In this document: one piece after another, positions 1 to 62,767 of the stretch
Layout of the letters: each line of letters begins with the position of its first letter
Position numbering within the stretch: position 1 is the first letter of the stretch
Assembly: GCA_021848625.1 (NCBI GenBank)
Contig: JAJZUD010000002.1
Span: 1-62,767, forward strand
Reading direction: 5' to 3'
DNA: 62,767 nucleotides
From: Pseudomonadota bacterium
GTDB taxonomy: Bacteria; Pseudomonadota; Gammaproteobacteria; Francisellales; CACEW01
Notes under the pieces: model-generated
What the model was told of the DNA's origin: nothing
Database searches by the model: none
Seen by the model: the letters and a program-made list of their open reading frames with translations, nothing else
Position numbers and translations under genes: made by a program

Positions 1-97
1 GCTCTATGAAATCTATGGATAAGTGCAGATATTAAAATTTAGTCATGTGTGACATTTTAACTTTGGTAAAAGTGTGACATTTCTACTTTGGGTTGAC

Positions 98-682
98 ATG
101 GATAAAATGATTTGTGCGGGGAAGAACTATCTCGATCATGCGAAGGAAATGCAAGAAGGCACACCTGAGCGGCCGGTTTTATTTTTAAAGCCTCCAAGTG
201 TATTAAAAGTATGCGAAAAATGGGAGCAATCAATTGAAATGAAGCTTCCCAACAGGATAGATGAATTTCACTACGAATGTGAATTGGTTTTTCAAATCCA
301 AAAGCAAAAACTTGCGGCGGTGACTGTGGGTTTAGATATGACCAATCGCAGTTTACAAAAACAAGCAAAATTAAGCGGAGGTCCTTGGACTTTAGGTAAA
401 GTTTTCAGAGACGCTGCGTGTATTGGGCCTTGGAGACCGCTTTCTGATTTGGATCAGAGATTTGAATTTTGGTTAAATGGGCATCTGAAGCAGCAGGCAC
501 ACGCAAGCGAGATGCGCATGGGCCCCGAAGCCTTACGTGCGTATGCAGCAGAATATTTTCCGATTTGCGATGGTGATCTCTTGTTTACGGGGACTCCAGC
601 TGGAGTAGGGCCAGTGCAGGCTGGGGACCAGGCACTCTTATGTCTTGGTCCGCATCGTTATCGCGTGGCTTTTGCAAAATAA
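98..682 (+). CDS. fumarylacetoacetate hydrolase (FAH) family protein, YcgM-like
   Basis: ORF 74-682. MICAGKNYLDHAKE N-terminus and LLFTGTPAGVGPV near the C-terminus are typical of small FAH-fold enzymes. Start ambiguous (74/98/107). Confidence 0.8.
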   Translation: MDKMICAGKNYLDHAKEMQEGTPERPVLFLKPPSVLKVCEKWEQSIEMKLPNRIDEFHYECELVFQIQKQKLAAVTVGLDMTNRSLQKQAKLSGGPWTLGKVFRDAACIGPWRPLSDLDQRFEFWLNGHLKQQAHASEMRMGPEALRAYAAEYFPICDGDLLFTGTPAGVGPVQAGDQALLCLGPHRYRVAFAK

Positions 683-1578
683 TAATAGAGTGTCGGGTAT
701 TCGTAGTCAAACCCAGCTTCGGTCAGGCGCAATGGTACGACTTGCTGGCTGCCAAGGATTAAATTTTCCCCCATTTCCCCAAGCAGAAACTTGACTAAAA
801 AGGGCGGGCAACGTAGCCACAGTGGACGCTGCAGATATTTGGCATAAGCTCTGGAGAAGGCGGTTTGTGTCACGGGCTCTTTTGCAACCAAGTTAACAGG
901 ACTTTCAATTTCGGGGTGATCCAGTAAAAATAAAATGGCTTTGACCAAGTCAGTGCGGCTGATCCAGCTGATAAATTGCTTTCCTGTGCCAAAAATACTG
1001 CCTAAACCGTATTTAAACAAGGGAAAAACTTGTTCCAACAAGCCCCCATTGGGGTCAAGTACTACGCCAAAACGCATGACCATGAGCGGGATACCATGGG
1101 GTTCTGCTTCGGCTGCAGCCGTTTCAATTTGCCTTGCCGTACAACTTAAAAAATCCTGTTCCTGCGGCAGAGGGCTATTTTCATCAAAGACACGATCACC
1201 GCGTGTCCCATAGATGCCCACTCCATTTGACTGCAATAAGCGAGGGCTCTGTCCTGTCGATTCTTTTTGACGGATACAAAAAGCGATTAAGCGTTTCAAG
1301 GCGGCCAAGCGGCTATTGAGGATTTTTTCTTTTTTGCTTTTGCTCCACCACCCGCCTAGTAAATTTTCACCCGCTAGATTAATCACTGCATCGATCGGTT
1401 CAGTTTGCGTTTCTAAATCGATCCAAGTCCAAAAGGGGAGAGGCTCCTTAAAAACAAACTGCATTTTTGCCTTGGAGCGTCCTAAAACAATGACTTCATC
1501 ACCTCGGGCTTTGCAGGCGCGCACGAGTGCTTTACCGATAAAGCCCGTTGCCCCTGCAATTAAAATTTTCACTGCCAC
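658..1578 (-). CDS. TIGR01777/YfcH-like SDR epimerase-family protein (NAD-binding Rossmann fold plus DUF1731-type C-terminus)
   Basis: N-terminal ILIAGATGFIGKAL glycine-rich NAD motif. C-terminal GTGKQFISWI ... VNLVAKEPVTQ ... GSQQVVPLRLTEAGFDYEYP resembles YfcH. Confidence 0.8.
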   Translation of the reverse strand: MAVKILIAGATGFIGKALVRACKARGDEVIVLGRSKAKMQFVFKEPLPFWTWIDLETQTEPIDAVINLAGENLLGGWWSKSKKEKILNSRLAALKRLIAFCIRQKESTGQSPRLLQSNGVGIYGTRGDRVFDENSPLPQEQDFLSCTARQIETAAAEAEPHGIPLMVMRFGVVLDPNGGLLEQVFPLFKYGLGSIFGTGKQFISWISRTDLVKAILFLLDHPEIESPVNLVAKEPVTQTAFSRAYAKYLQRPLWLRCPPFLVKFLLGEMGENLILGSQQVVPLRLTEAGFDYEYPTLYYYFAKATR

Positions 1579-1653
1579 TCCCTTTTCGAATCAATAGGAA
1601 AGATTGATATTTCTCCATTTAAGCGAAAATAAGCCCTAAACTCAAGCAGTGTA

Positions 1654-2280
1654 TTAGCAAAATTCCAAGGCAGAACCTTGCCAACGAGCTTGAGCCATCA
1701 TCCAGCTGGATGCAGTTTGATCAGGACTAGGGTCATTTTCCTCGGAAAAGTCCTCAGTTAGTTCAGCCATATCAATATCAGGACTCGATGCGCTTGACAC
1801 TTCAGCGCTCCAAGAAAAATCGCGAATAAATCCGCCAGTAGGGTCATAAAAGACAAGTGAGGAGGGAGACGATTCAGGTGCAGAGGCTGCTGCAAATTTG
1901 TCTGATAACTCTTTAATAAAAGGTAAAAATCTATCATTTAATGTAGTTGCTGTAGGGTCAAATGGGTGCCTAGGAAGAATGCTCCACACCGCGCTAATCA
2001 TTGTTTCTAGTTGGCTCTTAGGTTCTGCTGGAGTAGGAAGAGGGATTGGATAAGATAGGCTGCGACGCCCTCCCGGAGCAGGGGGGCAAATTAGGCAAAA
2101 AAACACGGATTTTGGATTGCCTGCTGCGTCATTTTGGGGAAATGTAATTTTTATGCGAAAACTTTCCTTATCTATATCCGAATAGACGGCCGTCAATTTC
2201 TTAGCAAAAGCCTCTTGAAGCTCCAATAACATAGGGCAGTTATCAGTATTGTAATCGATAGAACGCAGGGCTTGCATCAT
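1654..2280 (-). CDS. hypothetical protein, Pro/Ser-rich with strongly acidic C-terminal third
   Basis: 208-aa ORF with no recognisable domain. The only long ORF in this interval. Confidence 0.5.
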   Translation of the reverse strand: MMQALRSIDYNTDNCPMLLELQEAFAKKLTAVYSDIDKESFRIKITFPQNDAAGNPKSVFFCLICPPAPGGRRSLSYPIPLPTPAEPKSQLETMISAVWSILPRHPFDPTATTLNDRFLPFIKELSDKFAAASAPESSPSSLVFYDPTGGFIRDFSWSAEVSSASSPDIDMAELTEDFSEENDPSPDQTASSWMMAQARWQGSALEFC

Positions 2281-2363
2281 TTATCCTTATTTTTATCAAT
2301 GGATGCAAATTGTATATAAAAAACAATTAAATGTCAATAAAAAATTTAATAAAAATATATTTT

Positions 2364-2849
2364 TTAGCATACTTGTCCCAGTTGATCGCAGCGCGGACTA
2401 ATGCCAGGGGCTAGGATTTTCCTGATTTTCCCGTAAATAAATAAGACCTGTTGCGCATAATTGTAATTGAGTGCGGGAGTGTGAGAGTGATAGTTGCCTA
2501 CAGCTTTGAGTAAATTCGGCTCCTTGGCTAAATTTTGGCTTAAAATCCAAGTGCCAATCATCACATTTTCGCAAGCATCGTACTGAAGATCATAAGCGCT
2601 GGCGCCTTTCTCTTTCGCCTCAGGGAGCCAGGTGGTATTAATTTGCATGACTCCGTAGTCAAAGGTTCCATTATTATTGCTCATGGCAATGCCGTTGCGG
2701 CCACCCTCTACAAAAATGATTGACATAATCAGTTCCGCAGGGACGGCGTAGGTCGCAGCGGCCTGGTTGATACAAGCAATGGAAACATCATGAAAAGCAA
2801 CGGAATCAATCATGAGTTGCATCCAAATGGAGATGAGACATTCTCGCAT
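2364..2849 (-). CDS. lytic transglycosylase (SLT domain, VirB1/IagB-like)
   Basis: IIFVEGGRNG (catalytic Glu context) and FDYGVMQINTTW are hallmark goose-lysozyme-like SLT motifs. Confidence 0.8.
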   Translation of the reverse strand: MRECLISIWMQLMIDSVAFHDVSIACINQAAATYAVPAELIMSIIFVEGGRNGIAMSNNNGTFDYGVMQINTTWLPEAKEKGASAYDLQYDACENVMIGTWILSQNLAKEPNLLKAVGNYHSHTPALNYNYAQQVLFIYGKIRKILAPGISPRCDQLGQVC

Positions 2850-2865
2850 TTAGGCAAAAATCTCG

Positions 2866-2981
2866 CAAGTTTTTAGTCCCTGTCAGTTGGTGAACTTGGA
2901 TTGCCTGCTCAGACAGTCCTCGCTGCGCTGCGGAACTCGCGATCAATCCAAGTTCACCAACTGACAGGGACTAAAAACTTG
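2866..2981. repeat. 116-bp palindromic element: perfect 38-bp inverted repeat (2866-2903 / 2944-2981) around a 40-nt loop
   Basis: Read directly: CAAGTTTTTAGTCCCTGTCAGTTGGTGAACTTGGATTG ... CAATCCAAGTTCACCAACTGACAGGGACTAAAAACTTG. Lies in the divergent intergenic region between the SLT gene and the ALAS gene. Confidence 0.9.
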
Positions 2982-3044
2982 ATCTTTGTGGGCTTATCGA
3001 GGATAATGCGCGCCATAAAGAAATAAATTTTTGCTGCGGCTTGT

Positions 3045-4220
3045 ATGGATTATACGGCTTATTTTAAACAGGCCTTGGATCAAATCAAATCCGAAAATCG
3101 CTATCGCGTTTTTCGTGCCTTAGAGCGGAATGCCTGTTTTCCTGAGAGTCGCTGTGCGGATCAAGAAATTATTTCGTGGTGTGGGGTGGATTACCTAGGT
3201 CTGACGCAAAATACTTATTTGAAACAAGCTTTTTGCGAAAATGTGCAACGTTATGGCATTGGCTCAGGTGGAACACGTAATATTGGTGGAACGCACTTAA
3301 AGCATGTCGAATTAGAGGCCCGTTTGGCTGCATTGCATGCGCAAGAGGCAGCGCTTTTGTTTACCTCAGGCTATGTGGCCAATCAAACCACTTTGGCTAC
3401 GCTCGGCAAAGTCCTTCCCAATTTGGTGTACTTGTCTGATGCTGAAAATCACATGTCGATTATTGAGGGTATTCGTGAAAGTCAGGCTCAAAAAATCATT
3501 TTTGCGCATAATGATCTCGCTGATTTAGAAAAAAAATTAGCAAGTCTACCCGCAGAGCAGCCCAAAATCATTGTTTTTGAGACTGTTTATTCCATGAGTG
3601 GGCATTTTGCCCCTGTATCCAAAATCATTGATCTGGCAAAACAATATTCCGCCTTGACCTATGCAGATGAAGTCCATGCTTTGGGGGTATACGGCCCACA
3701 GGGTGGGGGGCGTATTGAAGAGTTGGGCCTAGCCGGAGCAGTCGACATTGTCCAAGGGACCTTGGGTAAAGGCTTTGGCTTGTTAGGGGGCTATATTAGC
3801 GCGGCACAATCTATCATCGAAGCTATCCGTTTAATGGGTCATGGGTTTATTTTTACAGTCTCATTACCTCCGGCGATTTGCGCTACGGCCGTGCAGGTTT
3901 TGGATTACTTGCGTACAGAAAGGCAAGAGCAGCGACACTTGGCGCAACTCGTTACCTACCTCAAAATGAAAATGCAGGAGATGGGCTTGCCGCTTTTGGA
4001 CTCGGATAGCCAAATTTTGCCCATTTGGGTGGGCGAGGCAACCCGTTGTCAAACTATTACTGAACGCTTATTTGTTGAGGAAGGGATTTACGTTCAAGCA
4101 GTGAATTATCCAACCGTACGCAAAGGTCAGGAGCGTTTACGCATTTCGCCCACAGCCGCGCATACTTTTGCACAAGCAGATCAACTTGTGCAGGCACTAA
4201 AAAAAATATTTGCTATTTGA
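3045..4220 (+). CDS. hemA: 5-aminolevulinate synthase (ALAS, alpha-oxoamine synthase family, PLP-dependent)
   Basis: Collinear with Rhodobacter-type ALAS by recall: MDYxxxFxxALDxIKxExRYRVF..ER, GSGGTRNIGGT, NHMSIIEGIR, ETVYSMSG, DEVHALGVYGPQGGG, GTLGKGFG (PLP lysine), FIFTVSLPP, NYPTVRKGQERLRISPT. Confidence 0.85.
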   Translation: MDYTAYFKQALDQIKSENRYRVFRALERNACFPESRCADQEIISWCGVDYLGLTQNTYLKQAFCENVQRYGIGSGGTRNIGGTHLKHVELEARLAALHAQEAALLFTSGYVANQTTLATLGKVLPNLVYLSDAENHMSIIEGIRESQAQKIIFAHNDLADLEKKLASLPAEQPKIIVFETVYSMSGHFAPVSKIIDLAKQYSALTYADEVHALGVYGPQGGGRIEELGLAGAVDIVQGTLGKGFGLLGGYISAAQSIIEAIRLMGHGFIFTVSLPPAICATAVQVLDYLRTERQEQRHLAQLVTYLKMKMQEMGLPLLDSDSQILPIWVGEATRCQTITERLFVEEGIYVQAVNYPTVRKGQERLRISPTAAHTFAQADQLVQALKKIFAI

Positions 4221-4354
4221 GCCACTCCCAAAATTCGGCAGTTGAGTAGAATTATTTGAGTATAAAAATAAAACTAGACTTCACTATACGATGTAGATAC
4301 TATAAGAATAGGTTTGTAAACTTCAATGCAAAAAAAGCTTGCCAAGGTGGAGTC

Positions 4355-5905
4355 ATGCAAAAAAAAATATTTTCAGCTCTCAGCTTAATTTTTCCAATTC
4401 TTGCCTATGGAATTACTGCGGGTAATGGCGTCATTGTCGATAGCTCAGCAACCGATTATTACAATCATATTACCAATAACTCTTACCCTTCACTCTACCG
4501 CGATATTCAAACTCATGCAGCCAATATTCAATATGTTTTTCCTGATTTTGGCTATATTACTTTTCAAGAATCCAGTGATCTTGCCAACGGAGCAGCCATT
4601 AATAGCGCAACCACCATCACGATTGGCACTAATGCGAGTTGTAGTCCAAAATTAGCTCCAATCACCGGCAATAACACCATTGAATTTGTCTATACACTAT
4701 GCAATTACCCACAAATTCAAAGGCCCTACCAGCTTCCACATGACGAAGGCTATGTGTATCCTCCTTTTACAGAGCCAGATCTCGGCGCAACCCTCTCTCT
4801 TGCCCAAACACTAAGCTATTATTCATCCATGCAAACCCTAACACAAAAAACCATGAGTGTTGCCCCGTTTTTCACTTATGACCCTAACTGGATTGTACTC
4901 TGTCAAACGCTCTATCAAAAGAATCCAACTACTTTGACTAATGCATTAAATAGTTTGGCACAAAATATTGCCAGCACGATTAGCACGTCAGGAGCGGGTG
5001 GAGTGGGCTTTGATAATGAGCCTGGTCTTGATAAAATTGATAATCCAAATAATGACCCAGATATTCACCCTGTTCTGCAATACAACTTCTTCAAAACCAT
5101 TGCCTCTAGTCTTGGACCCAATCAAACTTTATTTGTATTTGATGCCAACACCACCCTGCAATCTCTTTACCAGGCCAATGTGAGTAATGTTGTTGTACTC
5201 TACGCCTTGTATGATTTTGAAAGCGCAACAGAAGATGGCTCCCCTTATGGGCCCTATACCCTCAGTGCGTACGGTCAGAATTCACCGGAAAGTGGCGATA
5301 ATGTTTACCACATCGCCCTGAATGCTTTAAATTTAGCGACGCCTTTTATGTATGTTCTCCCCGGTAGCGCAACCCAAACTTTATGGGATAGTGTTCAGGT
5401 TTACAATACGGCAACACCATCGAGTGGTTTAATCAATTCAAGCAGTGTAAGCTCTGGCGCTTGCAATACGCAAACCGATCCAACAGGTGAGGAAACAAAT
5501 GTGTTAAGTGATTTTCTTTGCGTAACCAATAACACCAGTCCTCCATCAAACACCTGCCCTGGCAGCCCAAGCCTCAGCACCATCCAAAGCTATTTGGCAA
5601 CTACAAACTGTACCGCATATACTAACACTGTCAATGGCATCGCCGTGCCACAAAGCAATATGGAGGCTTATTTCAAAGCAGCCTTAGCAGCAATTAGCGC
5701 TGCCAAAACAACCAACCCAACTGCTTTTAATAGCTATTATAAAGGCAGTGTGCTCTACACGTGGCGCATTCCTACCTATGCTGATTTTTCCTGCGCAAAT
5801 CACTATTACTCCCAATTCAGTACCAAGTTATCACAGTGTATTCAAATTTTGCCCAGTATGATCACCGATACAGTTTGGACAGATTTTGCCAACTGGACAC
5901 CCTAA
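4355..5905 (+). CDS. secreted hypothetical protein (signal peptide; Thr/Asn/Ser-rich, Cys-containing C-terminal half)
   Basis: ATG at 4355 follows an AAGGTGGAG RBS. MQKKIFSALSLIFPILAYG is signal-peptide-like. No confident domain; GGVGFDNEPGLD weakly recalls TIM-barrel glycosidase motifs. Confidence 0.65.
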   Translation: MQKKIFSALSLIFPILAYGITAGNGVIVDSSATDYYNHITNNSYPSLYRDIQTHAANIQYVFPDFGYITFQESSDLANGAAINSATTITIGTNASCSPKLAPITGNNTIEFVYTLCNYPQIQRPYQLPHDEGYVYPPFTEPDLGATLSLAQTLSYYSSMQTLTQKTMSVAPFFTYDPNWIVLCQTLYQKNPTTLTNALNSLAQNIASTISTSGAGGVGFDNEPGLDKIDNPNNDPDIHPVLQYNFFKTIASSLGPNQTLFVFDANTTLQSLYQANVSNVVVLYALYDFESATEDGSPYGPYTLSAYGQNSPESGDNVYHIALNALNLATPFMYVLPGSATQTLWDSVQVYNTATPSSGLINSSSVSSGACNTQTDPTGEETNVLSDFLCVTNNTSPPSNTCPGSPSLSTIQSYLATTNCTAYTNTVNGIAVPQSNMEAYFKAALAAISAAKTTNPTAFNSYYKGSVLYTWRIPTYADFSCANHYYSQFSTKLSQCIQILPSMITDTVWTDFANWTP

Positions 5906-5966
5906 CTAGGCCCAGTGTTACGGAACGTGACGTAATCCCGCAATTTTTGATGAAGGAAGGGCACTA

Positions 5967-6067
5967 ATACCAATCCAATGTTTGAAGCAGACTAATAAGC
6001 CTGAGTTTTGTAGCGCAGCGGAGATGTTTGAAAGGCGGTTAGTTTGGTTTAAACATTGGATTGGTAT
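5967..6067. repeat. 17-bp perfect inverted repeat (5967-5983 / 6051-6067) with a 67-nt spacer
   Basis: ATACCAATCCAATGTTT ... AAACATTGGATTGGTAT. Sits between convergent genes. Internal short direct repeat ATGTTTGAA at 5979 and 6024. Confidence 0.8.
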
Positions 6068-6069
6068 AA

Positions 6070-6912
6070 CTAGCTTGCTGAGGTCAACACTTTTTGCCAA
6101 GAGGCAGTAAAGCCATGAGTATAGCGCAGGTCTACATTGGCCAAAGTTTGGCCTTCTGGGGCGCTTTTCATTAAAACAGGATAGTCTGTCAGAAAGTTAA
6201 TCACCCGATTTTGCAAATCGCTTTTGCCCAAAACAATCCAAGTTTGATCGTTGACTTGCACACTCCAATCACCATTTTCAGCCAAGCCTAAGCCTGTCAC
6301 ATTTAAATTCAAAGTGGCGAAAATAGGGCTAACGCTGTCATACATGGCCAACATTTGTTTAGCATATTGCACCTGTCCGCTCAAAAGCGGTAAGTTTTGT
6401 GCCCCAGCCAGATTATCAATTTTAAAAGTAGAGCCATCTGTCGCCAGTAATTCACCATCAGGAAAACGTGCTGCCGCTGATTTTTCACGTAAAATAATGC
6501 GAATCGTATCAGGGTATATCCGCCAAATGCTCGCATCAGCAACGCCGGGGAGTTGTTCCAGCGCTTTTTCGGTTTGCCATTCCGGAAAAGAAAACAGCCC
6601 TTTGCCCAGCAAGAAAGGATTGACTGTTTTTTGAATGGCCTCTTCGTTGACATACTGATAGGTGCCGATGACTTTGACTTGTTGAATAGGCAAGCTATTG
6701 GTATACGCAAAATAGGCAAAGAAGCAGCCATAAATAATCAACAAAAGGCTAAGCAGCGTCCCCAAAACAATCAGGAAGCGCAGCCAGCTAAAATGAACGC
6801 GGCGCTTTTTAGGGGGCGGAGGAGGACTGAGTTCTTCTTGAGACTCGGCCTCAGGAGGGGTAGCCTCCGGGGGGATGGTCTCGGTGACAGGGGGGGGCGT
6901 TTCAGCGTTCAT
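6070..6912 (-). CDS. ftsQ: cell division protein FtsQ-like (POTRA plus FtsQ domain) with Pro-rich N-terminal extension
   Basis: TM segment FLIVLGTLLSLLLIIYGCFFAYF, then POTRA-like IQQVKVIGTYQYVNEEAI ... LPGVADASIWRIYPDTIRIILREK. Start chosen at MNAETPPP (6912), overlapping the yggX stop. Confidence 0.7.
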   Translation of the reverse strand: MNAETPPPVTETIPPEATPPEAESQEELSPPPPPKKRRVHFSWLRFLIVLGTLLSLLLIIYGCFFAYFAYTNSLPIQQVKVIGTYQYVNEEAIQKTVNPFLLGKGLFSFPEWQTEKALEQLPGVADASIWRIYPDTIRIILREKSAAARFPDGELLATDGSTFKIDNLAGAQNLPLLSGQVQYAKQMLAMYDSVSPIFATLNLNVTGLGLAENGDWSVQVNDQTWIVLGKSDLQNRVINFLTDYPVLMKSAPEGQTLANVDLRYTHGFTASWQKVLTSAS

Positions 6913-7177
6913 CTTCAACAAATCCTGCTGGTTTTTCGGCTCCACCGGTAAAGAAAAATTTTTCCATCTCCGTGCGTAAAAAATCACGTGCAGTAGCGTC
7001 CATTAAGTTTAAACGATACTCGTTGATCAAAGTAGTTTGATGGGCCAACCACATTTGCCAGGCTTCACCCGAGATTTCTGCTTGAATCCGCGCACCCAAA
7101 GGGCCAGGATAAGGGGGCTTGGCCAAACCAGGTAGGGGCTTATTTAATTTGGCACAAAAAACAGTGGGGTTGGACAT
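6902..7177 (-). CDS. yggX: Fe(2+)-trafficking protein YggX
   Basis: MSNPTVFCAKLNKPLPGL...YPGPLGARI..EIS.EAW..W..HQTTLINEYRLN matches the YggX family along its length. Start at the internal Met (7177). Confidence 0.85.
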   Translation of the reverse strand: MSNPTVFCAKLNKPLPGLAKPPYPGPLGARIQAEISGEAWQMWLAHQTTLINEYRLNLMDATARDFLRTEMEKFFFTGGAEKPAGFVEDER

Positions 7178-7217
7178 TTCTGACTTCCTCTTTTTTCTCA
7201 AGGCTCATTATACGGGG

Positions 7218-8111
7218 TTAGTCGTCATTTTGCATGCGTTCATAGTGAATGAGGCGTTGGGCTTGAACTTGACCCCTTTGAACCGCCGCAACGAGGGCAC
7301 AGCCGGGATCATTTTTATGACTACAGTTGCGATAGCGACAATGGCCTAAATACGGCCAAAAATCACGAAAACCTTGAATTAAGCGCGGGGTCTCCGACGC
7401 GGGAAGTTTAAACTCCCGGATCCCAGGAATATCAATTAAATCGCCCCCATTGGGCAAATGGTAAAGGGTGCTGACCGAAGTGGTATGTTGGCCTTTTTGA
7501 TTGGCTGTGGAGACCGTATTAGTTTTGGTGCAGGATTGACCCATTAAACTATTGATGAGTGAGGATTTTCCCACACCAGAGGCACCAAGGAGCAAACTCA
7601 CTTGCTGGCGCAAACGCTGTTGCAAGGCGTCCAGATGAGTTTGCGCGAGCGCAGAAATAATCAAGACCTCATAGCCAATTTTTTCATAATAGGCTTGTAA
7701 GTCTGTCATTTCAGGATGGGCGGGCAATAAATCAGCCTTATTGATCAAGATGCAGGCTTTGAGTTGCGCTAATTCAGTCGCCACCAGATATTGGTCGATA
7801 TAATATTCATGAGGCGGGGGAGAAGGCGCAGTCATGATCAATACTTGAGTCAAGTTGGCTGCCATTTCTTTGAGAGGATGATAGCGATCACTTCGAGCCA
7901 TGAGGCTTTGACGGGGTAAGCGTTTTTCGATAACACCCTGCCCTGTTTGCGGATCGATTTTAAACTCAACCCAATCACCAATCACTAAAGAGTCAATATT
8001 TTTGCGTGCAAAACAAGTGTAAAGCTGACCCTCTGCTTCTACTTCAAGCGTTTGGCCATATTCGCGGATAATTTGTCCTGACAAAATTTCTTCCCTACGT
8101 CGATTAAACAA
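7218..8111 (-). CDS. rsgA: ribosome small-subunit-dependent GTPase A
   Basis: Circularly permuted GTPase motifs (NKADL, GASGVGKSSLINSL) and a C-terminal zinc knuckle CRYRNCSHKNDPGCA. Confidence 0.9.
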   Translation of the reverse strand: MFNRRREEILSGQIIREYGQTLEVEAEGQLYTCFARKNIDSLVIGDWVEFKIDPQTGQGVIEKRLPRQSLMARSDRYHPLKEMAANLTQVLIMTAPSPPPHEYYIDQYLVATELAQLKACILINKADLLPAHPEMTDLQAYYEKIGYEVLIISALAQTHLDALQQRLRQQVSLLLGASGVGKSSLINSLMGQSCTKTNTVSTANQKGQHTTSVSTLYHLPNGGDLIDIPGIREFKLPASETPRLIQGFRDFWPYLGHCRYRNCSHKNDPGCALVAAVQRGQVQAQRLIHYERMQNDD

Positions 8112-8533
8112 GTTTTGCTTAAAAATTCTTTCCCCAAAAGCATTCTAAAATTGAGCTCAGAGCGATCAGTCAGAGTGAGCTCCGTTTGCAGATGATGTGT
8201 ACCTAAGACCAATTCTGTCTCAATGACGTAACGCCGCTCATGCTGGCCGTTGGAGCTGCGCACTACGCGATAGTCGATGATCGGTGCGGTGCAAGCGAGG
8301 GCGACGCTCTCATCAAATTGCAGCGGGTGAGTCACAAAGCGCACATGAATATGACCATGATACAAAAAAGGCTCAATTTCAACGGCATGAATGCAAGAGG
8401 TATCTGCTCCGGTATCCACTTTGGCAACAATGCGTGAAATATTGAACTCAGGCAAGGCGCAATGCTCCTTCCAACCAACTAGGATTTTCCCCTTCGCTGG
8501 CGAAGAACCTTTCTGGTTGGACAGTTTTTTCAA
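8039..8533 (-). CDS. retropepsin-like aspartic peptidase family protein (COG4067/DUF785), the usual rimK partner
   Basis: GWKEHCALPEF...AKVDTGADTSCIHA motif. Immediately downstream of rimK. The 3' end overlaps the rsgA start by 73 nt. Confidence 0.7.
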   Translation of the reverse strand: MKKLSNQKGSSPAKGKILVGWKEHCALPEFNISRIVAKVDTGADTSCIHAVEIEPFLYHGHIHVRFVTHPLQFDESVALACTAPIIDYRVVRSSNGQHERRYVIETELVLGTHHLQTELTLTDRSELNFRMLLGKEFLSKTCLIDVGKKFCQDKLSANMAKRLK

Positions 8534-8535
8534 GA

Positions 8536-9441
8536 TTAACCTTCAAACTTGCGTGAAGAGCGCGTGCAGCATTTATTTTGCTCGATGTAACGGATAATGA
8601 GATCAGCAATGTCTTTTTTGGTGGTGTTTTCGATCCCTTCTAATCCTGGGGAAGAATTGACCTCCATCACCAGCGGGCCGCGGCTAGAGCGTAGCAAATC
8701 AACACCCGCCAAATGCAGACCCATAACTTTTGCCGAAGCAATAGCAGTTTCGCGTTCTTGCTTAGTGATTTTAACAGGAACACCATGGCCACCGCGGTGG
8801 ATATTAGAACGAAACTCTCCAACTGGTGCCTGGCGTTTCATGGCAGCGACGACTTTATTGCCGACCACAAAACAGCGGATATCTGCACCATTGGATTCTT
8901 TGATATATTCTTGGATTAAAAAATTGACCTTGAGGCCATAAAAAGCTTCGATGACGCTCTCCGCTGCTTTTTTAGTTTCAGCCAGCACCACCCCGATGCC
9001 TTGTGTCCCCTCTAAAAGCTTAATCACCAAAGGCGCACCCCCCACCATGCGAATTAAATCTTTTAATTCTCGACCGCCATGCGCAAAGACCGTAATTGGC
9101 AAACCAATCCCTTTGCGTGCTAATAATTGTAGGGCTCGAAGTTTATCACGAGAGCGTGTAATGGCGATCGAGGAGTTAATCGAATAAATATTGGTCGTTT
9201 CAAACTGACGTAGCACCGAACAGCCGTAAAAGGTATTGGAGGCGCCAATACGCGGGATAATTGCATCATAGGCAGGCAGTTGCTTGCCCTGATAAAAAAG
9301 CGCTGAGTCCTTCGAGTTGATATTCATATAACAATGCAAATAATTAATCAACTCTACGGTGTGGCCCCGTGCTTGTCCCGCTTCAATCAACCGCTTTGTC
9401 GAGTAGGCATCGGGCGCACGGGACAAAATGCCAATGCGCAT
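8536..9441 (-). CDS. rimK: ribosomal protein S6 L-glutamate ligase (ATP-grasp)
   Basis: MRIGILSR...STKRL..A...GH; ATP-grasp motifs; full-length similarity to RimK by recall. Confidence 0.9.
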
Positions 9442-9455
9442 GAGAGGTCCCCTTT

Positions 9456-11678
9456 TTATTGTTTGCGTTGATAATATTGTGCATAACGTCCGTAAGAATG
9501 TCCATACTTGGATGTTTGTTCATGCATTTTTTTAGCAAAATTAAAGAGCACGCCATTAATCTTCACGCCATCGTTGTAGAAGCGGCGTACTGCAGATTCA
9601 ATTTCGTGGGCTTTGAGTTGGCTGCCAGGAATGACCATGTAGTTGATGCCCGCTTTTTGGGCGATTAAGCTGGCATCGGTCACAACTAAAATAGGTGGCG
9701 CATCAATAATCACGACATCATATTGGCTGGAGAGGATTTGCAGCATTTCACCAAAACGCTCTCCAAGCAGCAATTCTGATGGATTACGGGGGAAGAGCCC
9801 GGTGCTGATAAAATCAAGATTGCCAATTTTAGTCCGACGGACAATTTTTTCAAGCGGATAGACATTTTCCAGTGCTTCGCTCAAGCCGGGTGAGTGGGAA
9901 AGCTCAAAATACTGATTAAGATAGCCACGGCGCATATCCGCATCAATCAGCAAGACGCGTTTGCCACTTTCAGCCAAAATGACAGCCAAGTTGACTGAAA
10001 CAAAAGATTTACCTGTTGCAGGGATGACCCCACCCACAGAAACGATATTGGAGTGATGCTCTTTCATATTGAGTAGCAGGTTCGTGCGTAGACTGCGGAT
10101 AGACTCAACACAAATATCATCAGGCTCAGTTTGAGCCAGGATGGGGATAGACGTTGTTTCTTTTTTGTCAAAAGCTTTTTTAGCGCGAGCTTGGGCTTTG
10201 CTAAAGGGGATAATGGCTAAAGTGCGGATGCCCAGCTCTTTTTCTGCCCAGTAGGGATCGGTGATTCCCCCTTGAACAAAATGTAAAGCTAAGCTGATGA
10301 GCGCACCCACAATGACTCCTGCTAATCCTGAGGCTAGAATAGTCAAGGGGATATGGCTGGGAAGCGGTTCATCAGGGATTTGGGTATAGGTCAAAACATG
10401 AATGTCACTGGTTGTAGCTGCATTGGCAAGAACCGTTTGCTGATATTTAGTGAGCAGTAGTGCATAAATGGCTTGTTGAGCTTTCACATTACGCATGAGG
10501 TCGACAATTTTTTGGTCTTTGAGCGGGAGTGTAGCAAGGGTAGATTGTAGCTGTCCTCTTTGGGCTTCCAGCGTTTGGTTTTCAAGGTTAATATTTTGAA
10601 TGATAGGGTTCTTTTGGGTGTAAATTTGGAGTAACTGCGCCTTATTCATCTGATTGGCAGAAATTTTGCTATCGATGCTGGTAATTTGTTTCAGGACAGT
10701 CTGCGATTGAATGCTGAGACTGGCAATGCCGGTTTTTGCTTGATAGGCGTTTAAGTTGATTTCAGCCGTATTGAGGTTGGTTTGGGTGATGGGAATTTGG
10801 TTTTTGATAAACGTGAGTAATTTTTGATTTTGTGCAGAAGCCGCTTTACTACTTGCATTTACGGTAAAGCCAATCACATAATCGATGATTTTTTTTGCAA
10901 GATCTGGATTGGCAGTGTTCATGCTGAGTTGGATAATGCCTGTTTGCCCAATGCTTCCTCCCCCTTGATCAGGAGGGCTGAGCTCAGTCATTTGCAGGGA
11001 AGTGCTCAAATTGCGGAGCAGTTTGGTCATAGAGGTATTGCTGACATCAAAAACCATTCCAGCAGGCGCGTTCAGGTCAGTGACTAAAATGGACACAGTT
11101 CCATCTGAACTGCTTTCCACTTGCCCTACATGACCTGTTAACACGAGCTGATCGGTTGGGGAAAATAACTGGTAAGAGGAGCTGCTTTTTACAACTAAAG
11201 TATAGGCTTGCATATGCTCATCTGTGGGAGTATTGAAAAGGCTCACATGAATCAGCTTGTGCGCATCCTGGCCAAACCCCATGGCAGCAAGCAGCCCTCC
11301 AATGATGGGAAGGCGTTTGGGCGTCACTTCAATATTCAGCCCCAGTGCGCGAATGACAGGCTCTAAAATATAGGGAGACTGCATCAGCGTCATTTCAATG
11401 TCGGACTGACTCGCGCTTTGATCCATCTGATTAGACATGACTGCGCTAGGCAAATTCATTGAGGAAAGCATATTGTTTTTTTGATCGATTTGAATCAGTG
11501 CAAAGGGTTGATAAATCAAGGGGCTACGTATGGCAACAACACTGCCGATGAGGAGGCCAATGCAGGCCATGACAATCAGAAGCCATTTGCGCGTCAACAA
11601 CACCTGCAGAATCTCCATGACATTAATGGTCTCAGCAAGTTGATTTGACTGTGCTTTGGAGTCAAGCTGTAAATTCAT
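9456..11678 (-). CDS. polysaccharide co-polymerase / tyrosine autokinase (Wzc/Etk-like)
   Basis: N-terminal Wzz-like TM domain and long coiled periplasmic region. C-terminal P-loop [27 protein letters not shown], and a terminal Tyr cluster [13 protein letters not shown]. Confidence 0.85.
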
Positions 11679-11700
11679 AATAAAAATATCCCATCCGCGT

Positions 11701-12648
11701 TTAATTGTTGCCCGTAACCAGGGAGTCGGTAAACCACAAAGTTTGAACCGTTGGTAGAATTTGACTCAACACACGATTGAGGCGTGCAATATCCGCAGTG
11801 GAAATATAAACGACATCGTTGTTGATTAAGGGGAAATTCTCCGCATAGAGCATAGACGCTGGAGACTCCATGTTGAGCCAGTAAACCGTGGGGTGAGTGA
11901 GTGAGCTTTGGCGAATGACATAAATCAAGCGCGTATTGGCAGTCGAGAGATTGATCCCACCGGTTTGGGCCAGAGCTGTCGCCAGCGTCATGGGAATGCC
12001 ACCAATCGGTAGAGAGGTCAGGCTGCTCGAGGTGGTCCCGCCCGAGGAGCTGCCTGTGGTGTCGTTCATTTCCCCCAATACAAACACCTGCTGACTGGCA
12101 AATGAAACCACGGTCGTCTGGACGACAGGCGTTTTAATATAAACGGCTAATTTTTGCGCGAGCATTGTATTTGCTTCATCTTCAGTAAGGCCTGCAAGAT
12201 GCACGTCTCCCAAAATGGGGATAAAAACATTGCCATCGCTATTAACAAAATAGCCACCCGTGCTCGTTGCAGAGCTGGCTTTACCCCCCGCTGCTTGGTT
12301 GATGAGTGAGACGGCTTGGTTCGTGTTTTGGACAGGCATTATTGAGCCAACGCCCATTCTTGTTGCGCTACCAGTTAAAGAAACTTGCACCCCTGTCTTG
12401 GTCCAAGCGCTAATATTTAAGCTGTCTCCAGGGCCAATGCGATAGTGATAAGGGTGAAGATCGGCTGAGACCTGCGCAACCAGTGCAGGAGTAATGGGGA
12501 CGATCGTCGGTGTGACGGGGTCAGGGGGAGTGGTATTATTGTAAGCGCCTGGATTTTGCATGGACATGCCCGGCAGAATGGCGCAACCAGTCATCGTCAT
12601 GAAGCCCATTAACAGCGCGAATTGTTTGAGTTTTTTCAATAAAAACAT
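11701..12648 (-). CDS. outer-membrane polysaccharide export protein (Wza-like lipoprotein)
   Basis: Lipobox LMGFMTMTGC; Poly_export motif YRIGPGDSLNISAW; SLBB-like repeats. Confidence 0.8.
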   Translation of the reverse strand: MFLLKKLKQFALLMGFMTMTGCAILPGMSMQNPGAYNNTTPPDPVTPTIVPITPALVAQVSADLHPYHYRIGPGDSLNISAWTKTGVQVSLTGSATRMGVGSIMPVQNTNQAVSLINQAAGGKASSATSTGGYFVNSDGNVFIPILGDVHLAGLTEDEANTMLAQKLAVYIKTPVVQTTVVSFASQQVFVLGEMNDTTGSSSGGTTSSSLTSLPIGGIPMTLATALAQTGGINLSTANTRLIYVIRQSSLTHPTVYWLNMESPASMLYAENFPLINNDVVYISTADIARLNRVLSQILPTVQTLWFTDSLVTGNN

Positions 12649-12692
12649 ACTATCTCACAAATTTTAGCTAACGTATTATAATGGCCTTCAGG

Positions 12693-13487
12693 CTACACCG
12701 CAATAGGCGCCTTGATGCTGGGATGAGCTTCGTAATCGTCAATTTGAAAGTCTTCATAGCGATATTCAAATAACGAATTTGGCTTGCGTAAAATTTTAAG
12801 TTTGGGCAGAGGGAAAGGCTCGCGCAGAATTTGGGTGCGGGCTTGTTCAAGGTGATTGCTGTAGAGGTGTGTGTCTCCTCCGGTCCAAATAAATTCATGC
12901 GCAGTGAGGCCACATTGCTGGGCCACCATTTCCGTCAGAAGTGCGTAGGAGGCAATGTTAAAAGGCAAGCCCAAAAAAACATCGCAACTGCGCTGATAAA
13001 GTTGGCAAGATAAGCCTTTTGCAGACACATAAAACTGAAACAAAGCATGGCAAGGCGGAAGAGCCATTTGTTCGATTTCTCCCGGATTCCAGGCGACCAC
13101 GACCAGGCGCCGGCTATTGGGATTGGCTTTAATTTGGGTCACCACACCAGCAATTTGGTCAATGACTTTCCCATTAGGTGCTTCCCAACGGCGCCATTGC
13201 TTGCCATAAACAGGGCCCAACTCCCCTTCTTCATTCGCCCATTCATCCCAAATGCTCACTCCATTAGCTTGAAGATAACCCACATTGGTGCTGCCACTTA
13301 AAAACCACAATAGTTCGTGAATAATCGAGCGCAGATGTAATTTTTTGGTAGTCACCAAAGGGAAGCCTTCTTGCAAGTTAAAGCGTAGCTGGCGGCCAAA
13401 TACGCTATAAATGCCTGTGCCCGTTCGATCGGCTTTGTATTCGCCGTGTTCCAGAATATCGCGGAGCAAATCGAGATATACTTTCAT
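12693..13487 (-). CDS. thyA: thymidylate synthase
   Basis: [25 protein letters not shown]; active-site ALPPCH; 264 aa, ThyA-typical. Confidence 0.95.
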
Positions 13488-13495
13488 GGTCGTCC

Positions 13496-15190
13496 CTATG
13501 CATGATGCCGTTTTTTAGCCATTTTTTTATGATAGCGGTTCATGACCCACCATTGTTGCAAGACACTGAGGCAGTTATTCACAAGCCAGTATAAAACCAA
13601 GCCAGAAGGAAAGCCTAAGAACATCAGTGTAAAGACAACGGGTAAAAACATCATCATTTTGGCTTGCATGGGGTCCGGAGGTGCAGGATTCAAACGTTGC
13701 TGAATTACCATAGAGAGGCCCATGAGGATTGGCAAAATGTAGTAAGGATCTTTGACCGATAGATCATGAATCCAAAAAATAAAGGGGGATTGCCGCAATT
13801 CAACGCTTTCCATCAATACCCAATAGAGGGCAATAAAAACGGGGATTTGCACCAAAATAGGCAGGCATCCTCCCAGGGGATTCACTTTTTCTTTGCGATA
13901 GAGCTCCATCGTCGCCGTACCGAGTTTTTGTCGATCATCACCGCACTTTTCGCGCAATTCTTTGATTTTGGGTTGGAGTTCGCGCATTTTTGCCATGGAG
14001 AGATAGCTTTTTGCGGATAGAGGAAAGAAAATCAGTTTAATGAGGACGGTGATGAGGATAATCGCAAAGCCCCAGTTCCCCACGTAAGAATAGATCCACT
14101 GCATGACGACAAAAATCGGACCCGAAATAAACCAGAGCCAGCCATAGTCAATGGTTTTGGAAAGATAAGGCGCAACGGTGGAGAGTTGGCTGGTAATCGC
14201 TGGTCCCAGGTAAATTCCAGCTCCGGTGGTCACCGATGCGCCTGGGTTCACACTGACTGTGGGATTGGCAAGGCCAATGCTGTATAAATCTTGGTTCACT
14301 GAGCTAAATTGAGTAATGGTCGTATTGGGCGCCGGGATCAATGCTGTAATAAAATAATGCTGAAGCATGGCCACCCAGCCTGAGGAAACTGTTTGCGAAA
14401 GATTATTTTCGAGCATATCGGCAAACTTAATTTTCTGATAATGATCATCAGGGTAAGAGATGGCTGCCCCGGTGTAGTTGGTGTAGCTATTTAAAAAGCT
14501 AGATTCAGAGGCAGGCACATTGCGGGTGAGTTCGCCATAAAAACGGCCGTTCCAAGTTGTTTTGCCTTGGTTGTGGATGGTATAGGCCACGTTCACGGTG
14601 TAGACATTGGGGAAGAAAGTGTAGGATTTAACGAGGCTCAAGCCCTGTGAGTTGCTCCACGTTAAATTGACGGTTAATTGCCGCTGATCGCCGAGATTAT
14701 AGGAGACTGCGGGGCTGCTAAAGGTAATGGTCGAAGGAAGGCTATTATCATTGGTAACAAGACCGCTTGCAATGATGTAGTAAAGCGAGTTGGGATCTTG
14801 GTTAAGCAGCAAAAAGGGTTGGCTTGAGCCCAGTGCTTGTTTGTAGTCTTTCAATACGGCATAAACAATATTACCACCCACTGGGTTGATTTTGACCTGA
14901 AACAAGGGGGTGTCGACGGTGACTAAATTGGGTGCAGCAGGCGCGGCGGTGCTGTTAGTGAGGGCAGTGGAGGCGCTGTTTGAGGACGGGGTTGTCACTG
15001 GCAAATTTACATTGCCGGGCAAGGTGGTTCCTGTGCTGGCATTCGCATTCGCGGAGCTGGCGGTTGTCGCAGGCTGGGAAGCAGGTGGAGCATTCAGTGC
15101 TTGCCATTTTAAAAATAAGATACTCAGTACAATCAATAGGGCAACATAGAGGGCCGTTCTGATATTTTTCAAGCTAAATAAGTCGTTCAT
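13496..15190 (-). CDS. yidC: membrane protein insertase YidC
   Basis: Large periplasmic P1 domain followed by the conserved 5-TM core ([31 protein letters not shown]). Located downstream of yidD. Confidence 0.95.
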
Positions 15191-15432
15191 CCTAATTCCT
15201 TTCTCACGTTGGATTTGCGGGCAGGGACTTCATCCAGTCCTCCTGGGTGCCAAGGGTGGCATTTTAGCAGACGTTTAACAATAAGCCAAACGGCATAGCA
15301 AGAAGAATGAGTTTGCAAAGCCGACAATGCATAATGACTGCAGCTGGGGTAAAAACGGCAGCGCGGCGCCAGGATTAAGCCAAATGTCCATTGATAGCAA
15401 AAGATCAGGCTTTTTAAGAGGGGCTTAATCAT
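15187..15432 (-). CDS. yidD: membrane protein insertion efficiency factor YidD
   Basis: CRFYPSCSHYA motif; synteny rnpA-yidD-yidC. Confidence 0.9.
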   Translation of the reverse strand: MIKPLLKSLIFCYQWTFGLILAPRCRFYPSCSHYALSALQTHSSCYAVWLIVKRLLKCHPWHPGGLDEVPARKSNVRKELG

Positions 15433-15769
15433 AGATTTTAGCCAAAATTGTATCCAGATCCTGGCGCAAGTCTTGCGCTGAAATGGTTTTTAAATTCCGT
15501 TTGGCGACAATTAAAATCTGTTTTTGGGTCAGAGAATGCTGCTGAAGGCGATAGGATTCGCGGATAATGCGTTTGACCAAATTGCGTTTTACATTGGTAC
15601 CTGTCGCTTTTTTACCGACGACCAAACCAAAACGCTTATAAGTAGTTTCGGCAGAAGGGCTTAGAAAATAAACCATAAAAAAAGAGCCGTGCTTTTTAGA
15701 CCCTGTTTGGAATAGGGTCGTAAAGTCGGCTTTTTTAAATAAAATTGGCTTTGCAAGCTTAAAATGCAA
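15425..15769 (-). CDS. rnpA: ribonuclease P protein component
   Basis: LKKADFTTLF...RFGLVVGKK.GTNVKRNLVKRIIRE matches RnpA. The tracked ORF (to 15868) runs over rpmH in another frame. Likely TTG start at 15769 or ATT at 15775, so the start is uncertain. Confidence 0.8.
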   Translation of the reverse strand: MHFKLAKPILFKKADFTTLFQTGSKKHGSFFMVYFLSPSAETTYKRFGLVVGKKATGTNVKRNLVKRIIRESYRLQQHSLTQKQILIVAKRNLKTISAQDLRQDLDTILAKIYD

Positions 15770-15779
15770 AAGAATGACC

Positions 15780-15914
15780 TTAAACGGCGAGGCGCGCTCT
15801 TCCTTTGGCGCGACGACGGGACAGGACGGCGCGACCATGCTTGGTTGCCATACGGGCCAAGAAGCCATGTTTGCGTTTTTTGACCAAATTATTGGGTTGG
15901 AAAGTTCTTTTCAT
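15780..15914 (-). CDS. rpmH: 50S ribosomal protein L34
   Basis: Not in the ORF track (44 aa). Hand translation of the minus strand gives [44 protein letters not shown]-stop. Confidence 0.95.
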
Positions 15915-15992
15915 CGTTAAATCCGCCTTGTTTCATCACGAGCCCGCTATCTTAACCAAAACAAATCGCTTTTGCAAGTAATTTTTTGAGCA

Positions 15993-17456
15993 TTAATGAG
16001 ATTCGTTAATCAGTCGGCGTAACATCGGGATCAGCATAAAAAACAATACCCCACATGCCACAGCGCCCCAGCCCAAAATCTGAAATACATGCGCATAACC
16101 GGGGTTGGTCATCAGCGGATTCAAAGAATTACTACTGCCGCCTGCCCAAGTGGAGGCATAGCTGGATAAGACCCCACCGACTCCGCTGAACAACATCCAG
16201 ACCCCCATCATGATCCCCCCTAATCCAGGGGGTGCAAGCTGACCAATCATGGCATAACCAATTGGGGAAATAAGCAATTCCCCTAAGCTTTGGATGACAT
16301 AGCTCCAAAAAATCCATTGAAAGGAAGACAAGCCATCACTGGGTGCCAAATGAATGCCAATGGGGAGAAGCAAAAAGCCAATCCCAATCAAGAGCAAGGC
16401 ACTTGTAAATTGATGGGGAATGGAGAAGTGAGGGTAGCGAGTACGGATTTTTTTGAGAAAAATAGGCATCGTGGGGCCGCCAAACATGATGACAAACGCA
16501 TTGATATTGAGGATCCATTGTGGTGAGATGGTGAAGCCAAAAACATGACGATTGACGTTATATTCAGCAAAGGTAGTGAGTCCGATCGGTGCAATTTGAT
16601 ACAAAGACCAAAACACAAGTGAACTCAGTACCAAAATAAGGTAGGCAAGCATTTTTTTCTTAAAATGCAGCTCAGGTTGTCGGAGTGCCAGAACAAGCAT
16701 CACCAGGAGAATTACAAAACCAGTGAGCAAGACAATTTCATTGCTTAGATGCGCATGTTTTAAAAGGCAAAGCAAAATGGGGACCATACAAATAACACAA
16801 AAGAAGCCTAAAACAGTCCGCCCTGCGTAGGCTTTAAAGGGCAGCTGAGAGAGGATTGTTTTGCGGTCACGTAGTTTATGCCAATTCACAGCTGTAAGAA
16901 CAATGGCAATGAGATTTCCTGAGGTGCACAACAGAAACAGCATGTGATAGTTATTTTCAAGTTGAAAATAACCCGCAACCGCAAAGCCAATAAAAAAGCC
17001 TAAGTTCATGCCGCTGTAGTTCCACAAAAAAGCTGTTTCACGTCTTTTGTCTTGAGGTGCAAAAAGTTGCGTCAGCATCATGTTGATACAGGTGACATTT
17101 AGCCCGCTGCCAACCAGAAAAAAAGCCATCCCCCAAGTCAAGCTGGCAAAGCTGAGAATAGAAAGGATCACACAACCCACGATCTGCAGCACCATGCCCG
17201 TGACAAAGAGGTTGCGAAAGCTCAGGAGCCGCCCTCCAAAAAAACCGCCCAGCAAGTGCAAGCCGTAGTTAAAAGCGAGAAAAGCACCCAGAATGGCATT
17301 GGCAAGCACCACAGGCAGCTTGAGACCATCCACCATATAAAGCTCCAAAGTGGGATAGAGCATCGCAAAGGCCAGAGTCGCAAAGATTTGGATAAAAAAG
17401 AGGCTTGCTGCTCCTCTGGGAATATTGACAGAGAGTTGATTGAGGGAAAGGGGCAT
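15993..17456 (-). CDS. MFS transporter, proton-dependent oligopeptide transporter (POT)-like
   Basis: About 12-14 TM helices. C-terminal SPIGYAMIGQLAPPGLGGIMMGVWMLFSGVG resembles the DtpA-family motif. Confidence 0.7.
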   Translation of the reverse strand: MPLSLNQLSVNIPRGAASLFFIQIFATLAFAMLYPTLELYMVDGLKLPVVLANAILGAFLAFNYGLHLLGGFFGGRLLSFRNLFVTGMVLQIVGCVILSILSFASLTWGMAFFLVGSGLNVTCINMMLTQLFAPQDKRRETAFLWNYSGMNLGFFIGFAVAGYFQLENNYHMLFLLCTSGNLIAIVLTAVNWHKLRDRKTILSQLPFKAYAGRTVLGFFCVICMVPILLCLLKHAHLSNEIVLLTGFVILLVMLVLALRQPELHFKKKMLAYLILVLSSLVFWSLYQIAPIGLTTFAEYNVNRHVFGFTISPQWILNINAFVIMFGGPTMPIFLKKIRTRYPHFSIPHQFTSALLLIGIGFLLLPIGIHLAPSDGLSSFQWIFWSYVIQSLGELLISPIGYAMIGQLAPPGLGGIMMGVWMLFSGVGGVLSSYASTWAGGSSNSLNPLMTNPGYAHVFQILGWGAVACGVLFFMLIPMLRRLINESH

Positions 17457-17480
17457 AGGCTGGGTTTCCTTCTAAAGGGT

Positions 17481-18458
17481 TCAAATGGAAAATTGACACA
17501 GTTTTTGTAAAGGCTGAAAAAGACGCTGACTGAGGCTCTTTTTTTGCTCGTATTTAATTTGAAAAATGGCACGTCCCGTATGAAATGCTTCCAAAATATA
17601 CGCATCGCTGGTTTTGAGCTCATCAACTAAGTATAGATTTTTTGCTTCTTCTGCCAACCAATGATCTCCTGTCGCGATGGCCTCAACATCTACTTGAGGG
17701 CGCTGACGGCGGATAAATTGTTTAAACTGGGTGTGGATGCTTTCCAATTGCGCTTTCATTTTTTCACGGCCTGCTTCTGTATTTTCGCCAAACAGGCTGA
17801 GCGTGCGTTTATATTCTCCGGCGGTGATTTGTTCAAAATCAACGCCTTTTTCTTTCAAGAGCCGATTAAAATTGGGAAGCTGGGCCACCACTCCAATCGA
17901 GCCAATGATGGCAAAGGGCGCAGCCAGAAGCTGATCGGCCACCACCGCCATGAGATAACCGCCACTTGCTGCTACTTTATCCACAGCAACCGTCAATTTT
18001 AAATTGCGCTCTTTCAGGCGTAGGAGTTGAGACGCGGCATAACCATAACCCTGGACGACCCCACCCGGGCTGTTAATTTTGACTAAAACCTCATCCCCGG
18101 GCTCTGCAATTTCGACAATCGCAGTCACTTCTTTAGCTAGGTTTTCAGCCTCACTGGCTTGCAGATCACCTTCAAAGTTCAACACATATAAGGTGGGCAA
18201 AGACTGGGGTGATTTCGATTTTTTCTTGAGGGCCTTTTTTTTGAGACGTCGGGCCTTTTTATCGAGCACTTCATCCCATAAATCTTGGTTTTGAGCCGCA
18301 ATTTCCTCGCTGAGATTGCGGATCTGCAATTGCCCCTCACGCAGGCGTTGCTTCGCTTTGCCCAATACTCCCAGTATGAATAAAAGGAAAAGGGTAACCA
18401 GCGCTAAAAAGCTTAATAGTTTGAGACTAAACAAGCCCCAGAGTGCCCACCATCCCAT
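17481..18458 (-). CDS. sohB: S49-family peptidase SohB
   Basis: N-terminal TM, coiled linker, then ClpP/crotonase-like S49 core (VAASGGYLMAVVAD...GSIGVVAQ). Confidence 0.85.
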   Translation of the reverse strand: MGWWALWGLFSLKLLSFLALVTLFLLFILGVLGKAKQRLREGQLQIRNLSEEIAAQNQDLWDEVLDKKARRLKKKALKKKSKSPQSLPTLYVLNFEGDLQASEAENLAKEVTAIVEIAEPGDEVLVKINSPGGVVQGYGYAASQLLRLKERNLKLTVAVDKVAASGGYLMAVVADQLLAAPFAIIGSIGVVAQLPNFNRLLKEKGVDFEQITAGEYKRTLSLFGENTEAGREKMKAQLESIHTQFKQFIRRQRPQVDVEAIATGDHWLAEEAKNLYLVDELKTSDAYILEAFHTGRAIFQIKYEQKKSLSQRLFQPLQKLCQFSI

Positions 18459-19079
18459 TTATTGCCTCCTTGTATCATCCTCGCGAACGCGGGGATGGAG
18501 TTTTATTGGACGTTTTAGTTTTTTCTGCCATTGCGTGATTTTAAGTCGACGATGAAAGCAACGCGGTAGCATTCTTTGCATTACACCATCATGGTCGATA
18601 AAAAAATGCTTCATCGCGCCTAAAAAATGCAGGCCAATTAACACCAAGATCACAATGGCTAAGCTAGAATGCAAGTCCCACAGCAGCGGGCCCCAATTTG
18701 AAAGATGGGTCAATCCAGGAAAGGGTAGGTTCAAGGTACCAATACGAGGAGGATGACCAAAGGCAGTGGACATCATCCAGCCGGATAGAGGCATCGCCAG
18801 TAATGTGAAATAAAGCAGCCCTTGCACAGCCCGGGCAAGCGCACGTTCTAGGTTGGTGACGCGAGGAGGCAGTTTAGGCATGGGGTTGCTAACACGCCAT
18901 AGGATACGCAGAATCATCAAGAGTAATACAGAAAGGCCCAGTAATTTATGGATATGAGGTGGAAGGTCAAAATAACCAGACAAAAACATCAGTAGAATTA
19001 AGAGTGCAATCGCCCAGTGGAGGATTTTGGTAACACTGCCAAAGCTGTGAGTGGTATTTTTAAGCACTGGGGACCTCAC
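18459..19079 (-). CDS. cytochrome b561 family protein (CybB-like)
   Basis: 4 TM helices with conserved His (KILHWAIALLIL, HIHKLLG, DLHSSLAIVILVLIGLHFLGAMKH). Confidence 0.8.
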   Translation of the reverse strand: MRSPVLKNTTHSFGSVTKILHWAIALLILLMFLSGYFDLPPHIHKLLGLSVLLLMILRILWRVSNPMPKLPPRVTNLERALARAVQGLLYFTLLAMPLSGWMMSTAFGHPPRIGTLNLPFPGLTHLSNWGPLLWDLHSSLAIVILVLIGLHFLGAMKHFFIDHDGVMQRMLPRCFHRRLKITQWQKKLKRPIKLHPRVREDDTRRQ

Positions 19080-19374
19080 AAATCACTTGGAGTTGATTTT
19101 TTTTGGCAAAGAGCTCCACCTCTTCGTAAATCGCGGGATACTGTGTTTTGAGCTCGATTGCGACCCGTAAGGATTTTATGCCATTCAAAACAATCGGCAT
19201 CAAGAGGGGAGAGTAAATAATACGGCGGTTACGAAAGGTCGATAAGGTCCCAGCCATGCGCTCTGCCCAGTCGCTGGGTTGGAATTTTTTCCCCGTAAGC
19301 GTTTCGCCAACGACAACGAAATCGCCTTCACATAAAATGGTCATAAAAACCTTAAGACTAGATTTGTGCGCCAT
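19060..19374 (-). CDS. DUF3579 family protein
   Basis: GKKFQPSDWAERMAG....F......YSPLLMPIVLNGIKSLRV ... FAKKNQLQV matches my recollection of DUF3579. Confidence 0.6.
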   Translation of the reverse strand: MAHKSSLKVFMTILCEGDFVVVGETLTGKKFQPSDWAERMAGTLSTFRNRRIIYSPLLMPIVLNGIKSLRVAIELKTQYPAIYEEVELFAKKNQLQVICEVPSA

Positions 19375-19411
19375 TATACTGCATAATGGTGGGTCTTGAA
19401 AACCGTTTTTA

Positions 19412-29965: not shown

Positions 29966-31057
29966 TTAGCCGCACTGCTCGTCATGAAGCGTAGATTTTT
30001 CTAATGTCGGATAATCGATGTAACCATGAGAGCCTCCTACATAGAAGGTATCAGTATCTGGCGCATTCAGAGGGGCGTTTTGTGCGAATCTTGCGGGTAA
30101 ATCAGGATTAGCAAGAAAAGACTGTCCAAAAGCGGCCGCATCTGCTTTCCCTGTTGAAATGAGTTCTTCAGCATCTTCAGCGGTGAGATTTTGATTAACA
30201 ATATACACTCCCCCAAAAGCTGCTTTTAATTGATCACCAATATAGCCCTCCCCTTGCTGCTCACGCGCAAAAATAAAGGCAATTTTTCGTTTTCCTAGGG
30301 CTTGAGCGACGTATGAAAACGTGGACAGGGGGTTCGTATCCCCCATATCGTGAACATCACAACGGGGGGCAAGATGCACGCCAACCCGTTTATTTCCCCA
30401 TATTGAAATGACGGCATCCACGACTTCTAATAAGAGTTTGGCTCGATTTTCGAGGCTTCCACCATATTGATCTGTACGATGGTTGGTGCTGTCCTGAAGA
30501 AACTGATCCAGGAGATAGCCGTTTGCAGCATGTATTTCCACTCCATCAAAACCTGCGTTTTTTGCATTTTTTGCCCCTTGGCAATAGGCTGCGATGACTT
30601 CAGGAATTTCGTCTGTATTGAGTGCTCTGGGGGTGACATAAGGTTTTTCAGGCCGAACTAGACTGACATGGCCCTTAGGCCGAATTGCACTGGGGGCAAC
30701 CGGCAATTCGCCATTCAAAAAGAGAGGGTCTGAGATACGTCCAACATGCCAGAGTTGCAGAAAAATCCGTCCTCCTTTTTGATGAACAGCATCTGTCACC
30801 AAACGCCAACCGGAAACCTGAGCTTCTGACCAAATTCCGGGTGTATTTGCATAGCCAACACCCATCGGGCAAATCGAAGTTGCTTCGCTAATAATAAGGC
30901 CAGCACTGGCGCGATCCGCGTAGTACTGAGCCATTATAATGCTGGGCACACGCCCTTCCCCTGCTCTGGATCGCGTCATGGGAGCCATGATCATTCTGTT
31001 TGGTAAAGCAAGATCGCCTAACTGCAAAGGGCTAAAAAGGCTGTTGAATTGAGTCAT
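29966..31057 (-). CDS. NADH:flavin oxidoreductase / alkene reductase (Old Yellow Enzyme family, NemA-like)
   Basis: LFSPLQLGDLALPNRMIMAPMTRSRA, GGRIFLQLWHVGR, GFDGVEIHAANGYLLDQFL motifs. Start at internal MTQFN (31057). Confidence 0.9.
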   Translation of the reverse strand: MTQFNSLFSPLQLGDLALPNRMIMAPMTRSRAGEGRVPSIIMAQYYADRASAGLIISEATSICPMGVGYANTPGIWSEAQVSGWRLVTDAVHQKGGRIFLQLWHVGRISDPLFLNGELPVAPSAIRPKGHVSLVRPEKPYVTPRALNTDEIPEVIAAYCQGAKNAKNAGFDGVEIHAANGYLLDQFLQDSTNHRTDQYGGSLENRAKLLLEVVDAVISIWGNKRVGVHLAPRCDVHDMGDTNPLSTFSYVAQALGKRKIAFIFAREQQGEGYIGDQLKAAFGGVYIVNQNLTAEDAEELISTGKADAAAFGQSFLANPDLPARFAQNAPLNAPDTDTFYVGGSHGYIDYPTLEKSTLHDEQCG

Positions 31058-31118
31058 GCTGGCTCCTAATGGCATGGGCAGTAATAAAACAATAAAAGAC
31101 TCATTACATCGCAAACAT

Positions 31119-31195
31119 TGGTGGGCCCACTTGGACTTGAACCAAGGACCAAAGGATTATGAGTCCTCTGCTCTAACCAACTGAGCTATGAGCCC
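31119..31195 (-). tRNA. tRNA with CAT anticodon, ileX-like (probable tRNA-Ile2, lysidine type; tRNA-Met not excluded)
   Basis: Hand-folded cloverleaf: GGGCTCA/TGGGCCC acceptor, GCTC/GAGC D stem, GAGGA-CTCATAA-TCCTT anticodon arm, TGGTC variable loop, CTTGG-TTCAAGT-CCAAG T arm, encoded CCA. D arm, variable loop and T arm closely resemble E. coli ileX as recalled. Confidence 0.9.
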
Positions 31196-31378
31196 GACAA
31201 GTAGCCAGTATACCGGATTTATTGACTTCTGTAAATATACTCGGAAGTCGAATTTTTGGTCTGAGACCCTAAAAAGGGCTGTTTGTTCCACTTTGGAGCC
31301 AACGAAACTCAACATGATTAGAAAATTGACAATAATTGCTCGCTGTGATAATATAATTAAATCATAAGGAGTGATAAA

Positions 31379-32440
31379 GTGGCTACGATACAAAAACGGG
31401 TTAGTTACGGTAAAACGTCTTATCATGTGAGAGTCCGTGTTAAAGGTTTCCCGATGCAATCCTCAACATTTAGTCGGTTAATGGATGCGAAAAGTTGGGC
31501 GGATGAAATCAGGCTTTCGATGCAAAAAGGGAAGTTTCAGGAGGCTCCAAAAAAATCATATTCTTTTGAAGAGGCCGCCCAAAAATATAACGACACAATT
31601 TTGCAAAACAAAAAAGACCTCAGAGTACAAAAACGCTTGCTGGCCTACTGGAAAGAGCGTTTCAAGGGGTATGATCTCAGCAATGTCTCGGTGTCTGTGC
31701 TCAATCAGGAACGTGATTATTTGCTTGAAGGGGAGACTCATTTCAAGCGGCAGCGCGCACCTGCAACCATCAATCGCTATTTCGCAATCCTGAGTCATAT
31801 TTTCAGCCTATCCTTTAAATGGGGCTGGATTAACGAGAATCCCTTTCTGCGAATTTCGAAAATGAAGGAGCCACGTGGTAGAGTCCGTTTTCTGTCCGAA
31901 GACGAGAGAGGCAATCTATTGAGCGTGTGTCAAGCATCCAAAAATAAAATGCTCTATCCAATCGTCGTGCTCTGCCTTTCAACAGGCGCGCGTAAAATGG
32001 AAATCGTGGGTCTTCATTGGAAACACGTCGATCTTGTAAGACGGATTATCGTTCTGGAAGACACCAAAAACGGCGAGCGTCGCGCTTTGCCGATCTCAAG
32101 CTTTGCATTAGAAGTGCTAACTGAATATGCGAAAAGTTGCGATAAAGCAGGTCTGGTCTTTCCCAGCCCTCACAATGTTTCAAAGCCAATCGATATCAGA
32201 AGGCCGTGGCTCAATATTTTGCAGAAAGCGAATATTGAAAACTTCCACTTTCATGATTTGCGGCACTCCACCGCTTCATATCTTGCCATGAATGGTGCAA
32301 GTCTGGCTGAGATTGCTGAAGTCTTAGGGCATAAGACCTTGAGCATGGTTAAGCGCTATGCTCATTTGTCTGAGGCCCATACTGCGAAGGTGGTTGAGTC
32401 AATGAACAATAAAATCTTTGCTAAGATTCGACAGCAGTAG
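31379..32440 (+). CDS. tyrosine-type site-specific integrase
   Basis: GTG start after an AAGGAG RBS. C-terminal catalytic region TGARKMEI ... HDLRHSTASYLAMNGASLAEIAEVLGHKTLSMVKRYAHL (R..HxxR..Y). Confidence 0.9.
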   Translation: MATIQKRVSYGKTSYHVRVRVKGFPMQSSTFSRLMDAKSWADEIRLSMQKGKFQEAPKKSYSFEEAAQKYNDTILQNKKDLRVQKRLLAYWKERFKGYDLSNVSVSVLNQERDYLLEGETHFKRQRAPATINRYFAILSHIFSLSFKWGWINENPFLRISKMKEPRGRVRFLSEDERGNLLSVCQASKNKMLYPIVVLCLSTGARKMEIVGLHWKHVDLVRRIIVLEDTKNGERRALPISSFALEVLTEYAKSCDKAGLVFPSPHNVSKPIDIRRPWLNILQKANIENFHFHDLRHSTASYLAMNGASLAEIAEVLGHKTLSMVKRYAHLSEAHTAKVVESMNNKIFAKIRQQ

Positions 32441-32552
32441 GTTTTTAGAAAAAATCCGACAATTGTAAAGCTTAGCTTAATTTGCAACAAAAATTTGCAC
32501 ATTGTCCATGTGTTATGATAGCTTGTTTGTAATTCATGAGGTTGTTTTCAAT

Positions 32553-34742
32553 ATGCCCATTCAGTACCTTGATATTCATGGTATGTCTTGTGCCAGCTGT
32601 GTCAATAAAATTGAAAAAGCACTTCAAAAAGTGCCAGGGGTGAGCCAGGCTTCAGTCCATTTTGCGGAGCAGTCTGCCCGTGTGGAGTCTGATGCATCGG
32701 TTTCTTCCGAAGCACTCATCGAGGCGGTTAAAAAGGCGGGCTATCATGCGGAGGTTCATCAGGCGATGCATGATTCTATGCATCATCATGAGCATGCAGC
32801 GCCTTCCTGGTTGAAGGTGATTTTGCCAGGCATCTTCGGCGCATTGTTTATGTTTCAGGGAATGCTCGGTGCTCCGCAGCAATGGATGGGCGGTGTTGAA
32901 AGTATTTTGACATTGATCATTCTCATTTACGCGGCAAGTTCTATTTATAGCAATGCCTTCAAAGCCCTCAAATCTTTTAGCACAACGATGGACAGCCTGA
33001 TTGCGATTGGGATTGGGGCGGCTTGGCTTTATTCAACTGGCGTGACGATTTTTATGGCCTATCTGCCCCTGCAGGCCATCCATTTGTATTTTGAATCTGC
33101 GTTGATTATTTTAGCCTTCATTAATTTGGGCGGTATTTTGGAAGAGCGCGCGAAGGGAAAGGCTTCCAGCGCCATTATGGCTTTATTAGCGCTGCGTCCC
33201 AAAACCGCAACGATTTTGCGCGAAGGCCAAGAAATTGAGATTGAAATTGAAGCCTTGCAAGTGAGTGATGTCATACGAATTCATCCTGGGGAAAGCATTC
33301 CCGTTGATGGTACTGTGGTCGATGGAGAGTCCTACGTAGATGAATCGATGTTGACAGGAGAAGCCCTGCCAGCCCATAAAAAATTGGGAGATCATGTCAT
33401 TGGCGGAACCTTAAATAGTACCGGCACTTTTCTCTTCAAAGTGACCGAGGTGGGTGAAAAAACAGTTCTTTCAAAAATGATTGAGCTAGTCCGAGAGGCT
33501 CAAAGCACTAAGCCAAAATTGGCACGCTTAGCGGATCAAATATCCGCCTATTTTGTTCCAGCGGTGATGATTATCGCTATTGTGACCGTGATCGCCTGGC
33601 TTTACTTCGGCCCACCACCTGCGTGGATTTATGCCCTGAGCACGGGCATGGCGGTTTTAATTATTGCCTGTCCTTGTGCCTTGGGTTTGGCCATTCCAAC
33701 CTCGGTGATGGTGGGCATTGGCAAAGCAGCACAGTTAGGGATTTTGATCAAACAAAGTGAAGTTTTACAACAAGCGGCTGGATTGGATGTAATCGTTTTG
33801 GATAAAACCGGAACGATTACCCTGGGTCAACCCCAAGTCATTGAAATACAAGTAGCATCCGGCATTGATCATTTACAGTTTTTAGCCCTGGCGGCCAGTC
33901 TGGAGCAATATTCGGAGCATCCCCTGGCGCAGGCTATTTTAAATGAGGCTGAGAAAAAAGGCTTAAGCGTATTAAAAGCAGAGGAGTTTCAGGCTGAGAG
34001 TGGCTATGGCGTTCAAGCCCGCATCGAAAGGGAGGTTTATTATCTCGGTAATGCAGCCTGGATGGATCAAAATAAGTTAGATAATCCATGGTTAAATCAA
34101 GGAGAGCAAGCTGCAGTGGCAGGCAAAACACCTCTTTATTTAGCCCACGGCAAAGCTGTTTTGGGAATGATTTTAGTGGCGGATCCACTCAAACCTGATT
34201 CGCTGATCGCGATCAAGCATTTACAGAAACTGGGCATTGAAGTGGTGATGATGACAGGGGATCACGCAGGCGTGGCCGCTGCCATCGCCAAAGAAGTGGG
34301 GATCAAACAATTTTTTGCTGAAGTCAAACCAAAAGACAAGTCTGGCTATATTCAAAGCCTTCAAAAACAGGGTAAAAAAGTGGGGATGGTGGGTGATGGC
34401 ATTAACGACGCACCAGCGCTTGCTCAGGCCAATGTGGGCTTTGCGATTGGAGTGGGCACAGACGTCGCCATCCAAAGTGCAGCAGTGACACTGATTCGTA
34501 ATTCCCTGATTAGCGTTGTGGACGCGGTTCTTTTATCCAAAGCAACGACTCGTAATATGAAACAAAACCTCAGTGGTGCCTTTGTCTATAATTTACTGGC
34601 CATTCCCATTGCAGCGGGGGTGCTTTATCCGGAGATCCATTTGCTGCTGAATCCAATGATTGCTGGTGCAGCGATGGCCTTTTCTTCTGTCACGGTAGTG
34701 AGCAATGCCAATCGCTTACGTTTTTTTAAGTCTAAGTCCTAA
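32553..34742 (+). CDS. copA: copper-translocating P1B-type ATPase
   Basis: HMA domain [20 protein letters not shown] motif ([11 protein letters not shown]), [15 protein letters not shown]. Start at MPIQYL (32553). Confidence 0.9.
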
Positions 34743-34835
34743 TTGCCCACAACGCTGTGATTTAGAGGCGTTGACAATTGCGTGGTGGAATATTCCAAAA
34801 ATGGAGGTGTCTTGTTAGTCTAAGCTAAAATAGGG

Positions 34836-35321
34836 TTAATGAGATTTCGAAAGCCTTATTTTATATTCATGCCAGGTCAGGCCAATCACAATAACGTCTA
34901 AAACTGTGAGTAAAATCAGAAAATATGAGTGAGTATAGCTGTAGCGATATACCTGATAAAAGACAAAAAGCGTAAATACAAAAATAGCAGTGGGGTATGC
35001 GAATAGCTTATCGCGTAATAGTCCAAAAACTAATAAAAGCTTAATAGCACCATGGCTGAAGAGATAAAAAAAGCTAAATAAGATGGAATGTAAAGTAAAG
35101 AAGGCAACATGGTGTTGCAAATAGTTTGCCACAAGATCATGCGGGTCTTCCAGTAGTTCTCCATGAACCATCGCTTTGAGCCACACAGATAGGCTACCCG
35201 TAAAAAATAAAGCAATACTGCCCACAATCTCAAGCAATCCGTCTATTCCTTTAATAAAAATGCTAAAGATAAAAATGCGGTGAATGTACCGCTCCTTTTT
35301 ATCTTTAGAGATTTTATTCAT
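34836..35321 (-). CDS. DUF2127 family membrane protein
   Basis: IFIKGIDGLLEIVGSIALFF ... ELLEDPHD ... HGAIKLLLVFGLLRDKLFAYP ... YQVYRY pattern. Confidence 0.6.
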   Translation of the reverse strand: MNKISKDKKERYIHRIFIFSIFIKGIDGLLEIVGSIALFFTGSLSVWLKAMVHGELLEDPHDLVANYLQHHVAFFTLHSILFSFFYLFSHGAIKLLLVFGLLRDKLFAYPTAIFVFTLFVFYQVYRYSYTHSYFLILLTVLDVIVIGLTWHEYKIRLSKSH

Positions 35322-35391
35322 CTGGTCTTTCTATGATTCATATTGCATTGCTGTAATTTTAGCATAATCTCAACATGAAGGGTCATCAGGG

Positions 35392-35420
35392 TTGACAGGG
35401 ATAAGCAATTCAACAATACT
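35392..35420 (+). promoter_or_regulatory. candidate sigma70 promoter for the usp/P-type ATPase genes
   Basis: TTGACA (35392-35397), 17-bp spacer, AATACT (35415-35420), about 30 nt upstream of the usp ATG. Sequence resemblance only. Confidence 0.3.
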
Positions 35421-35450
35421 AAAACTCTAGCGCTGAAATAAGGAAAAACC

Positions 35451-35912
35451 ATGTCTTTTAAACGCATATTAGTGGCTGTAGATGGTAGTGAAACAGGGGG
35501 ATTAGCCTTGAATGAGGCTATTCTCTTAGCAAAAAATGCAAAGGCAGCATTACGTATTATTCATGTTGAAGATGAGTATCACATCGGACTTGCTGATGTT
35601 CCTTTTGATTACAGAGATGCGTTAATCAAAGAGATAAAGAAAGAAGGCATTGCATTATTGGCCAAAGTGAAGGCGATTGCAGTGAATTCAGGTCTACCTG
35701 ATGTAGAAACGAAATTAGCTGAGCTCAAGCAGCATGGCCAACGCGTCTCGGAAATCATTGCTGAAGAAGCGAAACACTGGTCTGCGGATTTGTTGGTGCT
35801 GGGCACGCATGGGCGTCGTGGCATCAGTCATCTTTTTCTGGGGAGTGTCGCAGAACACGTTGCCCGTATTTCACCTGTTCCTGTCTTGTTGGTTCGTCCG
35901 ATTAGATCCTAA
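35451..35912 (+). CDS. universal stress protein (UspA family)
   Basis: ILVAVDGSE ... ADLLVLGTHGRRGISHLFLGSVAEHVARISPVPVLLV. Confidence 0.85.
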   Translation: MSFKRILVAVDGSETGGLALNEAILLAKNAKAALRIIHVEDEYHIGLADVPFDYRDALIKEIKKEGIALLAKVKAIAVNSGLPDVETKLAELKQHGQRVSEIIAEEAKHWSADLLVLGTHGRRGISHLFLGSVAEHVARISPVPVLLVRPIRS

Positions 35913-35927
35913 AATGAGAGAAGCATA

Positions 35928-38255
35928 TTGATCGGCTTAAATAGCAGTGAGGTCCTCAAACGACAAGCGCAGTTTGGCCTGAATTTTGTTGAAGAAAAAC
36001 ATCAAAACCGCGTTTTGGATTTCTTAAAAAAGTTTTGGGCCCCCGTGCCCTGGATGCTTGAGGTCACGATCATTTTAGAGTTGATTCTCAGAAAATACGA
36101 CGAAGCGCTGATTATTGTTTTATTGCTTTTGTTTAATTCGCTCTTAAGTTTTTTTCAGGAAACCAAAGCGAATAAAGCACTCCTGCTATTAAAACAACAT
36201 CTTTCAATTCAAGCGCGAGTCTTTCGGGATGGAAAATGGCAGCTGGTTCCTGCGAAAGAATTAGTGCCAGGCGATCTAGTTCATGTGCGCATGGGGGATA
36301 TTGTCCCTGCAGATATTCACTTGAAGAACGGCAAAATTTTACTGGATCAATCGATTTTAACCGGAGAATCGCTTGCGCGAGAAGCGGGTGCAGAAGCATT
36401 GATTTATTCAAGCTCGACGGTACGACATGGTGAAGCAGACGGCGAAGTCAGTGCCACTGGTTCACATACTTATTTCGGCAAATCAGTTGATTTAATTCAA
36501 AAGGCCCAACCCAAGAGTCATATCAAGCAAGTGATTTTTAAAATCGTACAATATCTGATGGCCATTGATTTAGCCTTGATTGTATTGGTGCTCATAGATG
36601 CATTGATGGTAAAACTGCCTGTGTTGAATCTTTTAGCCTTTGTACTGATTTTACTGGTGGCCTCTGTTCCGGTTGCCCTCCCAGTAACTTTCGCCGTTGC
36701 AACTGCGATGGGTGCAATGCGTTTAACCAAGCAAGGTGTCTTGGTGACGAGTTTATCTGTATTAGAAGAGGCTGCCATGGTCGATGTTTTATGCATTGAT
36801 AAAACAGGTACTCTCACCAAAAATCAATTGGCCTTGGCCACATCAAAAGCATTTCCCCCCTATGCGGATTCCGATTTACGTCTCATGGCCGCTGTAGCGA
36901 GTGATGCCGCCAGTCAAGATCCCATTGATGAAGCCATTCTCACTGCAGTTTCAGTCGCTGACTTAAGCGCAATTCACAAAATGGACTTTATCCCCTTTGA
37001 TCCAGAGCGCAAGCTAACTGAAGCGGTCTTTGAACGTGAGGGTCAGCGTTTTCGGGTATTAAAAGGCGCGCCTGATGCGCTTGCGAAGCAATTGATAGAT
37101 TGCCCTGTTTTTCTGAATAAAACCGTGCAAGCTTTTGCAGAGCAAAGCTATCGGGTTTTGGCTGTGGCGATTGCAAAAATTGACGCCGATCATCCTCCCC
37201 ATTTTAATCTAGTAGGGGTATTGGCTTTTGAAGATCCGCCGCGAGAAGACTCGGAATCTTTTATTGGTCAGCTAAAGGAATTAGGGCTCAAAATGATGAT
37301 GCTGACAGGGGACGGTTTGATCACGGCACAAGTGATTGCTAAACGGGTTGGTATTGGCGCACAGGCTACGGTCGCTCATTCATTTTTAAGTACAGAAAAA
37401 CCGGAGACCATCCTAAATTATGATGTCTTTGCCAGTACCTTGCCACAGGACAAATTTCAACTGGTCGGTATCCTACAGAGACTAAAGCATGTCGTTGGCA
37501 TGACCGGCGATGGTGTGAATGACGCACCGACCTTAAAACAAGCGGATATGGGTGTGGCCGTGTCTAACGCCACCGATGTGGCCAAAGCCTCTTCAACTCT
37601 GGTTTTGTTGAAACCAGGTCTACAAGGCATCATTGCAGCAGTACAAGAAAGCCGTCAAATTTATCATCGCATGCTGACTTATACCTTAAATAAGATCATA
37701 AAAAGTCTGGAAATTATCGTTTTTTTGAGTTTGGGCATGATCTTCACGGGGCAGTTTATCATCACACCTTTGCTGATCGTCTTATTGATTTTTACCAATG
37801 ATTTTATGACTATGAGTATCGCCACAGATCGCGTGATTTTTTCACCCAAACCTGAGCGTTGGAGCATAGGTAAACTGGTGATGGCAGGATGTAGTATGGC
37901 GGGATTGGTTTTAATTTTATCCTTTGCAGTGTTCGTATTTGCAGAGAAACAATTGCATTTGCCTTTGAGGCAATTGCAAACGCTGATTTTTGTGATGCTG
38001 GTTTTTACGGGTCAAGGCAATCTTTACCTGATTCGCACTGCCAAGCATTTTTGGTGCTCTAGGCCTGGAGGATGGTTGATCGTTGCCTCAGTCGTGGATA
38101 TTTTGCTGATAAGTATTTTTGCCAGTCAGGGAATTTTAATGGCTGCAATCAACCCGCTTTTGATCTTAGCTCTTCTAGGAATCATTGTGCTTTATCTGTT
38201 TGCGATTGATTTTGCGAAAGTGAGAATTTTTGCTTATTTAAAGATTATTCACTAA
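35928..38255 (+). CDS. P3A-type (plasma-membrane proton-pump-like) P-type ATPase
   Basis: Collinear with plant AHA-type pumps by recall: GL...E...R...FG.N..EEK.....FLK.FW.P..WMLE, RDGKW, VPGD, GDI.PAD, LTGESL, CIDKTGTLTKNQL, MTGDGVNDAPTLKQADMGVAV. TTG start inferred. Confidence 0.8.
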   Translation: MIGLNSSEVLKRQAQFGLNFVEEKHQNRVLDFLKKFWAPVPWMLEVTIILELILRKYDEALIIVLLLLFNSLLSFFQETKANKALLLLKQHLSIQARVFRDGKWQLVPAKELVPGDLVHVRMGDIVPADIHLKNGKILLDQSILTGESLAREAGAEALIYSSSTVRHGEADGEVSATGSHTYFGKSVDLIQKAQPKSHIKQVIFKIVQYLMAIDLALIVLVLIDALMVKLPVLNLLAFVLILLVASVPVALPVTFAVATAMGAMRLTKQGVLVTSLSVLEEAAMVDVLCIDKTGTLTKNQLALATSKAFPPYADSDLRLMAAVASDAASQDPIDEAILTAVSVADLSAIHKMDFIPFDPERKLTEAVFEREGQRFRVLKGAPDALAKQLIDCPVFLNKTVQAFAEQSYRVLAVAIAKIDADHPPHFNLVGVLAFEDPPREDSESFIGQLKELGLKMMMLTGDGLITAQVIAKRVGIGAQATVAHSFLSTEKPETILNYDVFASTLPQDKFQLVGILQRLKHVVGMTGDGVNDAPTLKQADMGVAVSNATDVAKASSTLVLLKPGLQGIIAAVQESRQIYHRMLTYTLNKIIKSLEIIVFLSLGMIFTGQFIITPLLIVLLIFTNDFMTMSIATDRVIFSPKPERWSIGKLVMAGCSMAGLVLILSFAVFVFAEKQLHLPLRQLQTLIFVMLVFTGQGNLYLIRTAKHFWCSRPGGWLIVASVVDILLISIFASQGILMAAINPLLILALLGIIVLYLFAIDFAKVRIFAYLKIIH

Positions 38256-38592
38256 ATTCTTCAAACGCTCTGAGCGCATCAGCTGCATACATCAACGAAG
38301 GCCCGCCACCCATGTAAACAGCCATGCCTAATACTTCAATAAATTCTTCACGGGTTGCGCCTAGTTTTACAAGGGTTTGGGCGTGAAAGCCAATGCAGCC
38401 GTCACAACGCGCTGCCACCCCTAATCCCAGGGCAATCAGTTCTTTGGTTTTTTTGTCTAAAACCCCCGTTTTGCTGGCGGCTTGAGCCATACCACTGAAC
38501 CCAGTCATCACATCGGGAATTTCTTTGCGCAATTTGGCAATGTAGGCGGAAATGTCTGCGGTGATTTCTTTATATTGCTTGCTCATTTTCAT
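38245..38592 (-). CDS. carboxymuconolactone decarboxylase (AhpD-like) family protein
   Basis: 115 aa with CDGCIGFH (CxxC..H) AhpD-like motif. Confidence 0.8.
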   Translation of the reverse strand: MKMSKQYKEITADISAYIAKLRKEIPDVMTGFSGMAQAASKTGVLDKKTKELIALGLGVAARCDGCIGFHAQTLVKLGATREEFIEVLGMAVYMGGGPSLMYAADALRAFEEFSE

Positions 38593-38596
38593 GCTC

Positions 38597-39130
38597 CTAT
38601 TTGGGTTGATTGTATGGGAGTTTGCTTAATAGTTTTGCAAGAGCACAAAAGCCTGTTATTCCTGCAAAAAACAATGCAAAGCCAAAAAATAAAATCAGCA
38701 GATTAAACCAAGGTGAAACCCAGTGCGCTAAAATAAGACTCAGAACAATCAAAATCCCGACACAGATAAAAACCTGACGTTGAATCGGTATAGGCGCTTT
38801 TTTGTTGGTCTCCAATGCACCTCCGCTTTGCTTCCAGGCATTGAGTCCTCCTTCCAAAATTTGATACTGAGGCAAAAGTTGATCCAGTTGAGGGATGGCC
38901 TGACAAGTACGTACACCCGCTTGGCAATGTACAACCACATAGTCAGCATCTTCACAACAATTTAGCTTTTCTTTGGTTAATTCGGAAAGCGGCACTGAAT
39001 GGCTCTCGGGCATATGTTCCCTTGCAAATTCATCAGGATTGCGAATATCAATAATGACAATTCGCTTCCCTTGGCTTTTGAGACCTTGCAATTCCTGGGC
39101 GGTGATCATTTTGGTATTATTCATATCCAA
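38597..39130 (-). CDS. rhodanese domain protein with C-terminal 2-TM DUF2892 module (YgaP-like)
   Basis: Rhodanese active-site loop VHCQAGVRT, followed by two hydrophobic helices. Confidence 0.8.
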   Translation of the reverse strand: MDMNNTKMITAQELQGLKSQGKRIVIIDIRNPDEFAREHMPESHSVPLSELTKEKLNCCEDADYVVVHCQAGVRTCQAIPQLDQLLPQYQILEGGLNAWKQSGGALETNKKAPIPIQRQVFICVGILIVLSLILAHWVSPWFNLLILFFGFALFFAGITGFCALAKLLSKLPYNQPK

Positions 39131-39233
39131 TTTTACTCGTTTTAATTGTGCAACTTAATCATAACATGGCGCAGCACTTTTAGGCAGGATGGAGCGCTTG
39201 CACTGACCTTTTAAAGATCCTGTTAACTCAACT

Positions 39234-40319
39234 TTACCGTGGGTGCTTATGTGCATGATGAATATCAGGATAATGGGGATGTGCATGGGTAAGCGGTTCA
39301 TGTTCGTGCGGATGCTGGTGGGGCTCTTTGCCATCCCAAGCAAAATCATGTTTGTGCTGGTGATGTTCATCATGAACATGATGGTGATTATGATATAAAG
39401 CTTCATGGGTATGAACATGATCATGCCTTTCAGTCAGATGCAGATATACGCCCAGTCCCATTAATACTGCCGCTATCCAAAATAGGATCGAGGGGGTTTC
39501 GTGGAAAAATAGAATAGCAATTGCGGCTCCGATGAACGGTGCAGTTGAGAAATAGGCGCCTGTTCTTGCGGTGCCCAGTCCACGCAAGGCGAGGACGAAC
39601 AATACCAGGCTAATGCCGTATCCTAAAAAACCGACCAAAAGTGCAAGGCTCACATGAGGCCACGTGGGCAGAGTCACTCCAAGTGAAAAGGCCAAGCTTG
39701 TATTGATTGTCCCCGCAACGAGCCCTTTACTACTCGCAATAAATAGTGAATCCGCAGTCGATACCTTACGAGTTAAATTATTGTCAATCGCCCAACATAG
39801 GCATGCCCCAGCGATAAATAAAGAACCTAGCCAGTTTTGCGATGTTGTTCCGCCCTCTGGCCAAGAGAGCACGGCTCCCCCTGCTACGATGACAAGCATG
39901 CCCAACATGATCCGGCGATCTGTGCTTTCTTTAAAAACAAACCAGGCAAGTAAGGCCGTTAAAACTGCTTCAAGATTAAGCAACAGCGAAGCTGCGGCAG
40001 CGCTCGTTTTGATTAACCCGAACATGAGCAGAGTAGGGCCAATCACCCCGCCAAAACCGATGGCTCCAAACAACCAGGGCCACTCTTTCTTGAGCAGTCC
40101 AGGGTGTCGCCAACCTCGATCTCTGATGAAGCGTGCTAAGACTAAACCAATTCCACTGCCGAGATAAAGTAATCCAGCCAGTAATAAAGGGGGAAGGCTC
40201 CCTACTAATTGTTTAGCAAAGGGCGTACTACCCCCAAATAAAACAGCCGCGCCCAGGGCGGAGAATATGGCTGGAGAGAAATGCAGTCGAGACATATTAT
40301 GCCTTATTTTTATAAGCAA
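39234..40319 (-). CDS. DMT/EamA-family transporter with about 65-aa histidine-rich C-terminal tail
   Basis: 10 predicted TM segments (two EamA halves). Tail: HLTERHDHVHTHEALYHNHHHVHDEHHQHKHDFAWDGKEPHQHPHEHEPLTHAHPHYPDIHHAHKHPR. Confidence 0.8.
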   Translation of the reverse strand: MLIKIRHNMSRLHFSPAIFSALGAAVLFGGSTPFAKQLVGSLPPLLLAGLLYLGSGIGLVLARFIRDRGWRHPGLLKKEWPWLFGAIGFGGVIGPTLLMFGLIKTSAAAASLLLNLEAVLTALLAWFVFKESTDRRIMLGMLVIVAGGAVLSWPEGGTTSQNWLGSLFIAGACLCWAIDNNLTRKVSTADSLFIASSKGLVAGTINTSLAFSLGVTLPTWPHVSLALLVGFLGYGISLVLFVLALRGLGTARTGAYFSTAPFIGAAIAILFFHETPSILFWIAAVLMGLGVYLHLTERHDHVHTHEALYHNHHHVHDEHHQHKHDFAWDGKEPHQHPHEHEPLTHAHPHYPDIHHAHKHPR

Positions 40320-41541
40320 TAACTACATCGAATACTGGGTATACATAAACGCCTTTGCCTTTTTTAATGCGCTTTAATAGTCTAAGCTCCTCAAGGGATC
40401 GTAGCGTGTGAGAAATATTAGAGGGCGATTTGCCAATTTTACTGGCCAAATCTGAAACCGAACAGCCCTCTGTTTTAGCGAGCATCTTGAGCACTTCTTC
40501 CTGTGATTCAGAAATGTTTTTTTTCTGTAGGCGCTCTTGAATCAGCATATCAATGAGGGGCTTGGCCGCTTCCAAAGAAATTTTATCGGCCAAATCGCCC
40601 ACATGGAGGAGGCGCAACATGCGTGCCAATAATCCGAAAATATAACGCAATCGTCCATGAGTCAATTTGTGTAGATAGAGTAGGACGGCCCAATCAATGG
40701 GCAGTTCAACAGACTCATTCATTCTAAAATACTTTACGCGCCGATTCACCAACTCTTTAAATTCGGCTTCATCTACAGGATTGATTGTGACTTCATGGCT
40801 GATAATGTCGTCTAAGCGATCGACTTCTTGTGCAATAAAAGCACGCAAGCCCACATCGCCCACTAGAATCCAACTAATTCCATCCGTTTGCATATAGTCA
40901 CGCAATCCATTAAATAAATATTTGAGGTGCTTCTCTTCATGAATAATACCGATATCTAAATTGTTGAGCTGAATCAGAAGCCCATGTTTAAAACCAAGCT
41001 CAATTGTGATTTTGGCTAGCTCTTCCAGGTGATCACCCAGCACACTGGAAGGGACAATCATGGGTTGCGTAACAATGCCTGGTGTTTTTCCATAGTTGGC
41101 TCCAACACTGAGTCCTTGGAAGCCAATTTGCCCCCCAAACGCACGATATGTTTCGGCAATTCGGCTGGAAATGGCCTTTGCGGATTGAAATGCTGGATTG
41201 CTTTCCAGCTCTTTAGCAAATAATAATTCGAGACTTCTGACCACATTCGCAATGATGGCTGCAAACAAGGTTTCTAATGACCAGCCTTCTTCAACCCGGA
41301 TTTCTTTAGGGGGTGTAAAATAGCGTTTTTGTTCTTGAGCATTGAAACGCATCAAATTGGCAAATGACGTTGTGCCAACACCCCTTCCCCCTTCAATAAC
41401 GAGATTAACATTGCGTCCTGCTAAAACATTGCTGCATACTCTGACTTGCTCTTGATGCCCAACGTAGAGCGATAAAGTGCGCTGTTTAATGGGGTCGGTA
41501 TCCAGTGGATCTCCGTTAAAACCCAATACTTCCCAATCCAT
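40297..41541 (-). CDS. ORC/Cdc6- or Arch_ATPase-like P-loop protein with degenerate Walker motifs and a C-terminal winged-helix DNA-binding domain
   Basis: VGHQEQV....L.GRNVNLVIEGGRGVGTTS (Walker A with Thr in place of Lys) and LLIQLNNLD (no acidic Walker B pair). C-terminal MarR-like wHTH (CSVSDLASKIGKSPSNISHTLRSLEELRLLKRIKKGKGVYV). Confidence 0.55.
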   Translation of the reverse strand: MDWEVLGFNGDPLDTDPIKQRTLSLYVGHQEQVRVCSNVLAGRNVNLVIEGGRGVGTTSFANLMRFNAQEQKRYFTPPKEIRVEEGWSLETLFAAIIANVVRSLELLFAKELESNPAFQSAKAISSRIAETYRAFGGQIGFQGLSVGANYGKTPGIVTQPMIVPSSVLGDHLEELAKITIELGFKHGLLIQLNNLDIGIIHEEKHLKYLFNGLRDYMQTDGISWILVGDVGLRAFIAQEVDRLDDIISHEVTINPVDEAEFKELVNRRVKYFRMNESVELPIDWAVLLYLHKLTHGRLRYIFGLLARMLRLLHVGDLADKISLEAAKPLIDMLIQERLQKKNISESQEEVLKMLAKTEGCSVSDLASKIGKSPSNISHTLRSLEELRLLKRIKKGKGVYVYPVFDVVIAYKNKA

Positions 41542-41582
41542 GGCGCTTCCTCATTTGAATTATAGTGAGCCCATTATATCAA

Positions 41583-41600
41583 TTGAATTAAAAAATTCAA
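41583..41600. promoter_or_regulatory. 7-4-7 palindrome TTGAATT-AAAA-AATTCAA, core of an array of TTGAATT/AATTCAA half-sites (41555-41637)
   Basis: Read directly. Located in the 181-bp divergent intergenic region between the wHTH pseudo-ATPase operon and the toxin gene. Confidence 0.4.
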
Positions 41601-41722
41601 GTGAATTAATTATTTCACTAAAATTCAACTATTGAAAGGAAGGGAGCGTTAAAAATATAATCTTGACAGCATATATCTTTTATGTAATACTTGAGGCAAG
41701 TAAAAAAGCATAATTAACAAAA

Positions 41723-42067
41723 ATGTACGAAGTTGAATATACAGATGAGTTCGAGCGCTGGTGGGAGGACTTAAGCGAGGCTGAACAGATCAGCATCGCA
41801 GCGAGTGTGGGACTGTTGGAGCGTTTAGGCCCACAGCTTAAATATCCGCATTCCTCTGGGATTGAAGGTTCTAAGTATGAGCATATGCGGGAACTTAGGA
41901 TTCAACATAAAGGCAAGCCGTATCGCATCCTTTATGCCTTTGATCCTCGCAGAGTTTCCATTTTATTGATCGGAGGCAATAAAACAGGAGATGATCGCTG
42001 GTATGACAAAATGATTCCAATCGCAGATCAGTTATATGAGGAACATCTAATCGAAATTTCAAAGTAA
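41723..42067 (+). CDS. type II toxin, RelE/ParE superfamily (HigB / Gp49-like)
   Basis: YTDEFERWW..L.E.EQ..I...V..L...GP.L..PHSS.I.GSKY..MRELR....GKPYRILYAFDPRR..ILLIGGNKTG pattern typical of the Gp49-like toxin family. Confidence 0.8.
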   Translation: MYEVEYTDEFERWWEDLSEAEQISIAASVGLLERLGPQLKYPHSSGIEGSKYEHMRELRIQHKGKPYRILYAFDPRRVSILLIGGNKTGDDRWYDKMIPIADQLYEEHLIEISK

Positions 42068-42093
42068 ATAAAGAGAAAAACGGAGAGAAAAAA

Positions 42094-42402
42094 ATGGCAA
42101 AATCATTCAATACTTTAAGGGATAAGATGCCCGCAAAAGCTTTAAAAAAAGCAGATCAACTCATGGAAAAAATGATGCTGGATATGCCTTTGCAAGAGTT
42201 GCGTCAGGCAAGGAGCTTGAGTCAGGAACGCCTTGCAAAACTTCTGGATACCAAACAGGCGAATATTTCGCGTATTGAAAAAAGAGCGGATATGTACATT
42301 TCAACCTTGCGCAGCTATGTTCAAGCAATGGGTGGGGAATTGCAGATTATTGCGCATTTTCCAGAGGGAAATGTCAGGATTAATCAGTTTCAAGAGATTT
42401 AA
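42094..42402 (+). CDS. XRE-family HTH antitoxin (HigA-like)
   Basis: LQELRQARSLSQERLAKLLDTKQANISRIEKR HTH. Sits 26 nt downstream of the toxin (toxin-first order). Confidence 0.8.
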   Translation: MAKSFNTLRDKMPAKALKKADQLMEKMMLDMPLQELRQARSLSQERLAKLLDTKQANISRIEKRADMYISTLRSYVQAMGGELQIIAHFPEGNVRINQFQEI

Positions 42403-42557
42403 GAAGCGCTCTTTTATATCGCGGCTGATAAGGCGGGGGTGTACAAATGGCTACACAGATTGCATAACGAAAACGGCATTTTACAGAAGATGCCTACAAA
42501 CGCTTAGACGCACTGCCACGCGGCGCATGGAAGCACCGCAAGCAGCGCAAAGTCGAT

Positions 42558-43863
42558 CTTAGGAAGTGAGAAATAATAACTTGAACAACTTGATTTGTTT
42601 ATAACCTGCTTTCTATCACATAGTTCCATTCACCATGAAAGCTGTTTTCAACCAGCTTAATCTTATCCATTTCCTCCTGGCTGACCTTGATCCCTTTGGC
42701 ATAGACGGCATTATCAATTTCTGATTTGACAACCAAGCCTTTTTTTGTCGTCGTTGCTGCGATTAAATTCACAATCGTTGCACTATCTTTCAGTGGTTGG
42801 CCACGCCAATTTTTGGTGATAAAACTAAACAGCCGATGCTCAATTTTGTTCCACTTGCTGGTGCCTGGCGGGAAGTGGCAGACATGAATGGAAATCCCTA
42901 ATTTATCTGCAAGCTTTTGAAGCTCATGCTTCCACAGGCGCGTACGGTAGCCATTGCTTCCGCCGCAGTCAGCGGTAATCATAATCGCTGGGGCCTTGCC
43001 ATACACCTCTTTGCCCATATTATTCCACCATTTTCCAATACTGGCGACTGCGAATTGTGCCGTGTCAGCGCTCATGCCAACGCTGACCCAGCCATTGTTT
43101 TTGGTTAAGTCATATACGCCGTATGGCGCTGCCTTTCCAACAGAATCATGCGGGAATTCGTGACACTTTACCTTGGTTGGCTTGCCTTTGGGATGGAATT
43201 CTTTTCCCGCATTTTTAAAGTCTCCAAGCAGTTCCTTCTTTTTGGTATCAACGGAAATAACTGGCCAGCCATTTTTTTGAAACTCTTTCACCTTTTCGTA
43301 AATGTATTCAAACTGTGCATTTCTGTCAGGGTGCTTTGCGCCTTCTTTCGTTTTACGATTGCTCTGCAGGCTATATTCCATCTTGTCGAGCAAAGTGCAT
43401 ACGGTTCTTTGCGTCGTAGGACAGCCCTTCAACTTAAGCTCTTCGGCTAGATTGCGCGTGCTTTTACAGGTCCAGCGCAACGGGGACTCTGGGTCTCCAC
43501 GACTAAACGGCTCAATCAGTGATTCCAGCTGTTCAGTGATTTCTGGCTGCTTCTCTGTGATCTTATTTCGACCTCCGCCTGCTTGCCTGACTCGTGTATC
43601 TTTAATCGGCTCAGCAATCTCAATTAAACCCGCATGGATCGTCGTTCTCGATAAACCCGTAGCGGATGAAATCAGCGAAACTCCGCCATAGGGCAAGGCC
43701 TTCGCCTGACTTGCAGCCCACAAACGACGTGCTCTCTCGCTCATATGCGGCGCAAGCAAATCGTACGTGCTTTGTATGTTTTGAAATTGCGATTCTCTGT
43801 TCATCCCAGAAGGATAACATATTTTATACTAGTTGTTCAAGTTATTATTTCTCACTGCCTAAG
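42558..43863 (-). mobile_element. ISAzo13-family insertion sequence, apparently intact (1306 bp)
   Basis: 33-bp terminal inverted repeats with one mismatch (42558-42590 CTTAGGAAGTGAGAAATAATAACTTGAACAACT versus the reverse complement of 43831-43863), 26 bp of them perfect. They enclose a single transposase ORF. No target-site duplication seen. Confidence 0.85.
42599..43804 (-). CDS. ISAzo13-family (Rhodopirellula-type DDE) transposase
   Basis: N-terminal ERARRLWAASQAKALPYGGVSLISSATGLSRTTIHAGLIE and overall 401-aa architecture. Confidence 0.8.
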   Translation of the reverse strand: MNRESQFQNIQSTYDLLAPHMSERARRLWAASQAKALPYGGVSLISSATGLSRTTIHAGLIEIAEPIKDTRVRQAGGGRNKITEKQPEITEQLESLIEPFSRGDPESPLRWTCKSTRNLAEELKLKGCPTTQRTVCTLLDKMEYSLQSNRKTKEGAKHPDRNAQFEYIYEKVKEFQKNGWPVISVDTKKKELLGDFKNAGKEFHPKGKPTKVKCHEFPHDSVGKAAPYGVYDLTKNNGWVSVGMSADTAQFAVASIGKWWNNMGKEVYGKAPAIMITADCGGSNGYRTRLWKHELQKLADKLGISIHVCHFPPGTSKWNKIEHRLFSFITKNWRGQPLKDSATIVNLIAATTTKKGLVVKSEIDNAVYAKGIKVSQEEMDKIKLVENSFHGEWNYVIESRL

Positions 43864-43899
43864 TGTCAAATTTTGGAGCTTCTTCCGCGCATTGGAGCT

Positions 43900-44784
43900 T
43901 TATAAATGATAGGATTTAAAACAAGCGATGATTTTCTTAAATGCCAAATTATGACTCGTAGGGCGATAATACAAAAAAACAGGGATTTCAAGAGGCTCTG
44001 TATCGAGACATATTTCTTCCAACAATCCTGCTTTTACTTCATCAACAACTAAATGCTCAGCGCACCAACCCAGGCCAAAACCACCCAGCAATGCAAGCAT
44101 AAAGTTTGTAGAAGAGTCTGAACTGTAACTCCCTGTGACCTTCACTTTATTATTTTTGTTAAAGGCCCATATTCCAGTGGGAGAGGTTTTTTGAAAAATT
44201 AAGCAATTATGATCGCCTAGTTCGCTCGTTTTTTTAGGAGATCCCCATTTCTGAATATAGCTTGGTGCGCCATAAATTTTGCGGCGAATATTGAAAAGAG
44301 GCTCTTTAATTAATCCTGTTTCAAATAGGTTTTCCTCAGTGATGCTGAAATTGAGAAATCCATCTAAAATGAATTGCGGCGAGATTTCATTTTGAAAGTG
44401 GACTGAAATTTTAGGATGCTCTTCTAAGAAATGATGGATATGGCCCATGAATTTTGGTGTGTTGACTACCCCTGATATGCCGACCACGATTTCACCATGG
44501 GCGCTATTCTCAAGCTGATTCAGTGCATCATCGCCTTGCGTAATGCTTTCTAAGATTTTTTGGGCCTGTGTAAAATAGATTCGTCCGGCTTCGGTTAATT
44601 CAATACGTCTCGTGGTTCTTTCAAGTAAAGGCTTTTTAAGGCGGTGTTCTAATGTCTGAATTTGCTTGGTTAAAACGGAAGTAGATAAATACAACTTTCT
44701 TCCCGCTGCAGAAAAGCTATTACACTCTACGACGGCGACAAATCCTTGCAAGCACGAAAGGAAGTCTAATGCCATTAGGTTCAA
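43900..44784 (-). CDS. LysR-family transcriptional regulator
   Basis: N-terminal HTH FVAVVECNSFSAAGRKLYLSTSVLTKQIQTLE plus a substrate-binding domain. Divergent from the amidase array. Confidence 0.9.
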   Translation of the reverse strand: MNLMALDFLSCLQGFVAVVECNSFSAAGRKLYLSTSVLTKQIQTLEHRLKKPLLERTTRRIELTEAGRIYFTQAQKILESITQGDDALNQLENSAHGEIVVGISGVVNTPKFMGHIHHFLEEHPKISVHFQNEISPQFILDGFLNFSITEENLFETGLIKEPLFNIRRKIYGAPSYIQKWGSPKKTSELGDHNCLIFQKTSPTGIWAFNKNNKVKVTGSYSSDSSTNFMLALLGGFGLGWCAEHLVVDEVKAGLLEEICLDTEPLEIPVFLYYRPTSHNLAFKKIIACFKSYHL

Positions 44785-44947
44785 TTCCTAAGAAAGATTC
44801 AGAACAGATATCATAATAGCAGGGTTGATGATTGCAAGCATAGATTGTTTCCATTTTTAAAAGAAATTATTTCCATAATATTGACCTATACTTTTCGCAT
44901 GAAAATGCGCTAAGATAAAAGGCGTAAAATAACAAAAGGAGCCTATT

Positions 44948-46351
44948 GTGGATAATGTTTTATACAAAACAACCGAAGAATTACGTCAACTTTATCGAAA
45001 AAAAGAGCTTTCACCTGTTGAGGTCATTGATCTCAATCTCAAGCGTATTGAAGCAACAAACCCTACCTATAATTATGTCATTTACGTGGATGCCGAAAAA
45101 GATCGTCAACAAGCAAAATTAGCTGAAAAAGCCTACCAACAAGGTGGTGATGTGCCTTATTTAACAGGCATTCCTCTCACTATCAAAGGCAATGTAGCAG
45201 TTAAAGATGAGCCCCTGACACAGGGTTCCTATGCATTAAAAGATAATGTTGCTAAAGAAAACGATATTATGACGGAGCGTTTATTAAGCTTGGGTGGGAT
45301 TAATGTTGCAAGAACGAATTTACCTGAGTTTTGCCATAAGATGCTGACTGACAATCCTTTATTCGGTTATACCAGCAGTCCTTTCAATATTGAATATTCT
45401 CCAGGTGGGTCTTCAGGTGGTGCAGCCGTTGCCTTGATTGCAGGGGTGGGTACCATGGCCATAGGCTCAGATGGTGGCGGCTCCATTCGTTGTCCTGCAT
45501 CTTGTTCTAATTTGGTTGGGCTCAAAGCCACTACGGGCACGATTCCAGATCCAGGCTGGGGAGATGTGTTTGGCGCTTATCCGATGCGAGGTCCCATGGC
45601 GCGTACAGTACAAGATTGCGCAATTATGTTTGCCATTACTGCAGGTCCTGCAAAAGAAGATCTTTTCAGTCAATTCCAGCCTTCTTTTTCACTAGAAACA
45701 GCACTTTCTCTCAAAGGCAATGTCAAAGGTTTAAAAGTGGCTTATATTGAAAAATTCCGCAATGAACCCATTGACCCAGAAGTATCACGCTTGTGTCGCC
45801 AAGCTGTTGAGAATATGCAGCAGCATGGTGCGATTGTTGAAAATGTTTCTGGAGAAATATTTAACGATGTCGGTGACTTTTATGTGTTGCTGCACACCAC
45901 GGTTCACGCCACGCTTATCGACAAATTCGTGAAAGAGTATGGCGACAAAATGTCTCACTCAATGTTAGGATGCATCGCCCAAGGAAAAACTTTTTCAGCT
46001 GTAGAGCATCAAGCAGCCATGATAAAGAGAACAACTTTATGGCGAAACGTCCAAAATATACTAAAAAAATATGATGTGATCATCTCGCCTACTTTGACTG
46101 AGCCTATGCAGAAACTAGAGGCAGGCGGGGCCATGAATACCGACCTCTTTAAAAAATGGTGCCCTTACACTTACCCCTTTAATATTACTGGAAACCCCGC
46201 ATTAACGGTTCCAGCTGGATTATCTAAAGAGGGCTTGCCTGTTGGAGTGCAGATTGTAGGACCCTGGCATTCTGAAAAGCGCTTGTTTGAAATAGCGCAA
46301 TTCATGGAGGATACCCAGCCATGGAGCCAGCTCTATCCCAAAAATATTTGA
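44948..46351 (+). CDS. amidase (amidase-signature family)
   Basis: GGSSGGAAVALIAG...GSDGGGSIRCPAS signature. GTG start after an AAGGAG RBS. Confidence 0.9.
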   Translation: MDNVLYKTTEELRQLYRKKELSPVEVIDLNLKRIEATNPTYNYVIYVDAEKDRQQAKLAEKAYQQGGDVPYLTGIPLTIKGNVAVKDEPLTQGSYALKDNVAKENDIMTERLLSLGGINVARTNLPEFCHKMLTDNPLFGYTSSPFNIEYSPGGSSGGAAVALIAGVGTMAIGSDGGGSIRCPASCSNLVGLKATTGTIPDPGWGDVFGAYPMRGPMARTVQDCAIMFAITAGPAKEDLFSQFQPSFSLETALSLKGNVKGLKVAYIEKFRNEPIDPEVSRLCRQAVENMQQHGAIVENVSGEIFNDVGDFYVLLHTTVHATLIDKFVKEYGDKMSHSMLGCIAQGKTFSAVEHQAAMIKRTTLWRNVQNILKKYDVIISPTLTEPMQKLEAGGAMNTDLFKKWCPYTYPFNITGNPALTVPAGLSKEGLPVGVQIVGPWHSEKRLFEIAQFMEDTQPWSQLYPKNI

Positions 46352-46364
46352 CCTCAGGAGGACG

Positions 46365-47552
46365 ATGAACATTCAATCTAGAAAACCATCAGTGTTGATT
46401 CTCATGCTGGTGGTCTCATTCGCCTCTTTTTGTGGTTTTTTAATGACCCCCGCGCTAACAGTCATTGCCTCATCGTTTCAAGTAACCGTCGGCGCAGCTC
46501 AGCTTGTGATTCTTGTTTATCTGGTGGGCTATGCGATTGGGCAATTAATTTATGGGCCAATTGCAAATCGCTGGGGACGTAAAAAAGGACTTTATTTAGG
46601 CGTTACCCTTCAGCTGTGTGGGTCCATCTTGTGTATTGTTGGAGCCTATGCACCGTCGTTTGATATCCTCTTGGTGGGGCGGTTTATTATGGCTTTAGGT
46701 GCATGTGCAGGAATGGTGATTGCTTATGCTATGGTGAGTGATGCTTACCCTTTAACGGAGTCACGGCGGGTTGTTTCCTATCTGGTTTTGGCATTTGCAA
46801 TATTAACAGGGGTTTCCACTTCTATTGGCGGGATGTTAGTGACTTATATTTCTTGGCAGTCTTGTTTTTGGTTTTTGCTCTGTTATGGCGTGGTGATTTT
46901 TTTATTATGTCTCCTTTTGCCTGAAACTGCAGATCTTTCTAAAAGTAAACCCATTGACTTACCGACAATTTTTAAAAGTTATGGTCTGATTTTAAAAGCC
47001 CCTGTTTTTTGGGGATTGAGTGTATTAATAGGTTGTACGGCAACTTATATTTATGTATTTGCCGCATCCGCACCTGTTTTGGCCATCCAAAATCTTGGAT
47101 TAAGTGCCGCGAGCTTTGGCTATTTCAATTATATTGTGACAGCAGGTTATTTCTTGGGGAATGTTTTCACGATTGCGAGTGCTCGAAAAATAAATGAAAA
47201 AACCTCTATTGCCACAGGTATTTTGATTGCGACCTTGGGCAGTTTGATTTTAGCAGGGAGTTTTTTAAGTGGGCACCTTACTATTTTTACTTTATTTTTT
47301 TCGGGGATGCTTATTTTTCTGGGACTTCCTTTTATTCTTTCCAATTGCACTGCAACTTTAATGAGTATCATGGAGGACAAGTCAAATACCTCTGCAGCAA
47401 TGAGCTTTATGAATGTGGCTTGTGCTTGTGTTGGAATGGTACTGATGAGCTTATTTCATCGCCATCTCTCTGAAGTGGTTGCCATTATTTTTATGGTTTT
47501 AGTTGTTCTGATGCTCAGTCTCTATCAAGTGTTCCGGTCTGCCCAACGCTAG
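46365..47552 (+). CDS. MFS transporter (Bcr/CflA-like)
   Basis: 12 TM segments; GQLIYGPIANRWGRKKGL loop motif. Confidence 0.85.
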   Translation: MNIQSRKPSVLILMLVVSFASFCGFLMTPALTVIASSFQVTVGAAQLVILVYLVGYAIGQLIYGPIANRWGRKKGLYLGVTLQLCGSILCIVGAYAPSFDILLVGRFIMALGACAGMVIAYAMVSDAYPLTESRRVVSYLVLAFAILTGVSTSIGGMLVTYISWQSCFWFLLCYGVVIFLLCLLLPETADLSKSKPIDLPTIFKSYGLILKAPVFWGLSVLIGCTATYIYVFAASAPVLAIQNLGLSAASFGYFNYIVTAGYFLGNVFTIASARKINEKTSIATGILIATLGSLILAGSFLSGHLTIFTLFFSGMLIFLGLPFILSNCTATLMSIMEDKSNTSAAMSFMNVACACVGMVLMSLFHRHLSEVVAIIFMVLVVLMLSLYQVFRSAQR

Positions 47553-47560
47553 GAATTGCT

Positions 47561-48352
47561 ATGCATGCACCAAAAATTTTTGTTTTGAAAGGGAGTGGCA
47601 CACCTGACTACGATGGGCTTATCCAAGGCATTTCTGAATGTTCTGCTAATGATTGGAAAAGTTTTTTAGCAGAATGCGGTGATGTGTCCATGACGGAATT
47701 AGAAAGATTTAAAGCCATCGCAAGGTCTGGGTATTATCCTGTTGGCTCGGTTTTTGTTTTTCCTGGGGGACATGTAATGCGTATTTCCGACGCATTGGAA
47801 CTAGGTGCGGTTGCTTCTGATGGAGAAACTCCTGTGCTGTCTCGAACTGGAATTGCAATTAAACAAGTGCTCAATAACCCAGGCTTAAGGTTTCGTGCTC
47901 TCGGAAGTTGTGCAGGTGCTGCACTTTTAAGCCGTGAATTACAAATTAACTATCCAGGATTCCCTCCCCTGCCTTGCTTAGGCATTTTGCCTGACACAGC
48001 GGCAATTGGGTCGTTGCATAAGGGGCCTGCAATGCATGAATTGCTTGACGGTAGAGATGCAATTCCAGCGCAACTGGGCTGGGATAATATTGGATTTAGT
48101 TCTGATAAAAAAGAATCCGAAGTTGTGGCAACGTATAAATCCGGCACCACAGCAATTATGCAAAATTCTAAAGCATTTGCGACAGGACCGCACCTTGAAG
48201 CAATGCATGAAGGTTCAGAGTTGCGAGCCCTAGCGGAAAAGACTCAAGGTGTTACCCTGCCATTTTTTGCAACAGCGGAAACAGAAGTAGCCTCAGCCAG
48301 AGCTGCAAAAAAAATGGTAGATAATTTTTTACGTCCTGAGACAAAGGAATGA
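47561..48352 (+). CDS. hypothetical protein, possible class I glutamine-amidotransferase-like fold (BPL_N-like)
   Basis: Candidate nucleophile elbow LGSCAGAALL and late GPHLE (HPE-like) motif. Stop overlaps the moaD start by 4 nt. Confidence 0.4.
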   Translation: MHAPKIFVLKGSGTPDYDGLIQGISECSANDWKSFLAECGDVSMTELERFKAIARSGYYPVGSVFVFPGGHVMRISDALELGAVASDGETPVLSRTGIAIKQVLNNPGLRFRALGSCAGAALLSRELQINYPGFPPLPCLGILPDTAAIGSLHKGPAMHELLDGRDAIPAQLGWDNIGFSSDKKESEVVATYKSGTTAIMQNSKAFATGPHLEAMHEGSELRALAEKTQGVTLPFFATAETEVASARAAKKMVDNFLRPETKE

Positions 48353-48612
48353 GCCCCATGAAAATTTATTTTAACGGTTTTGGTGCAACCAAAATACTCA
48401 GTGGTTACTGCATCGAAGTTGAAAAAAACAGCAGTGTCTCTGCAATCAAAAAAAAGCTGATCACTTCAATTAAAACGCAGGATCAATATGCTGGTTTAAA
48501 TGAGCTGCTGCTCACTACTGCTTTTGCCAGTGATGAATGCGTATTTGATGATGATGAAATGATTACTCAGGATATGACTCTGAACCTATTACCTCCGGTG
48601 TGTGGTGGATAA
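48349..48612 (+). CDS. moaD: molybdopterin synthase sulfur-carrier subunit (MoaD/ThiS ubiquitin-like)
   Basis: 87 aa (or 84 from MKIYF) ending ...LLPPVCGG, the diglycine C-terminus of MoaD. Confidence 0.75.
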   Translation: MSPMKIYFNGFGATKILSGYCIEVEKNSSVSAIKKKLITSIKTQDQYAGLNELLLTTAFASDECVFDDDEMITQDMTLNLLPPVCGG

Positions 48613-49609
48613 GCGTTATCTTTCACAGCAAAACCTCCCGGAGATAGGCGTTGAGGGGCAGTTAAAACTTGCTGCGAGTAAAGTGCTGGTGGTGGGCTGT
48701 GGCGGTTTGGCCGCAGCGGTATTGCCCTATCTCGCCGCTGCGGGAGTAGGAACCATCACGCTGATGGATGAGGATCAGGTCTGTGAGAGTAATCTAAACC
48801 GTCAAGTATTATTCAACGACGCTGATATTGGGCTTAATAAGGCGCTTGTGCTTCAGCGCCAATTGCAGCAGCAAAATCCAGCAATCCATATCGTTGCATT
48901 GCCAAAAAAATTTGATTTGGAAAATGGAGTTGACTTAACAAAAGCGCACGATTTGGTTATTGATTGCAGTGACCATTATTTTAGCAAAGTCACCATCAAC
49001 TATTGTTGTGTGCGAAGCAATACTCCCCTTGTATATGCCTCTGTGCTGGGCTGGGATGGTCAAGCTGCTTTATTCACAATGAAGGATCAAGACCCTTGTT
49101 ATAAATGCTGGCAAAAATTAGCTCCACAAGCAATCAATACTTGTACTCAGAGTGGAGTACTCGGAGCCTCAGTCAGCATAGTGGGCAGCCATCAGGCGAG
49201 TTTGGCATTACAATATTTGCTGGGCTACTTGCAGCATGCAAACTTTCTTTTTGTTTTTGATTTATGGAGTTTGAAGCAGCAAAAATTCAAACTTCAGCAG
49301 CGCAAGGATTGCAAGCTGCATTTCAGTCAAACGCAGCCACTGCCGTCGATTGCTTGGTCTGAATTAGAACGAATTGCCCCCTATGTTTTATTAGATGTCA
49401 GGACAATAGGAGAATGGGAGCTTGGTCATTTACCTGGAGCAAAACAAGTCAGCCCAGGGCAACTCCTTCAGCCAGAGCAGTACAATAAAACAGACAATTT
49501 GGTTATTTACTGCAATCAAGAATGGGTAAGTAGCTGTGTCGTCGAAAATCTACAAAATCTAGGTTATAACGCCTTTGTCCTAAAAGGGGGTTATGCAGCA
49601 TGGCATTAA
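48602..49609 (+). CDS. moeB: MoeB/ThiF-family adenylyltransferase fused to a C-terminal rhodanese domain (MOCS3/MoeZ-like)
   Basis: [36 protein letters not shown] nucleotide-binding motif. C-terminal rhodanese ([21 protein letters not shown] ... [10 protein letters not shown]). Confidence 0.8.
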
Positions 49610-50814
49610 AACGTCCCATTTATTTGGATCATGCGGCGACAACCAAAATTGACCCCCGCGTACTCGACAAAATGCTGCCCTTTTTAACGGAGGAATTTGG
49701 CAATCCAGCTTCACAGGCCCATGTCTTTGGCTGGAGCGCTGAAAAAGCAGTAGAAAATGCGCGTAAGCAAGTGGCCGCAACAGTGGGCTGTGATCGTAAT
49801 GAAATTATTTGGACATCCGGTGCAACAGAGTCAATTAATCTAGCCCTTAAAGGGGCCGCTAATTTTTATCAAAATCGTGGCAAGCATTTGATAACCATCA
49901 AAACCGAACATAAAGCCACGCTGGACACGATGCATGAGCTAGAGCGTACTGGTTTTAGGGTGACTTATCTCGTTCCTGAAAGAAGTGGGCTGATTGATTT
50001 AGATAAATTATCTGCAGCGATTTGCCAGGATACGATTCTGGTTTCTGTCATGCTGGTTAATAATGAGGTGGGAGTGATTCAAGATATTGCTGCGATTGGC
50101 GCGCTATGCAGAGAAAAAAAAGTAATCTTTCATGTGGATGCAGCCCAGGCCGTCGGCAAAGTGGAATTCAATTTGAAACAGATTGATTTGATGAGTTTTT
50201 CTGCGCATAAAGCCTATGGTCCCAAAGGGGTAGGTGCATTGTATGTTTGTCGTCATCCCCGGATTGATCTGATGCCAATTATTCATGGCGGCGGGCATGA
50301 GCGTGGCTTTAGGTCTGGGACGCTTGCTCCTCATCAAATTGTGGGGATGGGGGAGGCTTTTGCCATCGCTGGACAAGAAATGCAGGCAGAATTACCCCGA
50401 ATTCGCGCGCTGCGGGATCAATTATTACAGGGTCTTCAGTCTTTAGAAGCAATTCATGTCAACGGCGATCTGAGCCAATCTGCCCCGCATTACTTGAATA
50501 TCAGTTTTGTGGGAGTTGAGGCCGATGCGCTCATGCGGGAATTGAAAGAGCTTGCAGTCTCGAGTGGATCGGCCTGTACTTCAGCCTCTCTGGAGCCTTC
50601 TCATGTGCTGCAGGCCTTGGGAATCAGTGATACACTGGCTCGTAGCTCAATTCGTTTCACAATAGGACGATTTAATAGTGCAGAAGAGATTGACTACAGT
50701 ATCCAATTAGTGACTAAGGTGGTGAATAAGCTTCGAGATTCATCCCCGTTGTGGGAAATGTTCAAAGAAGGGATAGCCATAGGAGGGATTGAAAATGAAA
50801 AAAAAGGATGCTGA
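49600..50814 (+). CDS. cysteine desulfurase (IscS/NifS family)
   Basis: [24 protein letters not shown] (PLP Lys), SSGSACTS (active-site Cys). Confidence 0.9.
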
Positions 50815-53116
50815 AAATAAGGGTAAGGTAAAAACCTATAAGTCTCCGGCAGCCGGTTGGGGAGCGCTGAAGTCAGTCACCACGCATATGGCTAAAGAAA
50901 AAGTATCCCCGACGAATTATAAAATGATATTCAAGCAGAATCAGCCCAAAGGCTTTGATTGCCCTGGATGCGCATGGCCCGATCGAGAACATACTTCTAC
51001 CTTTGAGTTTTGCGAAAATGGCATTAAAGCCGTCGCTGCTGAAGCCACCAGCAAACGGGTCACTCAAGAGTTTTTTGCACAAAATAGCGTGACACAACTC
51101 ATGCAGGAATCTGATTATGAGCTTGAAGAGCATGGCCGTTTGACTTCTCCCATGGTCTATGATGAAACAACAGATCACTACAAGCCGATTAGTTGGGATG
51201 ATGCCTTTCAACTTATTGCTCATCATCTCAAGCAACTTCCTGATCCCAATATGGCTAGCTTCTACACCTCTGGTAGGGCCAGTAACGAAGCTGCTTTTTT
51301 GTATCAGCTCTTCGCGCGCTGTTATGGAACGAACAATTTTCCTGACTGCTCAAACATGTGTCATGAAGCGACCAGTCGTGGGTTACCCCTCACTGTCGGC
51401 GTAGGCAAAGGCACGGTTAATTTTGATGATTTTGAACATACTGATACTTTGCTGCTTTTTGGCCATAATCCAGGAACCAATCATCCGCGAATGTTGGGAG
51501 AGCTTCGTGAATGTGCAAAGCGGGGCGCGATGATCGTCTCTATCAACCCCTTGCGCGAGCGAGGCCTAGAGAGATTTACCAGTCCTCAAAGTCCATTAGA
51601 AATGCTCACGTTATCAAGCACGGATTTGTGTTCTGCATTTGTGCAACCCAAACTAGGGGGGGATTTCGCTTTAATTAAAGCCATTGCAAAAGGCGTGCTA
51701 GAGCTTGATGATGCTGCTGTAAAGGCAAAGACAGAGCGGATTTTGGATGTGGAATTTATCAATACGCATACGCAGGGCTTTGAGGATTTTGCAAATGATT
51801 TACGTCACGCCAATTGGGATGAATTAGTCGAAATATCAGGCGTACCCTACCCCCAAATCGAAGCATTAATTAAAATTTACGTGAAGGGTAAAGCCGTCAT
51901 TTGCACTTGGGGCATGGGGTTAACCCAGAATAAACATGCCGTGGCAACCATTCAAATGCTATCCAATTTAATGATGATGCGAGGCAATATCGGTAAGCGT
52001 GGCGCAGGGTTGTGTCCGTTACGAGGGCATTCGAATGTTCAAGGGGATAGAACAGTTGGAATTGAAGAGCGCCCCACTCCCGAGTTTTTGGATCGCCTGA
52101 AGAAAGTCTTTGATTTTGAACCCCCAAGGGAGCATGGTCTTGATGTGGTCAATACGGTCAAAGCGATGCTGGAAGGAAAGGTCAAAGTCTTTTTTGGCTT
52201 GGGCGGCAATTTTGCAATGGCGACTCCAGAAACGCCCCGGACATGGGAGGCATTGAGATCCTGTAACTTAACAGTTCACGTCACCACTAAACTCAACCGC
52301 AGTCATTTAGTGCATGGTAAAGATGCATTGATCTTGCCCACTTTGGGTCGCACAGAAGTAGATGTTCAGGCTGGAAAACAACAAGGAATTACGGTTGAAG
52401 ATTCGTTTAGCTCCGTTCATGTCTCATTTGGTCTCAATAAACCCGCATCACCAGACCTGCGTTCAGAAATTGCCATTGTTGCAGGAATGGCGCATGCAGT
52501 TTTAGGAAGTGAAAAAATTAAGTGGCTGTGGTATGTCGATGATTATTCAAGAATCAGAGACGCAATTGAACAGGTTTTTGATGATTTTAAAGATTTTAAT
52601 AAACGGATTGAAATTCCAGGTGGCTTTAATTTATATAGTCCTGCTCGTGAACGCATTTGGAAAACCAAAAGCGGTAAGGCACAGTTTATCGTTAACGGCT
52701 TTGAGCAAGATACCCCAGTCAGTCGTGCTAAAAAGCGCTATGGAAAAGAGCTGATGTTGCTGATGACTTTTAGATCCCATGATCAATATAATACCACGAT
52801 TTACGGACTGAATGACCGTTATCGCGGCATCTTTGATCAAAGGCAGGTTTTATTTGCCAATGCTCAAGATATTGAGCGCTTAGGATATACCCCTGGGGCG
52901 CTAGTCGATATTGAAAGTATTTGGGATGATAGCGTCAAACGCCTCGTCAAAAAATTTGTATTGGTTGAATATGATATTCCGCCAGGCTGTCTGGCTGCTT
53001 ACTATCCGGAAACCAATCCACTCGTTCCATTAGAAAGCGTTGCAGATTTGGCAGGTACACCGACTTCAAAGCTAATTCCGGTCATCCTCAGCGCTTCTGC
53101 TGCTGATATGGAGTAA
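50795..53116 (+). CDS. FdhF/YdeP-family molybdopterin oxidoreductase (formate-dehydrogenase-alpha-like, substrate unknown)
   Basis: AGWGALKSV ... [15 protein letters not shown] ... [13 protein letters not shown] ... [10 protein letters not shown], typical of the YdeP subgroup. ATG at 50795 follows AGGAGGG. Confidence 0.85.
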
Positions 53117-53136
53117 ATGTCATACAAACGCCAGGC

Positions 53137-53907
53137 ATGATCACACAATCCATCATTTGCCATGATGGCGAAACAAAGAAGGCGGATAGTGATTTCGTCG
53201 TTCAAGAAACGCCGATTGCATTGGTTTACAATGGGATTTCCCATGCGGTGATGATGGCAACGCCCACGGATCTGAAAGAATTTGCCGTCGGATTCACTCT
53301 CACAGAGGGAATTGTAGGTAGCCCGGAAGATATTTATGATACTGAGATTGTGGTCCATGATACGAATGTTGAAATAAAATTGACTCTTTCACAGCAATCT
53401 TTTTCTCAATTGAAAACGCAACGTCGTGCGATGTTGGGTAGAACGGGATGTGGAGTATGTGGCATCGAAAACATCGAATTATTAGACTTAAATCCAGACC
53501 CCATTAACCATCCCTTAGAAAAATTATCCGTATCTACCACAACCATTGAGCGAGCATCGAAACAGCTCTTACAGCATCAATTTTTAACAGCTAAAACAGG
53601 GGGGGCTCATGCAGCGGCCTGGTGTCATCATGATGGTGAAGTATTAAAAGCATTTGAAGATGTAGGCAGGCATAATGCCCTGGATAAGTTGATCGGGTAT
53701 TTAGCATTAAATGAAATTGAAATATCTCAGGGATTTGTGTTTATGTCGAGTCGCGGCAGTTATGAGCTCGTCAGAAAAGTTGCACGCATGAATATTGCTT
53801 TATTGGCAACGATCTCAGCACCTACATCGTTGGCCATAGAAATTGCAAAAAAAGCCAAAGTTGCGCTAATATGTTTTTGTCGCAACAATCGATTTATCGA
53901 ATATTAA
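53137..53907 (+). CDS. fdhD: formate dehydrogenase accessory sulfurtransferase FdhD
   Basis: GRTGCGVCG active-site loop, EDVGRHNALDKLIG, SSRGSYELV. Confidence 0.9.
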   Translation: MITQSIICHDGETKKADSDFVVQETPIALVYNGISHAVMMATPTDLKEFAVGFTLTEGIVGSPEDIYDTEIVVHDTNVEIKLTLSQQSFSQLKTQRRAMLGRTGCGVCGIENIELLDLNPDPINHPLEKLSVSTTTIERASKQLLQHQFLTAKTGGAHAAAWCHHDGEVLKAFEDVGRHNALDKLIGYLALNEIEISQGFVFMSSRGSYELVRKVARMNIALLATISAPTSLAIEIAKKAKVALICFCRNNRFIEY

Positions 53908-53926
53908 TATTAATCAGGATATTTTT

Positions 53927-54367
53927 ATGCAAACACTAATTGAATTTTGTGATCACCCCATTGAGACCAGTCATTACCTCGCTCAAACAGTCAATTATGA
54001 ATTCGGTGCTTTGGATTTGTTTATCGGGAAAGTGCGTAACTTTAATCAAAATCGAGATGTCATGGGTGTTCATTACGAGGCGTTTATTCCGCTAGCACAA
54101 AAAATTCTTGAGGAGTTATGTGTTCAAGCCAAAAAAGAGACAAACAGTGATCTTGATATCATTATTATTCATCGCCTGGGATACTTAAACGTGGGCGAAA
54201 TCAGCATCCTCATTGCGGTGGGCTCCAAACATCGTAATGAAGCTTTTGTGGGATGCCGTTATTTGATTGAGCAAATCAAGCATCAAGTCCCTATTTGGAA
54301 GCAAGAACACTATACGGATGGCAAAAGCGAGTGGGTGAAAGGACATGTCCTGTGTCAACATGAATGA
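53927..54367 (+). CDS. moaE: molybdopterin synthase catalytic subunit
   Basis: GALDLFIGKVRN...V....YEAF ... VGSKHR..AF..C.YLI..IK..VPIWKQEHY. Confidence 0.85.
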   Translation: MQTLIEFCDHPIETSHYLAQTVNYEFGALDLFIGKVRNFNQNRDVMGVHYEAFIPLAQKILEELCVQAKKETNSDLDIIIIHRLGYLNVGEISILIAVGSKHRNEAFVGCRYLIEQIKHQVPIWKQEHYTDGKSEWVKGHVLCQHE

Positions 54368-55025
54368 GGTCGCTGTTGCTATTTTAGCGGGGGGCGCATC
54401 CTCACGCATGGGACAAGATAAAGCAGGCCTGCGATTGCCGAACAATCAAACGCTTCTGGAATATATGTTTGCTCAGTTTCAAGATTATTTTGTTTTTAGC
54501 AGTGGGCATAGGACGACGGGTTCTGTTCCTGACCTTTTTGATTCAAGGCTCGGGCCTGTTGCGGGGATTATCAGCTCAATTACATGGCTCAAAGATACGC
54601 ATCCTCATATCAAGCAATGTGTTTTTATTCCAGTCGATTTAGCCTATTTCTCAACAAAAGATTTAGCCAGATTGATTGCAGCAGAATATCAAGTCGCATA
54701 CTTTAAGGATCATCCATTGCCGTTGAAAATAGAAATATCTTCTATGGTATTAGACGTTTTTCAAGATGTAATGAACGAAATGCAGGCGATGGGTGGGTAT
54801 CCGGTTTATCGATTTATTCAGCAATTTAAGTCTAGGGTTGAGTTAATCAATGCGATACCAAAAAGTTTAACCAACATAAACTATAGGGACGACTGGGATA
54901 TTTTTTTAAATGATTATTTAAGTGGCGGAGTGAATCCAGTTTCTTGCAAAAAAGTGGCATTATCCCACAATGCTTCAAGCGACCCTTGCAGTGCTATTTT
55001 ACCTGATTTTAATAAGATTACTTGA
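54345..55025 (+). CDS. mobA: molybdenum cofactor guanylyltransferase
   Basis: AVAILAGGASSRMGQDKAGL N-terminal motif. Start may be the Met at 54360. The last 112 nt overlap convergent modC. Confidence 0.75.
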   Translation: MSCVNMNEVAVAILAGGASSRMGQDKAGLRLPNNQTLLEYMFAQFQDYFVFSSGHRTTGSVPDLFDSRLGPVAGIISSITWLKDTHPHIKQCVFIPVDLAYFSTKDLARLIAAEYQVAYFKDHPLPLKIEISSMVLDVFQDVMNEMQAMGGYPVYRFIQQFKSRVELINAIPKSLTNINYRDDWDIFLNDYLSGGVNPVSCKKVALSHNASSDPCSAILPDFNKIT

Positions 55026-55513
55026 TCTGCAAGGCGCACTAGTTCTGACTCATTGTGCGTGACGTACAAAATAGGGATATTGATTTTTTGACGCAAATGC
55101 AGCAGCGCGTTTAATACTTCTGCCTTGCTGATACAATCCAAAGCAGAAACAGGTTCGTCCATTAATAAAATTTCTGGACTCATTAAAACACTGCGTGCAA
55201 TGACAATCCGTTGTCGCTCGCCCCCTGACAACTTGGGAATATCACGTTCAAGTAAAGGGCGAATGTTCAGCCAGTCAATCACTTCGCCATCTGTAAAAAT
55301 GCGCTTTTCTTTAGGGACGCGCCGATATCCGAATAAGACATTTTCCTGCACGGAGAGGTGAGGGAACAAATAGGGCTCCTGCGTGACATATCCCACAGAG
55401 CGATAAGGGCTTGCGATGCCTTCGAGACCTGCAAGGCGCCGTAATAAAGTCGTTTTCCCTGCGCCTGAACGACCTACAATCACGGTGATACCGGATGCGA
55501 TTTTAAGGTTCAT
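54914..55513 (-). CDS. modC: molybdate ABC transporter ATP-binding protein, short form without TOBE domain
   Basis: Walker A GRSGAGKTTLL, signature LSGGERQRI, Walker B ILLMDEP. Only 199 aa. Operon position after modB. Confidence 0.75.
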   Translation of the reverse strand: MNLKIASGITVIVGRSGAGKTTLLRRLAGLEGIASPYRSVGYVTQEPYLFPHLSVQENVLFGYRRVPKEKRIFTDGEVIDWLNIRPLLERDIPKLSGGERQRIVIARSVLMSPEILLMDEPVSALDCISKAEVLNALLHLRQKINIPILYVTHNESELVRLADQVILLKSGKIALQGSLEALWDNATFLQETGFTPPLK

Positions 55514-56163
55514 ATCCCCATCCTCCGATAGCGATGATTCAAACTATATAGCGCAAGCAGCACCACAAATGAAAAAATCAGTAAGCCTAAAGACAAAATA
55601 TTGGCTTGATGATATTGCAATTGCTCAACATGATCATAGATATAAATCGAGATGACTTGGGTTTTTCCGGGGATATTGCCACCAATCATCAAGACTACGC
55701 CAAACTCACCCAGTGTGTGCGTGAAGCCTAAGGTGATCGCAGAGAGCAGACCCCGTCGCGACAAAGGCAGTACGACTTTAAAAAAGCGCCGTATAGAGGA
55801 ATAACCCAAAGTGTGTGCGATCTCTAAGGGTTGTTTGCCAATGGATTCAAAGGCAACCTGCAAGGGCTGTACCACAAAAGGGAAAGAATAAATCACTGAG
55901 CCCAGCACCAAGCCTTTGAATGAAAAGGCCCAACCTGCATTGGCCAGACTATTTTGGCCTAAAAGAATAAGCAAATAAAATCCTAAAACCGTTGGAGGTA
56001 AAATCAAAGGCAGTGCCACGAAGGCTTCCAATACCACTTTTAATTTTGAGTGATTTTGCGAAAGCCACCACGCAAAAGGTAAGCCAATGAGCAAAAGAAT
56101 CAAGGTACTTAAGCCTGCCAATTGTAGGCTTAAAAGCAACGCAGTGAGAGCGCTAGATTCCAT
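55510..56163 (-). CDS. modB: molybdate ABC transporter permease
   Basis: 5-6 TM segments; EAA-like loop EIAHTLGYSSIRRFFKVVLPL. Confidence 0.85.
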   Translation of the reverse strand: MESSALTALLLSLQLAGLSTLILLLIGLPFAWWLSQNHSKLKVVLEAFVALPLILPPTVLGFYLLILLGQNSLANAGWAFSFKGLVLGSVIYSFPFVVQPLQVAFESIGKQPLEIAHTLGYSSIRRFFKVVLPLSRRGLLSAITLGFTHTLGEFGVVLMIGGNIPGKTQVISIYIYDHVEQLQYHQANILSLGLLIFSFVVLLALYSLNHRYRRMGI

Positions 56164-56890
56164 AACCTGCCCGTTGAATCAGGCTTTGGATGGATTGAGA
56201 ATGCAAAAATTGCATAAAGGCCACCGCTTCAGGATTATTTTGAGCATGAAGCAATAATACGGCTTGTTGATTTAAAGGGGAATAAAATGATTGCGGCACG
56301 ATCCAAACCGAGGAGGGCTGGGGCGGCTGTACTTGTGATAAAGCAACAAACCCCATTTGCACATTCCCTGTGGCAATAAAACCATAGGCTTGGCTCACGC
56401 TCTCTCCAAAAACAAGATGTGGCATCAGCTGACCCCAGAGTTGCATATGTTGTAAGGTTTGTTTTGCAGCAAGACCATACGGCGCAAAATCAGGATTGGC
56501 TAACGCAATTTTGCCTTGTTTAAAATGGATGAGCCGCTGCTCTGTGACTGCTTGAGTTGCATTGGGTTGATAGAGTGTCAATTGGCCGATGGCATACGTC
56601 GCTCTTGAGCCTGGAATAATCTTATCTGCTTTCGCAAGTAAAAGAGGGTGTTGTTGATCTGCTGCTAAAAACAAATCATAGGGCGCGCCATGCATAATTT
56701 GTGCATACAGCACGCCTGTTGAGGCACTACTGATGAGTATTTTGACCTGATGTTGTGCTTGAAATTGTGTGGCTATTTTTTGCAATGTGGGTTCAAAATC
56801 AGCAGTCACTGCAATCGAAAGCGTGGGCTCAGCCCAGGCAATTTGCGCGGTCAGCAGTATGATTCCAAGGAGTATTTTTTGTAATATCAC
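56153..56890 (-). CDS. modA: molybdate ABC transporter substrate-binding protein
   Basis: GTG start at 56890 gives the signal peptide ILQKILLGIILLTAQIAWA and overlaps the moeA stop (GTGA). SSASTGVLYAQI and FLAADQ motifs. Confidence 0.8.
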   Translation of the reverse strand: MILQKILLGIILLTAQIAWAEPTLSIAVTADFEPTLQKIATQFQAQHQVKILISSASTGVLYAQIMHGAPYDLFLAADQQHPLLLAKADKIIPGSRATYAIGQLTLYQPNATQAVTEQRLIHFKQGKIALANPDFAPYGLAAKQTLQHMQLWGQLMPHLVFGESVSQAYGFIATGNVQMGFVALSQVQPPQPSSVWIVPQSFYSPLNQQAVLLLHAQNNPEAVAFMQFLHSQSIQSLIQRAGYGI

Positions 56891-58125
56891 GCTGTCATCC
56901 TCGATGGGTAAAGAGGATAAACCGCCATGATTTTTCCGACTGAAAAAGTGTCTTGCTCTGCCTCTAAAATCACCCAAGCGTTGGCTTTGAGTAGGGGGTT
57001 GATTTTAAAAGATTCCTGCCCTGATAAAATTTCAACCTCTGCCTGTCCTGTTTTTGTGAAGCTCAGACGTGCCTTCCAAAAATGCCGCATGCCCGTTTTT
57101 TTAGTCGTTGCGGTTGTTAATAATGCTTGAAGGGGTTTTTCTTTGGGTAATCCTTGCATTACACAGAGTAAAGGCTCAATAAAAAATCGATATCCTACGG
57201 CCGTAGACACGGGATTGCCTGGCAGAGCAAAAATACAGGTTTTGCCGAGCTTGGCGAAAAGAATGGGTTTTCCTGGGCGAATATTGACTTTGTGAAAAAT
57301 AATCTCTGCCCCTAAATGCTTTAACGCTTCGGGGACAAAGTCCCATTTCCCTGCTGAAACACCGCCTGTTGTAATGATAAGATCTGCTGGATGGCTGCCT
57401 TCTGTCTCCGCCTTCATGCGCTGGATAAAGGTTTTGGCTTCATCAGGAACACTGTAAGATTGATAATCATCCACTCCCATTTTTTGAAACAGGGCATCCA
57501 GGTAGGCGCCATTTGAATTGTAGATTTTCCCTGATTCAAGTGGATGGTTTGAGGTATGGACCAGCTCACTGCCTGTGGTGATGACTCGCACAATGGGCTT
57601 TTTTATGACTTGAACGGTGGTCACGCCTAGCGCTGCAAGTGCCATGATCTGTTCAGCTTGAATGAGGGTGCCCTTTTGCATGATCAGGCTGCCCTGATCA
57701 AAATCCTCACCTGCGTAACGGATATTTTCGCCTGGTTTTAAAGGCTTGCGCAGGTGGACGGTATCGCCTTTTATCGTCACATCTTCAATGCGAACCACAG
57801 CATCTAAACCTGTAGGGAGCACTGCGCCTGTCATGATTTCACAAGCCGTCTGGGGCAAAAAATCGCGTTGCTGAGGCGCATCGCCTGCGGCAATAGTGGT
57901 GACTATTTTAAATGAAACTAGCGTTGATAAAGAAGCACCCTGGGTATCACAAGCCCGCAGGGCAAAGCCATCCATCGCTGAATTGTCAAAAGAGGGTAGC
58001 TTGACGCGTGAATACACTGCCTCTGCGCTGATATAACCCTGTGCCTTAGCAATGGGGCGAGTTTCAGCTTTAAGGTCTTCTGCAGCCGCTTTAATGAGTG
58101 CCAGTGCCTCCTCATACTGAATCAT
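56887..58125 (-). CDS. moeA: molybdopterin molybdotransferase
   Basis: LPSFDNSAMDGFAL, TGGVSAGKWDFV, PGNPVS motifs. Confidence 0.9.
   Translation of the reverse strand: MIQYEEALALIKAAAEDLKAETRPIAKAQGYISAEAVYSRVKLPSFDNSAMDGFALRACDTQGASLSTLVSFKIVTTIAAGDAPQQRDFLPQTACEIMTGAVLPTGLDAVVRIEDVTIKGDTVHLRKPLKPGENIRYAGEDFDQGSLIMQKGTLIQAEQIMALAALGVTTVQVIKKPIVRVITTGSELVHTSNHPLESGKIYNSNGAYLDALFQKMGVDDYQSYSVPDEAKTFIQRMKAETEGSHPADLIITTGGVSAGKWDFVPEALKHLGAEIIFHKVNIRPGKPILFAKLGKTCIFALPGNPVSTAVGYRFFIEPLLCVMQGLPKEKPLQALLTTATTKKTGMRHFWKARLSFTKTGQAEVEILSGQESFKINPLLKANAWVILEAEQDTFSVGKIMAVYPLYPSRMTA

Positions 58126-62767: not shown

What the first reader, a model, noticed from the sequence alone, without database searches (positions are those of the whole stretch)
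44948..55025. Ten-gene co-directional array joining amidase/MFS/GATase-like genes to a YdeP-type molybdoenzyme and its cofactor machinery
Seen: the order is amidase, MFS, 263-aa orphan, moaD, moeB-rhodanese, cysteine desulfurase, YdeP/FdhF-family oxidoreductase, fdhD, moaE, mobA. Spacers run from -26 to +20 nt (13, 8, -4, -11, -10, -20 from the 50795 start (-26 from the tracked 50789 start), 20, 19, -23), and a divergent LysR regulator sits upstream. Established: YdeP-family enzymes have no defined substrate. Inference: one transcription unit for a pathway in which an imported amide is hydrolysed and the product is oxidised or reduced by the molybdoenzyme. This could be a previously undescribed catabolic or detoxification system with its own cofactor supply.
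Basis: partly seen in the sequence, partly recalled or inferred. Interest (0 to 1): 0.6.

Follow-up and report, generated by a model that had tools for sequence, protein, structure and literature searches.

The report
Self-supplied YdeP molybdoenzyme gene island
A small-genome bacterium keeps, in one chromosomal island, a formate-dehydrogenase-like YdeP enzyme together with every gene needed to make and load its molybdenum cofactor; three amide-handling genes head the same gene row, but nothing found elsewhere ties them to the enzyme.

Summary
The ten-gene array is real and all nine spacers are as stated. It is one half of a larger unit. Six convergent genes downstream (modCBA, moeA, moaC-mog, moaA) complete a full bis-MGD molybdenum-cofactor pathway plus molybdate uptake.

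YdeP is the only molybdoenzyme detected in this 1.8-Mb genome. It keeps the formate-dehydrogenase Cys-His-Arg site. iscS and fdhD fit the known sulfuration route for formate dehydrogenases.

- No amidase-signature amidase, orphan, moaD, moeB or iscS lies within 10 kb of ydeP in any of 80 nearest YdeP loci; only fdhD recurs, in 47 of 80.
- The one relative with YdeP (G035) has the same cofactor set but no amidase, MFS or orphan.
- The parts have different origins. ydeP nests among Burkholderiales, the moaC-mog fusion is shared with relatives, and the MFS has no homologue above 38% identity.

The orphan is a very rare glutamine-amidotransferase-like protein with a conserved Cys-His-Glu set. One transcription unit is plausible but untested.

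Verdict: a new variant of a known kind, of moderate interest.

The parts
43900..44784 (-). LysR-family regulator, divergent from the array (possible start ATG 44775)
   Evidence: Pfam HTH_1 69.5 bits and LysR_substrate 65.2 bits. Nearest NCBIfam models are YafC, AaeR and TtdR, all below their cut-offs.
44848..44866 (.). TTTC-N11-GAAA dyad (LysR-type T-N11-A box) in the 163-nt divergent intergenic region. An AAAGGAG ribosome-binding site lies at 44935-44941.
   Evidence: Read directly from the sequence. The T-N11-A consensus is recalled knowledge and binding was not tested.
44948..46351 (+). Amidase-signature (AS) family amidase, 467 aa
   Evidence: PF01425 305.9 bits. Best solved relative is aryl acylamidase 4yj6, E 2.6e-50. 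K80, S155 and S179 are invariant in 16 of 16 aligned homologues. Nearest homologues are 75, 74, 74, 62 and 61% identical on unnamed contigs, then at most 44%.
46365..47552 (+). MFS transporter, DHA1 Bcr/CflA type, 395 aa
   Evidence: MFS_1 131 bits. TIGR00710 161 bits, below its cut-off of 200.9. No database homologue above 38% identity. An own-genome paralogue on contig C43 is 38% identical.
47561..48352 (+). 263-aa orphan: class I glutamine-amidotransferase-like / BPL_N-like protein with conserved Cys117 and His211-x-Glu213
   Evidence: No Pfam or NCBIfam hit. Five representatives at E<=1e-3 among 1.84 billion, itself included. Atlas structural neighbours are BPL_N proteins at TM 0.67-0.72. 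Motif conservation is shown.
48349..48612 (+). MoaD-type sulfur carrier ending in Gly-Gly (likely start 48358, 84 aa)
   Evidence: Weak match to solved MoaD 3rpf_C, E 0.18.
48602..49609 (+). MoeB-type adenylyltransferase fused to a C-terminal rhodanese domain
   Evidence: ThiF 218.9 bits plus Rhodanese 51.8 bits. The MoeB and MoeZ NCBIfam models score below their cut-offs.
49600..50814 (+). IscS-type cysteine desulfurase
   Evidence: NF010611 633.7 bits against a cut-off of 548. SSGSAC active-site loop at 321-326. A second desulfurase, 41% identical, lies on contig C17.
50789..53116 (+). FdhF/YdeP-family Mo-bisPGD oxidoreductase (likely start ATG 50795)
   Evidence: TIGR01701 929.6 bits against a cut-off of 582. 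Cys191-His192 and Arg412 align with SeCys140-His141 and Arg333 of E. coli FDH-H (FDH-H residue numbers recalled). These residues are invariant in 83 of 83 rows. The protein sits in a 16-row clade with Burkholderiales.
53137..53907 (+). FdhD sulfurtransferase/chaperone with a CGVC motif at 105-108
   Evidence: TIGR00129 217 bits against a cut-off of 140.9. Motif found.
53927..54367 (+). MoaE, molybdopterin synthase large subunit
   Evidence: PF02391 102.3 bits.
54345..55025 (+). MobA-like guanylyltransferase with a C-terminal tail of about 40 aa
   Evidence: PF12804 52.5 bits. TIGR02665 42 bits, below its cut-off.
54914..55513 (-). Short ModC (199 aa); its 3' end overlaps the mobA 3' end by 112 nt
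   Evidence: TIGR02142 198 bits, below its cut-off of 285. It lacks about 18 N-terminal and about 20 internal residues compared with the ModC of G035.
55510..56977 (-). modB (55510-56163) and modA (56153-56977), molybdate ABC permease and binding protein
   Evidence: TIGR02141 225.9 bits and TIGR01256 184.1 bits, both over their cut-offs.
56887..58125 (-). MoeA, molybdenum insertase
   Evidence: MoeA_N 149.5 bits, MoCF_biosynth 104.7 bits, MoeA_C 36.7 bits.
58112..59104 (-). MoaC-Mog fusion
   Evidence: MoaC 160.4 bits plus MoCF_biosynth 99.7 bits. The same fusion occurs in G001 (55% identity) and G035 (47%). The two are separate genes in 5 of 5 Burkholderiales genomes.
59107..60090 (-). MoaA, radical-SAM cPMP synthesis enzyme
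   Evidence: Radical_SAM 101.3 bits plus Mob_synth_C 116.9 bits.

Best explanation
The array is the + strand half of a mosaic, self-sufficient molybdoenzyme island of about 15 kb (44.9-60.1 kb). It sits in an accessory chromosomal region that begins at a tRNA-Met and integrase at 31.1 kb.

Thirteen genes on two convergent strands exist to make one active enzyme, YdeP. The steps below are inferred from family membership; none was assayed.
1. ModABC imports molybdate.
2. MoaA and the MoaC part of the MoaC-Mog fusion make cPMP.
3. IscS gives sulfur to the rhodanese domain of MoeB.
4. MoeB adenylates and thiocarboxylates the Gly-Gly end of MoaD.
5. MoaD and MoaE turn cPMP into molybdopterin.
6. 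Mog and MoeA insert molybdenum.
7. MobA adds GMP to give bis-MGD.
8. FdhD, again with sulfur from IscS, puts the sulfido ligand on the cofactor and hands it to YdeP.

YdeP is a cytoplasmic, single-subunit enzyme with a formate-dehydrogenase-type Cys-His-Arg site. Its most likely reaction is oxidation of formate to CO2, with an unknown electron acceptor (my odds about 0.4; another small substrate otherwise).

The three 5' genes (amidase-signature amidase, Bcr/CflA-type MFS, glutamine-amidotransferase-like orphan) and the LysR regulator form a lineage-specific amide-hydrolysis and transport module. It has been joined to the front of the cofactor and YdeP genes. It is probably co-transcribed with them from a LysR-controlled promoter, but it is not a conserved partner of YdeP and need not feed it.
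For: Complete pathway, with every step assigned to a gene.

YdeP is the only Mo- or W-enzyme family detected in the genome (95.6% complete). PF00384 hits only YdeP and the two halves of NuoG. There is no hit to PF02738, PF00174, PF03473 or PF02730.

The cofactor pathway is rare in the lineage. MoeA_N is found in 3 of 40 relatives and YdeP over its cut-off in 2 of 39.

The one relative with YdeP (G035) clusters the same set: moaC-mog, moeA, moaD, moaE, mobA, moaA, modABC, then convergent moeB-fdhD-ydeP. It has no amidase, MFS, orphan or iscS.

The active site is FDH-like and the nearest solved structures are all formate dehydrogenases.

fdhD is the only recurrent neighbour of ydeP: 47 of 80 loci, adjacent in 41. 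FdhD has its CXXC motif and IscS its active-site loop. The FdhD-plus-IscS sulfuration route is described in passages of PMC12140954.

The link to formate rests on passages of PMC10308882 and PMC6414531.

Mosaic origin:
- ydeP falls in a clade (SH-like support 100) with 14 Burkholderiaceae or Oxalobacteraceae rows and one unnamed MAG.
- The moaC-mog fusion is shared with relatives G001 and G035 but is split in 5 of 5 Burkholderiales genomes.
- The MFS has no homologue above 38% identity.
- The amidase's own close homologues sit on other contigs.

The surroundings are accessory: ISAzo13 with 33-nt inverted repeats, a Gp49 toxin-like gene, Abi_2, an integrase and tRNA-Met. Positions 1-31 kb hold core genes.
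Against: No expression data exist, so co-transcription and any internal promoter are open.

The tight packing argues that selection here keeps all ten genes in one unit: at most 20 nt between genes, with the orphan stop 5 nt before or 4 nt into moaD. That is what a shared function would also produce.

The neighbourhoods of the amidase's and the orphan's own homologues could not be read, so linkage seen from their side is untested except through contig lengths.

The formate assignment rests on active-site conservation and on genetics or induction in other clades of the family. In the tree, the Methylobacterium and Pseudomonas rows lie in clades other than the window's. No YdeP-family enzyme with a measured substrate was found.

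ModC is shortened and may be impaired.

GC content of the island (0.443) does not differ from the genome (0.451), so composition gives no sign of recent transfer.

The tree is FastTree only, and the window's place inside its clade is unresolved.
Confidence: 0.6

Rival explanations
1. One reading: one catabolic or detoxification pathway. The MFS imports an amide, the amidase (and perhaps the orphan) hydrolyses it, and YdeP oxidises or reduces the acid released. For example, a formyl- or oxalyl-type amide could give formate.
For: Ten genes lie in one tightly packed row behind one LysR regulator. All of these genes are missing from nearly all relatives, so they may have been kept together for a reason. 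YdeP's likely substrate, formate, is a carboxylic acid, the product class of amidases.
Against: 0 of 80 nearest YdeP loci hold an amidase-signature amidase within 10 kb; 52 of the 80 carry full flanks. 0 of 5 genomes with the closest YdeP hold a close amidase or the orphan. G035 has YdeP and the cofactor set without them. The amidase's best solved relatives are aryl acylamidase, FAAH and GatA. From recalled knowledge, known formamidases belong to other families. The MFS is of a type whose named members are mostly exporters. Three papers hold both 'YdeP' and 'amidase', and none is about such a pathway by title or abstract.
Confidence: 0.1
2. A shared stress role rather than a pathway: one LysR-controlled operon against acid or organic-acid stress. 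The amidase and the amidotransferase-like enzyme release ammonia as a proton sink, the MFS exports or exchanges the acids, and YdeP removes formate that enters as formic acid.
For: E. coli YdeP is tied to acid resistance (passages in PMC7384014 and PMC10308882). The DNA was found only in runs of one study labelled mine drainage metagenome: one run that may be the source, and a second with identical pieces laid at eight listed places or more. All three enzyme types could consume protons or remove weak acids; this is inference from recalled examples such as ammonia-producing amidases and glutaminases in acid resistance. A paralogous LysR-MFS pair lies beside an AaeAB-like acid exporter on contig C43.
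Against: It is entirely circumstantial. The pH of the habitat is unknown. There are no expression data. The module combination occurs in no other genome examined.
Confidence: 0.15
3. The orphan works with the sulfur-carrier chemistry rather than with the amidase. For example, it could be a cysteine hydrolase or amidotransferase acting on the activated C-terminus of MoaD, since its stop codon abuts the moaD start.
For: The orphan stop is 5 nt before, or overlaps by 4 nt, the moaD start. The conserved Cys-His-Glu set suggests it is catalytic.
Against: G035 and G001 have the Moco genes without it. No known Moco pathway needs such a protein (recalled). The family is extremely rare, whereas MoaD and MoeB are common.
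Confidence: 0.03
4. Artefact: a chimeric assembly or decaying remnants without function.
For: The genome is a metagenome-assembled genome of 112 contigs. ModC is shortened. An IS element lies next door.
Against: All 16 ORFs are open and carry their catalytic motifs. The same contig carries core genes such as yidC, rnpA, thyA and prfC. A public contig spans 42000-61444 without a difference, and a second run holds identical pieces.
Confidence: 0.02

Closest known systems
E. coli YdeP (EvgA-regulated acid-resistance putative oxidoreductase) and the FdhF/YdeP family, TIGR01701
   Same: The family model scores 929.6 bits against a cut-off of 582. The two molybdopterin domains are the same, and the Cys-His-Arg site is FDH-like.
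   Different: It is not an equivalog of the E. coli protein: NF007406 scores 849.9 against a cut-off of 1473. Here the gene is embedded in a full cofactor pathway and preceded by amidase, MFS and orphan genes.
M. extorquens Fdh4AB and P. putida PP_0256/PP_4596 with FdhD PP_0257
   Same: Same family, according to the paper (passages). fdhD lies beside ydeP, as in 41 of 80 loci and in the Pseudomonas loci L049-L057. The link to formate rests on genetics and induction.
   Different: The window's protein is 50-56% identical to these rows and lies in another clade. No fdh4B-type partner was looked for successfully. The Moco genes of those organisms are not at the locus.
FdhD-IscS sulfuration of bis-MGD for E. 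coli formate dehydrogenases
   Same: FdhD has its CXXC motif and an IscS-type desulfurase is present. The mechanism is described in PMC12140954 (passages).
   Different: Here a dedicated iscS copy sits immediately upstream of ydeP and fdhD. iscS was found beside ydeP in 0 of 80 other loci.
YdeP and Moco supercluster of relative G035 (locus L008)
   Same: The same 13 functions are clustered on two convergent strands, including the moaC-mog fusion and a short ModC without a C-terminal regulatory domain.
   Different: YdeP is only 43% identical and lies far away in the tree. Gene order differs, MoeB has no rhodanese domain, and there is no iscS, amidase, MFS, orphan or LysR. It is flanked by housekeeping genes.
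Variovorax modBAC-ydeP-fdhD loci (L023, L024)
   Same: Molybdate uptake genes lie directly beside ydeP and fdhD.
   Different: There are no cofactor biosynthesis genes and no amidase module.
Aryl acylamidase 4yj6 and other amidase-signature enzymes (GatA, FAAH)
   Same: Same family, with the catalytic Lys-Ser-Ser positions conserved.
   Different: The match to the solved structures is distant (best E 2.6e-50). No NCBIfam amidase model reaches its cut-off; the best is NF004815 at 365 against 506. The substrate is unknown.
Stand-alone BPL_N / class I glutamine-amidotransferase-like proteins
   Same: Predicted fold (TM 0.67-0.72), similar length of about 260 aa, and a G-x-C-x-G nucleophile elbow followed by His-x-Glu.
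   Different: No Pfam model matches the window's protein. The best family member, P0006, reaches 20.4 bits against a cut-off of 24.2. The family has only 5 representatives in 1.84 billion.

Membership tests
FdhF/YdeP family oxidoreductase (TIGR01701) | Whole-protein score over the curated cut-off | tested here: met
   929.6 bits against 582.15.
FdhF/YdeP family oxidoreductase (TIGR01701) | Molybdopterin oxidoreductase domain plus dinucleotide-binding domain | tested here: met
   PF00384 83.7 bits and PF01568 28.8 bits.
FdhF/YdeP family oxidoreductase (TIGR01701) | FDH-type metal ligand Cys followed by His, and the catalytic Arg | tested here: met
   Cys191-His192 and Arg412 align with SeCys-His and Arg of FDH-H 1aa6. 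They are invariant in 83 of 83 rows. Residue roles are recalled.
FdhF/YdeP family oxidoreductase (TIGR01701) | N-terminal Cys set for a [4Fe-4S] cluster | tested here: inconclusive
   C58, C61, C75 and C187 are invariant in 83 of 83 rows. Which of them bind a cluster was not established.
E. coli YdeP equivalog (NF007406) | Score over the equivalog cut-off | tested here: not met
   849.9 bits against 1473. It is a family member, not the same protein.
Formate dehydrogenase (function) | Formate oxidation activity | not testable with these tools
   Only active-site conservation and literature on other family members are available.
MoaD/ThiS sulfur carrier | Match to Pfam ThiS (PF02597) | tested here: not met
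   No hit even at E<=1.
MoaD/ThiS sulfur carrier | C-terminal Gly-Gly, beta-grasp fold, gene beside its E1 (MoeB) | tested here: met
   The protein ends in CGG. The Atlas model has TM 0.92 to a ThiS cluster and a feature score of 0.92 with 209 shared features. It overlaps moeB by 11 nt. PPVCGG is shared with the MoaD of G035.
Complete bis-MGD cofactor pathway | MoaA, MoaC, MoaD, MoaE, MoeB, Mog, MoeA and MobA all present | tested here: met
   MobA and MoeB score below their NCBIfam equivalog cut-offs but over the Pfam cut-offs.
Complete bis-MGD cofactor pathway | Functional molybdate uptake (ModABC) | tested here: inconclusive
   ModA and ModB score over their cut-offs. ModC scores 198 against 285 and is shortened by about 18 N-terminal and about 20 internal residues.
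FdhD sulfurtransferase | Family score and the CXXC motif | tested here: met
   TIGR00129 217 bits against 140.9. CGVC at 105-108.
Amidase signature family | PF01425 match and the Lys-cisSer-Ser catalytic positions | tested here: met
   305.9 bits. K80, S155 and S179 are invariant in 16 of 16. Residue roles are recalled.
Class I glutamine amidotransferase-like / BPL_N | Sequence-model match | tested here: not met
   No Pfam or NCBIfam hit for the window's protein. Homologue P0006 reaches BPL_N at 20.4 bits against 24.2.
Class I glutamine amidotransferase-like / BPL_N | Fold and Cys-His-Glu set | tested here: inconclusive
   The Atlas's own model (pTM 0.85) has BPL_N neighbours at TM 0.67-0.72. 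My two AlphaFold2 models were poor, with pLDDT 34 and 52. Cys117 is invariant in 6 of 6, and His211-x-Glu213 is kept in 5 of 5 full-length rows.
   0 of 80 loci, 0 of 5 genomes, and G035 lacks them.
   No RNA holder was listed. The sequence signals are compatible with one transcript.

The most novel reading that the evidence does not exclude
The ten genes form one LysR-controlled stress operon of a new kind. In it, two ammonia-releasing hydrolases (an amidase-signature amidase and a very rare amidotransferase-like enzyme), a transporter and a formate-oxidising YdeP act together against acid or weak-acid stress. The operon was assembled in a small-genome bacterium from mine drainage that pays for a whole molybdenum-cofactor pathway only to run this one enzyme. 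It would be the first natural setting in which the physiological role of a YdeP-family enzyme can be read from its operon partners.
Probability: 0.15. Interest if true: 0.65.

Novelty: new variant of a known kind. Interest (0 to 1): 0.4.

Why it matters
YdeP-family enzymes are widespread, and in E. coli they are tied to acid resistance. No substrate measured with a purified enzyme turned up in my searches.

In this genome of about 1.8 Mb, the whole molybdenum-cofactor pathway, molybdate uptake, a private IscS and FdhD appear to be kept for this one enzyme. That argues the enzyme is valuable to its owner. It also offers a minimal natural gene set, 13 helper genes plus ydeP, that defines what a YdeP needs to be active.

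The locus is a clear example of an enzyme clustered with its complete cofactor supply in lineages that otherwise lack it: 3 of 40 relatives have MoeA.

The 263-aa orphan adds a very rare branch to the glutamine-amidotransferase-like fold.

The more exciting claim, a new amide-degrading pathway ending in YdeP, is not supported by comparative evidence.

Tried and rejected
- Structure of the orphan. Two AlphaFold2 jobs, on alignments of 2 and 6 rows, gave pLDDT 34.3 and 51.8. That is too poor for a fold search, so none was run and I relied on the Atlas model.
- Complex of amidase with orphan. The verdict was 'no answer', score 0.00. It is not evidence either way.
- Metagenome scans. The orphan alignment found no relative. 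The amidase found only two distant pieces, at 31% and 34% identity.
- Neighbourhoods of the amidase homologues (P0009-P0013) and orphan homologues (P0003-P0007). The tool that fetches encoding contigs is closed, so I could only compare contig lengths. Those differ: 19984, 7599, 2225, 8979 and 1799 against 2026, 2642, 13565, 2055 and 1243.
- Expression. No RNA holder was listed. The one RNA run laid gave only pieces of about 35-55 nt, under 95% alike, mostly on the IS element.
- Promoter and terminator scans were not above shuffles: 18 against 28.7 promoter-like sites and 10 against 13.9 terminator-like sites.
- No Moco riboswitch or other regulatory RNA was found in 42000-62767 at E<=1, apart from an abiF motif.
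- No direct repeat marking the ends of the island was found.
- GC content gives no island signal.
- The earlier-findings tool was not open.
- A maximum-likelihood tree with the default method did not finish in time. A FastTree was used instead.
- The fdh4B partner could not be picked out in Methylobacterium locus L079, because of the many overlapping ORFs in high-GC DNA.
- I considered and rejected the amidase as a formamidase. Its nearest solved relatives are aryl acylamidase, FAAH and GatA.

Full report
**1.

The nine spacers derived from them are 13, 8, -4, -11, -10, -26, 20, 19 and -23.

Pfam and NCBIfam confirm eight identities outright:
- amidase-signature amidase;
- MFS of the Bcr/CflA type;
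- ThiF/MoeB with a C-terminal rhodanese domain;
- IscS (633.7 bits against a cut-off of 548);
- FdhF/YdeP family oxidoreductase (929.6 bits against 582);
- FdhD;
- MoaE;
- MobA-like transferase.

A LysR gene lies divergent, 163 nt upstream. That spacer holds a TTTC-N11-GAAA dyad at 44848-44866 and an AAAGGAG ribosome-binding site before the amidase start.

The 87-aa 'moaD' matches no family model.
- It ends in Gly-Gly.
- It shares PPVCGG and 32% identity with the ORF at the moaD position in a relative.
- It sits with ThiS/MoaD clusters in the ESM Atlas (feature score 0.92, 209 shared features, TM 0.92).

Ribosome-binding sites suggest that moaD starts at 48358 and ydeP at 50795.

With a crude ORF caller, this is one of 3 runs of ten or more tightly packed co-directional ORFs among 926 runs in the genome.

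**2. The unit is larger than the finding**

Six genes lie convergent to the array: modC, modB, modA, moeA, a moaC-mog fusion and moaA (54914-60090, minus strand). Together with moaD, moeB, moaE and mobA they cover every step of bis-MGD cofactor synthesis, plus molybdate uptake.

FdhD carries its CGVC motif and IscS its SSGSAC loop. In E. coli, FdhD together with IscS puts the sulfido ligand on the cofactor of formate dehydrogenases (PMC12140954, passages). This explains why a desulfurase sits directly before ydeP and fdhD. The rhodanese domain on MoeB gives the same desulfurase a route to MoaD; this step is inferred from recalled knowledge of MoeZ- and MOCS3-type fusions.

**3. One enzyme, thirteen helpers**

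The window's own genome has 1,816,868 bases in 112 contigs and is 95.6% complete.
- PF00384 finds only YdeP and the two halves of a NuoG-like gene.
- The xanthine-dehydrogenase, sulfite-oxidase, MOSC and tungsten AOR families find nothing.
- No formate channel and no pyruvate formate-lyase were found.

On present evidence, the whole cofactor pathway serves YdeP alone.

**4. The set is rare in the lineage and recurs as a set**

Among relatives of the same genus, family and order:
- The orphan was found in 1 of 40 scored genomes, the window's own.
- YdeP over its cut-off was found in 2 of 39, G000 and G035.
- MoeA_N was found in 3 of 40: G000, G001 and G035.
- A close amidase was found in none. 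The three matches at E<=1e-40 other than the gene itself are 30-31% identical GatA-like genes: one in G000 itself and two in relatives.
- One or two genomes per search were served only in limited form and were not scored.

G035 clusters moaC-mog, moeA, moaD, moaE, mobA, moaA and modABC, then convergent moeB-fdhD-ydeP, among housekeeping genes. It has no amidase, MFS, orphan or iscS.

G001 has moaA, moaC-mog and moeA in the window's order on a 2.3-kb contig.

**5. What YdeP most likely does**

Its nearest solved structures are all formate dehydrogenases: FdhF of a CO2 reductase, R. capsulatus FdsA and E. coli FDH-H.

Cys191-His192 align with the selenocysteine-histidine pair of FDH-H, and Arg412 with its catalytic arginine (residue roles recalled). 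These residues, and C58, C61, C75 and C187, are invariant in 83 of 83 aligned rows. The 83 rows are the window, 80 loci, and G035 counted twice.

The literature seen:
- PMC10308882 (passages): two P. putida FdhF/YdeP-family genes and the adjacent fdhD are induced by formate. They are 59% identical to Fdh4A of M. extorquens, which the authors cite as involved in formate oxidation.
- PMC6414531 (passages): fdh4 is the only single FDH knockout with a measurable growth effect.
- PMC13094775 (abstract and passages): still calls ydeP uncharacterised in 2026.
- PMC7384014 (one passage): recalls only its putative role in acid resistance.

I found no measured substrate in three searches. Formate oxidation is therefore my best guess, at about 0.4, and not a shown fact. 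No twin-arginine leader is visible in the N-terminus, so the enzyme should be cytoplasmic. Its electron acceptor is unknown.

**6.

The 80 best YdeP loci among species-representative genomes were fetched with up to 10 kb on each side; 52 have full flanks. They were searched with all window proteins by tblastn, at E<=1e-5 and at least half the query covered.

| Gene | Loci with a match, of 80 |
|---|---|
| fdhD | 47 (within 600 nt in 41, same strand in 36) |
| amidase | 0 |
| orphan | 0 |
| moaD | 0 |
| moeB | 0 |
| iscS | 0 |
| moaE | 0 |
| mobA | 1 |
| modA and modB | 2 (Variovorax) |
| MFS | 2 (opposite strand, 8-9 kb away) |

Further checks agree:
- The five genomes with the closest YdeP hold no close amidase (E<=1e-60) and no orphan-family member anywhere.
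- A sample of 400 genomes of the class holds no close amidase at E<=1e-80.

It remains possible as a one-off.

**7. The three 5' genes**

The amidase has the amidase-signature Lys-Ser-Ser positions, invariant in 16 of 16 homologues. Its nearest solved relatives are an aryl acylamidase, FAAH and GatA. Its nearest homologues (75, 74, 74, 62 and 61% identical) are on unnamed contigs of 1.8-20 kb.

The MFS has no homologue above 38% identity among the candidates scored. None of those homologues lies on a contig of the same length as an amidase-homologue contig. Its best match in its own genome (38%) belongs to a LysR-MFS pair beside an acid exporter on contig C43.

The orphan is very rare:
- One homologue was found in the word-indexed search of 5.8 billion proteins.
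- Five representatives at E<=1e-3 were found in an exhaustive HMMER search of 1.84 billion, itself included.
- None was found in JGI metagenomes.

The six-row alignment keeps G115, C117, A118 and G119 in every row, and His211-x-Glu213 in the five full-length rows. The Atlas's own model (pTM 0.85) has stand-alone BPL_N proteins as its structural neighbours (TM 0.67-0.72), and its features point to class I glutamine amidotransferases.

My own AlphaFold2 models were too poor to use. A complex prediction of amidase with orphan gave no answer.

**8. Origins**

In a FastTree of 82 YdeP rows, the window's protein sits in a 16-row clade (SH-like support 100). The rest of that clade is 14 Burkholderiaceae or Oxalobacteraceae rows and one unnamed MAG. 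The best identity is 70%. G035's protein is on a long branch elsewhere.

The adjacent fdhD is 51-57% identical to the fdhD beside those Burkholderiales genes.

In contrast, the moaC-mog fusion is shared by G000, G001 and G035 but is split into two distant genes in 5 of 5 Burkholderiales genomes.

The array is therefore a mosaic:
- ydeP and fdhD probably came from Burkholderiales.
- The cofactor genes are of the lineage's own type.
- The MFS and LysR are perhaps native.
- The amidase and orphan are of unknown source.

GC content does not mark the island: 0.443 against 0.451.

The surroundings are accessory: tRNA-Met and an integrase at 31.1 kb, metal-efflux ATPases, a Gp49 toxin-like gene, a complete ISAzo13 element and an Abi_2 gene with its abiF RNA motif. 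The first 31 kb are core chromosome.

**9. Integrity and habitat**

A public contig of 29,673 bases covers 42000-61444 without a single difference. It is possibly from the source sample. A second run of the same study holds identical pieces across the amidase-MFS junction, moeB, iscS, ydeP, modB and moaC-mog. Both runs are labelled mine drainage metagenome. This is one study, so it is a weak pointer to habitat. No RNA evidence was obtained.

**10. Verdict**

The best-supported reading is a self-sufficient YdeP island: a formate-dehydrogenase-like enzyme with its complete cofactor, sulfuration and molybdate-uptake genes. A lineage-specific LysR-amidase-MFS-amidotransferase-like module has been fused in front of it, probably into one transcript.

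A looser shared role in acid or weak-acid stress cannot be excluded and is the most novel reading left.

Against known systems this is a new variant: a known enzyme family, a known cofactor pathway and a known FdhD-IscS maturation route, in an unusually complete and compact arrangement, with a very rare extra protein.

Noticed in passing
window 54914-55513 (-) and 54345-55025 (+): modC is short (199 aa). Compared with the ModC of relative G035, it lacks about 18 N-terminal residues and about 20 residues between the Walker A motif and the Q-loop, and like G035's it has no C-terminal regulatory domain. Its 3' end overlaps the 3' end of mobA by 112 nt, convergently. mobA carries a tail of about 40 aa beyond the family model. 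ModC may be eroding.
   Followed up: partly
window 31119-31195 (-), 31379-32440 (+): tRNA-Met lies next to a phage-type integrase. Everything from here to the contig end is accessory-looking: two P-type ATPases at 32502-34742 (with an HMA domain) and 35928-38255, then Usp, CMD, a rhodanese membrane protein, EamA, an ArsR-type HTH protein, Gp49, an IS element, the Mo island and Abi_2. Positions 1-31 kb hold core genes. No flanking direct repeat was found.
   Followed up: partly
window 42558-43863: A complete ISAzo13-family element. The transposase is at 42599-43804 (-), flanked by 33-nt inverted repeats that are 97% complementary (42558-42590 and 43831-43863), directly beside the LysR gene. Its depth in the metagenome runs is several times that of the flanks, and related copies from other organisms map there.
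   Followed up: partly
window 61211-61248 (-): An abiF RNA motif (RF03085, 41.8 bits against a gathering score of 37) lies inside the 5' part of the called Abi_2 ORF (60274-61368, minus strand). The real start of that gene is therefore probably downstream of the motif.
   Followed up: no
G000 contig C43, 20000-26615 (locus L098): A paralogous arrangement: a LysR regulator (26% identical) lies divergent from a 204-aa ORF without a family and an MFS (38% identical to the window's MFS), beside an AaeAB-like aromatic-acid exporter pair (FUSC plus HlyD). The window's LysR-MFS pair may descend from a native efflux module.
   Followed up: partly
G001 contig C114 (locus L091, 2316 bases): A species of the same genus carries moaA, moaC-mog and moeA in the same order as the window, at 55, 55 and 40% identity. 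No YdeP, amidase or orphan was found in that fragmented assembly (440 contigs, 6% contamination).
   Followed up: partly
G000 contigs C98:20-430 and C17:36939-37760: The only other PF00384 matches in the genome are the two halves of a NuoG-like gene, split across two contig ends. This suggests C98 and C17 adjoin.
   Followed up: no
window 41723-42067 (+): A Gp49/HigB-like toxin-family ORF is followed by a 102-aa ORF (42094-42402) that could be its antitoxin. The second ORF was not scanned.
   Followed up: no
G000 contig C17, 18244-20091 (locus L099): The genome's second IscS/NifS-like desulfurase (41% identical to the island copy) lies next to a TrhO-like rhodanese, with no iscU nearby. The island copy is the only one that passes the IscS equivalog cut-off.
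   Followed up: partly
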